A stretch of 32,000 nucleotides of DNA, taken from positions 1,530,001-1,562,000 of the forward strand of contig NZ_CP147990.1 of NCBI RefSeq assembly GCF_037902255.1, in the 5' to 3' direction. The DNA is from Candidatus Electrothrix sp. GW3-4 (lineage in GTDB: Bacteria; Desulfobacterota; Desulfobulbia; Desulfobulbales; Desulfobulbaceae). How positions within the stretch are numbered: position 1 is the first letter of the stretch; each line of letters begins with the position of its first letter. Position numbers and translations under genes: made by a program. The notes under the pieces were generated by a model. That model did no database searches. It was not told the DNA's origin and worked only from the letters and a program-made list of their open reading frames with translations. This document shows positions 1-32,000 of the stretch, one piece after another.

Positions 1-1
1 T

Positions 2-121
2 AATCTCTGTATGGTGCAAATGCTCCAGGAACGACTCGGTGATACCCAGGTGCTGGTGCCGGAGTTCCCGGATATTACTGGGGCCCTTGGGGCGGCGCTG
101 GCTGCGGCTGACGGATCTTGA
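2..121 (+). CDS. 3' end of upstream CDS (partial); tail resembles a BadF/BadG/BcrA/BcrD-type (acyl-CoA dehydratase activase-like) ATPase
   Basis: The frame is open from the window edge to TGA 119-121 and translates ...QERLGDTQVLVPEFPDITGALGAALAAADGS*. The GALGAAL-type C-terminus is typical of that ASKHA ATPase family, but only 39 aa are visible. Confidence 0.3.
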   Translation, partial: NLCMVQMLQERLGDTQVLVPEFPDITGALGAALAAADGS

Positions 122-891
122 TCAGATGAGCTGTACGCTCTCCTTGCGCTGAAGTAGACCTTCCTGACTATACATCCCATACGTTTTCTAGAATCCCTTC
201 CCTATATTAAACCAGCACGGTTTTTTATCATCATACGTATCACGGCAAATTCGTTATACATATAATGACAGACTCGTATCGAGTATCACAACGAATTCGC
301 ATTACGTCCCAAGGAAAAATCGTCTCAGGTATCCTTTTTTCTGCCTAATCAGCTTCCCTCCCGCCTTGAAAAACCTCTTGACAAGGCAACGTTCTGGAAT
401 TACCCTGCAAAAAATCAATACTTATCGATCGGCGCAGCATTCCCCTCAACATTGGAGCATGTCATGGCAAAGATCCAATGGCGGCCCAAAGTAAACGTTC
501 TCACTGTTCCCCAATCCTACAAAATTCGCTTTGTCCCCCGCGACTCAGACGGAACAAATGATCTGGCCGTCGCGATGGCGTGACCGTCACGGCTGATGGT
601 GATTATACCCTGCCGGGCTTTGCCGGATCAGCTGTCACCAGCCTGAACGTCCGGGTCAACGACTATGCTGCCCTGCTGGATTTGGTGCGAGATCAGTATT
701 ACGGGCGGTTGGTGGATGTGCTGGATGTGAGGGGGTGAGGTGTAAGAGAGGAGGGATTCTTCCTGTTTTTCTCCTCAGTATTGGACTAAGAGGAAGAATG
801 AGAGTGGAAAGGTGATGAAAGGAAGGTTTCTCGCTTTTCGTCTCGATATATAACCAACAGCGATTAATCATCAAAAATAGGATCAATATCT

Positions 892-1692
892 ATGGGAAAG
901 CAACTTGCCGTTCTTGGGAGCATTGCTTCAATCGTTGGCTTGGCATGTGCTGTTATTCAGTTTTGGCCTTTAAATGATACGACAGAGAATATTTCGAAAA
1001 CTAGAGCAGCGGACAATCCGTCACAGTCTGTAAACGTTACCGGAAACTCTGGAAATGTTATCCAGAGTTCTGGAGATAACGCCGTTATCAATACAGGAAG
1101 AGTAGAAACAACTATCAGGGTAGGTGATCCTAGAGCAGAGTATATCGAGTTAATTGATTTATTGGCACTTTTTGCAATCCCTAACTTCGAATCATATAAC
1201 GTACTCGGATGGGATGCTGGGACGGGGAAGAACAGCCCTATTTCATGGGAGTTTGATGGGATTCGAGAAGCCCCTGATTGGGCGAAAGACAAAGGAGCAT
1301 ATTATCGTGAAGGAAAGGTAGTTATGACAGTTAACGGAAAGGTAACTCATCATCTGCTTAAAAAAACACCAGAACCTGTCCCATGGCGAATTATTCTTCA
1401 CGGTCCCAGGATGGGAGTAACCGGAGTCACGATTGATACAAATATTATATCTCAGGAAATGGGTCCTCTCTTGCATTATTCAAAAAGTTTGTTAGCCGTT
1501 TCTAGAAAAGTAAAGTGTGAGCCGACGTCAGCTAGTGACGGGTTGGAAATTTATGAAGTAAATATAGCGGGGAGGAATCCTATTTGGCTAGAATTTACTT
1601 GGTCCTGTGGAAGCGCAGGATGTGCTTCGAAATTTTATATTATGTATTCTCAGAAAGAGGCATTAGCCAGAGATTGCACATGGGACTTATAG
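892..1692 (+). CDS. hypothetical membrane-anchored protein (orphan, AT-richer than neighbours)
   Basis: 266-aa ORF with an N-terminal hydrophobic helix (LAVLGSIASIVGLACAVIQFW), a polar S/N/G-rich linker (SQSVNVTGNSGNVIQSSGDNAVINTG) and a Cys-containing C-terminal domain. No family recognised. Confidence 0.55.
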   Translation: MGKQLAVLGSIASIVGLACAVIQFWPLNDTTENISKTRAADNPSQSVNVTGNSGNVIQSSGDNAVINTGRVETTIRVGDPRAEYIELIDLLALFAIPNFESYNVLGWDAGTGKNSPISWEFDGIREAPDWAKDKGAYYREGKVVMTVNGKVTHHLLKKTPEPVPWRIILHGPRMGVTGVTIDTNIISQEMGPLLHYSKSLLAVSRKVKCEPTSASDGLEIYEVNIAGRNPIWLEFTWSCGSAGCASKFYIMYSQKEALARDCTWDL

Positions 1693-1822
1693 CTTTTTGG
1701 TCTGGTTACTCTTAACGTTATGTCTAGAGCAAATTTCATGCATCATTTCGGCGCAAGGCCGCATTCTATTAGGTAGCGTAGCCCCCATGAAAGAGATGCC
1801 TGTATGCCCCTAAAAGAACCTT

Positions 1823-2038
1823 ATGCAAACAATAGCCATCCCTGATTCCGGCACCCTAACCCTTGCCACCATCGTCTGCGATTACAACGGTACCTTGGCA
1901 GTAGATGGCATTCTCTTACCTGGGGTGAAAGAGGCAATCAACAAGGTCACGGATATTGATATCCATGTCATCACTGCTGATACCTTTGGTATAGCCGAAG
2001 AGCAAATCAAAGCAAAAATGAGAAAGTTAGCCCCCTAA
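1823..2038 (+). pseudogene. truncated HAD-superfamily / soluble P-type-ATPase-like (COG4087-like) fragment
   Basis: The 71 aa (IVCDYNGTLAVDGILLPGVKEAINKV..IHVITADTFG) match the N-terminal half of family members that I recall as about 150 aa. The C-terminal half is absent and the frame stops 3 nt before the next ORF. Confidence 0.4.
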
Positions 2039-2041
2039 GAT

Positions 2042-2395
2042 ATGACCAGTATACCAGAACCCGAATGGCGTAAGATCCGAGAAATGAAGCCAGTAGTGCT
2101 GGATCGTGTATGCAAACGGATCCTCCGTGACTTAGCAGCTGCATCACAGACAACAGATGATGCTCAAAATCACCATGAGCAATACCTGCATGTATACAAG
2201 ATGCTGCAAGATAGAGATAATGACATTGCTCAGGGCTTCGATGACCTCAGACGGAGCAATGCATACGTCTTACTGGCCAACTGGGTTGGCAACCAATGGC
2301 TCACCTTGCCAGAGTTTAATGAACTCAGCAGGGAGACACGAGCGAAAGCCCTCGTGATCTGTGGGCTCGACGAGTATACTCCACCAGAAGCCTGA
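2042..2395 (+). CDS. hypothetical protein
   Basis: 117-aa ORF with ordinary amino-acid composition and no recognisable motif. An overlapping same-strand 66-aa ORF (2157-2357) and an antisense ORF look like shadows. Confidence 0.45.
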   Translation: MTSIPEPEWRKIREMKPVVLDRVCKRILRDLAAASQTTDDAQNHHEQYLHVYKMLQDRDNDIAQGFDDLRRSNAYVLLANWVGNQWLTLPEFNELSRETRAKALVICGLDEYTPPEA

Positions 2396-2551
2396 CAAAT
2401 CGCTGGAGTTCTGCTGGGTGCGGTCACTCCACCTTTCCCCCTTGCATTTCCTTGAGTATTACATTATTGTTGTCTCAGTTTTTATCCATTACCCAACAAA
2501 GATATTCCATGTTCACAACCTATCACTCCACATGAAGTTGCCGTAACGGCA

Positions 2552-2668
2552 CCCGACCCGGTCTGGGTCGGCGAGTAAGCTCAGCGGCTTGCCTCCTCTC
2601 CTGATTTCTTTCGACCTTCCCGGTCGACGTATCCTTCTACGATAGATCAGACGGACAAGGGCCGTCTG
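2552..2668 (+). promoter_or_regulatory. leader/intergenic module copy A (two hairpins), upstream of hdrA
   Basis: CCGACCC-ggtct-GGGTCGG hairpin (2552-2570) ... TCCTGA ... GATAGatCAGACGGAcAAGGGCCGTCTGA (2630-2668; 8-bp stem TCAGACGG/CCGTCTGA). A similar string order and spacing recurs at 6136-6248 upstream of mvhD. Confidence 0.35.
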
Positions 2669-2775
2669 AACCATTGATTCATTTTTTCGGCAAACGGTAC
2701 CCCCATGCCTTACGTGTCTCCGTATACGTATGACCTGGGCATGCAGCCGTGCCGATACGTACGAAGGAGCTCTTC

Positions 2776-5700
2776 ATGACCGTAATTGCACAAACTGCCG
2801 CCAAGATCAGCGGAGCCGTCATGGTGATCGGCGGTGGCGTGGCTGGTGTCCAGACTGCCCTTGATCTCACTGAACTGGGCTATAAGGTCTATCTGGTGGA
2901 AAAGTCCGGGGCCATTGGCGGGGTCATGGCCCGCCTGGACAAGACCTTTCCCACTAACGACTGTTCTCTCTGCATCCTCGCGCCCAAGTTGGTTGAAGCG
3001 GGCCGCGATCCCAATATTGAAATCCTCACCCTGGCTGAGCTGGTTGACCTGCAAGGTGAACCGGGCAGATTCACGGCCACCATCAAAAAGCAGCCCCGCT
3101 ATATTGATGAAGAGGTCTGCACTGGTTGCGGTCAGTGTACCCTCTACTGCCTCAAGCAGATCGGTAACGATTTCAACGAAAACATGGAGGTCAACCATGC
3201 CGCCCATATTGATTATTCCCAGGCCGTGCCGACCTCCTATTATATTGATGCCAAGGCCTGTCTCAAGCTGAACTATGATTCCTGCGGCCTCTGCGCTGTG
3301 GCCTGTCAGGCTGGAGCGATCCGATTTGACGATACCGAGAAGACCTTGGAAATACCGGTCGGGGCCGTGATCCTGGCTCCGGGCTTTGGCCGGGTGAGTG
3401 ACGAGGTCATGGCCAAGTACGGTCTGGGCAAGTTCCAGGACGTGATCACCGCCTTTGAGCATGAGCGACTGATGTGCGCCTCCGGCCCCACCGGCGGTGA
3501 GATCCTGCGCATTTCCGACCGCAAGCATCCCAAGAAGATAGCCTTTTTGCAATGTATCGGCTCCCGTGACGAGACTTGTGGCAATAATTACTGTTCTTCG
3601 GTCTGCTGCATGTACGCCATTAAGCAGGCCACCCTGGCCCGCGAGCATGACCCGAACTGCGAGATCACCCTCTTTTATATGGATGTACGCACCCACGGCA
3701 AGGGTTTTGACGCGGCCCGCAAACGGGCGGTTGAGGAAGGCGATTTTCGGGTGATCTATGCCCGTCCGCCTCGGGTGGAGGATGTCTTTGGCGGCGGGCT
3801 GCTGCTGACCTGGGCCACAGAGGACGGCAAACATCATTATGAGAAATTCGATATGGTCGTGCTTTCCCAGGGACTTGAGGCTCCCGAGGAGGCTGATAAA
3901 TTAGCCGAGGCTGCGGGCATCGACCTGAACGAGTACCTTTTTGCTGAGACTGATACCTACACCCCGCTGGCAACCAGCAGGCCAGGCGTCTATGTGATCG
4001 GGGCCTTCCAGGGACCGAAAGATATTCCTGATTCCGTTACGCAAGGCGGCGGGGCTGCGGCCCTTTGCGCCGGTCAGCTTGCCCCGGCCCGAAGCAGCGA
4101 AACAGTGAAAGCGGTTTTCCCCGAGGAGCGCGACATCAGTCAGGAAGAACCGCGGATCGGCGTCTTTGTCTGCCATTGCGGTATTAATATCGGCGGCGTG
4201 GTCAATGTGCCCTCTGTGGCTGAGTATGCCAAGACCCTGCCCAATGTGGCCTATGCCTCGGCCAATCTCTATTCCTGCTCCCAGGATGCGCAGCGGGTGC
4301 TGACCGAGACCATTCAGGAGCATCGGCTCAATCGGCTGGTGGTGGCTGCCTGCACTCCGCGTACCCATGAGCCGCTCTTCCAGGCCACCCTACGCGAGGC
4401 CGGACTGAACCGCTCCCTCTTTGAAATGGCTAATATCCGCGACCAATGCTCCTGGGTGCATATACATGAGCCGGAGCGGGCCACGGAAAAAGCCAAGGAT
4501 GCGGTGCGGATGGCGGTTGCCAAGGCCTGCCATCTGACTGCATTGGAGGAGGTACAATTGCCGGTTACCCCGGCGGCCTTAGTGGTCGGTGGCGGTTTGG
4601 CAGGCATGACCGCAGCCCTGGCCATTGCCGACCAGGGCTTTGCTGTGGATCTGATTGAACGGACAGCGAATCTGGGCGGTAAGGCCCTGCTGCTCACGGC
4701 GGACCGGCATGGTAAGGATCCCCGGCAGGAGGTGCAGGCGGTAATCAAGCGGGTGAATGCTCATCCGCAGATTACGGTCCACAACGAGGCGGCGGTGACA
4801 GCGGTCTCCGGCTATGTGGGCAACTTCACCACCACGGTGGAGAGCAAAGGGGCCAGCGAGCTGATTCATCACGGCGTAACCGTGCTCGCCACCGGCGGTC
4901 ATCCCTATCAACCAACTCAGTACTGTTATGGGAAGTCAGCGAAGATTGTTACTCAACTGGAGCTGGAGCAGCGCTTGGTCGAGGATCAGAACGACCTGAG
5001 AGCGGCCCGGCAGGCAGTGATGATCCAATGCGTTGGCTCCCGCGACGAGGACCTGACCTATTGCAGCCGGGTCTGCTGCGGTCAGGCCCTGAAGAACGCC
5101 CTCCGTCTCAAGGCCCTGCAGCCGGAGCTCCAGATTATTGTCCTCTACCGCGACATGCGTTCTTACGGTTTCATGGAGGATGACTACCGCAAGGCCCGTC
5201 AGCTCGGCGTGATCTTTACTCGTTACAGCTTGGACCGTAACCCCGAGGTTGATGTGAATGACGAGTCCGTCACGGTGCGCTATTTTGATCCGCTGCTCGG
5301 TGAGGAACTGGAGATCGAGGCCGACTTGCTGGCTCTGTCCACCGGTATTGTCCCGGAAGACCCGACCGCGCTGGCCAAGATGCTCAAGGTGCCGGTCACG
5401 GCCGAGAAGTTCTTCTTAGAGGCCCATGTCAAGCTCCAGCCGGTGGACCTGCCGGTGGATGGTACCTATGTCTGCGGTCTGGCTCATTCACCGCGCTCTA
5501 CGGATGAGACCGTGGCTCAGGCCCAGGCAGCGGCAGGACGGGCCTGTCAGCCTCTGGCAAAAGGTTCGGTGACCCCGGCACCCATTGTCTCGCAGATCAA
5601 TGCGGAACTCTGCATCGGCTGCGGGGCCTGCGAGTCCTTCTGTCCCTACAAGGCCATTAACATCTACAAGGATGATAACGGTAAACGCAAGGCCCGCACC

Positions 5701-5853
5701 ATCACTGCCTCCTGCAAGGGCTGCGGTGTCTGTGCTGCCCGCTGTCCGACTCTGGCTATTGATATGGGACGCTTTACTATGAACGGTATCATGGCTCAGA
5801 TTCATGCCTTTGGTGAGGACGTGCAGGAGATCAAGGAGGCGGTAGAGGTCTGA
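2776..5853 (+). CDS. hdrA: HdrA-like heterodisulfide reductase subunit A, double-length (two FAD domains)
   Basis: Start taken at ATG 2776, which has AAGGAG 7 nt upstream; the ORF-track start at 2749 has no RBS. Two Rossmann motifs (VMVIGGGVAGVQTALDL; ALVVGGGLAGMTAALA). HdrA signature TNDCSLCILAPKL. Inserted domain VFVCHCGINIGG...ACTPRTHEPLF. C-terminal 2x[4Fe-4S] motifs (CIGCGACESFCP, CKGCGVCAARCP). Confidence 0.85.
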   Translation: MTVIAQTAAKISGAVMVIGGGVAGVQTALDLTELGYKVYLVEKSGAIGGVMARLDKTFPTNDCSLCILAPKLVEAGRDPNIEILTLAELVDLQGEPGRFTATIKKQPRYIDEEVCTGCGQCTLYCLKQIGNDFNENMEVNHAAHIDYSQAVPTSYYIDAKACLKLNYDSCGLCAVACQAGAIRFDDTEKTLEIPVGAVILAPGFGRVSDEVMAKYGLGKFQDVITAFEHERLMCASGPTGGEILRISDRKHPKKIAFLQCIGSRDETCGNNYCSSVCCMYAIKQATLAREHDPNCEITLFYMDVRTHGKGFDAARKRAVEEGDFRVIYARPPRVEDVFGGGLLLTWATEDGKHHYEKFDMVVLSQGLEAPEEADKLAEAAGIDLNEYLFAETDTYTPLATSRPGVYVIGAFQGPKDIPDSVTQGGGAAALCAGQLAPARSSETVKAVFPEERDISQEEPRIGVFVCHCGINIGGVVNVPSVAEYAKTLPNVAYASANLYSCSQDAQRVLTETIQEHRLNRLVVAACTPRTHEPLFQATLREAGLNRSLFEMANIRDQCSWVHIHEPERATEKAKDAVRMAVAKACHLTALEEVQLPVTPAALVVGGGLAGMTAALAIADQGFAVDLIERTANLGGKALLLTADRHGKDPRQEVQAVIKRVNAHPQITVHNEAAVTAVSGYVGNFTTTVESKGASELIHHGVTVLATGGHPYQPTQYCYGKSAKIVTQLELEQRLVEDQNDLRAARQAVMIQCVGSRDEDLTYCSRVCCGQALKNALRLKALQPELQIIVLYRDMRSYGFMEDDYRKARQLGVIFTRYSLDRNPEVDVNDESVTVRYFDPLLGEELEIEADLLALSTGIVPEDPTALAKMLKVPVTAEKFFLEAHVKLQPVDLPVDGTYVCGLAHSPRSTDETVAQAQAAAGRACQPLAKGSVTPAPIVSQINAELCIGCGACESFCPYKAINIYKDDNGKRKARTITASCKGCGVCAARCPTLAIDMGRFTMNGIMAQIHAFGEDVQEIKEAVEV

Positions 5854-5881
5854 TCGTTCTTTGAGTAGAGCTAACGGCAGT

Positions 5882-5919
5882 AACGTTGTTTCTTGTCGAA
5901 CAGAGAACGTTTTTTTTTA
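5882..5919 (+). terminator. possible intrinsic terminator after hdrA
   Basis: Imperfect AT-rich hairpin AACGTTgTTTcTTG...AAcAgAgAACGTT running directly into a T9-10 tract (5910-5919), 29 nt after the hdrA stop. Confidence 0.35.
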
Positions 5920-5927
5920 TAACACCC

Positions 5928-5950
5928 ATCCCTCCCCTCTGGGGAGGGAT
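5928..5950. other. perfect 10-bp stem / 3-nt loop hairpin
   Basis: ATCCCTCCCC-tct-GGGGAGGGAT. No T-tract follows it on either strand, so it is not a canonical terminator. Confidence 0.5.
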
Positions 5951-5991
5951 AATAACACATGAAAGAAGGGAAGTCTGATAGGCTTTGCTAA

Positions 5992-6086
5992 TTATTTTTA
6001 TATAAACGGCCATGAGCCTGCGCTCACAACAAAAGCATGAAAATGAACAGATGATTCGTCCGAGTTACCCGTTATTTTTATATAAA
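5992..6086. repeat. two copies of a 15-nt AT-rich direct repeat, 80 bp apart
   Basis: TTATTTTTATATAAA at 5992-6006 and again at 6072-6086, inside the 473-bp hdrA-mvhD spacer. Confidence 0.7.
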
Positions 6087-6135
6087 ACCAGTTGCCTATG
6101 CTGACGAGCTATTTTCAGAGCTGAGACTGCTACGA

Positions 6136-6248
6136 CCGACCCAGGTTGGGTTCGGGAAAACTGTCATCGGCCTTGGTTCGTTCCTGACGCTCTCCTTGCG
6201 GACTCCCCGCATCTCTCTGATAGCGCAGACGGATTCAAGGCCATCTGA
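6136..6248 (+). promoter_or_regulatory. leader/intergenic module copy B, upstream of mvhD
   Basis: CCGACCC-aggtt-GGGTtCGG ... TCCTGA ... GATAGcgCAGACGGAttCAAGGCCaTCTGA. Same order and similar spacing as copy A (CCGACCC to GATAG is 78 nt in A and 83 nt in B). Confidence 0.35.
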
Positions 6249-6326
6249 CGCAAACCGTGTTTCATCCATTGCTCCCCGACATCGCTGTGGGGCAGTGTTT
6301 TCTTTTTACCCTCACGGAGAGAGATT

Positions 6327-6935
6327 ATGTCTGACTATCAACCAAAAATATTAGGTTTCCTCTGTAACTGGTGCTGCTACACCGCTGCTGACTCAGCCGG
6401 GGTAGGGCGCTATCAATATCCCCCCAGTCTGCGGGTCGTCCGGATGATGTGTACCGGCAGGCTTGATCCCTCCTTTCCCCTGGAAGGCCTGGCCAACGGA
6501 GCGGACGCGATCTTTGTTGGCGGCTGCCATCCCGGTGAGTGCCATTATATTGATGGCAACTACCATGCCCTGGTCTCTGCTGCCCTGGTTCATGAGACCC
6601 TGGAGCGCATCGGCATCAGCAAGGACCGCTTTCTCATCGACTGGGCCTCGGCTGCAGAAGGCCCGAACTTTGTCAAGATCATCACCCGCTTTACCGAGCA
6701 GGCTGCCGAACTGGGGCCCTTGGGTCAGGCAGAGGGAATGGATCAGGAGGAGCTGCGGCAAAAGCTGCTCAAGGCTGCTGAAGTGGCCCGGAATAAGAAG
6801 GTCCGCACCAATTTGATCAGTGCCAGCCGGGCCATGATGAAGAGCGGTGACTTCTCCCGGCCCGCCATTGCCGACCTGGTTGCGGCCAAGTGTGATAAGA
6901 ATCTGACCGCTTTGCTTGGGGGGGGAGCTGTATGA
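6327..6935 (+). CDS. mvhD: MvhD/FlpD-family protein (methyl-viologen-reducing hydrogenase delta subunit-like)
   Basis: 202 aa. KILGFLCNWCCYTAAD...VRMMCTGRLDPSF...GADAIFVGGCHPGECHY is the MvhD signature. GGAGAGAG RBS upstream. The stop overlaps the next start (ATGA, 6932-6935). Confidence 0.85.
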   Translation: MSDYQPKILGFLCNWCCYTAADSAGVGRYQYPPSLRVVRMMCTGRLDPSFPLEGLANGADAIFVGGCHPGECHYIDGNYHALVSAALVHETLERIGISKDRFLIDWASAAEGPNFVKIITRFTEQAAELGPLGQAEGMDQEELRQKLLKAAEVARNKKVRTNLISASRAMMKSGDFSRPAIADLVAAKCDKNLTALLGGGAV

Positions 6936-9900
6936 GTATGACCGTATCCCTGACCATCAACGGCCAGCCGTTCCGTCTGGCTGCTGACCAGATCATCCTG
7001 GCTGCGGCCAAAGAGGCGGGGATTGAAATTCCCCATCTCTGCCACCTGCCAGGAAAGAGCGATGCCGACCCACCCTGTCTGCTCTGCCTGGTGGAGGTGA
7101 ACGGAAAACGAGCACGGGCCTGCGTAACCCGGATTGCCGAGGGTATGGTGATAGAGACCGAGACGCCAGCATTGGTCGAGCACCGCAAGGAACGGTTGGG
7201 CCAGCTGGCCGCTTGCCATTACGGCGACTGTAAGGCCCCATGCAGCCTGGCCTGCCCAGGCTCGATCAACGTCCAGGGCTATATCAGTCTGATCGGCCAG
7301 CAACAGTTCAGCGCCGCCCTCCAGTTGATCCGGGAGAAGAATCCCCTGCCCGGCATTGTCTGCCGGGTCTGTCCGACCTTTTGCGAGCATACCTGCCGTC
7401 GTGCCCTGCTGGATGAGGCCATTGCCATCAACAACCTGAAACGCTTTGCCTTTGATGCTGCATTTCAGCATCCCCTGCCAGCGGAGAAGGTAGCCCCGGC
7501 CACGGCTCATAAGGCAGCGATCATCGGTGGCGGTCCTACCGGTCTGAGTGCGGCCTGGTTCCTGCGCAAGCAGGGCCACAGCGTCACCATTTTCGAGGCT
7601 GGTCCGGCCCTGGGTGGGGCAGCCCGCACCGCCATTCCTGCCTTTAAGCTGCCCAAGGAAAATCTGGCCCGGGAGATTGAAACTGTCCTTTCCCTGGGAG
7701 TTGAGGTCAGGACCCGCACTGCCTGGGGCCGGGATTTTTCCCTGACCGATCTCCAGCAGCAGGGCTTTGGGGCGATCTTCATTGCCACGGGTCTTGCTGG
7801 GCATAAAAAATTAAGCGTACCAGGCAACGAGCTGGTCCAGGACGGCCTGGCATTCCTTGCCCAGGTCAATCAGGGCAGCCTGACCTCCCTGGCTGGCAAG
7901 GTCTTGGTGGTCGGGGGCAGCAAGGTCGCCATTGAGGCGGCCCGCACGGCCCTGCGCCTGGGCGCAGATGAGGTTCTGCTGATCCATGATCGGCCTGCGG
8001 TGCGCATGACGGCTTATGAGAAAGATATTCGGGCGGCGCAGGGAGAACAGGTCCAGCTGCAGATGCTGACCGCCCTGCTGGCGGTCCGGCAGGAAGATGA
8101 GACTACACTGAGCGCCGAGCTGACCCGAACAGAGCTTGTGGATGATGATGTGCGGAGCATGCCGGTGGCGAGAGAGGGTTCCTCGCTGCGCTGGCAGGGC
8201 GGCCTCATCCTCAACTGCCGGGGGCGGCAGGCGGATGAGGTCTTGCTCTCTTTTGGCGAGCTGGAGAGTAGGCTGGAGCTCACCCCGAAAAAGACCCTCA
8301 AGGTCAGGGTGGCCACCATGGAGACCAATCTGCCCGGCGTCTATGCGGGTGGCGAGGTGGCCAGCGGGCCGCGCTCGGTGATTCAGGCGATCAATGCGGG
8401 CCGTAAGGCCGCTGAGGCCATCCATCGTCAGTTTGGCGGGGCAGAGCTGGGGGTGGCAGACGGCCGCTTCAACTTCAGCAAGGGCCGCAGCTTGGATGCC
8501 GTGGACATGGGGAATTATAGGGGCAGGGCGATCCAGGCACGAACCGTGCTGCCGGAGCGGGCAGGAAAAGAACGTTGCCGCGATTTCAGTCAGACCGAGC
8601 TGGGCTATACGGAAGAAATGGCACTGCGTGAGGCCCGGCGTTGCCTGGAATGCGGCTGCACCGGTCTGAGTAAGTGCGAGCTGCGACCTCTCTGCCGGGA
8701 TCATAAGGTCTCGGCAAGATCGGCTCCCAGCCGACAACGGGGTGAGGTGGACCATTCCCATCCCTTTATCCGTCTTGATGCGGATCGCTGTATCGGCTGC
8801 CAACGCTGCCAGCGCTCCTGCGAGTTTGATGCCTTTGTTTTCAAACAGGGCGACCCGGTGCCCTTGCTGACCATCAAGGGTAACTGTGTCTCCTGCGGGG
8901 CCTGCGTCGATGCCTGCCCTACCGGTGCCCTGACCAAGAAGCAGCTGACCTTGCCCCTGTTGCCCGCTGAGGCCGAACAGGTGCGTAGCGTTTGTACCTA
9001 CTGCGGCACGGGCTGCTCTGTGGATATTGCCGTGAAAAACAGTACCATCATCGAGATCAAGGCCTTGGTCGACGCCCCACCCAATAACGGCGATCTCTGC
9101 GTCAAGGGCCGCTTTGGCTTTGACTTCTATCGTCATCCTGAGCGCCTGACCAGGCCCCTGATCCGGGAACGGCTGGACCAGCCCTTTCGCCAGGCAAGCT
9201 GGCAAGAGGCCCTGGCCTTTGCTGCGGCAGGCTTCAGGCGTATCCAGGAAGAGCAGGGGCCGGAGGCCCTCGGGATCCTCTCCTCGTCCCGTTGCGAGAA
9301 CGAGGTTAACTACCTGGCCCAAAAGTTCTGTCGGACCGTGTTCCGCAGTAACTCGGTGGATAACTGTGCCCGGGTCTGCCATGCCCCGTCGGTGAGCGGC
9401 CTGCGCATTGCTCTGGGCAGTGGGGCCGCCACCAACGCCCTGGCAGACATCGAAGGTGCTGAGGTGCTGCTGATCAGCGGCTCCAATCTGGCTGAGGCCC
9501 ATCCGGTAGTGGGGATGAAGGTGCGTCGTGCCCTGCACAAGGGGGCCCGGCTGATCGTCATTGACCCGCGTCAAACCGAGATGGCCCGGCTGGCCGACAT
9601 CCACCTCCAGCTTATTCCCGGCACCAACGTCCCCCTGCTCAACTCCCTGCTCCACGCCATTCTGGATGAGGGCCTGGAGGACAAGGGCTTCGTTGCTGCC
9701 CGGACCGAGAACCTGGACCGAGTACGCGAGCATGTGGCTGCCTATGCGCCAGAGGCCATGGCCGAGCAGACCGGAGTTGCTGCGGAGCTGGTCCGCCAGG
9801 CGGCCCGGCTCTATTGTGCGACCACCAAGGGCATGATCCTCTACGGGCTGGGCATGACCGAGCACCGTAACGGTACCCAGGGGGTGATGGGTCTGGCCAA

Positions 9901-11062
9901 TATCGCCCTGGCCTCCGGCAATGTGGGACGACGCAACGCAGGCATCTGCCCCCTGCGGGGGCAGAATAACGTCCAGGGCTCCTGCGATATGGGGGCCCTG
10001 CCCTATGTCTATTCCGGGTATCAGGATGTGGGGGATGAGGCCGCCTGGAAACGGATGAGCAGGAACTGGGGCATGGAGCTCCCTGAAACCGCAGGCCTGA
10101 CCGAGCCGGAAATGTACGAGGCTGCCCGCAAGGGCAGGTTCAAGGGGCTGTACTGCATCGGCTATGACCCGCTCCATACTCAGGCCGACGTCCATAATAT
10201 TCGTGCTGCCTTTGCCCAGCTGGACATGGTGGTGGTCCAGGATATCTTCCGGACCAAGACCTGTGAGATGGCCCATGTGGTCCTGCCTGCAGCTTGCTTT
10301 TACGAGAAGGACGGTACCTTTACCAATGCCGAGCGGCGGATTCGGCGTATCCGTAAGGCCGTAGACCCGCCCGGTGAGGCCCGGCCTGACTGGCAGATCG
10401 TCTGTGATCTGGCCCAGGTAATGGGTCAGACTATGGCACAGACTATGGGGCAGGATACAGGGCAGGCTATGACCTATCCTGATGCGGCCGCAGTGATGGA
10501 TGAGATCGCGGCCTGTTCTCCCTTCATAGCTGGCGTCAGCTATGCCCGTCTGGAAGGGGAGGGGCTGGTCTGGCCCTGCCCGAGCAGCGAGCATCCCGGT
10601 ACCCCGATCCTCCATCAAGAGGATTTCACCCGGGGCAAGGGCTGGTTCTCGGTCCTGGCCAATGTCGAGACCCTGGAACGGCCTGATGCAGACTACCCCC
10701 TCATCCTGGTCACAGGGCGGCGACGGGAGCATTACAACAACGGCTCCATGACCCGCCGTTGCGCCGGTTTGATCAAGCTGCTGCCAGAGGAACAACTGGA
10801 TATTCATCCAGCGGATGCTGCCCGGCTCGGTATCAGCGACGGCCAGCAGGTATGGGTGCGCTCCCGGCGGGCCGAGCTGGAGATCACAGCCTGCGTGACC
10901 GAGCGCTGTCGGCCCGGTTCGGTATTCATGGCCTTTCACCATGAGGAGCCGTTGACCAACCTGCTTACCAGTCCGGGCCTGGATGAAATCGCCCTGACCC
11001 CGGAGTACAAGGCCTGTGCGGTCAGTATTAGCCCCGTAACTCCTCCGGGTGACGGGGCATAA
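6932..11062 (+). CDS. fdhA: fusion protein: 2Fe-2S ferredoxin-like + GltD-like NAD(P)H/FAD module + 4Fe-4S + molybdopterin formate-dehydrogenase alpha-like (Cys type)
   Basis: 1376 aa. N-terminal Cys cluster CHLPG..CLLCLVEV..AC. GltD-like Rossmann motifs AAIIGGGPTGLSAAW and VLVVGGSKVAIEAA. Ferredoxin motifs CIGCQRCQRSC and CVSCGACVDACP. MopB 4Fe-4S motif CTYCGTGCSV. Active-site string NCARVCHAPSV, with TGC (9377-9379) where Sec/Cys sits, followed by His. C-terminal molybdopterin-binding barrel region. Confidence 0.85.
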   Translation: MSMTVSLTINGQPFRLAADQIILAAAKEAGIEIPHLCHLPGKSDADPPCLLCLVEVNGKRARACVTRIAEGMVIETETPALVEHRKERLGQLAACHYGDCKAPCSLACPGSINVQGYISLIGQQQFSAALQLIREKNPLPGIVCRVCPTFCEHTCRRALLDEAIAINNLKRFAFDAAFQHPLPAEKVAPATAHKAAIIGGGPTGLSAAWFLRKQGHSVTIFEAGPALGGAARTAIPAFKLPKENLAREIETVLSLGVEVRTRTAWGRDFSLTDLQQQGFGAIFIATGLAGHKKLSVPGNELVQDGLAFLAQVNQGSLTSLAGKVLVVGGSKVAIEAARTALRLGADEVLLIHDRPAVRMTAYEKDIRAAQGEQVQLQMLTALLAVRQEDETTLSAELTRTELVDDDVRSMPVAREGSSLRWQGGLILNCRGRQADEVLLSFGELESRLELTPKKTLKVRVATMETNLPGVYAGGEVASGPRSVIQAINAGRKAAEAIHRQFGGAELGVADGRFNFSKGRSLDAVDMGNYRGRAIQARTVLPERAGKERCRDFSQTELGYTEEMALREARRCLECGCTGLSKCELRPLCRDHKVSARSAPSRQRGEVDHSHPFIRLDADRCIGCQRCQRSCEFDAFVFKQGDPVPLLTIKGNCVSCGACVDACPTGALTKKQLTLPLLPAEAEQVRSVCTYCGTGCSVDIAVKNSTIIEIKALVDAPPNNGDLCVKGRFGFDFYRHPERLTRPLIRERLDQPFRQASWQEALAFAAAGFRRIQEEQGPEALGILSSSRCENEVNYLAQKFCRTVFRSNSVDNCARVCHAPSVSGLRIALGSGAATNALADIEGAEVLLISGSNLAEAHPVVGMKVRRALHKGARLIVIDPRQTEMARLADIHLQLIPGTNVPLLNSLLHAILDEGLEDKGFVAARTENLDRVREHVAAYAPEAMAEQTGVAAELVRQAARLYCATTKGMILYGLGMTEHRNGTQGVMGLANIALASGNVGRRNAGICPLRGQNNVQGSCDMGALPYVYSGYQDVGDEAAWKRMSRNWGMELPETAGLTEPEMYEAARKGRFKGLYCIGYDPLHTQADVHNIRAAFAQLDMVVVQDIFRTKTCEMAHVVLPAACFYEKDGTFTNAERRIRRIRKAVDPPGEARPDWQIVCDLAQVMGQTMAQTMGQDTGQAMTYPDAAAVMDEIAACSPFIAGVSYARLEGEGLVWPCPSSEHPGTPILHQEDFTRGKGWFSVLANVETLERPDADYPLILVTGRRREHYNNGSMTRRCAGLIKLLPEEQLDIHPADAARLGISDGQQVWVRSRRAELEITACVTERCRPGSVFMAFHHEEPLTNLLTSPGLDEIALTPEYKACAVSISPVTPPGDGA
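10421..10468 (+). repeat. in-frame degenerate 12-nt tandem repeat x4 inside the fdhA-like gene
   Basis: ATGGGTCAGACT ATGGCACAGACT ATGGGGCAGGAT ACAGGGCAGGCT, encoding MGQT MAQT MGQD TGQA. Confidence 0.8.
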
Positions 11063-11091
11063 GGGGCGGGCGAGCAGAATCCATCAAAGAA

Positions 11092-11115
11092 AACGCCGGA
11101 GGTTGATCCGGCGTT
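11092..11115 (+). terminator. stem-loop after the fdhA-like gene (terminator-like, no U-tract)
   Basis: AACGCCGGA-ggttga-TCCGGCGTT (9-bp perfect stem), 30 nt after the stop. It is followed by CTGCAAAAAC rather than a T run. Confidence 0.35.
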
Positions 11116-11156
11116 CTGCAAAAACTCCTGTACAAACAAGAGACGGAGGGAATTAT

Positions 11157-11642
11157 ATGAACCGACTTGAAATCCATCAGACCCGTGCTTTCAGGAAGCA
11201 GTTTCAGGCCATGCACAAGGCCGGGAAAAAGGAACGGACCATTGCTGAACGGGCAGAGCGGATTATCCAGCGCCTGCAGACCGATCCCCTGGATGAGAAG
11301 GCGGCCTGCCGACGTACTCATAACGGTGAGCTGCGCCTGCGGGACTGCCGCAAATATAACCTCTCCTGCGGTTTCCGGCTGATCGGATTAAAGCGGGAAG
11401 GCCGCCTGATCTTCACCTGCATCGGCACCCATGATGATTGCCAGAAATGGATAGAAAACAATCGGGATTTTCAGGATGAGATCGAATCGCAGCCTCTCCC
11501 GCCCATCCAGCAGGGCAGCTCGGCTGAAGATTGTGTTGAGGTGGAAGAGCTGATTGAGGAGGATGAGTACGAAGAGCAGCTCATGGATCAGATTGATGAC
11601 TGTATGTTGCGAGAGGTCTTTGCCGGTCTTTGCCAGACTTGA
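11157..11642 (+). CDS. RelE/ParE-superfamily-like domain protein with acidic C-terminal tail
   Basis: Start at ATG 11157 (GGAGGG 8 nt upstream); the ORF-track start at 11049 overlaps fdhA. The N-terminal ~110 aa show the toxin-fold pattern (..AERIIQRLQTDP..GELRLRDCRKYNLSCGFRLIGLKREGRLIFTCIGTHDD). The C-terminal ~50 aa are strongly acidic (VEVEELIEEDEYEEQLMDQIDD). Confidence 0.4.
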   Translation: MNRLEIHQTRAFRKQFQAMHKAGKKERTIAERAERIIQRLQTDPLDEKAACRRTHNGELRLRDCRKYNLSCGFRLIGLKREGRLIFTCIGTHDDCQKWIENNRDFQDEIESQPLPPIQQGSSAEDCVEVEELIEEDEYEEQLMDQIDDCMLREVFAGLCQT

Positions 11643-11649
11643 GACAGGC

Positions 11650-11679
11650 TTGACAATACCTGCCCGGTAAGAGTATAGA
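11650..11679 (+). promoter_or_regulatory. candidate sigma-70 promoter placing the TSS at or near the ATG of the next gene
   Basis: TTGACA (11650-11655), 18-nt spacer, TATAGA (11674-11679). The ATG at 11687 is 8 nt after the -10 box and has no Shine-Dalgarno. Confidence 0.3.
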
Positions 11680-11686
11680 ACCGGGC

Positions 11687-12247
11687 ATGGAAGAATTGAA
11701 ACGTACTACCCATTTTGTTCTGCATCCTTTTCAGGTGCAGAATTTCACCAACCAGCTCCAGCTTTCCGGGATCCTTGCCCGCAGCGCAACCGGTCTTCAG
11801 CTTGCTTATGAACTGAGAGGGAGCGTGGACAAGGTCCTGCTTCCTCCCCCTGAGGCAGCTCCCCAGCGCCGGGACGGGCTCTGGCAGGCAAGCTGCTTTG
11901 AGCTCTTTATCGGAAAAAAGGGCTCGCCACAGTACTGGGAGATCAACCTCTCGCCCTCAGGGGATTGGCAGGTCTATGCCTTTACCGGCTATCGGCAGGG
12001 GATGGGTGAGGAGACCGCCATCACCGCCTTGCCCTTGAATCAGCAGCGTCACCCCACACAATCCACATCCTATCGGCTTACCCTGGACCTTCCCCTGGAA
12101 CGACTGATTGCCCCGGATCAGCCTATTGAGGTGGCGGTTACTGCCATTCTTCAGGGGCAGAATGGCCAGCAAGCCTTTTATGCCCTGAGCCATTGCGGCC
12201 CCCAGCCTGATTTTCACCTGCGGGCGAGTTTTCTCCTCCAGCTCTAA
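11687..12247 (+). CDS. DOMON-like / CBM9-like domain protein (hypothetical)
   Basis: 186 aa. The pattern LWQASCFELFIG....YWEINLSPSGDWQVYAFTGYRQGM resembles proteins I recall being annotated as DOMON-like. This is recall-based, not verified. Confidence 0.4.
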   Translation: MEELKRTTHFVLHPFQVQNFTNQLQLSGILARSATGLQLAYELRGSVDKVLLPPPEAAPQRRDGLWQASCFELFIGKKGSPQYWEINLSPSGDWQVYAFTGYRQGMGEETAITALPLNQQRHPTQSTSYRLTLDLPLERLIAPDQPIEVAVTAILQGQNGQQAFYALSHCGPQPDFHLRASFLLQL

Positions 12248-12255
12248 GGGAAGAT

Positions 12256-13371
12256 ATGCAGACTTCTCCTCTCCACATCGGCTGCTGCATCACCCCGCAT
12301 GGTCTGGGGCATGCGGCCAGGGCCTGCGCAGTTATGGAGGCCCTGGCACGTCGGATATCGGTGCAGTACAAGATCGTCAGCACGGCACCGGCCTGGTTCT
12401 TTGCCGAGTCTTTGACCGCCTCGTATGAGATTTACCCCGTGCAAATTGACGTAGGCCTGGTACAGCGGGATGCCCTGCATGCGGATCTTGACCAGACCGT
12501 GGAGCAGCTGCAGGCATTTTATCCTCTCCGGTCCGAACTCGTTGAGCAGCTGGCAGCCCTGTTTGCCGATTGCCAGCTGGTGCTCTGTGATATTGCGCCG
12601 CTGGGTATTGCCGCGGCGGCCCAGGCCCGGAAACAGTTCAGCTCGCAGGTGCGTTCAGTCTTGCTGGAGAACTTCACCTGGGATTGGATCTATCAGCCGT
12701 ATCAGGGGGCGCATCCAGAGTTTACCGAGCTTATTTCGTACCTGGAAGAGCTGTACAGCCTGGCGGATTACCATATCCAGGCCGAGCCGGTCTGCGCGCC
12801 CGGCAAGGTGGATCTGCTGGCGTCGCCAATCGCCCGTGCTGCTCGAACATGTCGGGAGGAACGGTCAGCCGTCAGAAGGCAACTGGGCTTGCGGGAGGAA
12901 CAACAGGTCATCCTGGTGACCATGGGCGGGATTGCAGGCACGGAACTCCCGCTGGCGCAGATGAGGGCATGCCGGGATTTCTGCTTTGTTTTGCCGGGGC
13001 AGGAAAGGGGAGAGATGAGGGCGGAGGAGAATCTCTTCTTTCTCCCCTCGGACTCTGCGATCCGTCACCCTGATCTGATTGCGGCCTGTGATGCGGTGGT
13101 CGGCAAGGTGGGTTATTCCACCCTGGCGGAGGTCTATCAGGCGGGCATTCCCTTTGCCTATATCAGCCGGGACGGGTTCCGGGAATCCGGTCCTTTGGCG
13201 GAGTTCATCGCTCGGGAGATACCGTCCCTGCCGCTGAGTGAGGAGGCCTTTCGCCAGCAGGATTTATCGGAGATGCTGACCAGGCTCTGTCAGCTGCCCC
13301 GGCGGGAACAGAGCAAGGAGGGCGGGGCCTCGGTGGTTGCTGGGTTTTTGCAGGGACTCTTGTCCGTCTAA
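12256..13371 (+). CDS. GT-B fold glycosyltransferase-like protein (MurG/UGT-like C-terminal half)
   Basis: 371 aa. N-terminal ITPHGLGHAARACAV (GHGxGH-type motif) and C-terminal AACDAVVGKVGYSTLAEVYQAGIPF, typical of GT28/GT1-like nucleotide-sugar binding halves. Confidence 0.5.
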   Translation: MQTSPLHIGCCITPHGLGHAARACAVMEALARRISVQYKIVSTAPAWFFAESLTASYEIYPVQIDVGLVQRDALHADLDQTVEQLQAFYPLRSELVEQLAALFADCQLVLCDIAPLGIAAAAQARKQFSSQVRSVLLENFTWDWIYQPYQGAHPEFTELISYLEELYSLADYHIQAEPVCAPGKVDLLASPIARAARTCREERSAVRRQLGLREEQQVILVTMGGIAGTELPLAQMRACRDFCFVLPGQERGEMRAEENLFFLPSDSAIRHPDLIAACDAVVGKVGYSTLAEVYQAGIPFAYISRDGFRESGPLAEFIAREIPSLPLSEEAFRQQDLSEMLTRLCQLPRREQSKEGGASVVAGFLQGLLSV

Positions 13372-13495
13372 CCAATTTTTTCGGGCTGTTCCCCTGAGCT
13401 GATACATAGAACCCTTTCAGGGTATGGTCGCCTCTTTCCATCCCTTGGGATTCACCCGGCAATGATGGCGATGCCGTCACGTCGCAGCACTGATC

Positions 13496-13524
13496 TTGCC
13501 AAGTCCTGTTCTTTCCTGTACACT
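13496..13524 (+). promoter_or_regulatory. candidate sigma-70 promoter, probably the native promoter of the DGR target operon before IS insertion
   Basis: TTGCCA (13496-13501), 17-nt spacer, TACACT (13519-13524). It lies 29 nt upstream of the left TSD copy (13553-13561) that abuts the IS. Confidence 0.35.
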
Positions 13525-13552
13525 TTCCCTGTTTTTTATCGTTTCCAACCGC

Positions 13553-13561
13553 AATCTCGGG
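13553..13561. repeat. left copy of the 9-bp target-site duplication
   Basis: AATCTCGGG immediately abuts IRL. An identical 9-mer abuts IRR at 15053-15061. Confidence 0.85.
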
Positions 13562-13588
13562 GGGTGCGATTAAAAGTGCGGTTTTATC
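13562..13588. repeat. IS left inverted repeat (IRL)
   Basis: 27/27 match to the reverse complement of 15026-15052. Confidence 0.9.
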
Positions 13589-13701
13589 AATTATCCAGTG
13601 CATGATTGCCTCCTCTCCTGTTACCATATTTTCTCAGAGAGAAAAACAGCGGCATACAGTGCCGCCCGTTCATATAACCGATCGCCCCGGAGGAAATATT
13701 C

Positions 13702-15026
13702 ATGCTGCCACTGTCACAGGAAGATCAGGAATTGCTGAGCAGGTTGAATAGTAGGCCCGACCTGAAAAATCGTGTAAAATCAGTTTTATCTATAGCATGT
13801 GATGACGGAGATGGAATTGTAAGGGCAGATGAAGCGGAAAGTCGGATTATCGAGGAAATTCGACGCATGGGCAACGATGTGCTTACAGAATGGGCGGAGA
13901 GCCGAGTTGAAAAATCCGGGACGGATTTTCCGACGGACGGTGATATTACTCGCAGCGGTCAAAAAAAATCCATTGGCACAGCACATTCGGAAAGATAAGC
14001 GTCTTCGAGCAGATATATAAACAACAGGGAAAGCGACACCGACCGTTCAGTCGGAGTGCCGGAATAACCTGCCGGTGCTGTTCCCTGCCTCTGCAGCGAG
14101 CTGTGACCGATTTCGGTGCGGATCACTCTTTCGGTCGTGTTTCGGACAAACTGCTGGAACATTACGGGATAACTTTACCGACGAGCACTGTCCGCAACAT
14201 CACGGAAATTCACGCTCAACAAATATATGAAAGACGCCGTCGAGAAAGGATAGAAGAATATCCGGCTGTAACAGGACGAGATTGTGTAATCGCAGAGACG
14301 GACGGCAGCATGGTCCCCATTGTCGTGACGGATAGCAATGCCGAAGACCGGCGCAAAGGCAAAGAGTATGTTTGGAAAGAAGCACGCCTGAGTATTGCGC
14401 ATGTTCCCGGCGATACGACGCTCAAGTTCGGAGTGGAATTCCGGGAAGGAGTGGACGAGGCGGGAAAGGAGTTTTTCGACAGCGCGTGCCGGGCTGGATT
14501 TGGTTGGGGAACGTATCTGCATGCCGTAGGCGACGGTGCCTCGTGGATTGTCGGACAGGTGAAAAAACGATTCGGTCAGCAGGGAAATTATCTTGTCGAT
14601 TTCTATCATCTTTGCGAATACCTGGAAGGTACTGCACCGGCATTTCTCGGGAAAAGTGAAAAAGTTTCATGGGTCGCTCGGCAGAAAGAATTCCTGAAAT
14701 CGGGGCATACGGAAAAAGTGACCGAAGCATTGCGACCGCATCTTGAGCCGGACACGACGGAGGATCGGAATGCGCCTGTCCGCCGTTGCCTGCGTTATTT
14801 GCTTAACCGTCCGGGACAGTTCGATTATCCGGGCGCTCAGGCACGCGGTCTGCCTGTCGGTTCAGGTGAAATAGAGAGTGCGCACCGATATATTATTCAG
14901 GAACGTCTGAAAATCGCCGGTGCATGGTGGACGACGGAAAACGCCCGGTTTATGCTTGCTCTGAGGGTTGATCGTGCCGATGGATACTGGAACAGGTATT
15001 GGGAAGGAGTAAGCCGGGCGGCATAG
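13702..15026 (+). pseudogene. IS transposase split into two frames at an A8 run (a -1 shift restores a ~441-aa protein)
   Basis: The upstream frame (13702...) reads ..TRSGQKK and stops at 13996-13998. The -1 frame is open from 13944 and reads KKIHWHSTFGKISVFEQ...LQRAVTDFGADHSF through to TAG 15024-15026. The two frames overlap across the run AAAAAAAA at 13961-13968. This is either a 1-nt indel or programmed/transcriptional slippage. Confidence 0.65.
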
Positions 15027-15052
15027 ATAAAACCGCACTTTTAATCGCACCC
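15026..15052. repeat. IS right inverted repeat (IRR)
   Basis: GATAAAACCGCACTTTTAATCGCACCC. The last nucleotide of the transposase stop codon (G, 15026) is the first nucleotide of IRR. Confidence 0.9.
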
Positions 15053-15061
15053 AATCTCGGG
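15053..15061. repeat. right copy of the 9-bp target-site duplication
   Basis: AATCTCGGG. Its last three G are part of the GGGAGG Shine-Dalgarno (15059-15064) of the gene starting at 15069. Confidence 0.85.
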
Positions 15062-15068
15062 AGGTTCT

Positions 15069-15740
15069 ATGTCCAGTTCAACTGAGTTCCTGCTCTATGT
15101 CACGGTGTACCGCTTAAGCGTGCTGGCTATCGGTGCGCTTTCCATTTATCTGGGGTTCCGTCTCTTTAATCGTCCTGCCGAGCTTGCTCGCTCCGGGTTG
15201 GGGACGGCTTCGGCAGAGGTTGAGTCAAAGCTGTTTACCTTACGCGTGACTGATTTTTGGCCCGGAGCCTACTTCGCTTTGTTCGGCACAGTTCTCATTG
15301 GAATTATGCTGTGGCAGGGGCCGCCGGAGATGAAGACAGAGTCTGTTCATGAAAAAACTGCTGCGGGTGAAAAAACGATTGATACTGACTTGATAAGAGC
15401 TGCTCCAGGAATTAATCTTGAGGGTGTATCGGCTCCTGCTGGTTCACAGTCTCAACGATCTGATGTTAAGCAGGAGTTGGGCAAACTAGGTCAGGCAGGT
15501 ATGATTTCTGTTGAAGCGGCTGAGTCCTTTGCGAATATTGCCAGGATGTGGCAGAAAGAAGGACGTATCGGCGAGGCTCTGGCAATGGCGCGCTTGGCTT
15601 ATTTGTACGGGCCGGAGATCGACAAGGCTGCCCATCTTTCTCTGCTTGCGGAGTTGCTGGAGGCGAACGGAAGAACTCAGGATGCAGCCGATGCCCGTGC
15701 TGCGTTGGAAGAAATGCGGCAAAAGGGCGAAGGGGAGTAA
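15069..15740 (+). CDS. membrane protein with two N-terminal TM helices and a TPR-like helical C-terminus (first gene of the DGR target operon)
   Basis: 223 aa. TM helices LYVTVYRLSVLAIGALSIYLGF and AYFALFGTVLIGIMLW. The C-terminal region (ARMWQKEGRIGEALAMARLAYLYGP..AAHLSLLAELLEANGRTQDAADARAALEEM) looks TPR-like. The stop is 2 nt before the next ATG. Confidence 0.6.
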   Translation: MSSSTEFLLYVTVYRLSVLAIGALSIYLGFRLFNRPAELARSGLGTASAEVESKLFTLRVTDFWPGAYFALFGTVLIGIMLWQGPPEMKTESVHEKTAAGEKTIDTDLIRAAPGINLEGVSAPAGSQSQRSDVKQELGKLGQAGMISVEAAESFANIARMWQKEGRIGEALAMARLAYLYGPEIDKAAHLSLLAELLEANGRTQDAADARAALEEMRQKGEGE

Positions 15741-15742
15741 TC

Positions 15743-17416
15743 ATGCTGGTAAGGTTTCTGTATATTCTGCTCGTTCTGTCAATTGCGCTTCCGGTGCAGG
15801 CCGCTTCTCCCTATGGTCGTTTTCACGCCTTGGTGATTGGTAATGAAAACTACAGACATCTCAAGACGCTGAATACTCCTATAGAGGATGCCGAGGCGGT
15901 GGCCGAGCTGTTACAAGATCAGTACGGATTTGACGTTGAGTTATTGCCGGATGCTACGTGGAAGCAGACTATGAGAGCGATCTCCGGGTTGCGGGTAACA
16001 GCAAATCAAGAGTCGGATAATCTGCTGATTTACTATGCCGGTCATGGGTATCTCAACAAAAAGACAGGGGTTGAATATTGGCAGCCAGTCGATGCTGAGA
16101 GAGATAATGATATCTACTGGATTCCGACATCAAGAATTACCAGTATGCTGAAAGAGATTCGGGCTAAACATGTGTTGGTGGTGGCTGATTCCTGCTATTC
16201 CGGCAGCCTGCTGACACGGGATTCCGGGGCGAAACTGCCGGACGGGTCAGGACTGGATGAACTGCTCCGGCGGATGCAGGAGAGACGTTCCCGCACCGCC
16301 CTGACCTCGGGCGGTGAAGAGCCGGTGTGGGATGCTGGCGGAGGAAATCATTCGGTGTTTGCCAAGGCGTTTCTTGATGCTTTGCGGGAGAATCGAAAAA
16401 TTCTGGACGGATATACCATCTTTGATCGGATCAGACGACCGGTCGCTTTGAATGCTCCGCAGACACCTCAGTACGGGGATATTCGGATGACAGGCCATGA
16501 GTGGGGTGATTTTTTGTTGGTGCCCAAGGAGTTGCAGAATATAGAGATTCCTGATTTTGTCGCGTCGCTTGCTGGTTTTGCCACCAGAGATAATTCTCGG
16601 CAGAACAAAGAACCTCAACAGGGCGATCCTTTCATCGACCCAACCACCGGCATGGAGTTGGTATATATCCCCAAGGGATGTTTTCAGATGGGGCAGACAG
16701 TTGAGGGAAAACAACAAATTATTGCCGAGGCTGGACAGGAGACTTACGACTCATACTATGAGGACGAACTTCCCCGGCATAAGGTGTGCGTGGATGGCTT
16801 CTGGATGGGAAAGTACGAAATGACCCAGGGGCAATGGAAGCAGATTATGGGCAAAAATCCGGCCAAATTTAAAAAGGGTGACAAGTATCCGGTGGAGCAG
16901 GTATCTTGGGAGGATGTGCAGAAGTTCATTGGTGAGCTAAATAAGAGAGCTGGTAAGAAATACCGTTTGCCCACTGAGGCGGAATGGGAGTATGCGGCTA
17001 GGGCCGGGACAACGACGGTACGGCATTGGGGGAATGATATTTCCTGTGATAAGGCGATGTATGACAACTATTCAGAAACGGATAACTGTGCCGAGTATGT
17101 CAGAAAACGAGGATTTCAGAATGGTTCCACCGCGCCAGTAGGAAAATATCCCGAGAATGATTTTCACCTGCATGATATGTTGGGGAATGTCTGGGAATGG
17201 TGTGCGGACTGGTATGACGAGAAATATTATGCTGAATGTAAGAAGCACGGTGTTACGAATAATCCGGTGGGCCCTTCGTCAGGCTCCGACCGCGTGATTC
17301 GCGGCGGCAGCTGGAGCAATGACCCGAGGCTCGTGCGTTCGGCGAATCGCCTCAGGAACACGCCTGGCTATCGCTACTTCAGCTTGGGCTTTCGGCTTGC
17401 TCTCCCAGATCAGTAA
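15743..17416 (+). CDS. secreted caspase-like (peptidase C14) + FGE-sulfatase/C-type-lectin-fold protein; DGR variable (target) protein
   Basis: Start at ATG 15743 (GGGGAG RBS). The 15548 start in the ORF track overlaps the preceding gene. Signal peptide MLVRFLYILLVLSIALPVQA/AS. Caspase dyad motifs LLIYYAGHG and VLVVADSCYSG. FGE-sulfatase domain GMELVYIPKGCFQMG...WEYAARAG...GNVWEWCADWY...RVIRGGSWSNDPRLVRSANR....LGFRLA, with the VR at its end. Confidence 0.85.
   Translation: MLVRFLYILLVLSIALPVQAASPYGRFHALVIGNENYRHLKTLNTPIEDAEAVAELLQDQYGFDVELLPDATWKQTMRAISGLRVTANQESDNLLIYYAGHGYLNKKTGVEYWQPVDAERDNDIYWIPTSRITSMLKEIRAKHVLVVADSCYSGSLLTRDSGAKLPDGSGLDELLRRMQERRSRTALTSGGEEPVWDAGGGNHSVFAKAFLDALRENRKILDGYTIFDRIRRPVALNAPQTPQYGDIRMTGHEWGDFLLVPKELQNIEIPDFVASLAGFATRDNSRQNKEPQQGDPFIDPTTGMELVYIPKGCFQMGQTVEGKQQIIAEAGQETYDSYYEDELPRHKVCVDGFWMGKYEMTQGQWKQIMGKNPAKFKKGDKYPVEQVSWEDVQKFIGELNKRAGKKYRLPTEAEWEYAARAGTTTVRHWGNDISCDKAMYDNYSETDNCAEYVRKRGFQNGSTAPVGKYPENDFHLHDMLGNVWEWCADWYDEKYYAECKKHGVTNNPVGPSSGSDRVIRGGSWSNDPRLVRSANRLRNTPGYRYFSLGFRLALPDQ
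17281..17412 (+). repeat. DGR variable repeat (VR), last 132 nt of the target gene
   Basis: Aligns to the TR at 18986-19093. The 70-nt left flank and 25-nt right flank are identical except for 5 positions, all at TR adenines. The central segment is 33 nt in the VR versus 9 nt (AACAACAAC) in the TR. Confidence 0.85.
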
Positions 17417-17427
17417 CGCAGGGGTTT

Positions 17428-17440
17428 GGGGCGAAGCCCC
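17428..17440 (+). other. GC-rich hairpin 16 nt downstream of the VR (candidate DGR target-recognition hairpin and/or terminator)
   Basis: GGGGC-gaa-GCCCC, followed 6 nt later by TTTTTT (17447-17452). Confidence 0.4.
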
Positions 17441-17516
17441 GGCGAATTTTTTATGAGGTATTACAGAAATGTATTGTTTTTTTTAAACGAATTTCACGTT
17501 TATAACGTCGCCAATT

Positions 17517-18020
17517 ATGTCTCTTCAATACAAAGTATTCACAGTGCGTCCCGTGTTTTCCTCAGAAGACGAGGAGGCGTTGAACCTGTTCCTTCGCTCT
17601 CATAAAGTTCTGACCGTCCATCAAGAGTTTGTCGCCGACGGCATCAATTCGGCTTGGCATTTTGCCGTCGAATTTCTCGTAGGCCAAGCCAATGAAAAGA
17701 GTGGTTCCGGCGACGGGCGCAAAAGAATTGACTATCGGGAATCCCTTGATCCAGAATCCTTCTCCCTATATGCCCGTCTGCGAGACTGGCGTAAGCAGGT
17801 TGCTGAACAGGAGGCCGTGCCCTTGTACACCATCTTCACTAACAAACAGCTGGCATGCATAGCCGAGGAGCGTATACAGAGTAAGGAAGGCTTGCGGAAG
17901 ATTGAAGGTGTCGGCGCGGCCAGAATAGATAAATATGGGGCGGCTCTCATTGAACTTGTTGTAACAGCTCACGAAAAAAACGATGAAGCGCCTGAACAAC
18001 CTCTATCCACAGATCACTGA
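17517..18020 (+). CDS. HRDC-domain DGR accessory protein
   Basis: 167 aa. The C-terminal ~70 aa (LYARLRDWRKQVAEQEAVPLYTIFTNKQLACIAEERIQSKEGLRKIEGVGAARIDKYGAALIELV) match the HRDC (RecQ/RNase D C-terminal) pattern. The gene overlaps the RT start by 38 nt. Confidence 0.75.
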   Translation: MSLQYKVFTVRPVFSSEDEEALNLFLRSHKVLTVHQEFVADGINSAWHFAVEFLVGQANEKSGSGDGRKRIDYRESLDPESFSLYARLRDWRKQVAEQEAVPLYTIFTNKQLACIAEERIQSKEGLRKIEGVGAARIDKYGAALIELVVTAHEKNDEAPEQPLSTDH

Positions 18021-19002
18021 TCCAGATAATCTCCGTCTGGCCTTTTGTAAGGCTGCACGAGGTAAACAGGACAGAGCCGAGGCTGTCAGATTTCGTGCGG
18101 ATTTTGAACGGAATATTCAAAAATTGCACAGACAGCTCCTGCTTGAGGAACCGGATATCGGCCATTATCGTTTTTTCACCGTTTGTGATCCTAAACCACG
18201 CCGTATCTGTGCGGCTTCGTTCCCGGAGCGGGTGCTGCATCATGCGATTATGAACGTCTGCGAACCGGCCCTGAACGCCTATCACATTTATGATACTTAT
18301 GCCTGCCTGCCCGGTAGAGGCCAGTATAAGGCCCTGGATCGTGCGGTTAAATTTTCAGGTTCATCGTCCTGGTATTTACAACTTGATATCAGACACTATT
18401 TTGATTCCATTGATCATCGCATCATGCTTGATCTGCTGAAGAGAAGATTCAAGGACAAGCAGCTGCTCAACCTTTTTGCCCAACTGCTGGACAGCTTTCA
18501 CAGTCGGCCCGGCAAAGGTCTGCCCATTGGCAACCTGATTTCCCAGCATCTTGCCAATTACTACCTCGGTATATTTGACCATTGGATTAAGGAGGAGCGG
18601 CGTTATAAAAAATATTTGCGTTACATGGACGATTTCGTTCTGTTTGGTCAAAGTAAGGAAAAATTACGTCAGGAGCTTTGCCGGATTGAAGAATATCTTG
18701 AGAGAACCCTGCAATTACAGTTGCGGCAACCGATAAAGCTTAATCGTTGCCGCCTTGGAGTGACCTTTCTCGGTTATCGCGTTTTTCCAAGCGGGCTACG
18801 CCTGTCGGCCCAGAGTAAAAAACGCTTCATACGTAAACTGAAACAGTATGAGGAAATGTATCAGCTCGGTATATGGGGTGAAGATACTCTAAGCAGACAT
18901 GTTGAACCGCTGATAGAATTTACCAGACACGCCAAGGCAGATGGTTTTCGCCGAACTGTGCTGGAACGATACGGGGGCTGTCCTGAGGCTCCAACCGCGT
19001 GA
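17983..19002 (+). CDS. DGR-type reverse transcriptase
   Basis: 339 aa with RT motifs PKPRRICAASFPERVLHHAIMNV, YLQLDIRHYFDSIDH, LPIGNLISQHLANYYL (DGR hallmark [ILV]GxxxSQ), YLRYMDDFVLF (YMDD) and VTFLGYRV. The stop codon TGA 19000-19002 lies inside the TR. Confidence 0.9.
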   Translation: MKRLNNLYPQITDPDNLRLAFCKAARGKQDRAEAVRFRADFERNIQKLHRQLLLEEPDIGHYRFFTVCDPKPRRICAASFPERVLHHAIMNVCEPALNAYHIYDTYACLPGRGQYKALDRAVKFSGSSSWYLQLDIRHYFDSIDHRIMLDLLKRRFKDKQLLNLFAQLLDSFHSRPGKGLPIGNLISQHLANYYLGIFDHWIKEERRYKKYLRYMDDFVLFGQSKEKLRQELCRIEEYLERTLQLQLRQPIKLNRCRLGVTFLGYRVFPSGLRLSAQSKKRFIRKLKQYEEMYQLGIWGEDTLSRHVEPLIEFTRHAKADGFRRTVLERYGGCPEAPTA

Positions 19003-19093
19003 TTCGCGGCGGCAGCTGGAACAATAACCCGAGGAACGTGCGTTCGGCGAATCGCAACAACAACTTGGGCTTTCGGCTTGCTCTCCCAGCTCA
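18986..19093 (+). repeat. DGR template repeat (TR), 108 nt
   Basis: Invariant, adenine-rich copy of the VR. In the VR frame it encodes NRVIRGGSWNNNPRNVRSANRNNNLGFRLA with 7 AAC and 1 AAT Asn codons. It starts 17 nt before the RT stop. Confidence 0.85.
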
Positions 19094-19334
19094 CCAATGG
19101 TGTGGTGTATCCGTTGCTGAACAGGACAGAATCCGGTCCTCCGTTAAGAGCGGAGGCAAACATGAAGGAGGACTTATCGGGGTTGGTAGTGCCAGCTGGA
19201 TGGCGGCGCGAAAGCCCCGGTTTGTTTTATTGTATCAATACTTCAAAGGAATTAATGATGTTATCATTCATCGGAATGATAACATAAATCGTGCCGCCTG
19301 ACTTACGCCCCCATCAGGTCCAAGGAACCAACCA

Positions 19335-19616
19335 ATGAAAGTCGCAAATCCCCTCTACGATGTCGTGTTCAAATACCTGATGCAGGATATGCGGGTTGCC
19401 AAGCTGGTCATATCCAACATCATTGAACAGGAGATGGAAGATGAAATTCTGGAGCAATTAGCAACTCAGGAGCGGGTAATAGCTTACGAAAGGGCGGAAA
19501 AAGAGAAAGCGGAAGTTGAAAAAAGGAAAGCGGAAGCGGAGAAAGAAAAAGCGGAAGCGGAAGCGGAAAAAGACAGGCTTGAAAAATTATTGAAGCAAGC
19601 AGGTATTGAGTTTTAA
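19335..19616 (+). CDS. internally deleted paralog of the downstream PD-(D/E)XK (Rpn/YhgA-like) gene
   Basis: 93 aa. The first ~30 aa (MKVANPLYDVVFKYLMQDMRVAKLVISNII) parallel the N-terminus of the 19684 gene, then the sequence jumps straight to a K/E/A coiled-coil tail. The nuclease core is missing. Confidence 0.45.
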   Translation: MKVANPLYDVVFKYLMQDMRVAKLVISNIIEQEMEDEILEQLATQERVIAYERAEKEKAEVEKRKAEAEKEKAEAEAEKDRLEKLLKQAGIEF

Positions 19617-19683
19617 GGAAAATAGAAAAGGGATGCGCGGGTCGCTACCCTACCTGGCCTTCACATAAAACAGGATAGAAACA

Positions 19684-20565
19684 GTGCAGATAGCGAATCC
19701 GGTGTATGATGTCGTCTTCAAATATCTGATGGCCGACAACAGCATAGCGAAAAAGATCATCTCGCTCATTATCGGCGAGGAAATAGAAAACCTTGATTTT
19801 CAGCCCACGGAATACAGCGATGATGTGGACAAGGGCAACAGGTCGCTCACCGTCTACCGGCTTGACTTCGCGGCGACCGTGCGCCTGCCCGACGGGAGCC
19901 GCAAGCGAATCATCATCGAGATCCAGAAAGCCAAATTCGCCACCGACATCATGCGGTTCCGTAACTATCTCGGTAAACAGTACTCGAACAAAAACAACGT
20001 GTATGAAGAGGGGAACAGATCGAAAGCCTGTCCGATCCTGAGTATTTATTTTCTGGGCCATCGGCTGGACAATGTCCATGTTCCGGTCACTAGGGTGGAG
20101 CGGAAGTATTATGACAACGCCACAGGCGAGGAACTTCCTGTCCGGGAGGAATTTATTGAAAGCCTGACGCATGACAGCTTTGTTATTCAGATTTCCGAAC
20201 TCAGACGGAAGCGGAGAAACCTGTTGGAAAAAGTGCTGGCGGTGTTCGAGCAGCCCGCTTCGGTGAAGACTCCCCATTTTCTTGATATTTCCGAGTCCGA
20301 GTATCCAGCGGAGTACAGGGAGGTGATCCGAAGGCTGATACAAGCCGCTGCTGAACCCCAGGTCAGGCAGACTATGGATGTGGAGGATGAAATCATAGAG
20401 GAACTCGGCAGTCTTGAACGCATTATAGCGGTTCGTGATAAAACGATTGATGATCAGAAAAGGGAACTTGATGACAAGGACAGGGAGCTTAGTGATAAAA
20501 ACAAGGCTCTTGATGATCAAAAAAAGCTCATTGAGGAATTAAAGAGACAGCTTGGTGAAAAATAA
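19684..20565 (+). CDS. PD-(D/E)XK nuclease family protein (Rpn/YhgA-like putative recombination-promoting nuclease/transposase)
   Basis: 293 aa with a GTG start. N-terminus MQIANPVYDVVFKYLM. Core RLDFAATV....RIIIEIQKAKF (D...ExQ motif). C-terminal coiled coil with D/K/E repeats. Confidence 0.6.
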   Translation: MQIANPVYDVVFKYLMADNSIAKKIISLIIGEEIENLDFQPTEYSDDVDKGNRSLTVYRLDFAATVRLPDGSRKRIIIEIQKAKFATDIMRFRNYLGKQYSNKNNVYEEGNRSKACPILSIYFLGHRLDNVHVPVTRVERKYYDNATGEELPVREEFIESLTHDSFVIQISELRRKRRNLLEKVLAVFEQPASVKTPHFLDISESEYPAEYREVIRRLIQAAAEPQVRQTMDVEDEIIEELGSLERIIAVRDKTIDDQKRELDDKDRELSDKNKALDDQKKLIEELKRQLGEK

Positions 20566-20576
20566 CACCAGGACAT

Positions 20577-20648
20577 CCCCCCCCCAAAAAAAAAACCATC
20601 ATGCCCCAACGGGGCTGTATAGAGTTAGCCCAGGGTAACACCCTGGGC
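20577..20648. terminator. convergent-gene terminator region (two hairpins plus a homopolymer tract)
   Basis: C9A10 tract (20577-20595). Hairpins GCCCC-aac-GGGGC (20603-20615) and GCCCAGGG-taaca-CCCTGGGC (20628-20648). Read on the - strand, the hairpins are followed (7-nt gap) by T10, which suits termination of the 20665-21663 gene. Confidence 0.4.
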
Positions 20649-20664
20649 ATAATTTCCTGAAAAA

Positions 20665-21663
20665 TTACTGCTCAAACAAGGTGGAGATATTCCCCAACAC
20701 AGAGCCTTCACCTACCCCCTTTCCTCCAGCCTGAGGCGCCGCCGCCCAGATCTTCCCGGCCAGGCGGGAAAAGGGGAGGGACTGCAACCAGACATGGCCG
20801 GGCCCGCGCAGGGAGGCAAAGAAGAACCCCTCGCCGCCAAACACCGCTGATTTCACATTGCCCACATACTCAATATCATAATCCACGCTCTGGGTCAGGG
20901 CCACCAGACAGCCGGTATCCACCCGCAGGGTCTCTCCGGCCTGGAGCTGCCGCTCAACAATGGTGCCGCCAGCATGGACAAAGCAGAGACCATCACCGTC
21001 CAGCTGCTGCATGATGAACCCTTCACCACCAAACAGGGCCGTGCCGATCCGCTTCTGAAAAGCGATCCCTATGGCCACCCCCTTGGCAGCACAGAGAAAG
21101 GCGTCCTTCTGGCAGATAATTCGGTTGCCGTATTGACTGAGATCCAGGGGAATAATCTTGCCCGGATAGGGGGAGGCAAAGGCGACCTTACCCTTGCCCT
21201 GGCCCTGAAAGGTGAACATGGTGATGAACAGCCCCTCACCGGTGATCAGGCGTTTACCTGCTCCGAGCATCTTGTCAAAGAAACCTCCCTGCTGAGACGA
21301 GGCAGAGCCGTCACCAAAGACGGTGTCCATTTTAATAAAATCGCTCATGTACATCATGCTGCCTGCCTCGGCCACCACGCTCTCCTGGGGGTCAAGCTCG
21401 ATCTCGACAAACTGCATCTCGTGGCCAAAGATCTCATAGTCGATCTCGTGGGCCTGCCTCCCGGACATGGGAGGAGGCGTGCTGGCTGCCGCATTAGGAT
21501 TGGTCAATTCCCTGACCTGCTCCACTGGCAACCAATCACTCAAACCTTCCCGCCAGACCATGGTGGCCTGATTGTATTGGCCGGATCTGAGCCCGGCGAT
21601 CATCTGTTCATGGGAAAAAGGACCGACCGTCTGGCCGTTGACCGCAACATACCAGGTATACAT
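20665..21663 (-). CDS. GYF_2 (DUF4339) domain + TIGR00266/AIM24 (DUF124) family protein
   Basis: 332 aa. N-terminal [47 protein letters not shown] (GYF-like). The remainder ([33 protein letters not shown]...[10 protein letters not shown]...[14 protein letters not shown]) matches the TIGR00266 pattern. Confidence 0.7.
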
Positions 21664-21764
21664 AATGGCACCTCATAGGAATTTGTTGGCGTTTGTACGC
21701 TGAATTTTTTTTCTGCCCGGAAAAGCGCTGGCTCTTGGACAGAATATCCATTATTGTTGCAAAT

Positions 21765-23153
21765 ATGGAGAAAAAAATCATAAAAAAATTGCAAGAGGCC
21801 ATGGGGCAGGTTAATCTGCTCACCTCCCTTGAGGAACGCTCTTGTTATAGCTATGATGCCTCAGGGCAAAATTTTATGCCCGAGGCAGTGGCCTTGCCTG
21901 AAACAAGGGAGCAGGTTGCGGCTCTGTTGCGGCTCGCCAATGAACATCGCTTCCCGGTGATTCCCCGTGGGGCAGGGAGCGGCACCACCGGTGGTGCCCT
22001 GCCTGTGCAGGGGGGGCTGGTTATCGGCTTTAGTCGGATGAAGCGGATCGTGGAGATTGATCCGGAGAACATGATCGCCGTGGTGGAACCAGGGGTTATT
22101 ACCGGCGAGCTCCAGGCAGCCTTGAAAAAACAGGGCCTGATGTATCCACCTGATCCGGCCAGCCTCAGGTTTTGCTCCATCGGCGGCAATGCCGGAGAAT
22201 GCGCTGGCGGCCCCAGCGCGGTGAAGTACGGGGTGACCCGCGATTACATCATCGGCCTGGAGGTGGTACTGGCCAGCGGGGAAATCATGCGGACCGGGGT
22301 GCGCACGGAAAAAGGGGTGGTGGGCTACGACCTGACCCGGCTCTTCATCGGCTCCGAAGGCACCCTGGCCCTTTTTACCCAGTTGATTCTCCGTCTTCTC
22401 CCCCTTGCCCAGGCCAAGACGACCTTTCTCCTCAGTTTTTCCTCTCTGGCCCAGGCCACGGGCCTGGTTGCCAAGATCCTCACGGCCGGGTTCATGCCCT
22501 GCACCCTGGAGTACATGGATCAGACCGCGGTGCAGGTGGTTGGTGATCAATTAGATCGATTAACTCCGCCTCTGCCCGAGGAAAGCAAGGCCCTCTTGCT
22601 GGTGGAGTTTGACGGCAATGAAGGAGAGGTCGCACGCCAAGGGAAACTTTTTGCGGAGTTTGTTCATCAGCAGGAAGAAGGGTGCGCATTACGTCAGGCA
22701 AAAACAGAAGAGGAGACTCAGGAACTGTGGTTGGCCCGGCGCTCCATTGCCCCGGCCTGTTTATCCCTGCGTCCCCATAAAATTGCCGAGGATGTGGTGG
22801 TGCCCCGTTCGCGGATACCGGACCTGGTCCAGTTGACCGAGCAGTTGGCCCAGGAGCTGGATCTTATTATCCTGACCTTTGGCCATGCCGGTGACGGGAA
22901 TATCCATGTGAACATTATGGTGGATAAACAGAACCAAGAAGAATATACCAACGGGCTCCAGGCCAAGGAATGGCTCTTTGAGCGGGTGCTTGCCCTGGGG
23001 GGCACCCTCTCGGGCGAACACGGGGTAGGGATCACCAAGTCGCTCTTTCTTGCCCAGGAGCTGGATAGTACGGCCCTTGCTGTGATGCAGAACATCAAGG
23101 CTCTGTTTGATCCCTATAATATTTTGAATCCAGGGAAGATCTTTCCTGGATGA
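21765..23153 (+). CDS. FAD-linked oxidase, GlcD / D-lactate dehydrogenase-like
   Basis: Start at ATG 21765 (MEKKIIKKLQEA). The upstream extension to 21693 looks non-coding. PCMH FAD-binding motifs VIPRGAGSGTTGGALP and CSIGGNAGECAGG. C-terminal GTLSGEHGVGITK. Confidence 0.8.
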   Translation: MEKKIIKKLQEAMGQVNLLTSLEERSCYSYDASGQNFMPEAVALPETREQVAALLRLANEHRFPVIPRGAGSGTTGGALPVQGGLVIGFSRMKRIVEIDPENMIAVVEPGVITGELQAALKKQGLMYPPDPASLRFCSIGGNAGECAGGPSAVKYGVTRDYIIGLEVVLASGEIMRTGVRTEKGVVGYDLTRLFIGSEGTLALFTQLILRLLPLAQAKTTFLLSFSSLAQATGLVAKILTAGFMPCTLEYMDQTAVQVVGDQLDRLTPPLPEESKALLLVEFDGNEGEVARQGKLFAEFVHQQEEGCALRQAKTEEETQELWLARRSIAPACLSLRPHKIAEDVVVPRSRIPDLVQLTEQLAQELDLIILTFGHAGDGNIHVNIMVDKQNQEEYTNGLQAKEWLFERVLALGGTLSGEHGVGITKSLFLAQELDSTALAVMQNIKALFDPYNILNPGKIFPG

Positions 23154-23294
23154 ATTCTTTTGTTCAAGACCTCTTTGTGGTAATATTTTGTGGTAGGATC
23201 TATGAAGGCGTCCCGGTAGGGACAGCACAAAAAGAGACCGGTGTGTTAACGCCGGAAAGAAGAAAAGACGAATTTTGTTGAGCAGCAGGGAATC

Positions 23295-24878
23295 TTGAAA
23301 CTTAAGTTAACTCTAACGATTAGTAGCTTGCTCTTTATCGGGATGCTGCTGATAAATTTTGTGCTGCTCTTTTTATGGAAACACGATGCCTTGCAAAGTA
23401 AGGCAGAGCATGATCAGGCCGTTCTCGCCCATATCCAGTCTTTATTGGGCAGGGAGAAGGAAACAGCTAAGGGGGCCGTTGTTCAGGAGTTTGTTTTTTC
23501 GGATTTTTACCCATCTTCTGAGAACGGACGTTTTTTTGTCCTGCTGGAAGCAGAAAAGCAGGCAGGGCAGGGAAAAGAAAAAAAGATCCCGGCAAACGGA
23601 AATGACGCGATATCAGCGCTTCTTGCCTCTGCTGCTGTTGAAGCCAGGAGCACCGGTGCGCCAGTGAGCCGTACTGCTGCCTCGTTTTCGTATGGATTAT
23701 TTTGTAATGATCTCCTCGTGAATGCCCGCCCTGTGAAGAAGCAGGGGGCTATTGTCGGGGCAGTTGCTGTTGTTCGGTCGCTGGATTCTCTTTCACAGAC
23801 CCTGTGGGAGGCTGAGAAAACGGTTCTTGTCTATCTCTTGCTTAATGTCCTGGTACTGGGGGCTGTTGGTTTTTTCAGGATGGCAGGGCTGGTTATTCGT
23901 CCTGTTGAACGATTAGTCGCTCTTGCGAACCAATACAGCAATTATGATCCTTTTCGCTTTGCCACAGAGGATTCAGGTGGTGAGTTCGGGAAGTTATCGA
24001 ACAGCCTGAACAGCATGTTGGTCAGGATAGATGAGGATCGCCAGACCTTGGAACACACGGTCACCGCCTTGGAAGTTGCCAACCAGACTCTGAAAAAACA
24101 ACAGCGAGAGATGGTTCGTGCAGAAAAATTGGCGTCAGTAGGTCGGATGGCAGCAGGATTGGCCCATGAGATCGGCAATCCTTTGAGTGTGGTTCAGGGG
24201 TATCTCGGTATTCTGCTCGGCTCAAAGGGGCAGAGTGAGGAGCACAAGGATTTTCTCCGCCGTTCTGAGCTGGAGGTGCAACGGATTGATAAGCTGATCC
24301 GGCAACTCTTGGATTTTTCCAGAGCAGCCAAGGGAAATCCGACGATCTTTTCCCTGCACGAACTGCTCCATTCGGTCCTTGAGATGGTCACGATGCAAAC
24401 GGCCTTTCGGGACATTCGTATTGAGGTCGATTTTGCTGCTGAGGAGGACAGGGTTTATGCCGACTGTGAACAGATGCGTCAGGTCTTGGTTAATTGCCTG
24501 CTCAACAGCGCGGATGCGATTCATATGACAGAGAAGAAGGATGAGGGGGGGAGGAGAGACGGCAGGGTGTCGGTGGTAACCGCCTTGCAATGTCTGTTGG
24601 CCAACGACCTGGGAGGAGAGGACTCTCGGCAGCTTCTTTTGTCTATCAGGGATAACGGGATGGGAATCGCTGCTGAAGATCTGCCTGTTGTTTTTGATCC
24701 CTTTTACACAACCAAGGAACCAGGAAAGGGGACAGGGTTAGGCCTGTCTGTTTCCCGCTCTCTTGTTGAGGCCGCTGGTGGTACAATGGAGTTGCAGGCT
24801 GTACTTGGGCAGGGGAGCAGTATGGTGATTACCTTGCCCCTTGCGTCCTCGAATGACATGGAATTGTCAGGTCAATAA
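23295..24878 (+). CDS. sensor histidine kinase (2 TM, periplasmic domain, HAMP, HisKA, HATPase_c)
   Basis: 527 aa with a TTG start (AGGGA RBS). TM1 TISSLLFIGMLLINFVLLFLW and TM2 VLVYLLLNVLVLGAVGFF. H-box LAHEIGNPL. N/G boxes LLNSADA, RDNGMGI and GTGLGLS. Confidence 0.8.
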   Translation: MKLKLTLTISSLLFIGMLLINFVLLFLWKHDALQSKAEHDQAVLAHIQSLLGREKETAKGAVVQEFVFSDFYPSSENGRFFVLLEAEKQAGQGKEKKIPANGNDAISALLASAAVEARSTGAPVSRTAASFSYGLFCNDLLVNARPVKKQGAIVGAVAVVRSLDSLSQTLWEAEKTVLVYLLLNVLVLGAVGFFRMAGLVIRPVERLVALANQYSNYDPFRFATEDSGGEFGKLSNSLNSMLVRIDEDRQTLEHTVTALEVANQTLKKQQREMVRAEKLASVGRMAAGLAHEIGNPLSVVQGYLGILLGSKGQSEEHKDFLRRSELEVQRIDKLIRQLLDFSRAAKGNPTIFSLHELLHSVLEMVTMQTAFRDIRIEVDFAAEEDRVYADCEQMRQVLVNCLLNSADAIHMTEKKDEGGRRDGRVSVVTALQCLLANDLGGEDSRQLLLSIRDNGMGIAAEDLPVVFDPFYTTKEPGKGTGLGLSVSRSLVEAAGGTMELQAVLGQGSSMVITLPLASSNDMELSGQ

Positions 24879-24954
24879 GAATAAAATATGAAAGTACTGT
24901 TTGGTAAACTCGATCTGTATCTTGCAGGAAAAACTCCCGGAATTCGTGTGATAC

Positions 24955-26367
24955 ATGGATGACACAGCTGGACAGAGTTTAAGGCATGTCCTTGTTGTTG
25001 ATGATGAGGAGAATATGCGCCATATGCTGTCTGTGCTGCTCTCTGGAGAGGGCTATCAGGTGGTGACAGCAGCAGACGGTCAGGAGGCAATCAGGTTCCT
25101 GGAGGTCAGGGCCTTTGATTTTGTTCTCTGTGATATCAGAATGCCGGAGATGGACGGCTTGGCCTTTCTCCAGGCGGCAGAGACAATTACCCATAGCGCC
25201 ACGGTGATTATGATGTCTGCTTTCGGCTCGGTGGATACAGCCCTTGAGGCGATGAAGCAGGGGGCCTATGATTTTATCTCCAAACCGTTCAAGACCGATG
25301 AAGTGGTCCTGGTCTTGAAAAAGGCCGAAGAGCGGGAACGGTTGCGACGGGAGAATATTCGTCTCAAAAGAAAGGTTGCAGAGTTAGAGAAAAACTCCGG
25401 CTTTGGGGCGATGATCGGAAAGAGCTCGGCCATGCAGGAGGTCTTTACCTTGGCCGAAAAGGTGGCTGGCCATCCGACCACTGTTTTGATCACTGGTGAA
25501 TCTGGGACCGGCAAGGAACTGGTTGCGGCGGGTATTCATGCAAAAAGCGGGAGGACGGACAATCCTTTTATTGCAGTGAACTGTGGCAGTATCCCGGAAA
25601 ACCTGTTGGAAAGCGAGTTTTTTGGCTATAAGCGTGGGGCTTTTACTGGCGCAGACCGGGATAAAAAAGGACTTTTTGAAGAGGCCAATAAGGGGACCCT
25701 TTTTCTTGATGAGATCGGTGAGCTTCCCCCGTCTATGCAGGTAAAGCTGTTACGGGTCTTGCAGGAGCAGGAAATCCGACCGGTAGGATCGGCACAGAGA
25801 AAAAAGATTGATGTCCGCATTCTTGCTGCCACAGCCAGGGATATCAGCGAGGAAGTGCAGCAAGGACGTTTTCGCGAAGATCTGTTTTATCGACTCAATG
25901 TGATCAATATCCAGGTCCCGCCGTTGCGTCAACGGATTGAGGATATTCCTGTTCTCTGCGATTATTTTGTGCGAAAATTCACCAAGACCTTGAAGCGGCC
26001 AGATATTGAAGGGGTGGGTAAGCATGCCATGCAGCATCTCCTGACGTATACCTGGCCCGGTAATGTCCGCGAATTAGAAAACGTGCTGGAACGAGCCGTG
26101 ATTCTGACAGAGGGGCATTGTATCCAGCCGGAGAATCTTCCCGACAATATTCAGGGAAATCGTGCTGATAATGTTGCTGATTTTTTGGCCGGGGTTTCCT
26201 CGATAAAAGAGGGGAGAAGGAGAGTAGAGGCGCGGCTTATCCGCCAGGCCCTTGCAAAGACGCAAGGCAATAAGAGTCAGGCGGCACAGATTCTTGAGAT
26301 CAGTTATCCCTCGCTCCTGGGTAAGATTAAGGAGTACAAAGTGAGAGGTGATCAGAAAAACGAGTAG
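24955..26367 (+). CDS. sigma-54-dependent response regulator (NtrC/PilR-like enhancer-binding protein)
   Basis: 470 aa. REC domain (VLVVDDEENM...CDIRMPEMDG). AAA+ domain (GESGTGKE, ESEFFGYKRGAFTGA with the GAFTGA loop). C-terminal Fis-type HTH (GNKSQAAQILEISYPSLLGKIKEY). Confidence 0.9.
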   Translation: MDDTAGQSLRHVLVVDDEENMRHMLSVLLSGEGYQVVTAADGQEAIRFLEVRAFDFVLCDIRMPEMDGLAFLQAAETITHSATVIMMSAFGSVDTALEAMKQGAYDFISKPFKTDEVVLVLKKAEERERLRRENIRLKRKVAELEKNSGFGAMIGKSSAMQEVFTLAEKVAGHPTTVLITGESGTGKELVAAGIHAKSGRTDNPFIAVNCGSIPENLLESEFFGYKRGAFTGADRDKKGLFEEANKGTLFLDEIGELPPSMQVKLLRVLQEQEIRPVGSAQRKKIDVRILAATARDISEEVQQGRFREDLFYRLNVINIQVPPLRQRIEDIPVLCDYFVRKFTKTLKRPDIEGVGKHAMQHLLTYTWPGNVRELENVLERAVILTEGHCIQPENLPDNIQGNRADNVADFLAGVSSIKEGRRRVEARLIRQALAKTQGNKSQAAQILEISYPSLLGKIKEYKVRGDQKNE

Positions 26368-26393
26368 TCAGGAGCGGAAATGGTGCTGGGGTG

Positions 26394-26416
26394 AATTGTA
26401 AAAAAAGTTTACAATT
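26394..26416. promoter_or_regulatory. candidate enhancer (UAS) palindrome for the sigma-54 activator
   Basis: AATTGTAAA-aaaag-TTTACAATT, a perfect 9-bp inverted repeat centred ~125 bp upstream of the candidate -24 element. Confidence 0.3.
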
Positions 26417-26528
26417 ATTCTGGAATGAAGAAAGTAATTTTATAATGTTTAATGCGAGTTGTTGTTGTGTCAGAAAGGGTGTTTCGGTAGTAATTTGATA
26501 TTTAAGTGATAATAATTTATTCCCTTAT

Positions 26529-26544
26529 AGGAATGCCTTTTGCA
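26529..26544 (+). promoter_or_regulatory. candidate sigma-54 (-24/-12) promoter of the minor-pilin operon
   Basis: aGGaAtGccttTTGCA versus the consensus TGGCACG-N4-TTGCW. GG (26530-31) and GC (26542-43) have the canonical spacing. It lies ~110 nt upstream of the first pilin start. Confidence 0.5.
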
Positions 26545-26655
26545 AAAAGAGTAAGTGAGGACGAACTTAGTATGATAAAAGGTTGTGGACCCGATTAAGC
26601 CACACGCCAATTTTCATGATGAGTTGTATTAAGAGAAGTTTAACCGTGTGGTGTG

Positions 26656-27186
26656 ATGAGAATAAAGAACGACATAAGGAGCCAGCAGGGCTTTACTTTT
26701 GCTGAATTAATGATAGTGATTGCCATTATTGGTATATTGAGTGCTATCGGAATACCAAGTTTTTTGCATAGCCTGCCGGAAAAACGTCTGAAAAATGCGG
26801 CGAGAAATCTCTATGCAGATTTACAGAAGGTTAGGCTGTTGGCCGTCAAGGAGAATAAAAATGTAATTATTACCTTTAATACGGCAGCAGGGACCTATTC
26901 GTATAATCAGGATGGAGTAACAAAAAACGTTACCTTAGGTGATTACGGGGCTGTTGCTTATGATTGTGGTCTAACAGATAAAGACTGGCGAAATCCACGG
27001 GTGGATATTCCACTTACCGGCGTAACAGGTAATGTTACCTTTACCAGGCTTGGCGAGAGTTTAAATGGTGAGGCAGATGTTTACCTGCAAAGTCAAAATG
27101 ATGACACAGTTTGCTATGCAGTAAATGTGAGTCGCTTTGGTGCGGTAAAAATCTGGCGATACACGAGTGATACTGATTGGAAATAG
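26656..27186 (+). CDS. type IV minor pilin, GspH/FimT-like (copy 1)
   Basis: Prepilin leader and cleavage motif QQG/FTFAELMIVIAIIGILSAIGIPSF (Glu at +5). The start is ATG 26656, or GTG 26653. Confidence 0.75.
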   Translation: MRIKNDIRSQQGFTFAELMIVIAIIGILSAIGIPSFLHSLPEKRLKNAARNLYADLQKVRLLAVKENKNVIITFNTAAGTYSYNQDGVTKNVTLGDYGAVAYDCGLTDKDWRNPRVDIPLTGVTGNVTFTRLGESLNGEADVYLQSQNDDTVCYAVNVSRFGAVKIWRYTSDTDWK

Positions 27187-27320
27187 CGGAAGCAGATTTT
27201 TTGGAAGCATTTTGTAACAAAGAGAACGCGATACAGAGAAGGATGCGCATTACAGTGGAGAGTGACTTGTTATTATAACTTAAAAGAGTAGACGCGATGA
27301 ATTCGCAAGGTAGGTATGTC

Positions 27321-27872
27321 ATGAAACGGTTTAGTTACGCTAAGCAGGGAGTTCACGGATTTACCTTGGTGGAATTAATGTTGGTAATTTCTCTGTTTGC
27401 AGTGTTATCAGCAGCGAGTATACCTAGCCTCTTAAGAGGGGTACCTGAAAAGCGACTGAAAAGTGCTGTGCGAAATGTATATGCCGATCTACAAAAGGCG
27501 AGACTTCTTGCTGTGAAGAAAAATAAAAAAGTGATTGTTCGATTTAATGAGACCGATGGTTACTATTATATTGACGAAGATGAAAAGGATACTGCTGGGT
27601 ATAAAGAATGGAATCCTGATGAGATGAGGAGAGATTTAGCTGATTACGGTGGGGTGATATACGGGAAGGGGAGTGCTGAAAAGAATTGGAATAACGATGT
27701 GATTAACCGTGTTGTGCCATATAATGATATCAGTTTTAAAACAACTGGAACCGCAACACAAGCTAGTGTTTATCTGCAATATCAGGATGAAAATAATATA
27801 ACCTATGCTGTCACAACAACAAATTATGGGACAGTTAAGGTGAGAAAATTCAGCGGTTCGGCTTGGGAGTGA
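27321..27872 (+). CDS. type IV minor pilin, GspH/FimT-like (copy 2, tandem paralog)
   Basis: MKRFSYAKQGVHG/FTLVELMLVISLFAVL. PEKRLKSAVRNVYADLQKARLLAVKKNKKVIVRFN parallels PEKRLKNAARNLYADLQKVRLLAVKENKNVIITFN in copy 1. The AAGGTAGG RBS favours ATG 27321 over 27297. Confidence 0.75.
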   Translation: MKRFSYAKQGVHGFTLVELMLVISLFAVLSAASIPSLLRGVPEKRLKSAVRNVYADLQKARLLAVKKNKKVIVRFNETDGYYYIDEDEKDTAGYKEWNPDEMRRDLADYGGVIYGKGSAEKNWNNDVINRVVPYNDISFKTTGTATQASVYLQYQDENNITYAVTTTNYGTVKVRKFSGSAWE

Positions 27873-28666
27873 TGAGTATGCAGAGGCAACGGAGAGAAAA
27901 GCAGGGAAACGGGTTCACCTTTATTGAACTTATGGTCTCTATGGTGATCGCTAGTTTTGTATTCGCTGGCATTTACGGGGTGTATACCATTCAACAGCGA
28001 AGCTACACTGTGCAGGAGCAGGTCAGTGAAATGCAGCAGAAAGGCAGGGCTGCTTTGGACTATATGGTGCGGGATATTCGGATGGCTGGCTACAACGATC
28101 CCAATGGTGGATGCACGAGCAGGAATATAACGAGTTGGAATAATTGGGTTGCTCAGCCTGCTACTCTTACCTTTGACACATGTAATCCCGTGACGAATAA
28201 TCAAGAAACCATAAGATACGATCTTTTAGGTAATACTCTCAGACGAACTGTCGACAGTGGCACTGCCCAAACAATCGCAGAAGATGTTGAGGCCATAGAA
28301 TTTTACTATGCACTTGAGAGTAATACTACCCCAGGGACCATGCAAAGTCCTTCTGTGACTTCAGTTACAGGGGTGAATAATATACAGAGGATTCGTTCTG
28401 TCCAGATTTCTTTACTGATTCGGTCAACTTTTCCTGATCGTAAATATAGGGATGAAATCCTGTATCAGCCAGGATCAGTTCTTGATCCTAATAATATTCC
28501 AGCTCCTCCTGCCTGGGATATTAACGAGGGAGCAACGGATACGAACGGGACCGGAAATCCGCCGACCATAGATCCTGATGGCTGCGATGATGAATTGGAC
28601 CGGTGTCATTATCATCGCCGGCTTTTGATCACAACGGTAAAAATGCGCAATATGGGGCTAGACTAA
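27872..28666 (+). CDS. pilW: type IV pilus minor pilin PilW-like
   Basis: GNG/FTFIELMVSMVIASFVFAGIYGV...QQKGRAALDYMVRDIRMAGY is the PilW signature. The start is ambiguous (TTG 27863, ATG 27872 overlapping the previous TGA, or ATG 27878). Confidence 0.7.
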   Translation: MSMQRQRREKQGNGFTFIELMVSMVIASFVFAGIYGVYTIQQRSYTVQEQVSEMQQKGRAALDYMVRDIRMAGYNDPNGGCTSRNITSWNNWVAQPATLTFDTCNPVTNNQETIRYDLLGNTLRRTVDSGTAQTIAEDVEAIEFYYALESNTTPGTMQSPSVTSVTGVNNIQRIRSVQISLLIRSTFPDRKYRDEILYQPGSVLDPNNIPAPPAWDINEGATDTNGTGNPPTIDPDGCDDELDRCHYHRRLLITTVKMRNMGLD

Positions 28667-29154
28667 TGAAGAAAGAACAGATAACTTGCCAGGATGGTTT
28701 TACCCTGATAGAGACTATGATCGCGATGGCGATTTTTACCATCGGTATCCTCGGCCTTTTCGGCATGCAAAGCTCTGCAATCAAAGAAAATCTTCTTGCG
28801 AACTCCATAACCGGCGGGTCGACCTGGGCTATGGACAGGGTGGAATGGTTATTGAACTTAGATTATGCAAATACTCTTGATACGAATAACAACGGAAATA
28901 GTTGCGGAGGATTGGATGACCGGGGAACGAATGCCGACGGGATGGATACAAGCGGTACTATCGAACCAATTTACAACATTTATTGGAATGTTGCCCGGGG
29001 ATGCACTCTAACCAATGTCCCGATTCCTCCCAGCACTCCTGAGAATCAGATATACAGCCCCAAGCATCTGCGGATTATCGTGACCAGGACGAATAACGGT
29101 TTAGAAAAAGAATTTGCAGTATTTAATTATATTAAACAGAATGTTATCCAGTAG
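28666..29154 (+). CDS. pilV: type IV pilus minor pilin PilV-like
   Basis: MKKEQITCQDG/FTLIETMIAMAIFTIGILGLFGMQ. The ATG overlaps the pilW stop (TAATG). The 28603 start in the ORF track lies inside pilW. Confidence 0.7.
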   Translation: MKKEQITCQDGFTLIETMIAMAIFTIGILGLFGMQSSAIKENLLANSITGGSTWAMDRVEWLLNLDYANTLDTNNNGNSCGGLDDRGTNADGMDTSGTIEPIYNIYWNVARGCTLTNVPIPPSTPENQIYSPKHLRIIVTRTNNGLEKEFAVFNYIKQNVIQ

Positions 29155-29166
29155 CAGAGGTATGTT

Positions 29167-30003
29167 ATGAAAAAGACAATAAATCACCCTAAAGACCAAG
29201 AGGGATTTGTGCTAATTGCTGCCCTACTTATTCTCCTTGTTCTTACGGTTATGGGGATTGCCGTCAACAGGAGTACTATAACAGAGTGGCGGATTGCTAT
29301 GAATGACCGTGAACAAAAAGAGACATTCTATGCAGCAGATGCAGCCACAGAATTGGCCGCAGAGGTGCTGGTGCAGAATATCGCCTGTCAGGGATTTGTT
29401 GAAAATGTCAATGGCATGGTTCTGCCGGGAGTTGATAATGAGCATAATGTCTACCTTAAGGAACATGCAGTGGGGTTTTGGCGTTTTTATGCACCTGACG
29501 GAACCGCCGTTCCATCGTACGGGTTGGATGGATGGATCAGGGATGGAACTTTGCAACCCCAAGCGATACCCCAGGACGGAGTGCCGGACGGTGATTATGA
29601 TTGTGATACAGATGGTAACGGGGTCGGGGATAATGTTGCTATGGATTACCCTTGTAATGGAACCGGTGAAAGTCTGGTACCTGCTTGGGACATCGCCTAT
29701 CCTGCTGCTGTTAATTCGTCAGATCCTGCCACGTTTGATTGGGATACAATGATTGGATCTGAACCTTTTGTTAATAATGAGCCTTTTGTACTTATAAAGA
29801 TTGGTGGTGAGACAAAGGCGAAAACAGGGTCAGCCCTACAAATGGCTGCTGGATACCTTGGCCTTGGGCAGGGGGCTGCGGGCGGTGGTACAGAGCTGAT
29901 ATATGATATCAAGGCTCGGCAACGAGGAAGGAATGGCAGCGAGTCGCTCGTTTGTGTCAAGTATGTACACGTCCTCGGTTCTGCGGGTAATTGTAATTAT
30001 TAA
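29167..30003 (+). CDS. pilX: PilX-like minor pilin (PilX_N-type N-terminus)
   Basis: DQEG/FVLIAALLILLVLTVMGIAVNRSTITEWRIAMNDREQKETFYAADAA, a hydrophobic pilin-like N-terminus lacking Glu5, as is usual for PilX. GAGG RBS. Confidence 0.6.
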   Translation: MKKTINHPKDQEGFVLIAALLILLVLTVMGIAVNRSTITEWRIAMNDREQKETFYAADAATELAAEVLVQNIACQGFVENVNGMVLPGVDNEHNVYLKEHAVGFWRFYAPDGTAVPSYGLDGWIRDGTLQPQAIPQDGVPDGDYDCDTDGNGVGDNVAMDYPCNGTGESLVPAWDIAYPAAVNSSDPATFDWDTMIGSEPFVNNEPFVLIKIGGETKAKTGSALQMAAGYLGLGQGAAGGGTELIYDIKARQRGRNGSESLVCVKYVHVLGSAGNCNY

Positions 30004-30043
30004 GGCGTTGTCGGTGCTGAAACAGAGAGTAGGGAGAGAGATT

Positions 30044-32000
30044 ATGAGAAGAAGGATACGTACGATTCTATATGGCTTGGCAGGCGGTGCAGCATTGCTG
30101 CTCCCGGGCGCCGGGCTGGCCAATGTCTGTAGTCAGGGAACAGGGATCCCTCCCTTTCTGTCTTCCGGGGCGAAGCCTAATTTGCTGATGGTGCTGGATA
30201 ACTCCGGTTCCATGCTGGATGCGGCCTACAGTAAGACGGGGACCATATACAAAGAAGATGCCGATGGGAATCTCGTGCTGGATAACAATGGGGATCCTAT
30301 TCCTCTGGAAAGCTCTGGAGGTACGGACTTGACCTACCAGCGTTGCCTGGATGGGGATTATGATATCAGCGAGTATGATAATAAGGGGATTGAAATTGTC
30401 CCCTCTCTTGCCACTGTTATCGGTTACGAGGAGGCCAAAACATATGGAGGATATTTTAAAAACGATCAATGGTATCAGTGGAAGTGGAACACCGGAGCAT
30501 ATGCCTATTCCTCCTGGCAGAGCGGGCAAACCTATGCGGTCGGAGATCGGGTCTACGACTACGGGAATATCTATGTCGCCACTTCAGCGGGCACGTCCGC
30601 TGGGGATTCTATTGATAAGGACACAGGGGTTGACTGGGATCATCTCTTTTATCTGCCGCGCTGGACGAATAAGACGACCTATGCTGCGGGTTCTTTTGTC
30701 TGGTACGGTAGCCAGTTGTTCTATACCGAAACTGGTGGAACCAGTAATGACCCTGACGATACAGACGGGCTGAACTTATCAGATGACACAGGGATCACGG
30801 ATTGGACCGCAGTTGATTCAACCTGGCAGGCAAAAGCCTATGCAGCAGGAAAGATCGTTACCTACGAGGGAATATATTATCAAGCGCTATCTGATGTCAG
30901 CAGTACAGATGTCAAACCCGGTGAGGATAACGGGGCGAAGTGGCAGAGCTTGCGCCAAGGAGCATTTGAGAAGATTGCTGCGACCGAGGCCTGTTCCGGG
31001 GCCGAGGCAACCGGGACAAAGTATACCCGGTCCAAAGCCTTGTGTCTCACGCTTGACGAGGCGGTGACCCCGAAAAAAGTGACCTCTTTTGCGGCTCTCG
31101 GTAATTTCCTGAATTGGGCCATGGCTTCCAAATTTGATGTTGAAAAGAAAATACTCACTGGCGGCAAGTTTAACTACGATGAAAAGGTCATGGTTGCCGA
31201 ACATCGGGGCTGCTCCGGTTCGCGTTTTCTTAAGCAGGTTAAATTGGACAGCGGAAAATTTCTTTCTTTGGGTGTTCGCGGCTCAAAGTATTCTGCAGAT
31301 GATCCGTTGATGTGGGATCGTATCGATACCACGGACGATACTACCCGGCTGGAGATCCTGGCTGTTACTGATGCGGGCTTTAAACCTTCTGCGGAATGCC
31401 AGGAAATGATTGACACGATTGCAACGAAGGAGCAGAGCGGGGCCAACTGGAGTCAGGCAATCACCGCCTGCCTGGACACCTTTCCGAACCATGATGATGC
31501 AATTTCGCATCAGCGGCCTATGCTGAACCACAGTCTGCAGTTCTGTTCCAAGGTTGACACTGATAATCTGCGTGATATCAGTGTGATTAAGAATGAATGC
31601 GGGGATCTTTACAGGGGAATCCAGACGGCAACGGCCGATCAGCCACCCTATGATCCGTCTGAGCTTGAGCCGGAATTCGGTGCTTATATTTGCTTCGGTA
31701 TCTATGATTCCGCAATATCGCCTGCGGAGCGGGCCGGGTATGTGGGCCGTTGCTGGGAACCGGCCAGCGGTCAGTTTAAGACCTGTGAACCGAAACCCGC
31801 TTCTTTGGAAAATAAATGTTCCGGTGATCCCTGTACCTACACAGACGCTGATGGCAACTTGTATCTGAATGAGACACCGGTCAATGGTGATGTCCGCTAT
31901 AATTATTTATGCGACAGCGTCCTTGTTGATAAAAAGACCGGAGAAAAAAGTTGCAAGACACAGAACGGAGATGAAGCGGGAAGTCGCAAGTACTGGATTC
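30044..32000 (+). CDS. pilY1: PilY1-like large pilus-tip protein (partial, continues beyond the window) with a vWA-type MIDAS and three CBM5/12-like repeats
   Basis: Not in the ORF track because it has no stop. ATG 30044 (GGGAGAG RBS) opens a frame that I translated by hand without stops to position 32000. Signal peptide MRRRIRTILYGLAGGAALLLPGAGLA. PNLLMVLDNSGSM (DxSxS, 30197-30211) is the typical PilY1 N-terminal vWA motif. Confidence 0.65.
   Translation, partial: MRRRIRTILYGLAGGAALLLPGAGLANVCSQGTGIPPFLSSGAKPNLLMVLDNSGSMLDAAYSKTGTIYKEDADGNLVLDNNGDPIPLESSGGTDLTYQRCLDGDYDISEYDNKGIEIVPSLATVIGYEEAKTYGGYFKNDQWYQWKWNTGAYAYSSWQSGQTYAVGDRVYDYGNIYVATSAGTSAGDSIDKDTGVDWDHLFYLPRWTNKTTYAAGSFVWYGSQLFYTETGGTSNDPDDTDGLNLSDDTGITDWTAVDSTWQAKAYAAGKIVTYEGIYYQALSDVSSTDVKPGEDNGAKWQSLRQGAFEKIAATEACSGAEATGTKYTRSKALCLTLDEAVTPKKVTSFAALGNFLNWAMASKFDVEKKILTGGKFNYDEKVMVAEHRGCSGSRFLKQVKLDSGKFLSLGVRGSKYSADDPLMWDRIDTTDDTTRLEILAVTDAGFKPSAECQEMIDTIATKEQSGANWSQAITACLDTFPNHDDAISHQRPMLNHSLQFCSKVDTDNLRDISVIKNECGDLYRGIQTATADQPPYDPSELEPEFGAYICFGIYDSAISPAERAGYVGRCWEPASGQFKTCEPKPASLENKCSGDPCTYTDADGNLYLNETPVNGDVRYNYLCDSVLVDKKTGEKSCKTQNGDEAGSRKYWI

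Follow-up and report, generated by a model that had tools for sequence, protein, structure and literature searches.

An HRDC-type diversity-generating retroelement with a shortened template repeat on the chromosome of the cable bacterium Candidatus Electrothrix antwerpensis GW3-4

HRDC-type diversity-generating retroelements (DGRs), termed 'Architecture C' and with TvpA of Treponema denticola as the prototype, carry an HRDC protein instead of Avd and limit A-to-N mutagenesis to AAC/AAT codons, and were described in 11 arrangements in 14 examples (Wu et al. 2018, PMC5758913). In the DGR of Bordetella phage BPP-1 (Mtd / Avd / bRT), the template repeat (TR) lies upstream of the reverse transcriptase (RT), a phage tail fibre is diversified, and the RNA has a spacer with cis-priming at Sp A56 (bioRxiv 10.1101/2023.10.23.563531). 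In DGR-diversified peptidase/sensor proteins of multicellular bacteria, a caspase-family peptidase is N-terminal to the diversified FGE/C-type-lectin domain (Vallota-Eastman 2020; Kaur et al. 2020; Dore et al. 2024); the systems of Vallota-Eastman 2020 are from cyanobacteria and those of Dore et al. 2024 from Thiohalocapsa.

The window analysed here, a 32-kb stretch of DNA, belongs to the chromosome of Candidatus Electrothrix antwerpensis GW3-4, a cable bacterium, whose genome was obtained from a clonal enrichment begun from one filament by Nanopore sequencing, Flye assembly and polishing. It holds a DGR of the already known HRDC type, and we consider it very likely that this chromosomal element has diversified an exported caspase-lectin and that its TR has since been shortened by 24 nt, with the machinery left intact. 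The features are as follows.

15069..15740, + strand: TM/TPR-like gene, 223 aa; two TM helices are predicted, and the C-terminal part is helical and TPR-like (both judged by eye from the sequence)
15743..17416, + strand: DGR target gene, 557 aa, with a signal peptide at the N-terminus (MLVRFLYILLVLSIALPVQA/AS, recognised in the sequence itself and conserved in orthologs), a caspase domain (residues 29-245, Peptidase_C14, Pfam PF00656, 1.9e-24) and an FGE-sulfatase/C-type-lectin domain (residues 306-554, Pfam PF03781, 3.2e-49)
17281..17408, + strand: variable repeat (VR), 128 nt, coding for the final ~42 residues of the lectin domain
17351..17374, + strand: VR-only segment, 24 nt absent from the TR, CTC AGG AAC ACG CCT GGC TAT CGC, its placement uncertain by a few nt owing to flanking ATCGC repeats
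17426..17452, + strand: GC-rich hairpin, TTGGGGC GAA GCCCCGG, then a T-run, beginning 18 nt past the VR end
17517..18020, + strand: accessory gene, 167 aa, with a conserved beta-alpha-beta-beta domain (residues 2-58), a linker and an HRDC domain (residues 73-156)
17983..19002, + strand: DGR RT, 339 aa, intact, with LPIGNLISQ and RYMDDFV (RVT_1, 9e-16), sharing 38 nt with the accessory gene and 17 nt with the TR
18986..19089, + strand: TR, 104 nt, with an in-frame 24-nt deletion when compared base by base with its own VR and with the TRs of sister species
19090..19235, + strand: conserved, covariation-supported structured RNA of ~145 nt, directly 3′ of the TR

Like the HRDC-type DGRs, the GW3-4 element has an HRDC protein in place of Avd, an FGE-type C-type-lectin VR resembling that of the Treponema denticola system, and changes restricted to the same class of codons. 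It differs from those of Wu et al. (2018) in its cable-bacterium host and in the conserved N-terminal beta-alpha-beta-beta domain added to the accessory protein, and loci of its type keep the order target, accessory, RT, TR, structured RNA fixed over hundreds of loci. With the BPP-1 DGR it shares TR adenine mutagenesis and an RT homologous over ~290 residues, including IGxxxSQ and YMDD, whereas it lacks Avd, has its TR downstream of the RT, targets an exported cellular caspase-lectin rather than a tail fibre, and has an RNA with no detectable common sequence family (no Rfam match) and a priming site proposed by analogy. The domain order of the target, in a host that is itself multicellular and filamentous, is that of the multicellular-bacteria proteins, from which it differs by its signal peptide and membrane/TPR partner; the locus is without STAND NTPase, adaptor (EAD) domain or conserved MoxR-vWA context, which places the target outside the described ternary or NACHT conflict systems. 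In related cable-bacterium-type loci (two from Electrothrix MAGs and two from other contigs), caspase- or trypsin-lectin fusions are diversified.

The repeat search returned two collinear blocks, 17269-17359 / 18974-19064 at offset 1705 and 17370-17425 / 19051-19106 at offset 1681, and the base-by-base comparison indicated that the VR equals the TR apart from nine positions, all of them TR adenines, and the 24-nt VR-only segment. Over TR 18986-19089, 9 of 23 adenines and 0 of 81 non-adenines were changed (Fisher one-sided p = 3e-7), so that this tract shows none of the differences outside adenines that a previous sequence-only reading had named as refuting a DGR. The five substitutions listed in that reading (TR 18993, 19021 and 19026 A>G; 19035 A>C; 19036 A>T) were reproduced, with the same counts over its 95 nt (5/17 A and 0/78 non-A). 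The AAC AAC AAC block, which it had left out because of ambiguity, aligns unambiguously in the second register (offset 1681) and thus adds four substitutions, again all at TR adenines (19056, 19059 and 19060 A>T; 19063 A>G); the changed TR codon was AAC in every case, and the claim made for the first five therefore holds for all nine. The repeats had been placed correctly, but not their ends at 19093 / 17412, since the homology stops after ...CTCTCCCAG (TR 19089 / VR 17408). The 4 nt beyond hold a C/A mismatch, which was placed outside the transferred tract because in 13 aligned relatives the TR C is invariant and the VR mostly has G, A or T at this site. The earlier lengths, 108 nt and 132 nt, had been recorded without interpreting the gap. 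A search of the window for further TR-like copies, in which each TR A was replaced by N and as many as 3 mismatches were tolerated, found none. Among relatives, a first pass found A-biased TR/VR pairs with the order target, accessory, RT, TR in 59 of 83 sources; a second pass gave 126 pairs in 111 loci, with a median match of 134 nt and no gap in 110 of the 126. A metagenome scan gave no relative above 64% RT identity.

The hairpin past the VR is a candidate DGR target-recognition hairpin and/or target-gene terminator. It lies at a terminator-like site and is kept in Ca. Electrothrix sp. EH2, and more distant relatives have different GC-rich inverted repeats 40-60 nt past the VR, as judged by eye; the folding z-score of the wider region was not significant, the hairpin being short and statistically undistinctive.

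The most informative feature of the locus is the 24 nt by which the VR exceeds the TR. The full-length TRs of EH2 (L083) and E. marina (L001) both contain these nucleotides. Between the VR-only segment and the EH2 TR there are four differences, each at an EH2-TR adenine, and EH2's own TR/VR pair shows 14 of 32 adenines and 0 of 96 non-adenines changed with no indels; a single non-A difference from the E. marina TR (G>A) was attributed to TR divergence between species. All VRs inspected in the related loci L169, L170 and L172 retain the eight codons. Because the sister TRs hold the 24 nt and the segment differs from that of EH2 at adenines alone, a stretch of 24 nt, equal to 8 codons (roughly N-R-N-T-P-D-N-R), appears to have dropped out of the GW3-4 TR since the last full-length homing, the present VR presumably having been copied from a full-length TR. 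The deletion junction falls within AATCGC/AACA, at about 19050-19059, and in the ancestral TR, as reconstructed from sister species, the deleted tract has AATCGCAACA at either end, with a spacing of exactly 24 nt; the deletion probably occurred between these two copies of a 10-nt direct repeat. With a TR lacking the 24 nt, a VR of the present length cannot be regenerated by full-length homing as the cassette stands. A homing tract crossing the deletion would now cut eight residues from the lectin tip, and only short 3′ tracts, covering the final three AAC codons, could still diversify the VR without changing its length; the shortened VR is not fixed in the sequenced clone. The description of the DGR as "complete" was consequently too strong, since 24 nt found in the VR and in the TRs of the sister species are missing from this TR.

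It is possible, though in our judgement unlikely, that the element is a fossil, which stopped after the TR deletion or independently of it and whose frozen VR is heading for the state seen in E. aestuarii, where the orthologous caspase-lectin gene is kept with a diverged ex-VR and HRDC-RT-TR is absent from the syntenic site. The VR length is indeed still that from before the deletion, and RT orthologs above 63% identity are confined to the GW3-4/EH2 cluster and one 87%-identical cluster, an identity equal to that of the E. marina RT (L001). The related cassette L170 has an RT truncated to 62 aa, so decay of such cassettes does happen. In GW3-4, however, the DGR machinery is probably still competent, because the RT, the accessory gene and the RNA element (30 of 31 consensus pairs retained) are all intact, and the TR/VR identity at all 81 non-A positions indicates that the deletion and the last homing event were both recent.

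A fully intact DGR, in which the 24 nt would be a VR insertion from RT slippage on AAC repeats during mutagenic homing, is disfavoured and seems very improbable. The junction does adjoin AAC AAC AAC, and slippage was proposed for TR/VR indels in general, with length differences in 7% of DGRs and 74% of indels adjoining AAC (Wu et al. 2018, PMC5758913). The 24 nt are not novel, however, but orthologous to the EH2 and E. marina TR segment with adenine-only differences from EH2, the eight codons are kept by all VRs and TRs examined in related loci, and the window TR, at 104 nt, falls short of all ungapped TR/VR matches listed for related loci in the first pass (at least 121 nt). There is equally little reason to credit an assembly or polishing artefact hiding a real TR of 128 nt: the genome is a polished Nanopore/Flye assembly and the region has a short tandem-like repeat, but the short TR recurs in two independent run-level assemblies (SRR28154589 and SRR28154590), whose contigs match the window at 100% identity over the TR, and a clean in-frame loss exactly between 10-nt direct repeats is atypical of homopolymer-type error.

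The earlier assignment of the RT to the DGR type, made from LPIGNLISQ and YMDD in the ORF 17983-19002, was borne out by its top PDB match, the DGR RT 8ub7 (E 1.4e-36, 130 bits, residues 2-289), ahead of a next-best match at 6e-15 and of group II RTs at 58-59 bits; homologs at E <= 1e-60 numbered >3,391. An RT of another class (group II intron, retron or Abi/DRT defence) beside a coincidental gene-end duplication is barely conceivable and was refuted by the profile, structure-match, adenine-pattern and Rfam tests, since the best NCBIfam partial match, a group II intron RT/maturase model, scored 101 bits against a 300-bit cut-off and the retron, Drt and Abi models were likewise far below threshold (some homologs being nevertheless annotated 'retron-type' or 'maturase family' in their sources), the DGR RT structure led by 70 bits, the adenine-only pattern recurs in >100 related loci, and 15000-19700 gave no match to an Rfam group II intron or retron ncRNA. 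The HRDC nature of the accessory protein was likewise supported, by PF00570 (2.2e-19) and by an AF2 model (pLDDT 83) whose best Foldseek match was the E. coli RecQ HRDC 1wud (TM 0.87). A homolog lies between target and RT in 80 of 80 related genome loci, and the N-terminal 70 residues searched alone match 70 loci. The identification of the locus as a DGR thus stands on the adenine-only pattern, the 8ub7 match, the lectin VR, the HRDC accessory and the recurring gene order.

The cassette does not end at the TR, as had been supposed; the structured RNA comes after it, with the following elements.

19091-19098/19113-19120: P1
19124-19126/19132-19134: P2
19139-19143/19151-19155: P3, then AAACA
19172-19183/19214-19225: P4, with a T-run after it
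19186-19188 / 19210-19212: P4 internal loop, conserved GUA / GAA
19189-19197/19202-19209: P4 inner hairpin

Compensatory changes were found at 20 of 31 pairs (RNAalifold, 13 loci), and of the 71 matches that the covariance model R1 gave at E <= 0.01, 67 lie directly past a TR on the RT strand. Cells were paired at 89.6%, versus 40-51% with slid partners, and the covariation score was 0.557 versus at most 0.135, counts that were taken on a model-fitted alignment and are biased toward the structure. This RNA is presumed, by analogy, to be the functional counterpart of the Bordetella phage DGR 'spacer' RNA, and the near-invariant A19120, set beside the TR end by the P1 duplex, is a candidate priming site. 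Following the Bordetella phage paradigm and its RNP structure (bioRxiv 10.1101/2023.10.23.563531), the RT and the HRDC accessory protein would bind a transcript spanning RT-TR and the downstream RNA, and cDNA synthesis would be primed in cis beside the TR 3′ end, perhaps at P1 / A19120. Misincorporation by the RT opposite template adenines, and replacement of the VR at the target gene 3′ end by the cDNA, would then recode AAC/AAT codons on the ligand-binding face of the lectin domain.

The position of the VR at the C-terminal end of an FGE-sulfatase/C-type-lectin domain, proposed earlier, agrees with the Pfam match and with PDB matches that include FGE and TvpA, a DGR variable protein (2y3c, 3.4e-23). 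The target start, ATG 15743, is that called in Logan and NCBI, and the caspase His/Cys dyad motifs, YYAGHGY and VVADSCYSG, were recognised in the sequence itself and are likewise conserved in orthologs. By analogy, the target most likely serves in envelope or periplasmic ligand recognition coupled to proteolysis. The TM/TPR-like gene had been counted as part of the DGR, but homologs of its product occur in 0 of 81 related DGR loci and the TM/TPR and caspase-lectin pair exists without any DGR in E. aestuarii; it is a gene specific to cable bacteria and partnered with the exported caspase-lectin gene, always standing directly upstream of it, as its homologs do in E. aestuarii, E. marina and MAN1_4. 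The 223-aa protein has no Pfam or NCBIfam match, and one UniRef homolog bears the name 'Tetratricopeptide repeat protein'. Its 53 homologs, where named by source, are from cable bacteria (Electrothrix spp., 'Desulfobulbus sp. US4/TB'), with one exception, a caspase-annotated read-through ORF labelled Planctomycetes.

The locus of Candidatus Electrothrix sp. GW3-4 is a true diversity-generating retroelement (DGR) of the already known HRDC type: it has a reverse transcriptase (RT) of the DGR clade with its motif, differences confined to adenines of the template repeat (TR), a variable repeat (VR) in a C-type-lectin scaffold, and an accessory gene. With all four present, the DGR call of the sequence-only reading proved true. 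The parts of the locus are listed below.

15069-15740, + strand, TM/TPR gene
15743-17416, + strand, target (caspase-lectin) gene, Peptidase_C14 (1.9e-24) and FGE-sulfatase (PF03781, 3.2e-49)
17281-17408, VR, within the target gene
17517-18020, + strand, accessory gene, overlapping the RT start, HRDC (PF00570, 2.2e-19)
17983-19002, + strand, RT gene, RVT_1
18986-19089, TR
19090-19235, structured RNA following the TR (post-TR RNA)

The RT carries LPIGNLISQ and RYMDD, corresponding to the [I/L/V]GxxxSQ and YxDD of the DGR clade; group II RTs carry QGxxxSP where DGR RTs carry [I/L/V]GxxxSQ. A search of solved structures returned 8ub7 (a 328-aa 'Reverse transcriptase') as the best match (E 1.4e-36, 130 bits, residues 2-289), with IG(N/S)L(I/T)SQ and YMDD aligned, and group II RTs trailed it at 58-59 bits (best, 58.7 bits). 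Judging from length and sequence, we take 8ub7 to be the Bordetella phage bRT, although the RNP structure paper (bioRxiv 10.1101/2023.10.23.563531) does not give this accession. Other RT identities were rejected on their NCBIfam scores, namely group II RT/maturase (101 bits vs a cut-off of 300), Drt3a (64 vs 200), retron St85 (49 vs 235) and AbiA (23 vs 250). Among the accessory types Avd, HRDC, MSL and CH1, the gene beside the RT encodes an HRDC protein, whose AlphaFold model (pLDDT 83) has an N-terminal beta-alpha-beta-beta domain (residues 2-58) joined to the HRDC domain. The HRDC part of the model superposed on the E. coli RecQ HRDC with a TM of 0.87, and the N-terminal domain, conserved in 70 related loci, gave no significant structural match. 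The start given by NCBI for this gene is 21 codons late (146 aa; window 17517-17579) and cuts into the N-terminal domain. In the target protein, the C-terminal domain (PF03781, residues 306-554) shows matches to FGEs of human and bacterial origin and to TvpA (2y3c), a DGR variable protein, and the VR ends 8 nt short of the stop codon. An N-terminal signal peptide (…LPVQA/AS) and an intact caspase dyad (YYAGHGY, VVADSCYSG) were read from the sequence, and both are conserved in orthologs.

A repeat search of the window recovered the repeat in two registers, at offsets of 1705 and 1681. Comparison of the TR with the VR indicated that 9/23 adenines and 0/81 non-adenine positions were changed (Fisher p = 3e-7), so that this TR/VR pair near the RT differs exclusively at TR adenines. 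The changed TR codons were all AAC, with D, S, D, L, Y, F and S as the VR outcomes. Five of these substitutions had been reported, with counts, in the sequence-only reading and agreed with our base-by-base comparison; four lie in an AAC AAC AAC block that it had set aside. Homology stops exactly after CTCTCCCAG, and the boundary after CCCAG is sharp. In 13 aligned relatives an invariant C follows the TR, whereas most of these relatives have G, A or T directly behind the VR; the TR flank is the invariant CTCA and the VR flank (A/G/T)TCAG, a difference that may be an IMH/IMH*-type asymmetry. Downstream of the VR lies a GC hairpin (17426-17442), which is also terminator-like and, with a folding z-score of -0.43, not distinctive by itself. 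No second VR, target or other TR-like copy was found in the window, even with every TR A masked to N. An ORF at 18999-19301 (100 aa, MIRGGSWNNNPRN...), called as a gene in the Logan assembly, is simply the TR read in frame.

The TR and VR are not collinear and equal in length, which concerns the intactness of the DGR and not its membership of the class. The VR measures 128 nt and the TR 104 nt, with an in-frame gap of 24 nt, and the VR-only segment (17351-17374, CTC AGG AAC ACG CCT GGC TAT CGC) has no TR counterpart. Full-length TRs with the 24-nt segment were found in the two nearest relatives, Ca. E. marina (locus L001, RT 87% identical to that of GW3-4) and Ca. Electrothrix sp. EH2 (locus L083, RT within the same 90% cluster). 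The EH2 TR segment reads AAC AGG AAC ACG CCT GAC AAT CGC, and four positions set the GW3-4 VR apart from it, each an adenine in the EH2 TR; EH2's own TR and VR are ungapped, with 14/32 A and 0/96 non-A changed. The 8 codons are kept in all VRs examined at three related loci (L169, L170 and L172). Among 126 TR/VR pairs from related loci, 110 were ungapped, 16 had 1-6-nt gaps and one was split by 29 nt; the median match length was 134 nt vs 104 nt in GW3-4. Comparison with the E. marina and EH2 TRs thus showed that the 24-nt length difference reflects a secondary loss from the TR, not a gain by the VR, and the label 'complete' given earlier to this locus needs correcting accordingly. The reconstructed ancestral TR of GW3-4 (…GCG AAT CGC AAC AGG AAC ACG CCT GAC AAT CGC AAC AAC AAC TTG…) contains two copies of the 10-nt direct repeat AATCGCAACA at a spacing of exactly 24 nt, and removal of one repeat unit yields the present TR. 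RT slippage, offered by Wu et al. 2018 as a cause of TR/VR indels, was rejected for GW3-4 because the extra VR sequence is orthologous to template sequence.

The run-level assemblies SRR28154589 and SRR28154590 were 100% identical to the window across the TR, and on this agreement the short TR is not an obvious assembly error; the three identical assemblies are consensus assemblies of one clonal culture. Since the TR lacks 24 nt kept by the VR, the order of events can be read from one genome, full-length homing and then template damage, and the sequences place the last full-length rewriting of the VR before the TR deletion. The 81 non-A positions that are still identical indicate that the deletion and the last homing event were both recent. 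Homing tracts across the deletion junction would now cost the lectin tip 8 residues, and short 3′ tracts that extend no further than the last three AAC codons could still act at unchanged length. Such tracts would be possible because the 5′ crossover is known to vary in the Bordetella phage DGR system. The deletion is therefore a rare natural time-stamp, by which the question of whether the DGR still fires becomes a simple one of read mapping. A metagenome scan with the RT for strain-level VR variants returned a best relative only 61-64% identical and no population evidence, and an exact-cluster look-up of the target for such variants gave a cluster with a single member.

Relatives of the GW3-4 RT, which numbered 238 with one genome per species, more than 559 in a metagenome scan and more than 3,391 at E <= 1e-60 in a protein database, form a large, coherent group of HRDC-type DGRs. 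In the fetched loci, target, ~165-aa accessory, RT and TR recur in this order, and an accessory homolog was present in 80/80 related genome loci. A simple TR/VR finder detected adenine-biased pairs in 59/83 sources on the first pass and, after metagenome loci were added, 126 pairs in 111 loci. HRDC accessories were known before as 'Architecture C', in 14/372 DGRs (Wu et al. 2018). In related cable-type loci, the diversified proteins are other caspase- or trypsin-lectin fusions. One of these loci, L170 (6001-6660), has a cassette with a trypsin-FGE target and an HRDC gene whose RT ORF is down to 62 aa with internal deletions, which shows that cassettes of the GW3-4 DGR clade do decay. In EH2 (L083 2992-3602), the TR/RNA element is followed at ~350 nt by a second, partial copy of the HRDC gene, 81% identical to the first in nt; this copy is possibly a tandem second cassette, and the contig ends there.

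A conserved RNA element 3′ of the TR had been missed in the sequence-only reading. About 145 nt after the TR, with a T-run at the end, are conserved among three Electrothrix loci, and in an alignment of 13 loci (RT identity down to 55%) the consensus structure showed compensatory changes in 20/31 pairs. A covariance model built from this alignment gave 71 matches at E <= 0.01, 67 of which directly follow a TR and share the strand of the RT. In the model-fitted alignment, paired cells amounted to 89.6% vs 40-51% with slid partners, double changes occurred in 28/31 pairs, and the covariation score was 0.557 vs at most 0.135. The GW3-4 copy keeps 30/31 consensus pairs. Conserved elements include a duplex that pairs U19091 C A, immediately 3′ of the TR, with U G A19120 (U19091 and A19120 being ~99% conserved), a stem-loop together with the A-rich sequence after it (19139-19163), and a GUA/GAA internal loop (19186-19188/19210-19212). 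A single-sequence fold of 19084-19240 gave z = -1.39 and agreed with the consensus for the P4 helix only (19172-19183/19214-19225); the 5′ helices rest on covariation, not thermodynamics. Rfam gave zero matches in 15000-19700 at E <= 1, hence neither a family for the post-TR RNA nor an intron or retron ncRNA.

A published survey of RNA elements was limited to Avd-containing DGRs (bioRxiv 10.1101/2023.10.23.563531). By analogy with the Bordetella phage element, 19090-19235 probably acts as the functional 'spacer' RNA of the Avd-less clade, with A19120 as the candidate priming nucleotide. The post-TR RNA, a candidate new RNA family for HRDC-type DGRs, is common to most of the related HRDC-type loci fetched, in a clade with more than 3,000 RT homologs, and it could shed light on the priming of reverse transcription in Avd-independent DGRs. 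A 14-nt exact repeat, GTTGCTGAACAGGA, shared by the HRDC gene (17799-17812) and the P1 helix (19113-19126), was considered as a long-range RNA element and attributed to chance, since EH2 lacks the HRDC-gene copy and a search of other related loci yielded none. In one related locus, an extra copy of the RNA (L002 4284-4408; 92 bits, model positions 20-152) follows the first after ~1.5 kb, and a scan recognised no TR in front of this extra copy.

The TM/TPR gene had initially been counted as part of the DGR. No TM/TPR homolog was found in any related DGR locus, so the gene is not DGR machinery and its inclusion has to be withdrawn. Among its 53 database homologs, the source-named ones were all from cable bacteria except one, a caspase-annotated read-through ORF labelled Planctomycetes, and in each context fetched the gene lies 2 nt upstream of a signal-peptide caspase-lectin gene. 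The pair was found in other Electrothrix as follows.

E. aestuarii (L164 7001-10380, CP159373.1), TM/TPR-target pair present, without DGR machinery
E. marina (assembly ERZ26778537), contig ends within the target gene (L166/L167), and RT-TR begin another contig, which starts at the RT (L001)
MAN1_4 (L168 1980-3398), target-pair ortholog in which the C-terminal lectin part is an Lcl_C domain (PF07603) replacing FGE-sulfatase

Synteny of the E. aestuarii locus with the window extends to both flanks (78-93% nt identity); HRDC-RT-TR are absent from this locus, and a UPF0175/DUF3368 gene pair stands in their position. Its C-terminal 'ex-VR' has diverged at constant positions too, with 32% identity over the last 40 residues. 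Either E. aestuarii has lost the DGR or the GW3-4/EH2/marina lineage has acquired it. Orthologs of the RT with more than 63% identity were restricted to the GW3-4/EH2 cluster and one cluster at 87% identity, a value equal to that of the E. marina RT at L001, and together with the E. aestuarii pair this indicates that the lineage-specific, putative envelope module is DGR-controlled in some Electrothrix species only. The break in the E. marina assembly near the VR/accessory region is as expected from the TR/VR repeat or from VR heterogeneity in the metagenome. The 4.6-kb MAN1_4 contig carries no RT. A MoxR/vWA conflict-system context was rejected, as the operon adjoins the E. marina ortholog but neither the GW3-4 nor the E. 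aestuarii one, and the association is not conserved.

The locus resembles the DGR-diversified peptidase/sensor proteins of multicellular bacteria (PMC7517822, PMC7159879, PMC10907252), but lacks the NTPase, MoxR-vWA and adaptor components of those systems, and its target appears to be exported. Nor does it have the make-up of the ternary/NACHT conflict systems (STAND/NACHT, MoxR + vWA + VMAP, EAD; Kaur 2020; Dore 2024): the target has caspase and FGE domains only, and around it are redox enzymes, IS fragments and paralogous ORFs with only sub-threshold Pfam hits. It is possible, if on balance doubtful, that the post-TR RNA is an undescribed family which serves HRDC-type (Avd-less) DGRs as the spacer RNA serves the Bordetella phage element, and that the caspase-lectin/TM-TPR pair is a cable-bacteria-specific module for envelope surveillance or kin recognition. 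In the RNA reading, the U19091-A19120 pair would mark the cis-priming adenosine, and the GUA/GAA (loop-E-like) internal loop would dock the two-domain HRDC protein. Were the envelope-module reading true, some Electrothrix lineages would have put the module under DGR control, and GW3-4 would capture the moment just after template damage. A full-text literature search found no paper in which DGRs occur together with cable bacteria or Electrothrix. The GW3-4 locus, a cable-bacterial DGR caught just after a template deletion, extends DGRs to this group; the protein diversified here is an apparently exported caspase-lectin that has a lineage-specific membrane protein as its partner. As cable bacteria form multicellular filaments centimetres in length, this DGR bears on the link that has been proposed between DGRs and immunity in multicellular bacteria (PMC10907252).

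GW3-4 has been described as Ca. Electrothrix antwerpensis, with a closed genome from a clonal enrichment culture of a single cable-bacterium filament (PMC11247825). The contig carrying the locus measures 4.64 Mb, and the window is ordinary chromosome, with HdrA/MvhD/molybdopterin-type redox genes upstream of the locus and an AIM24-GYF gene, an FAD oxidase, a two-component system and minor pilins downstream. The region's four proteins carry the NCBI names SUMF1/EgtB/PvdO family nonheme iron enzyme, HRDC domain-containing protein, RNA-directed DNA polymerase and hypothetical protein. A promoter scan was uninformative (8 sites vs 5.1 expected). The GYF_2 + AIM24 domain protein (20665-21663, - strand) adjoins the locus in both GW3-4 and E. 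aestuarii, and no evidence was found tying it to the DGR. Directly upstream of the TM/TPR-target gene pair sits an ISKra4-family transposase (13702-15026) in two ORFs (98 aa and 307 aa vs a 422-position model; NF033572, 1e-49, below cut-off). The segment 13565-15052, which spans this transposase region, is missing at the syntenic E. aestuarii locus, and the break of Logan contig L081 at 13564 suggests a repeated element there. On the other side, 19283-20576 holds a paralogous ORF pair with only weak, sub-threshold Pfam hits.

19335-19616, truncated ORF, begins MKVANPLYDVVFKYLM, paralogue of 19684-20565
19684-20565, ORF, begins MQIANPVYDVVFKYLM, paralogue of 19335-19616

These ORFs have 93% nt identity to the E. 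aestuarii copies vs only 78-85% in the flanking chromosome, which suggests a repeated or mobile gene family, and both Logan contigs end inside this region, at 19352 and 19362.

Follow-up and report, generated by a model that had tools for sequence, protein, structure and literature searches.

Differences in length between TR and VR are known from several DGRs. Wu et al. 2018 (NAR 46:11) report them for 25 of 372 DGRs (7%), with 74% adjoining AAC, and ascribe them to slippage of the reverse transcriptase (RT) on its template. Such differences are therefore no novelty in themselves, and the locus described here is not a new kind of system. Its closest described relatives are the HRDC-type DGRs with FGE-type lectin targets (Architecture C of Wu et al. 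2018; Treponema denticola TvpA, PDB 2Y3C), in which target, HRDC gene, RT and TR follow each other in this order, the C-terminal VR lies in an FGE-sulfatase fold with the pattern GGSW...R.A.R....P..R....GFR, the differences between TR and VR are confined to adenines, and the TR is rich in AAC. Two further systems are relevant. In multicellular bacteria, DGRs act on conflict systems by varying their putative antigen sensors (Dore et al. 2024, PMC10907252), and in a kanamycin-repair reporter based on BPP-1 an 18-nt insertion encoded by the TR was copied into the target, so that homing transfers the length of the TR to the VR (PMC12875486).

The DGR treated here lies within a window of 32,000 nt, which is the whole stretch of DNA analysed, in the closed chromosome of Candidatus Electrothrix sp. 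GW3-4, and it is a complete DGR of the HRDC type. An RT of the DGR clade with the YxDD and [I/L]GxxxSQ motifs, an HRDC accessory gene, a target with a C-terminal VR in a lectin/FGE fold, TR/VR differences restricted to adenines and an IMH/IMH* boundary with a putative hairpin 3' of the VR were all found (Table 1). The order target, HRDC, RT, TR, the fold pattern around the VR and the AAC-rich TR are those of the HRDC-type relatives, whereas a TR without eight codons which the VR has kept, a target with an N-terminal caspase domain and a cable bacterium as host set GW3-4 apart from them. With the systems of Dore et al. 2024 it shares the multicellular host, the chromosomal location and a lectin target with a caspase-like effector; cable bacteria, Desulfobulbaceae and HRDC, however, are absent from that paper, and no MoxR/VMAP partner genes were identified beside the GW3-4 locus. 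A literature search yielded no paper mentioning both Electrothrix and DGRs.

Table 1. Features of the GW3-4 locus, with positions counted from the first nucleotide of the window
Feature	Position	Strand	Basis
DGR target gene, 557 aa, WP_339137932.1	15743..17416	+	Pfam PF00656 and PF03781
VR, 128 nt, encodes ...GSDRVIRGGSWSNDPRLVRSANRLRNTPGYRYFSLGFRLALP	17281..17408	+	repeat families and mismatch table
Left ATCGC direct-repeat copy flanking the VR-only segment (AATCGC in TR)	17346..17350	+	read from sequence
VR-only 24 nt, LRNTPGYR, residues 537-544, without TR counterpart	17351..17374	+	best in-frame placement, slides within 17346-17375
Right ATCGC copy; TATCGC in VR corresponds to AATCGC after A>T	17370..17374	+	read from sequence; EH2 TR has GACAATCGCAAC here
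Start of TR/VR divergence (IMH side), stop codon and G+C hairpin TTGGGGC-GAA-GCCCCGG, then T run	17409..17442	+	
HRDC-domain accessory gene, intact	17517..18020	+	Pfam PF00570
DGR reverse transcriptase, 339 aa, intact	17983..19002	+	Pfam PF00078 (RVT_1)
TR, 104 nt, overlaps RT stop codon, encodes GSNRVIRGGSWNNNPRNVRSANRNNNLGFRLALP	18986..19089	+	repeat families and mismatch table
Deletion junction: the one copy left of the 9-nt direct repeat AATCGCAAC (inferred)	19050..19058	+	inferred from GW3-4 VR (AATCGC..., TATCGCTAC) and EH2/E. marina TRs
Conserved non-coding element directly 3' of TR	19088..19240	+	alignment of 32 family members; retained in GW3-4

The target protein consists of a signal peptide, a Peptidase_C14 caspase domain and a C-terminal FGE-sulfatase/C-type-lectin-fold domain which ends in the VR. 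Its sequence matched FGE and TvpA in the PDB, and an AlphaFold model of the native protein (pLDDT 85) yielded Foldseek matches to TvpA (2Y3C, TM 0.72), FGE, PvdO and the MALT1 paracaspase. The HRDC protein is 82% identical to its orthologue in Ca. Electrothrix EH2, and the RT, whose translation contains LPIGNLISQ and RYMDDFV with the motifs IGNLISQ and YMDD, is 89% identical to that of EH2, without gaps, and 87% identical to that of E. marina. The TR contains 22 adenines, of which 21 occupy codon position 1 or 2. TR and VR diverge from 17409/19090 on, at a site which is conserved in the family and reads AGCTCA in the TR and AGATCA in the VR. The hairpin 3' of the VR (17426-17442) stands where the DGR target-recognition hairpin would be expected, a role suggested by analogy with the system of Guo et al. 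2011; with the T run behind it, it resembles a terminator as well. The conserved element behind the TR is probably the spacer/priming region of the DGR RNA. Compensatory changes were found in one hairpin of it, the only one recovered by RNAalifold on a MAFFT alignment, and Rfam gave no family match anywhere in the window.

Equal length of TR and VR, a usual trait of DGRs which is not strictly defining, is absent from this locus, as the VR exceeds the TR by 24 nt (128 versus 104 nt, with the ends set by where identity starts and stops). The preliminary description had noted that between identical flanks the VR has 33 nt at 17351-17383, CTCAGGAACACGCCTGGCTATCGCTACTTCAGC, and the TR only AACAACAAC at 19056-19064, and this reading of the sequence was confirmed. 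The aligned part contains nine substitutions, all nine at adenines of the TR, and not a single non-adenine mismatch in 101 nt; with 22 adenines in 101 TR bases, nine out of nine mismatches would fall on them by chance with a probability of about 1e-6. The lack of non-adenine mismatches indicates that this TR lineage wrote this VR, and recently. Owing to the flanking direct repeat the placement of the gap can slide: every placement from 17346-17369 through 17352-17375 (also 17355/17356) gives nine adenine-only mismatches. The best pairing in frame leaves CTC AGG AAC ACG CCT GGC TAT CGC to the VR alone and sets AAC AAC AAC of the TR opposite TAC TTC AGC of the VR. The VR-only stretch thus does lie within the 33 nt, at their left end and not, as first assumed, at the right, where a gap (17360-17383) brings in one mismatch outside adenines, C>G at 17356. 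In the TR the junction is AATCGC followed by AACAACAAC (19050-19064), so that the indel adjoins AAC.

The direction of the change was obtained from orthologous loci. In Ca. Electrothrix EH2 and in E. marina the TRs of the orthologous DGRs are full length, and TR and VR of EH2 are equal in length with 13 differences, all at adenines. When the 24 nt found only in the VR of GW3-4 (CTCAGGAACACGCCTGGCTATCGC) are compared with the corresponding segment of the EH2 TR (AACAGGAACACGCCTGACAATCGC), 20 of 24 positions match and all four differences fall on adenines of the TR. Full-length TRs in the orthologues and a VR-only segment which departs from the EH2 TR at adenines only indicate that the local TR lost 24 nt, and on this sequence comparison the loss probably came after the last homing event. 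Here GW3-4 resembles the cases of Wu et al. 2018 in showing an in-frame length difference next to AAC repeats of the TR, and it differs from them as described in that its direction can be determined: it is a deletion of TR DNA and not an indel made by the RT in the VR.

The whole account, in which the TR suffered a deletion between direct repeats after the last homing and the element is recently damaged or effectively frozen, is in our judgement probably correct. The ancestral TR would have been full length and, with its 9-nt repeat reconstructed, would have read ...GCG AAT CGC [AAC AGG AAC ACG CCT GAC AAT CGC] AAC AAC AAC TTG GGC.... It would have written the present VR by adenine-specific mutagenic homing, after which the TR DNA may have lost exactly 24 nt between two copies of the repeat AATCGCAAC, most likely by replication slippage or microhomology-mediated deletion. 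The preliminary description had likewise proposed that slippage or recombination shortened a full-length ancestral TR after the last homing event. The deletion itself stands; its boundaries do not lie inside an (AAC)n tract as had been supposed, and the slippage which probably caused it would have joined two AATCGC(AAC) direct repeats at a distance of 24 nt rather than plain AAC runs. The VR would have been spared because adenines in its repeat copies had already been replaced through homing. In EH2 the repeat of the TR is imperfect (AACCGC/AATCGC). Since the deletion in the TR no full-length homing event would have become fixed in the GW3-4 lineage.

As an alternative, the VR may have been written by a second full-length TR, belonging to another DGR copy at a different place in the chromosome, the local TR being defunct or serving other, short VRs. 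About 10% of DGR-bearing complete genomes carry several DGRs (Wu 2018), and GW3-4 has a paralogous caspase-FGE gene (P0010) with a VR-like 3' end. Against such a donor, the local TR agrees with the VR at every non-adenine position, and the orthologues imply that it was once full length itself. Within the window there is no further TR or VR copy, and the 90% cluster of the RT contains no second GW3-4 protein. Searches for TR-like ORFs with a 100-aa TR ORF as query returned no full-length TR ORF compatible with the VR from a library in which the short TR ORF, as called on a Logan assembly of a GW3-4 run, is present; the closest full-length ones (P0272 and P0156, both from EH2) differ at non-adenine codons. 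This explanation, which the preliminary description had also considered, is thereby weakened to the point of being unlikely. The paralogous gene was rejected as a clue to a second target or donor DGR, for it has many mismatches to the TR at non-adenine positions and no RT within the 770 nt of sequence available on its downstream side.

Coming back to the deletion between direct repeats, its setting was examined in related DGRs; the relatives confirmed by tblastn number 238, each with an RT followed by a TR. The longest exact repeat at a spacing of 24 has a median of 9 nt in 97 TRs of iso-length pairs (at least 9 nt in 61%, maximum 18) and a median of 4 nt in 103 VRs, where almost none reaches 9 nt; among spacings from 15 to 33 that of 24 stands out in the related TRs. 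By their repeat content these TRs are prone to a 24-nt deletion. Of 146 related TRs, 139 encode a W..GFR spacer of 24 residues; one of 16 residues is encoded only in GW3-4 and in one further locus, L044. Among about 85 homologous target proteins no 16-residue spacer occurs. Human FGE has SQNTPDSS opposite the segment LRNTPGYR in a gapless alignment, and in the native model the segment is confidently predicted and includes a strand. The conserved P..R motif is indeed among the lost codons, as the preliminary description had stated, and in the light of these comparisons the 16-residue form is abnormal.

Where the pattern suggested a short spacer in a real protein (P0062 and cases of 16-17 residues), the match was mostly an artefact ending at the internal PG[LIF]R; a few proteins look shortened, namely P0145 and P0167 at 17, P0255 at 16 and P0168 at 19 residues.

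The residues 537-544 are part of the fold's conserved core, R-x4-P-x2-R-x4-GFR, and from the transfer of length seen with BPP-1 it can be predicted that the next homing in GW3-4 would delete 24 nt from the VR and with them this segment. The comparison has its bounds, as BPP-1 concerns an engineered insertion in an Avd-type phage DGR and GW3-4 a natural deletion in a chromosomal DGR of the HRDC type. A full-length homing event would probably harm the target, and the element may be either very recently damaged or effectively frozen because the products of homing are selected against. It has probably stalled at an early step of decay, and this may be how a recurrent decay of such TRs begins. Since the RT, the HRDC gene and the element behind the TR are all undamaged, and TR and VR have not diverged outside adenines, decay is a forecast and not an observed state.

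The same situation recurs elsewhere. Six further loci with a short TR were found; every VR that could be measured is long, and the RT is lost in four of the six. As the six loci came from a short-form query without a matched control, the link between short TR and loss of the RT is anecdotal. In L167 the VR is 24 nt longer than the TR and the RT is reduced to an N-terminal fragment, L169/L170 has two VRs, each seven codons longer, and no RT, and in L166 and L171 the RT is internally deleted; L168 is another short TR. L044 has an intact RT, and its VR is cut off by the end of the contig. These loci, together with the full-length TRs of the orthologues, support the earlier description of the element as frozen or caught mid-decay.

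The recurrence in independent lineages, at least three of them with a measurable VR and all of these VRs long, could also mean that a short TR with a long VR is a working arrangement, in which partial cDNAs rewrite the flanking codons (Y545-F546-S547 3' of the gap, or the two flanks separately) and leave the P..R core untouched, shielded by its absence from the template. GW3-4 and L044 both retain an intact RT, HRDC gene and RNA element behind the TR, and in GW3-4 adenines are substituted at four of six positions 3' of the gap as compared to five of 15 on its 5' side, a difference which is not significant. The loss of the RT in the other loci, however, is as expected of debris rather than of design, and the P and R codons of normal TRs contain no adenine and are protected already. 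Homing in BPP-1 copies the length of the TR into the target, and directly 5' of the three codons there are just 5-6 nt of homology. Such an arrangement is thus improbable, to about the same degree as a second TR. If it were true, it would be DGR editing around a protected insert, with the fold-critical core never touched.

Still less credible, and regarded as very improbable, is a gain of 24 nt by the VR, with the present TR as the ancestral form; the RT would have slipped on its template during homing or acted in some other non-canonical way. The junction adjoins AAC AAC AAC in the TR, AAC-adjoining indels are the commonest in DGRs and are attributed to RT slippage (Wu et al. 2018; discussed in PMC12875486), and small ones of 3-6 nt are present at related loci. 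The 24 nt of GW3-4 are far more than the 1-6 nt typical of related DGRs. RT slippage would have produced the extra bases of the VR from the present TR, in which CTCAGGAACACGCCTGGCTATCGC has no template; they match the orthologous full-length TRs instead, with differences at adenines only. Full-length TRs in the orthologues contradict a gain, and the long form is the norm of the family in TRs, in VRs and even in human FGE. A collapsed TR repeat, to which an AAC-rich TR and near-identical TR/VR repeats that can confuse assemblers might have given rise, has a practically negligible probability and was excluded by re-assembly, since the repeat of 9 nt is far below assembler k-mer sizes and identical TR and VR occur in Logan assemblies (L001, L002, L172) of the runs SRR28154589 and SRR28154590 and in the closed 4.64-Mb chromosome. 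From both runs one VR allele was assembled, and the 90% cluster of the target has a single member, which argues weakly against heavy heterogeneity of the VR. A metagenome scan with the RT gave nothing closer than 64% identity, and in JGI metagenomes a degenerate TR/VR pattern with a spacer of 9-33 nt found no match, hence no population variants, short VR or long TR of the element in that collection.

With the deletion in the TR, GW3-4 fixes the direction of a kind of difference which has so far been taken for a product of RT slippage and thus for added capacity to mutate. In this element, and in at least two more lineages whose VR could be measured, it is the template that became shorter, and the target retained the sequence. 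R-N-N-N is encoded twice in FGE-type TRs, by identical codons at a distance of 24 nt, and this gives such TRs a built-in hot spot for deletion, which homing erases from the VR. This suggests a general and predictable way for a common class of DGRs to die, with a TR 24 nt shorter than its VR as the signature, and this signature could help surveys to tell live from frozen elements. In addition, a DGR with a caspase-lectin target is hereby documented in cable bacteria, which fits the use proposed for DGRs in conflict systems of multicellular bacteria.

The view that TR and VR are normally of equal length holds as a norm and not as an absolute, given the 7% of Wu et al. 2018 and the related loci, where 97 of 120 pairs are iso-length and small indels occur in about 19%. 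These lengths were measured with a local aligner using cheap gap extension and a small penalty for adenine mismatches. A blastn self-comparison missed the GW3-4 pair because the 24-nt gap costs more than the block to its right earns, and pipelines with gap penalties will probably overlook pairs of this kind or score them wrongly.

The closed 4.64-Mb chromosome of the cable bacterium Candidatus Electrothrix sp. GW3-4 carries in this window a complete diversity-generating retroelement (DGR), an ordinary HRDC-type DGR with an FGE-lectin target, whose parts are listed in the table. AlphaFold predicts the target with a mean pLDDT of 85; structural matches of the model's C-terminal half are Treponema denticola TvpA (2Y3C), formylglycine-generating enzymes and PvdO, and that of its N-terminal half is the MALT1 paracaspase. 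Such a caspase-lectin target agrees with the DGR-diversified conflict-system sensors of multicellular bacteria (PMC10907252); a literature search found no paper naming both Electrothrix and DGRs. No copies of the template repeat (TR) or variable repeat (VR) beyond the known pair occur in the 32-kb window.

Coordinates of the GW3-4 DGR, its surroundings and related short-TR loci (window positions unless a contig is named)
Feature	Position	Remarks
Degraded insertion sequence directly upstream of the cassette	13702-13998 and 14103-15026	truncated ISKra4-family transposase; profile positions 122-422 of 422, under curated cut-off; possible N-terminal fragment upstream
Complete DGR	15743-19240	
Target gene	15743-17416	557 aa; signal peptide, Peptidase_C14 caspase domain, C-terminal FGE-sulfatase domain
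VR	17281-17408	128 nt
Best gap placements	17346-17369 to 17352-17375	9 mismatches
ATCGC	17346-50 and 17370-74	both sides of VR-only segment
VR-only segment	17351-17374	CTC AGG AAC ACG CCT GGC TAT CGC, encodes LRNTPGYR
VR part opposite AACAACAAC	17351-17383	33 nt
HRDC-domain accessory gene	17517-18020	
Direct repeat GTTGCTGAACAGGA	17799-17812 and 19113-19126	exact, 14 nt; inside HRDC gene and in element 3' of TR
Reverse transcriptase (RT)	17983-19002	
TR	18986-19089	104 nt; overlaps RT stop codon
AACAACAAC in TR	19056-19064	
Conserved element 3' of TR	19088-19240	
Neighbouring genes	19335-19616 and 19684-20565	near-identical N-termini, MKVANPLYDVVFKYLM / MQIANPVYDVVFKYLM
Paralogous cassette	L084:9315-11632	GW3-4 genome, Logan SRR28154588
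Gene start as at 19335	L084:12352-12403	3' of paralogous cassette; 88% identity over 52 nt
L167	VR 328-451, TR 1193-1292	VR 24 nt longer; just first ~53 RT residues survive
L169/L170	L169:498-632, 1301-1235, 778-890	two VRs, opposite strands, each 7 codons longer; no RT; several non-adenine mismatches
L166		VR not visible; RT internally deleted
L171		VR not visible; RT internally deleted
L168		TR/VR similarity stops at the same CGC junction; contig too short to show the state of the RT
L044 (Clostridiales MAG)	1640-1740	VR cut off by contig start; RT intact, with HRDC

The preliminary description had set 33 nt of the VR against AACAACAAC in the TR, and both strings were confirmed in the sequence, the VR being 24 nt longer. 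When the 24-nt gap was slid across this region and mismatches were counted for each placement, all nine mismatches of the best placements fell on TR adenines, which is no chance pattern; among 101 nt of the TR, 22 are adenines, of which 21 occupy the first or second codon position. As a gap at the right-hand end adds one non-adenine mismatch, the best VR-only segment is the one encoding LRNTPGYR, and the AAC AAC AAC of the TR then pairs with TAC TTC AGC of the VR. The in-frame difference of 24 nt is confirmed, and the AAC repeats named earlier as its bounds have to be replaced by ATCGC at both ends. Collapse of a repeat in the assembly was ruled out: Logan re-assemblies of two runs (SRR28154589, SRR28154590) gave contigs 100% identical to the window, with the short TR in contigs L001 and L002 and the long VR in L001 and L172, and no assembler uses k-mers nearly as short as the repeat concerned.

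Which of the two repeats had changed was addressed by comparing orthologous loci, a check already proposed in the preliminary description. The RT has its nearest relatives in Ca. Electrothrix sp. EH2, with 89% identity in a gap-free alignment, and in Ca. E. marina, with 87%; the TRs of both are full length (EH2, ...GCG AAC CGC AAC AGG AAC ACG CCT GAC AAT CGC AAC AAC AAT CTG GGA...; E. marina, ...AAC CGT AAC AGG AAC ACG CCT GAC AGA CGC AAC AAC AAC CTG GGC...). VR and TR of EH2 are iso-length with 13 differences, adenine-only. Because both orthologous TRs are full length and just four of the VR-only 24 nt of GW3-4 depart from the EH2 TR segment, each at an adenine of that TR, the comparison supports a GW3-4 TR which formerly held the 24 nt, wrote the VR with them and later lost them, as had been preferred from the start, with boundaries now corrected. 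According to Wu et al. 2018, TR/VR length differences occur in 25 of 372 DGRs, most adjoining AAC; the authors explained them by slippage of the RT on its template, which might provide additional mutagenic capacity. GW3-4 fits this description superficially, but mechanism and direction differ, and an insertion of 24 nt into the VR by RT slippage is extremely improbable because AGG AAC ACG CCT GGC has no template in the present TR. What the case adds is the polarity of the TR/VR change and evidence that TRs contain a hot spot of recurrent deletion encoded in their own sequence.

Judged from the GW3-4 VR (AAT CGC CTC ... TAT CGC TAC) and the orthologous TRs, the ancestral TR would have read AAT CGC AAC ... 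AAT CGC AAC, a perfect 9-nt direct repeat at 24-nt spacing, and the deletion would have removed exactly one repeat unit plus spacer, the signature of slipped-strand mispairing, which is probably its cause. TRs of this class generally offer such a substrate: in the protein pattern R-N-N-N...R-N-N-N the same codons are used twice. At spacing 24, the longest exact repeat has a median of 9 nt (maximum 18; at least 9 nt in 61%) in 97 iso-length TRs of related DGRs, and a median of 4 nt in 103 cognate VRs (at least 8 nt in two); at spacings of 15, 18, 21, 27, 30 and 33 nt a repeat of at least 9 nt is present in just 0-23% of TRs. This contrast suggests that homing erases the repeat from the VR and that the TR, retaining it, stays fragile.

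Ninety-seven of the 120 TR/VR pairs taken from 107 related loci (with some duplication across collections) were iso-length and 21 had indels of 1-6 nt, large gaps being confined to GW3-4 (24 nt) and the degenerate second VR of L022. The TR-encoded spacer from the W of GGSW to GFR, measured in 146 TRs, has 24 residues in 139, 23 and 25 in one each, and 16 in two (the window and L044); three values of 38 are over-long pattern matches to TRs reading NNNARNCRSANRNNNTPDNRNNNI, i.e. with the normal 24-residue spacer. Among about 85 homologous target proteins it is mostly 23-27 residues and in none 16. The small indels affect about 19% of related pairs (L021, L025, L050, L052, L080, L036, L042, L047, L162, L011), above the 7% reported by Wu et al. 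2018; some are 1-nt indels within the VR, which would shift the frame, others remove a single AAC codon (3 nt), and a 6-nt tandem duplication lies in the second VR of L011.

Further short TRs came from a phmmer search of 1.84 billion representatives, for which the 34-aa translation of the TR was the query, and from a word-indexed search with the TR ORF. The matches were mostly TR-encoded N-rich ORFs of other DGRs, with a 24-residue spacer in 160 and a 16-residue spacer in six including the window's own, numbers that represent no frequency since the query is biased to short forms. All VRs measurable in full at these loci keep the long form, 21-24 nt longer than the TR; in L167 the VR has GCC TAC CGC GGC GAC AAC CAC CCG GAC GGC CGC GAC TAC AGC ATA and the TR GCC AAC CGC AAC AAC AAC ATA. 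A TR deletion of this type has thus arisen repeatedly, in independent DGRs or DGR remnants. The RT is missing or internally deleted in L166, L167, L169 and L171; most carriers are DGR wrecks. The association with RT loss, counted on short-TR loci, is suggestive only.

The eight VR-only residues have a gap-free counterpart in human FGE, SQNTPDSS, and are confidently predicted in the AlphaFold model, with a strand at 537-539. The P and the following R in RxAxRxxxxPxxRxxxxGFR, the consensus of the family, fall inside them, which bears out the earlier statement that the lost codons include the conserved PxxR. If the VR were rewritten from the TR as it now stands, part of the conserved core would thus be lost, and this loss may be harmful. 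In BPP-1 a TR-encoded 18-nt length difference was copied into the target by homing (PMC12875486), so that a complete homing event at GW3-4 would be expected to shorten the VR by 24 nt. No shortened VR was found as an assembled allele in the GW3-4 runs examined, as would be expected if the deletion is very recent, if the element is inactive or if shortened products are purged. The RT and HRDC genes match their orthologues collinearly over the full length, and the TR and VR show no non-adenine divergence, which makes the deletion recent relative to point mutation.

A stretch of ~150 nt immediately downstream of the TR is conserved throughout the RT family (alignment A2, 32 members), with AGCTCA, CTGA-CCGG..ATCCCG, GCTGGTAG, GGATG, GCGAAGG, a T run and a CCCC/GGGG hairpin with compensatory changes CG<->UA. 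The element has no Rfam match and probably acts as the spacer/priming element in the RNA of HRDC-type DGRs. In GW3-4 it carries a 6-nt insertion, GTGTGG, relative to orthologues. The repeat GTTGCTGAACAGGA (chance expectation ~0.1 in 7 kb) may be coincidental or may serve for pairing.

In the paralogous cassette the gene of a 227-aa membrane protein precedes a caspase-FGE gene (543 aa, protein P0010), whose 3' end resembles a full-length VR with many non-adenine mismatches to the GW3-4 TR. No HRDC or RT gene was found in 770 nt of downstream sequence, and P0010 may be what remains of the target of an older DGR. Seven small proteins of 85-215 aa (P0129, P0168, P0184, P0187, P0231, P0242, P0253) repeat just the final ~45 residues of the FGE fold (RGGSW...GFR) in tandem, two to four times, and lack the remainder of the domain. 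Neither of the two genes downstream of the DGR could be assigned to a Pfam or NCBIfam family; the first belongs to a multi-copy gene family, as the Logan contigs L001 and L002 break off just inside it, near 19352-19362.

Follow-up and report, generated by a model that had tools for sequence, protein, structure and literature searches.

Bacterial metacaspase-FGE-sulfatase architectures have been reported (PMC3501461), as have cyanobacterial DGR variable proteins with an orthocaspase (PMC7517822), and DGR-diversified sensors together with caspase-like effectors have been discussed in multicellular bacteria (PMC7159879, PMC10907252); these correspond to the comparative surveys mentioned in an earlier note on this DNA. 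Both the C14-FGE architecture and caspase-like proteins diversified by DGRs have been catalogued before, and no member of the metacaspase/orthocaspase-FGE proteins has been characterised (PMC3501461; PMC7517822). It has been proposed that DGR-diversified lectin-fold domains linked to caspase-like proteases serve bacteria as antigen sensors, and the cases discussed are cytoplasmic and NTPase-gated. In these conflict systems, of the STAND NTPase and the MoxR-vWA/VMAP ternary kinds, a DGR C-lectin/FGS sensor occurs with a caspase-like or trypsin-like peptidase, the hosts are multicellular and filamentous, and the sensing of invaders is the proposed role (PMC10907252, PMC7159879). Experiments on EACC1-type modules have shown that small proteins encoded upstream of the protease are cleaved into membrane pores, and that an FGE or DGR sensor may be attached to the protease (PMC12642450). 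The statement in the earlier note that no member had been characterised biochemically has to be narrowed, since related modules of a protease and a small upstream effector have been dissected (PMC12642450); it stands for the exported C14-FGE type, which is not among them. In the literature searched we found no description of an exported, partner-coupled C14-FGE form, and none of a DGR in cable bacteria or Electrothrix.

The locus analysed here lies in a 32,000-nucleotide stretch of cable-bacterial DNA, probably from Candidatus Electrothrix and referred to below as the window, and its features are collected in Table 1. Like the metacaspase/orthocaspase-FGE proteins, the DGR target has a Peptidase_C14 domain followed by a C-terminal FGE/C-lectin domain (PMC3501461; PMC7517822), and its C-terminal end is a DGR variable region, as can be the case in the orthocaspase-FGE proteins (PMC7517822). 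However, the cyanobacterial variable proteins are mostly cytosolic (PMC7517822) whereas the target family has a signal peptide, and the window adds a partner protein with two transmembrane (TM) helices and a TPR-like domain, an HRDC-type DGR without Avd, and a Desulfobulbaceae cable bacterium as host. With the antigen-sensor conflict systems the window has in common the DGR sensor and the peptidase, the multicellular filamentous host and the proposed invader sensing (PMC10907252, PMC7159879), but a search of the locus with Pfam and PADLOC found no STAND, MoxR, vWA or adaptor (EAD, Trypco) component, the sensor and protease would be exported rather than cytoplasmic, and the accessory protein is HRDC. 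The pairing of a small upstream gene with a sensor-fused caspase-like protease is also seen in the EACC1-caspase, Pepco-protease and gasdermin-caspase modules; here, in contrast, searches of Pfam, NCBIfam and PADLOC related the partner to none of these effectors, the partner being instead an integral two-TM protein with a TPR-like domain, and the action would be periplasmic.

Table 1. Features of the locus, in window coordinates (position 1 is the first nucleotide of the window)
Feature	Position	Strand	Description
Partner gene	15069..15740	+	223-aa membrane protein: two TM helices, disordered linker, TPR-like domain
DGR target gene	15743..17416	+	557-aa protein: signal peptide, Peptidase_C14, linker, FGE/C-lectin-fold domain
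Sec-type signal peptide of target	15743..15805	+	Residues 1-21, predicted cleavage VQA/AS, rule-based reading
Peptidase_C14 (paracaspase/metacaspase-like)	15824..16474	+	Residues 28-244; Pfam, alignment, fold match
Catalytic His101 codon	16043-16045	+	YYAGHG motif
Catalytic Cys151 codon	16193-16195	+	ADSCYSG motif
FGE-sulfatase-type C-lectin-fold domain	16655..17401	+	Residues 305-553; Pfam, fold match
Variable region (VR)	17282..17408	+	127 nt, ~45 last target codons; extra 24 nt at ~17346-17369 without TR counterpart
Hairpin	17428..17440	+	GGGGC-GAA-GCCCC, GC-rich, then T-run; just 3' of VR
HRDC-domain accessory gene	17517..18020	+	167 aa; Pfam HRDC E 2.2e-19
DGR reverse transcriptase (RT)	17983..19002	+	339 aa; RVT_1 E 9e-16
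Template repeat (TR)	18987..19089	+	103 nt, 22 adenines; overlaps RT stop codon

The list of open reading frames gave the target gene a longer 5' side, beginning at a GTG at 15548. Since the N-termini of the homologs align at the ATG at 15743, and GGGGAG is found 6-11 nt 5' of it, this ATG is the supported start. From it the protein begins with the leader MLVR-FLYILLVLSIALP-VQA/AS, which in a rule-based reading divides into n, h and c regions and satisfies the -3/-1 rule, with a maximum hydropathy of 2.9 in residues 5-14. A hydrophobic N-terminal leader is present in nearly all full-length homologs, and in an alignment of 38 sequences it ends AXA-like across the family; a hydropathy scan of the target found no TM segment beyond it. 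Leaders are also present in the DGR-linked relatives L013, L014, L019, L087 and L094, in fused or split forms, and at the split loci the separate FGE binder and the separate C14 protein each have their own. These observations agree with the Sec signal peptide read in the earlier note, and the sequence thus predicts a Sec-exported target protein that would act in the periplasm or envelope of the cable bacterium. The order C14 then FGE, for which profile and structure prediction had been named as checks, was recovered by both, with Pfam agreeing with Foldseek searches of an AlphaFold2 model (mean pLDDT 83.7). By Pfam, binder and protease make up the whole architecture, which has no NTPase switch and no adaptor domain.

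The protease domain matched Pfam PF00656 at E 1.9e-24 (87.1 bits, cut-off 21.4) and the PADLOC caspase model at E 1.1e-10. Its nearest curated bacterial caspase model, the NCBIfam 'caspase, EACC1-associated type' (NF047832), scored 81.9 bits, under the cut-off of 140, a further difference from the EACC1, Pepco and gasdermin modules. Among the 38 aligned sequences the motifs YYAGHG (His101) and ADSCYSG (Cys151) hardly vary, and Asp49 and Asp149 do not vary at all. The N-terminal half of the model, with pLDDT above 90 over most of residues 21-150, matched the MALT1 paracaspase in Foldseek (E 1.6e-12); no solved structure is closer to the protease domain than MALT1, which was also found by sequence (E 1.4e-6) in an alignment limited to target residues 29-120, in which His101 pairs with the MALT1 GHG. 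The two proteins share the IGNxNY...D and YYAGHGY motifs and the D-x-C catalytic strand, but MALT1 is, unlike the target, a eukaryotic cytosolic scaffold with death and Ig domains. It is Arg-specific and activated by dimerisation. The intact His/Cys dyad proposed earlier is borne out by the Pfam score above cut-off, the near-invariance of the two residues and the fold match, and the N-terminal domain is predicted, from sequence and model, to be a paracaspase/metacaspase-like cysteine protease. The conserved Asp49 and Asp149, together with the analogy to MALT1, point to cleavage after Arg or Lys. The gingipains of Porphyromonas (clan CD, family C25) are exported caspase-fold Arg/Lys-specific cysteine proteases with C-terminal adhesin or binding domains; they are secreted by the T9SS and have neither DGR diversification nor a partner membrane protein. 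They show that export and a binder domain are compatible with a working clan CD protease, although their family C25 differs from the C14 of the target. An exported cysteine protease would work in an oxidising periplasm, a point that we counted against the main reading given below.

The C-terminal domain matched Pfam FGE-sulfatase (PF03781) at E 3.2e-49, and in Foldseek the corresponding half of the model matched FGE (E ~1e-18), PvdO and Treponema denticola TvpA (PDB 2y3c), the last superposing on the target model with TM 0.72 and rmsd 2.6 Å. TvpA is a lipoprotein binder without a protease domain, whereas the binder of the target is fused to a C14 protease, which in relatives is encoded adjacent to it. 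In common with the target, TvpA is an exported FGE-fold variable protein of an HRDC-type DGR (PMC5758913, architecture C). When TR and VR of the window were compared, all nine mismatches fell at TR adenines and none at the 81 non-A positions (hypergeometric p = 2e-7). Profile, fold and the adenine specificity of the differences together uphold the view that a DGR diversified an FGE/CLec-fold domain. From its sequence this domain is a predicted ligand binder and not an enzyme, its putative binding surface being the part that the adjacent HRDC-type DGR has rewritten.

The DGR of the window is of the HRDC type and lies directly downstream of the target gene. No Avd gene was found at the locus with Pfam, the accessory gene being HRDC, which precedes the RT at most of the related loci as well. 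The RT has all the residues that are invariant in the clade alignment, YMDD included, and its relatives of DGR type number in the thousands, with hundreds of RTs at least 55% identical to it. The VR ends 8 nt short of the target stop codon; no counterpart of the hairpin was found after the TR, and TR and VR diverge right after CCCAG. Neither further TR- or VR-like copies in the window nor Rfam matches in its 13-20 kb region were detected. The 3' end of the paralog P0008 was considered as a second target of the window TR and was rejected because of its many non-adenine differences.

The earlier note had called the binding domain hypervariable. The adenine-specific differences sustain this for the past, but not for the present state of the element: the TR is 24 nt shorter than the VR by an internal deletion (junction ~19051-19058), and an identical protein with one VR sequence was found in three Logan assemblies, as consensus sequences, from this organism. 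L012 and L014 have TRs in which the 24 nt kept by the VR are present as well. Homing regenerates a full-length VR when TR and VR are colinear and of equal length, and here the TR lacks 24 nt. Judged from these sequences, the DGR acted in the past, and the present VR is probably frozen because the TR has since lost 24 nt; the deletion and the identical VR in the three assemblies speak against diversification still going on at this locus. The shortened TR illustrates a natural route by which a DGR can lose its variability.

The partner gene, with a stop codon 2 nt ahead of the target ATG, was as the earlier note had described it, with two hydrophobic helices (~residues 3-33 and 65-82 by hydropathy) and, in an AlphaFold2 model, a C-terminus of helical hairpins (four or five helices, residues 127-221, pLDDT 75-90) that follows a disordered linker at ~83-126. 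The top Foldseek matches of this model were all TPR proteins, weak at E ~0.01; Pfam TPR gave no match to the partner at E 0.01 or better, while its homolog at L014 gave faint ones. By the positive-inside rule, on charge counts only, the TPR-like C-terminal domain is placed in the periplasm. In the linker, Arg at 110/111 is semi-conserved at ~60% per column. Searches of Pfam, NCBIfam and PADLOC matched the partner to no family, and likewise placed the downstream ORFs of 293 and 93 aa and the DUF6414-like neighbours in none. The absence of a match to a known effector family, together with the weak TPR similarity, was counted against the main reading. Remote homologs of the partner numbered 344, and a search of the genome contigs with the partner protein as query returned a single locus, L003. 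The two genes are probably co-expressed by translational coupling.

The suggestion that the upstream gene is a true partner found backing in related loci. It lies directly upstream of the C14 gene in all eight cable-bacterial loci examined (L001, L003-L007, L010 and L011), with a 2-nt gap or a 4-nt overlap in L001 and L003-L007 (a 2-nt gap was counted in six of the eight), and the pairing holds whether the protease ends in an FGE, a DUF1566-like or a truncated C-terminus. At the distant DGR locus L014 a partner homolog, an SP-C14-FGE protein, HRDC and RT occur together. Five loci with an RT at least 56% identical were informative (L013, L014, L018, L019 and L094-type): in 5/5 an exported C14 protease is fused to or beside the diversified FGE target, and in one, L014, a partner homolog is present. 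No DGR was found beside eight other cable-bacterial partner-C14 loci; most cable-bacterial pairs, the one at the syntenic E. aestuarii locus included, are without a DGR, and diversification is therefore not essential to the function of the family. Between the window and E. aestuarii the cassette is 57-58% identical and the flanking genes 76-99%, and the cassette is surrounded by IS and TA-like genes. Fast divergence in such a setting is the pattern expected for conflict genes.

We give about even credence to an exported ligand sensor coupled to Arg/Lys-directed proteolysis, with a membrane partner, in the cable-bacterial envelope; where the target acts, what it cleaves and with which specificity, how it is activated and what it does for the cell are inferred. 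In such a system the variable domain would capture a changing, envelope-exposed ligand, be it a protein or glycan of a phage, a competitor or a neighbouring cell. Multivalent binding would gather the protease domains, as in proximity-activated paracaspases and caspases, and the activated protease would cut a periplasm-exposed substrate. The leading candidate for this substrate is the partner, which might be cut in its disordered linker at the semi-conserved Arg, in analogy to the membrane effectors whose genes precede that of a caspase-like protease and which are activated by proteolysis. A more far-reaching form of the proposal, which we regard as decidedly unlikely, is a periplasmic counterpart of the cytoplasmic protease-effector modules, that is, an NTPase-free antibody-caspase-pore circuit with a binder re-tuned by the HRDC-type DGR clade. 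There, a DGR-programmable lectin-fold receptor would survey the periplasm, a compartment that runs unbroken along the filament of cable bacteria; a foreign ligand would activate the Arg/Lys-specific protease, and the cut partner linker would free a membrane-active hairpin, so that the cell would be depolarised or killed. What the window locus and its RT clade suggest is an antigen sensor of simpler make, exported in full: binder and protease, fused or split, sometimes with a dedicated membrane partner. This version is small enough for reconstitution as a direct test of a protease switched on when a DGR variable domain binds its ligand, and for the cable-bacteria field it is a tangible candidate for a system of defence at the envelope or of regulated death of cells in the filament.

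Other readings of the same locus have to be weighed against a ligand-gated sensor. The protease could be constitutively active and, tethered by its lectin-fold domain, degrade the bound protein itself, neutralising phage or toxin proteins that enter the periplasm or serving surface remodelling or nutrient acquisition like the adhesin-bearing gingipains, with the partner as an inner-membrane anchor only. An architecture of just binder and protease suits this, as does the occurrence elsewhere of the same C14 module joined to DUF1566, SH3, PEGA, PG_binding, PDZ or CAP, and the TPR-like domain of the partner could serve as a docking site. We nevertheless hold it unlikely, as MALT1, the closest structural relative, is a regulated enzyme, tethering cannot be covalent where the binder and the C14 protein are separate, and a partner kept only as an anchor would hardly explain why the tight coupling to this particular membrane protein is conserved. 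Rather unlikely, too, is a housekeeping role as an envelope protease for the maturation or turnover of proteins in the periplasm or on the surface, or for the breaking-up of filaments; the lectin-fold domain would then recognise a glycan or protein of the cell itself, and the DGR would be a secondary acquisition, now in decay. The DGR-less majority of cable-bacterial partner-C14 pairs, the syntenic E. aestuarii locus included, the damaged TR of the window and the one or more copies in each cable-bacterium genome sampled are all in its favour, and in cable bacteria caspase-domain genes of unknown role have been noted in the context of ghost cells and filament breakage (PMC12163305). Yet divergence is much faster in the cassette than in the flanking genes, the C-terminal binder domains are swapped between paralogs, and the RT clade repeatedly targets C14-linked binders across several orders, all of which fits an arms race better than a fixed self substrate.

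Two further readings concern the nature of the domains and where the protein acts. Bacterial metacaspases are classically tied to cell death, and N-terminal TM helices are hard to separate from signal peptides (PMC3501461), so that the target might be a cytoplasmic programmed-cell-death metacaspase whose hydrophobic N-terminus anchors it in the membrane or stems from faulty annotation. This is very improbable given the short h-region, the canonical VQA/A motif, the family-wide leader with AXA-like ends, the lack of a second TM segment in the target, and the separate leaders of the split binder and protease proteins. We give next to no weight to a bifunctional maturation enzyme with a true formylglycine-generating or SUMF1/EgtB/PvdO-type iron/copper enzyme at its C-terminus. 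NCBI and JGI do name homologs 'SUMF1/EgtB/PvdO family nonheme iron enzyme' or 'formylglycine-generating enzyme', in line with the strong Pfam FGE-sulfatase match, but the catalytic Cys336 and Cys341 of human FGE align to an Asn and a gap within the target VR, and this region is the part that the DGR has rewritten. Moreover, the target scores far under the cut-offs of the NCBIfam equivalogs PvdO, EgtB, SenA and OvoA, and TvpA, a DGR variable protein, matches the structure equally well.

Outside the VR, the FGE domain of the target shares 70% identity with P0005, 55% with the E. aestuarii ortholog and no more than 43% with the target at L014, which is DGR-linked; the VR stretch is the only part of the domain that resembles the DGR-linked relatives. 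The possibility that the FGE domain had been imported together with the DGR was considered and found unsupported, the non-VR part being closest to other Electrothrix-type proteins.

The start of the target gene, which encodes the protein joining a caspase-like protease to a lectin-fold domain, can be placed at ATG 15743, since this codon lies 2 nt past the TAA of the partner gene, just as the earlier note had read it, GGGGAG is located 6-11 nt before it, and its methionine is the point where the N-termini of homologs align. An in-frame GTG at 15548 was ruled out as the start by the position of GGGGAG and by the homolog N-termini. Read from the ATG, the protein begins MLVRFLYILLVLSIALPVQAASPYGRF. 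The profile search and structure prediction that the earlier note had proposed returned both domains that it named: in Pfam, residues 28-244 are Peptidase_C14 (C14; E 1.9e-24) and residues 305-553 FGE-sulfatase (E 3.2e-49), while in the AlphaFold2 model (mean pLDDT 83.7), compared with solved structures, the N-terminal half resembles the MALT1 paracaspase (E 1.6e-12) and the C-terminal half resembles FGE, PvdO and, at TM 0.72, TvpA (2y3c), a Treponema variable protein of a diversity-generating retroelement (DGR). MALT1 is also the sole solved sequence relative of the protease domain, and its IGNxNY...D and YYAGHGY motifs line up with the target, matching His101. Across 38 aligned full-length relatives, Asp49 and Asp149 never vary, and His101 (YYAGHG) and Cys151 (ADSCYSG) hardly do. 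The EACC1-associated type is the nearest curated caspase model, yet the target scores below its cut-off. Judged from sequence, the target has an exported-type leader and a clan CD catalytic apparatus with, as claimed earlier, an intact His/Cys dyad.

Next to the target lies a retroelement whose variable region (VR) and template repeat (TR) differ at nine positions, all nine being TR adenines, whereas none of 81 non-adenine positions differs (p = 2e-7); no further copy of the repeat occurs in the window. Because the differences are adenine-only, the likeness ends immediately after CCCAG and a hairpin stands behind the VR alone, we conclude that the element is a genuine HRDC-type DGR, corresponding to architecture C in PMC5758913. 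These differences, together with the Pfam and TvpA matches, bear out the view that the FGE/C-lectin-fold domain is diversified. As to its being hypervariable, past adenine-specific rewriting stands, but the TR has lost 24 nt and the target protein is identical in three of three independent assemblies of the organism, so the word probably describes the history of the element and not its present state. VR length is canonical in alignments to FGE and relatives, and the segment missing from the window TR is present in the TRs of L012 and L014, the two closest informative DGRs (reverse transcriptases, RTs, 87% and 59% identical to that of the window), where it reads CGC AAC AGG AAC ACG CC. ... CGC AAC AAC AAC. 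Since the VR is of canonical length and these two TRs are full-length, the window TR is the deleted one, the loss having occurred between CGCAAC direct repeats. Codon 1 of the VR segment without TR counterpart is CTC where the relatives' TRs have AAC, apparently an adenine substitution of some age; homing thus predated the deletion. Since the deletion the VR has never been wholly replaced, and homing from the present TR would cut the binding loop by 8 codons.

Features of the target locus and of other parts of the window (window positions)
Feature	Position	Strand	Remark
1376-aa gene	6932-11062	+	E. aestuarii ortholog has Fer4 and Pyr_redox domains
1043-aa ORF	7811-10942	-	antisense, within the 1376-aa gene
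ISKra4-family transposase, 98-aa ORF	13702-13998		split gene
ISKra4-family transposase, 307-aa ORF	14103-15026		directly upstream of partner; profile positions 122-422 of 422
Partner gene	15069-15740	+	223 aa
Target gene	15743-17416	+	from ORF list
VR	17282-17408		near-repeat of TR
VR segment absent from TR	about 17346-17369		24 nt
GC hairpin	17428-17440		3' of VR only; TR without counterpart
HRDC-domain gene	17517-18020		directly downstream of target
DGR reverse transcriptase	17983-19002		downstream of HRDC gene
TR	18987-19089		overlaps RT stop codon
93-aa ORF	19335-19616		no family match
293-aa gene	19684-20565		no family match
Low-GC stretch	26001-28000		GC 0.41-0.42, GC skew +0.27-0.30; rest of window GC 0.50-0.64

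The partner has two hydrophobic helices; in its AlphaFold2 model, TM helices at 3-33 and 65-82 precede a disordered linker, after which helical hairpins span 127-221. Every one of its best structural matches is a TPR protein, though the E-values are weak. No family match was found in Pfam, NCBIfam or PADLOC. In all eight distinct cable-bacterial loci opened, the gene just before a C14 gene encodes a partner homolog: a paralog locus (L001/L002; partner 73% identical to the window's), L003, whose C14 protein ends in a DUF1566-like tail, L004-L007, L010 and L011. Six of the eight have a spacing of exactly 2 nt. Because the pairing holds whatever the C-terminal binder, the functional link of the partner is predicted to be with the protease module. 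A word-index search gave 53 close relatives, all Electrothrix-like. The partner-family profile, at E 1e-10 or better, matched 344 clusters formed at the 50% identity level; most are 200-290 aa long and match over their full length, so the 2-TM/TPR-like family is far wider than those 53 proteins. Five Lys/Arg lie in the loop between the TM helices and none in the N-tail, which, by the positive-inside rule, would put the linker and TPR-like domain on the periplasmic side, together with the exported protease. If that protease is Arg/Lys-specific, a semi-conserved Arg at linker position 110/111 could serve as P1. In three paralogous cable-bacterial loci a 351-aa DUF6414 gene precedes the partner (L001:6257-7312, L002:1161-2216 and L010:6202-7257); the window has none there. 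It is perhaps an additional, third member of some cassettes. In L003 a C14 ORF (L003:6391-7791; 83% identical to the window C14 domain) is followed by a frame break and a DUF1566-like ORF ending NRNNNYAVRLVRGGQ, the AAC-rich tail of which resembles an undiversified VR or TR; the 8.7-kb contig carries no RT.

The window RT belongs to a large Desulfobacterota clade of 334-aa RTs, 56-63% identical, and in five of five informative loci of this clade the diversified FGE target comes with a C14 protease. In Desulfobacterales HSG16 (L013), two leader-bearing C14-FGE targets lie on either side of HRDC-RT-TR, with 17 adenine substitutions in each of the two VRs, and a Desulfobulbaceae MAG (L014) has the four-gene layout of the window, with partner homolog, signal peptide-C14-FGE protein, HRDC and RT, plus TR. 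Separate leader-bearing C14 proteins adjoin FGE targets in L018 and L019, and in Syntrophales (L094-L099) a separate exported C14 protein comes after a run of DUF4384 protein, FGE-only target (both exported), HRDC, RT and TR. Since C14 accompanies the FGE target across these loci, the exported protease and the DGR-diversified exported binder seem to form a recurrent functional pair, fused or split. L019 contains two pairs of FGE target and C14 protein, and three VRs. RT relatives at ≤51% identity mostly diversify other FGE-tailed proteins; among distant ones, C14 neighbours are occasional (L035, L066/L071, L084) and one case is fused (L087). The C14-FGE architecture itself gave >100 strong matches in Electrothrix, Electronema, Nitrospirae, Acidobacteria and others, including a paralog 57% identical to the target on the same 4.64-Mb contig, annotated Candidatus Electrothrix sp. 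GW3-4, and the leader-bearing C14 module is also fused to DUF1566/Lcl, SH3, PEGA, PG_binding, CAP, PDZ, TPR or DSBA-like domains.

Gene order in the window is shared with Ca. Electrothrix aestuarii CP159373, where a UPF0175/DUF3368 pair occupies the place of HRDC-RT-TR. Together with the paralog on the same contig, this synteny makes the host a cable bacterium. No RT lies near the partner-C14 pair in any of the eight other cable-bacterial loci. Genes on either side share 76-99% identity with their E. aestuarii counterparts, versus 57-58% for partner and target (15069-17416 vs L004:8001-10327). Given this low identity, the swapped neighbours and an ISKra4 transposase remnant just upstream, the partner-target cassette appears to sit in a variable island. 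The window C14 domain shares 83-87% identity with further C14 modules of Electrothrix, against 25% with DGR-linked relatives, and the part of the target closest to the latter is the VR stretch; a DGR acquired and then retargeted onto a resident gene would fit.

The data thus show a leader of the exported type, an intact clan CD dyad, a non-enzymatic lectin-fold binder with a binding face rewritten by a DGR, obligate pairing in the genome with a membrane-protein gene, and recurrence across lineages. We propose that the variable domain would bind a changing ligand exposed in the envelope, that binding would cluster the paracaspase-like domains and so activate them, and that the protease would cut after Arg or Lys, its substrate being the periplasmic linker of the partner or else the ligand. 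By analogy, linker cleavage would follow the logic demonstrated for cytoplasmic protease-effector modules, whose proteases may bear FGE or DGR-diversified sensors (PMC12642450). That the target is a degradative protease directed by its binder seems unlikely to us, and a housekeeping envelope protease a little less probable still. A cytoplasmic death protease is very improbable and contradicted by the data, nearly all full-length family members having an N-terminal hydrophobic leader. The GHG and D-x-C motifs likewise occur in nearly all of them, at constant spacing. Homologs are publicly annotated as 'SUMF1/EgtB/PvdO family nonheme iron enzyme'. This is misleading, because where human FGE has its two catalytic cysteines the target has an asparagine and a gap, and it falls far under every cut-off of the PvdO, EgtB, SenA and OvoA equivalog models; a true FGE enzyme, also contradicted by the data, is hardly credible, and the FGE-fold domain is a non-enzymatic binder.

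The basic idea is not new, since the metacaspase-FGE-sulfatase architecture has been published (PMC3501461), some cyanobacterial DGR variable proteins bear orthocaspase (PMC7517822), and caspase-like effectors are joined with DGR-diversified sensors in multicellular bacteria (PMC7159879, PMC10907252), reports of the kind that the earlier note had mentioned. The searched literature yielded no explicitly exported, NTPase-free C14-FGE version, no dedicated 2-TM/TPR-like partner of such proteins, no HRDC-type RT clade recurrently serving exported C14/FGE pairs and no DGR in cable bacteria. Target, partner and DGR locus would make a compact, testable system of putative function, in which the local DGR appears damaged.

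Some neighbouring features are recorded here. In one Logan assembly (L009) the ORF upstream is longer, at least 353 aa, and runs in from the contig end. Compared with E. aestuarii (L004:11490-13355), the 93-aa ORF is a copy, shortened by an internal deletion, of a 305-aa gene that is intact there. It is also paralogous to the 293-aa gene beside it, whose window and E. aestuarii versions are 99% identical. The antisense 1043-aa ORF is probably a compositional artefact of a region with GC 0.62-0.64.
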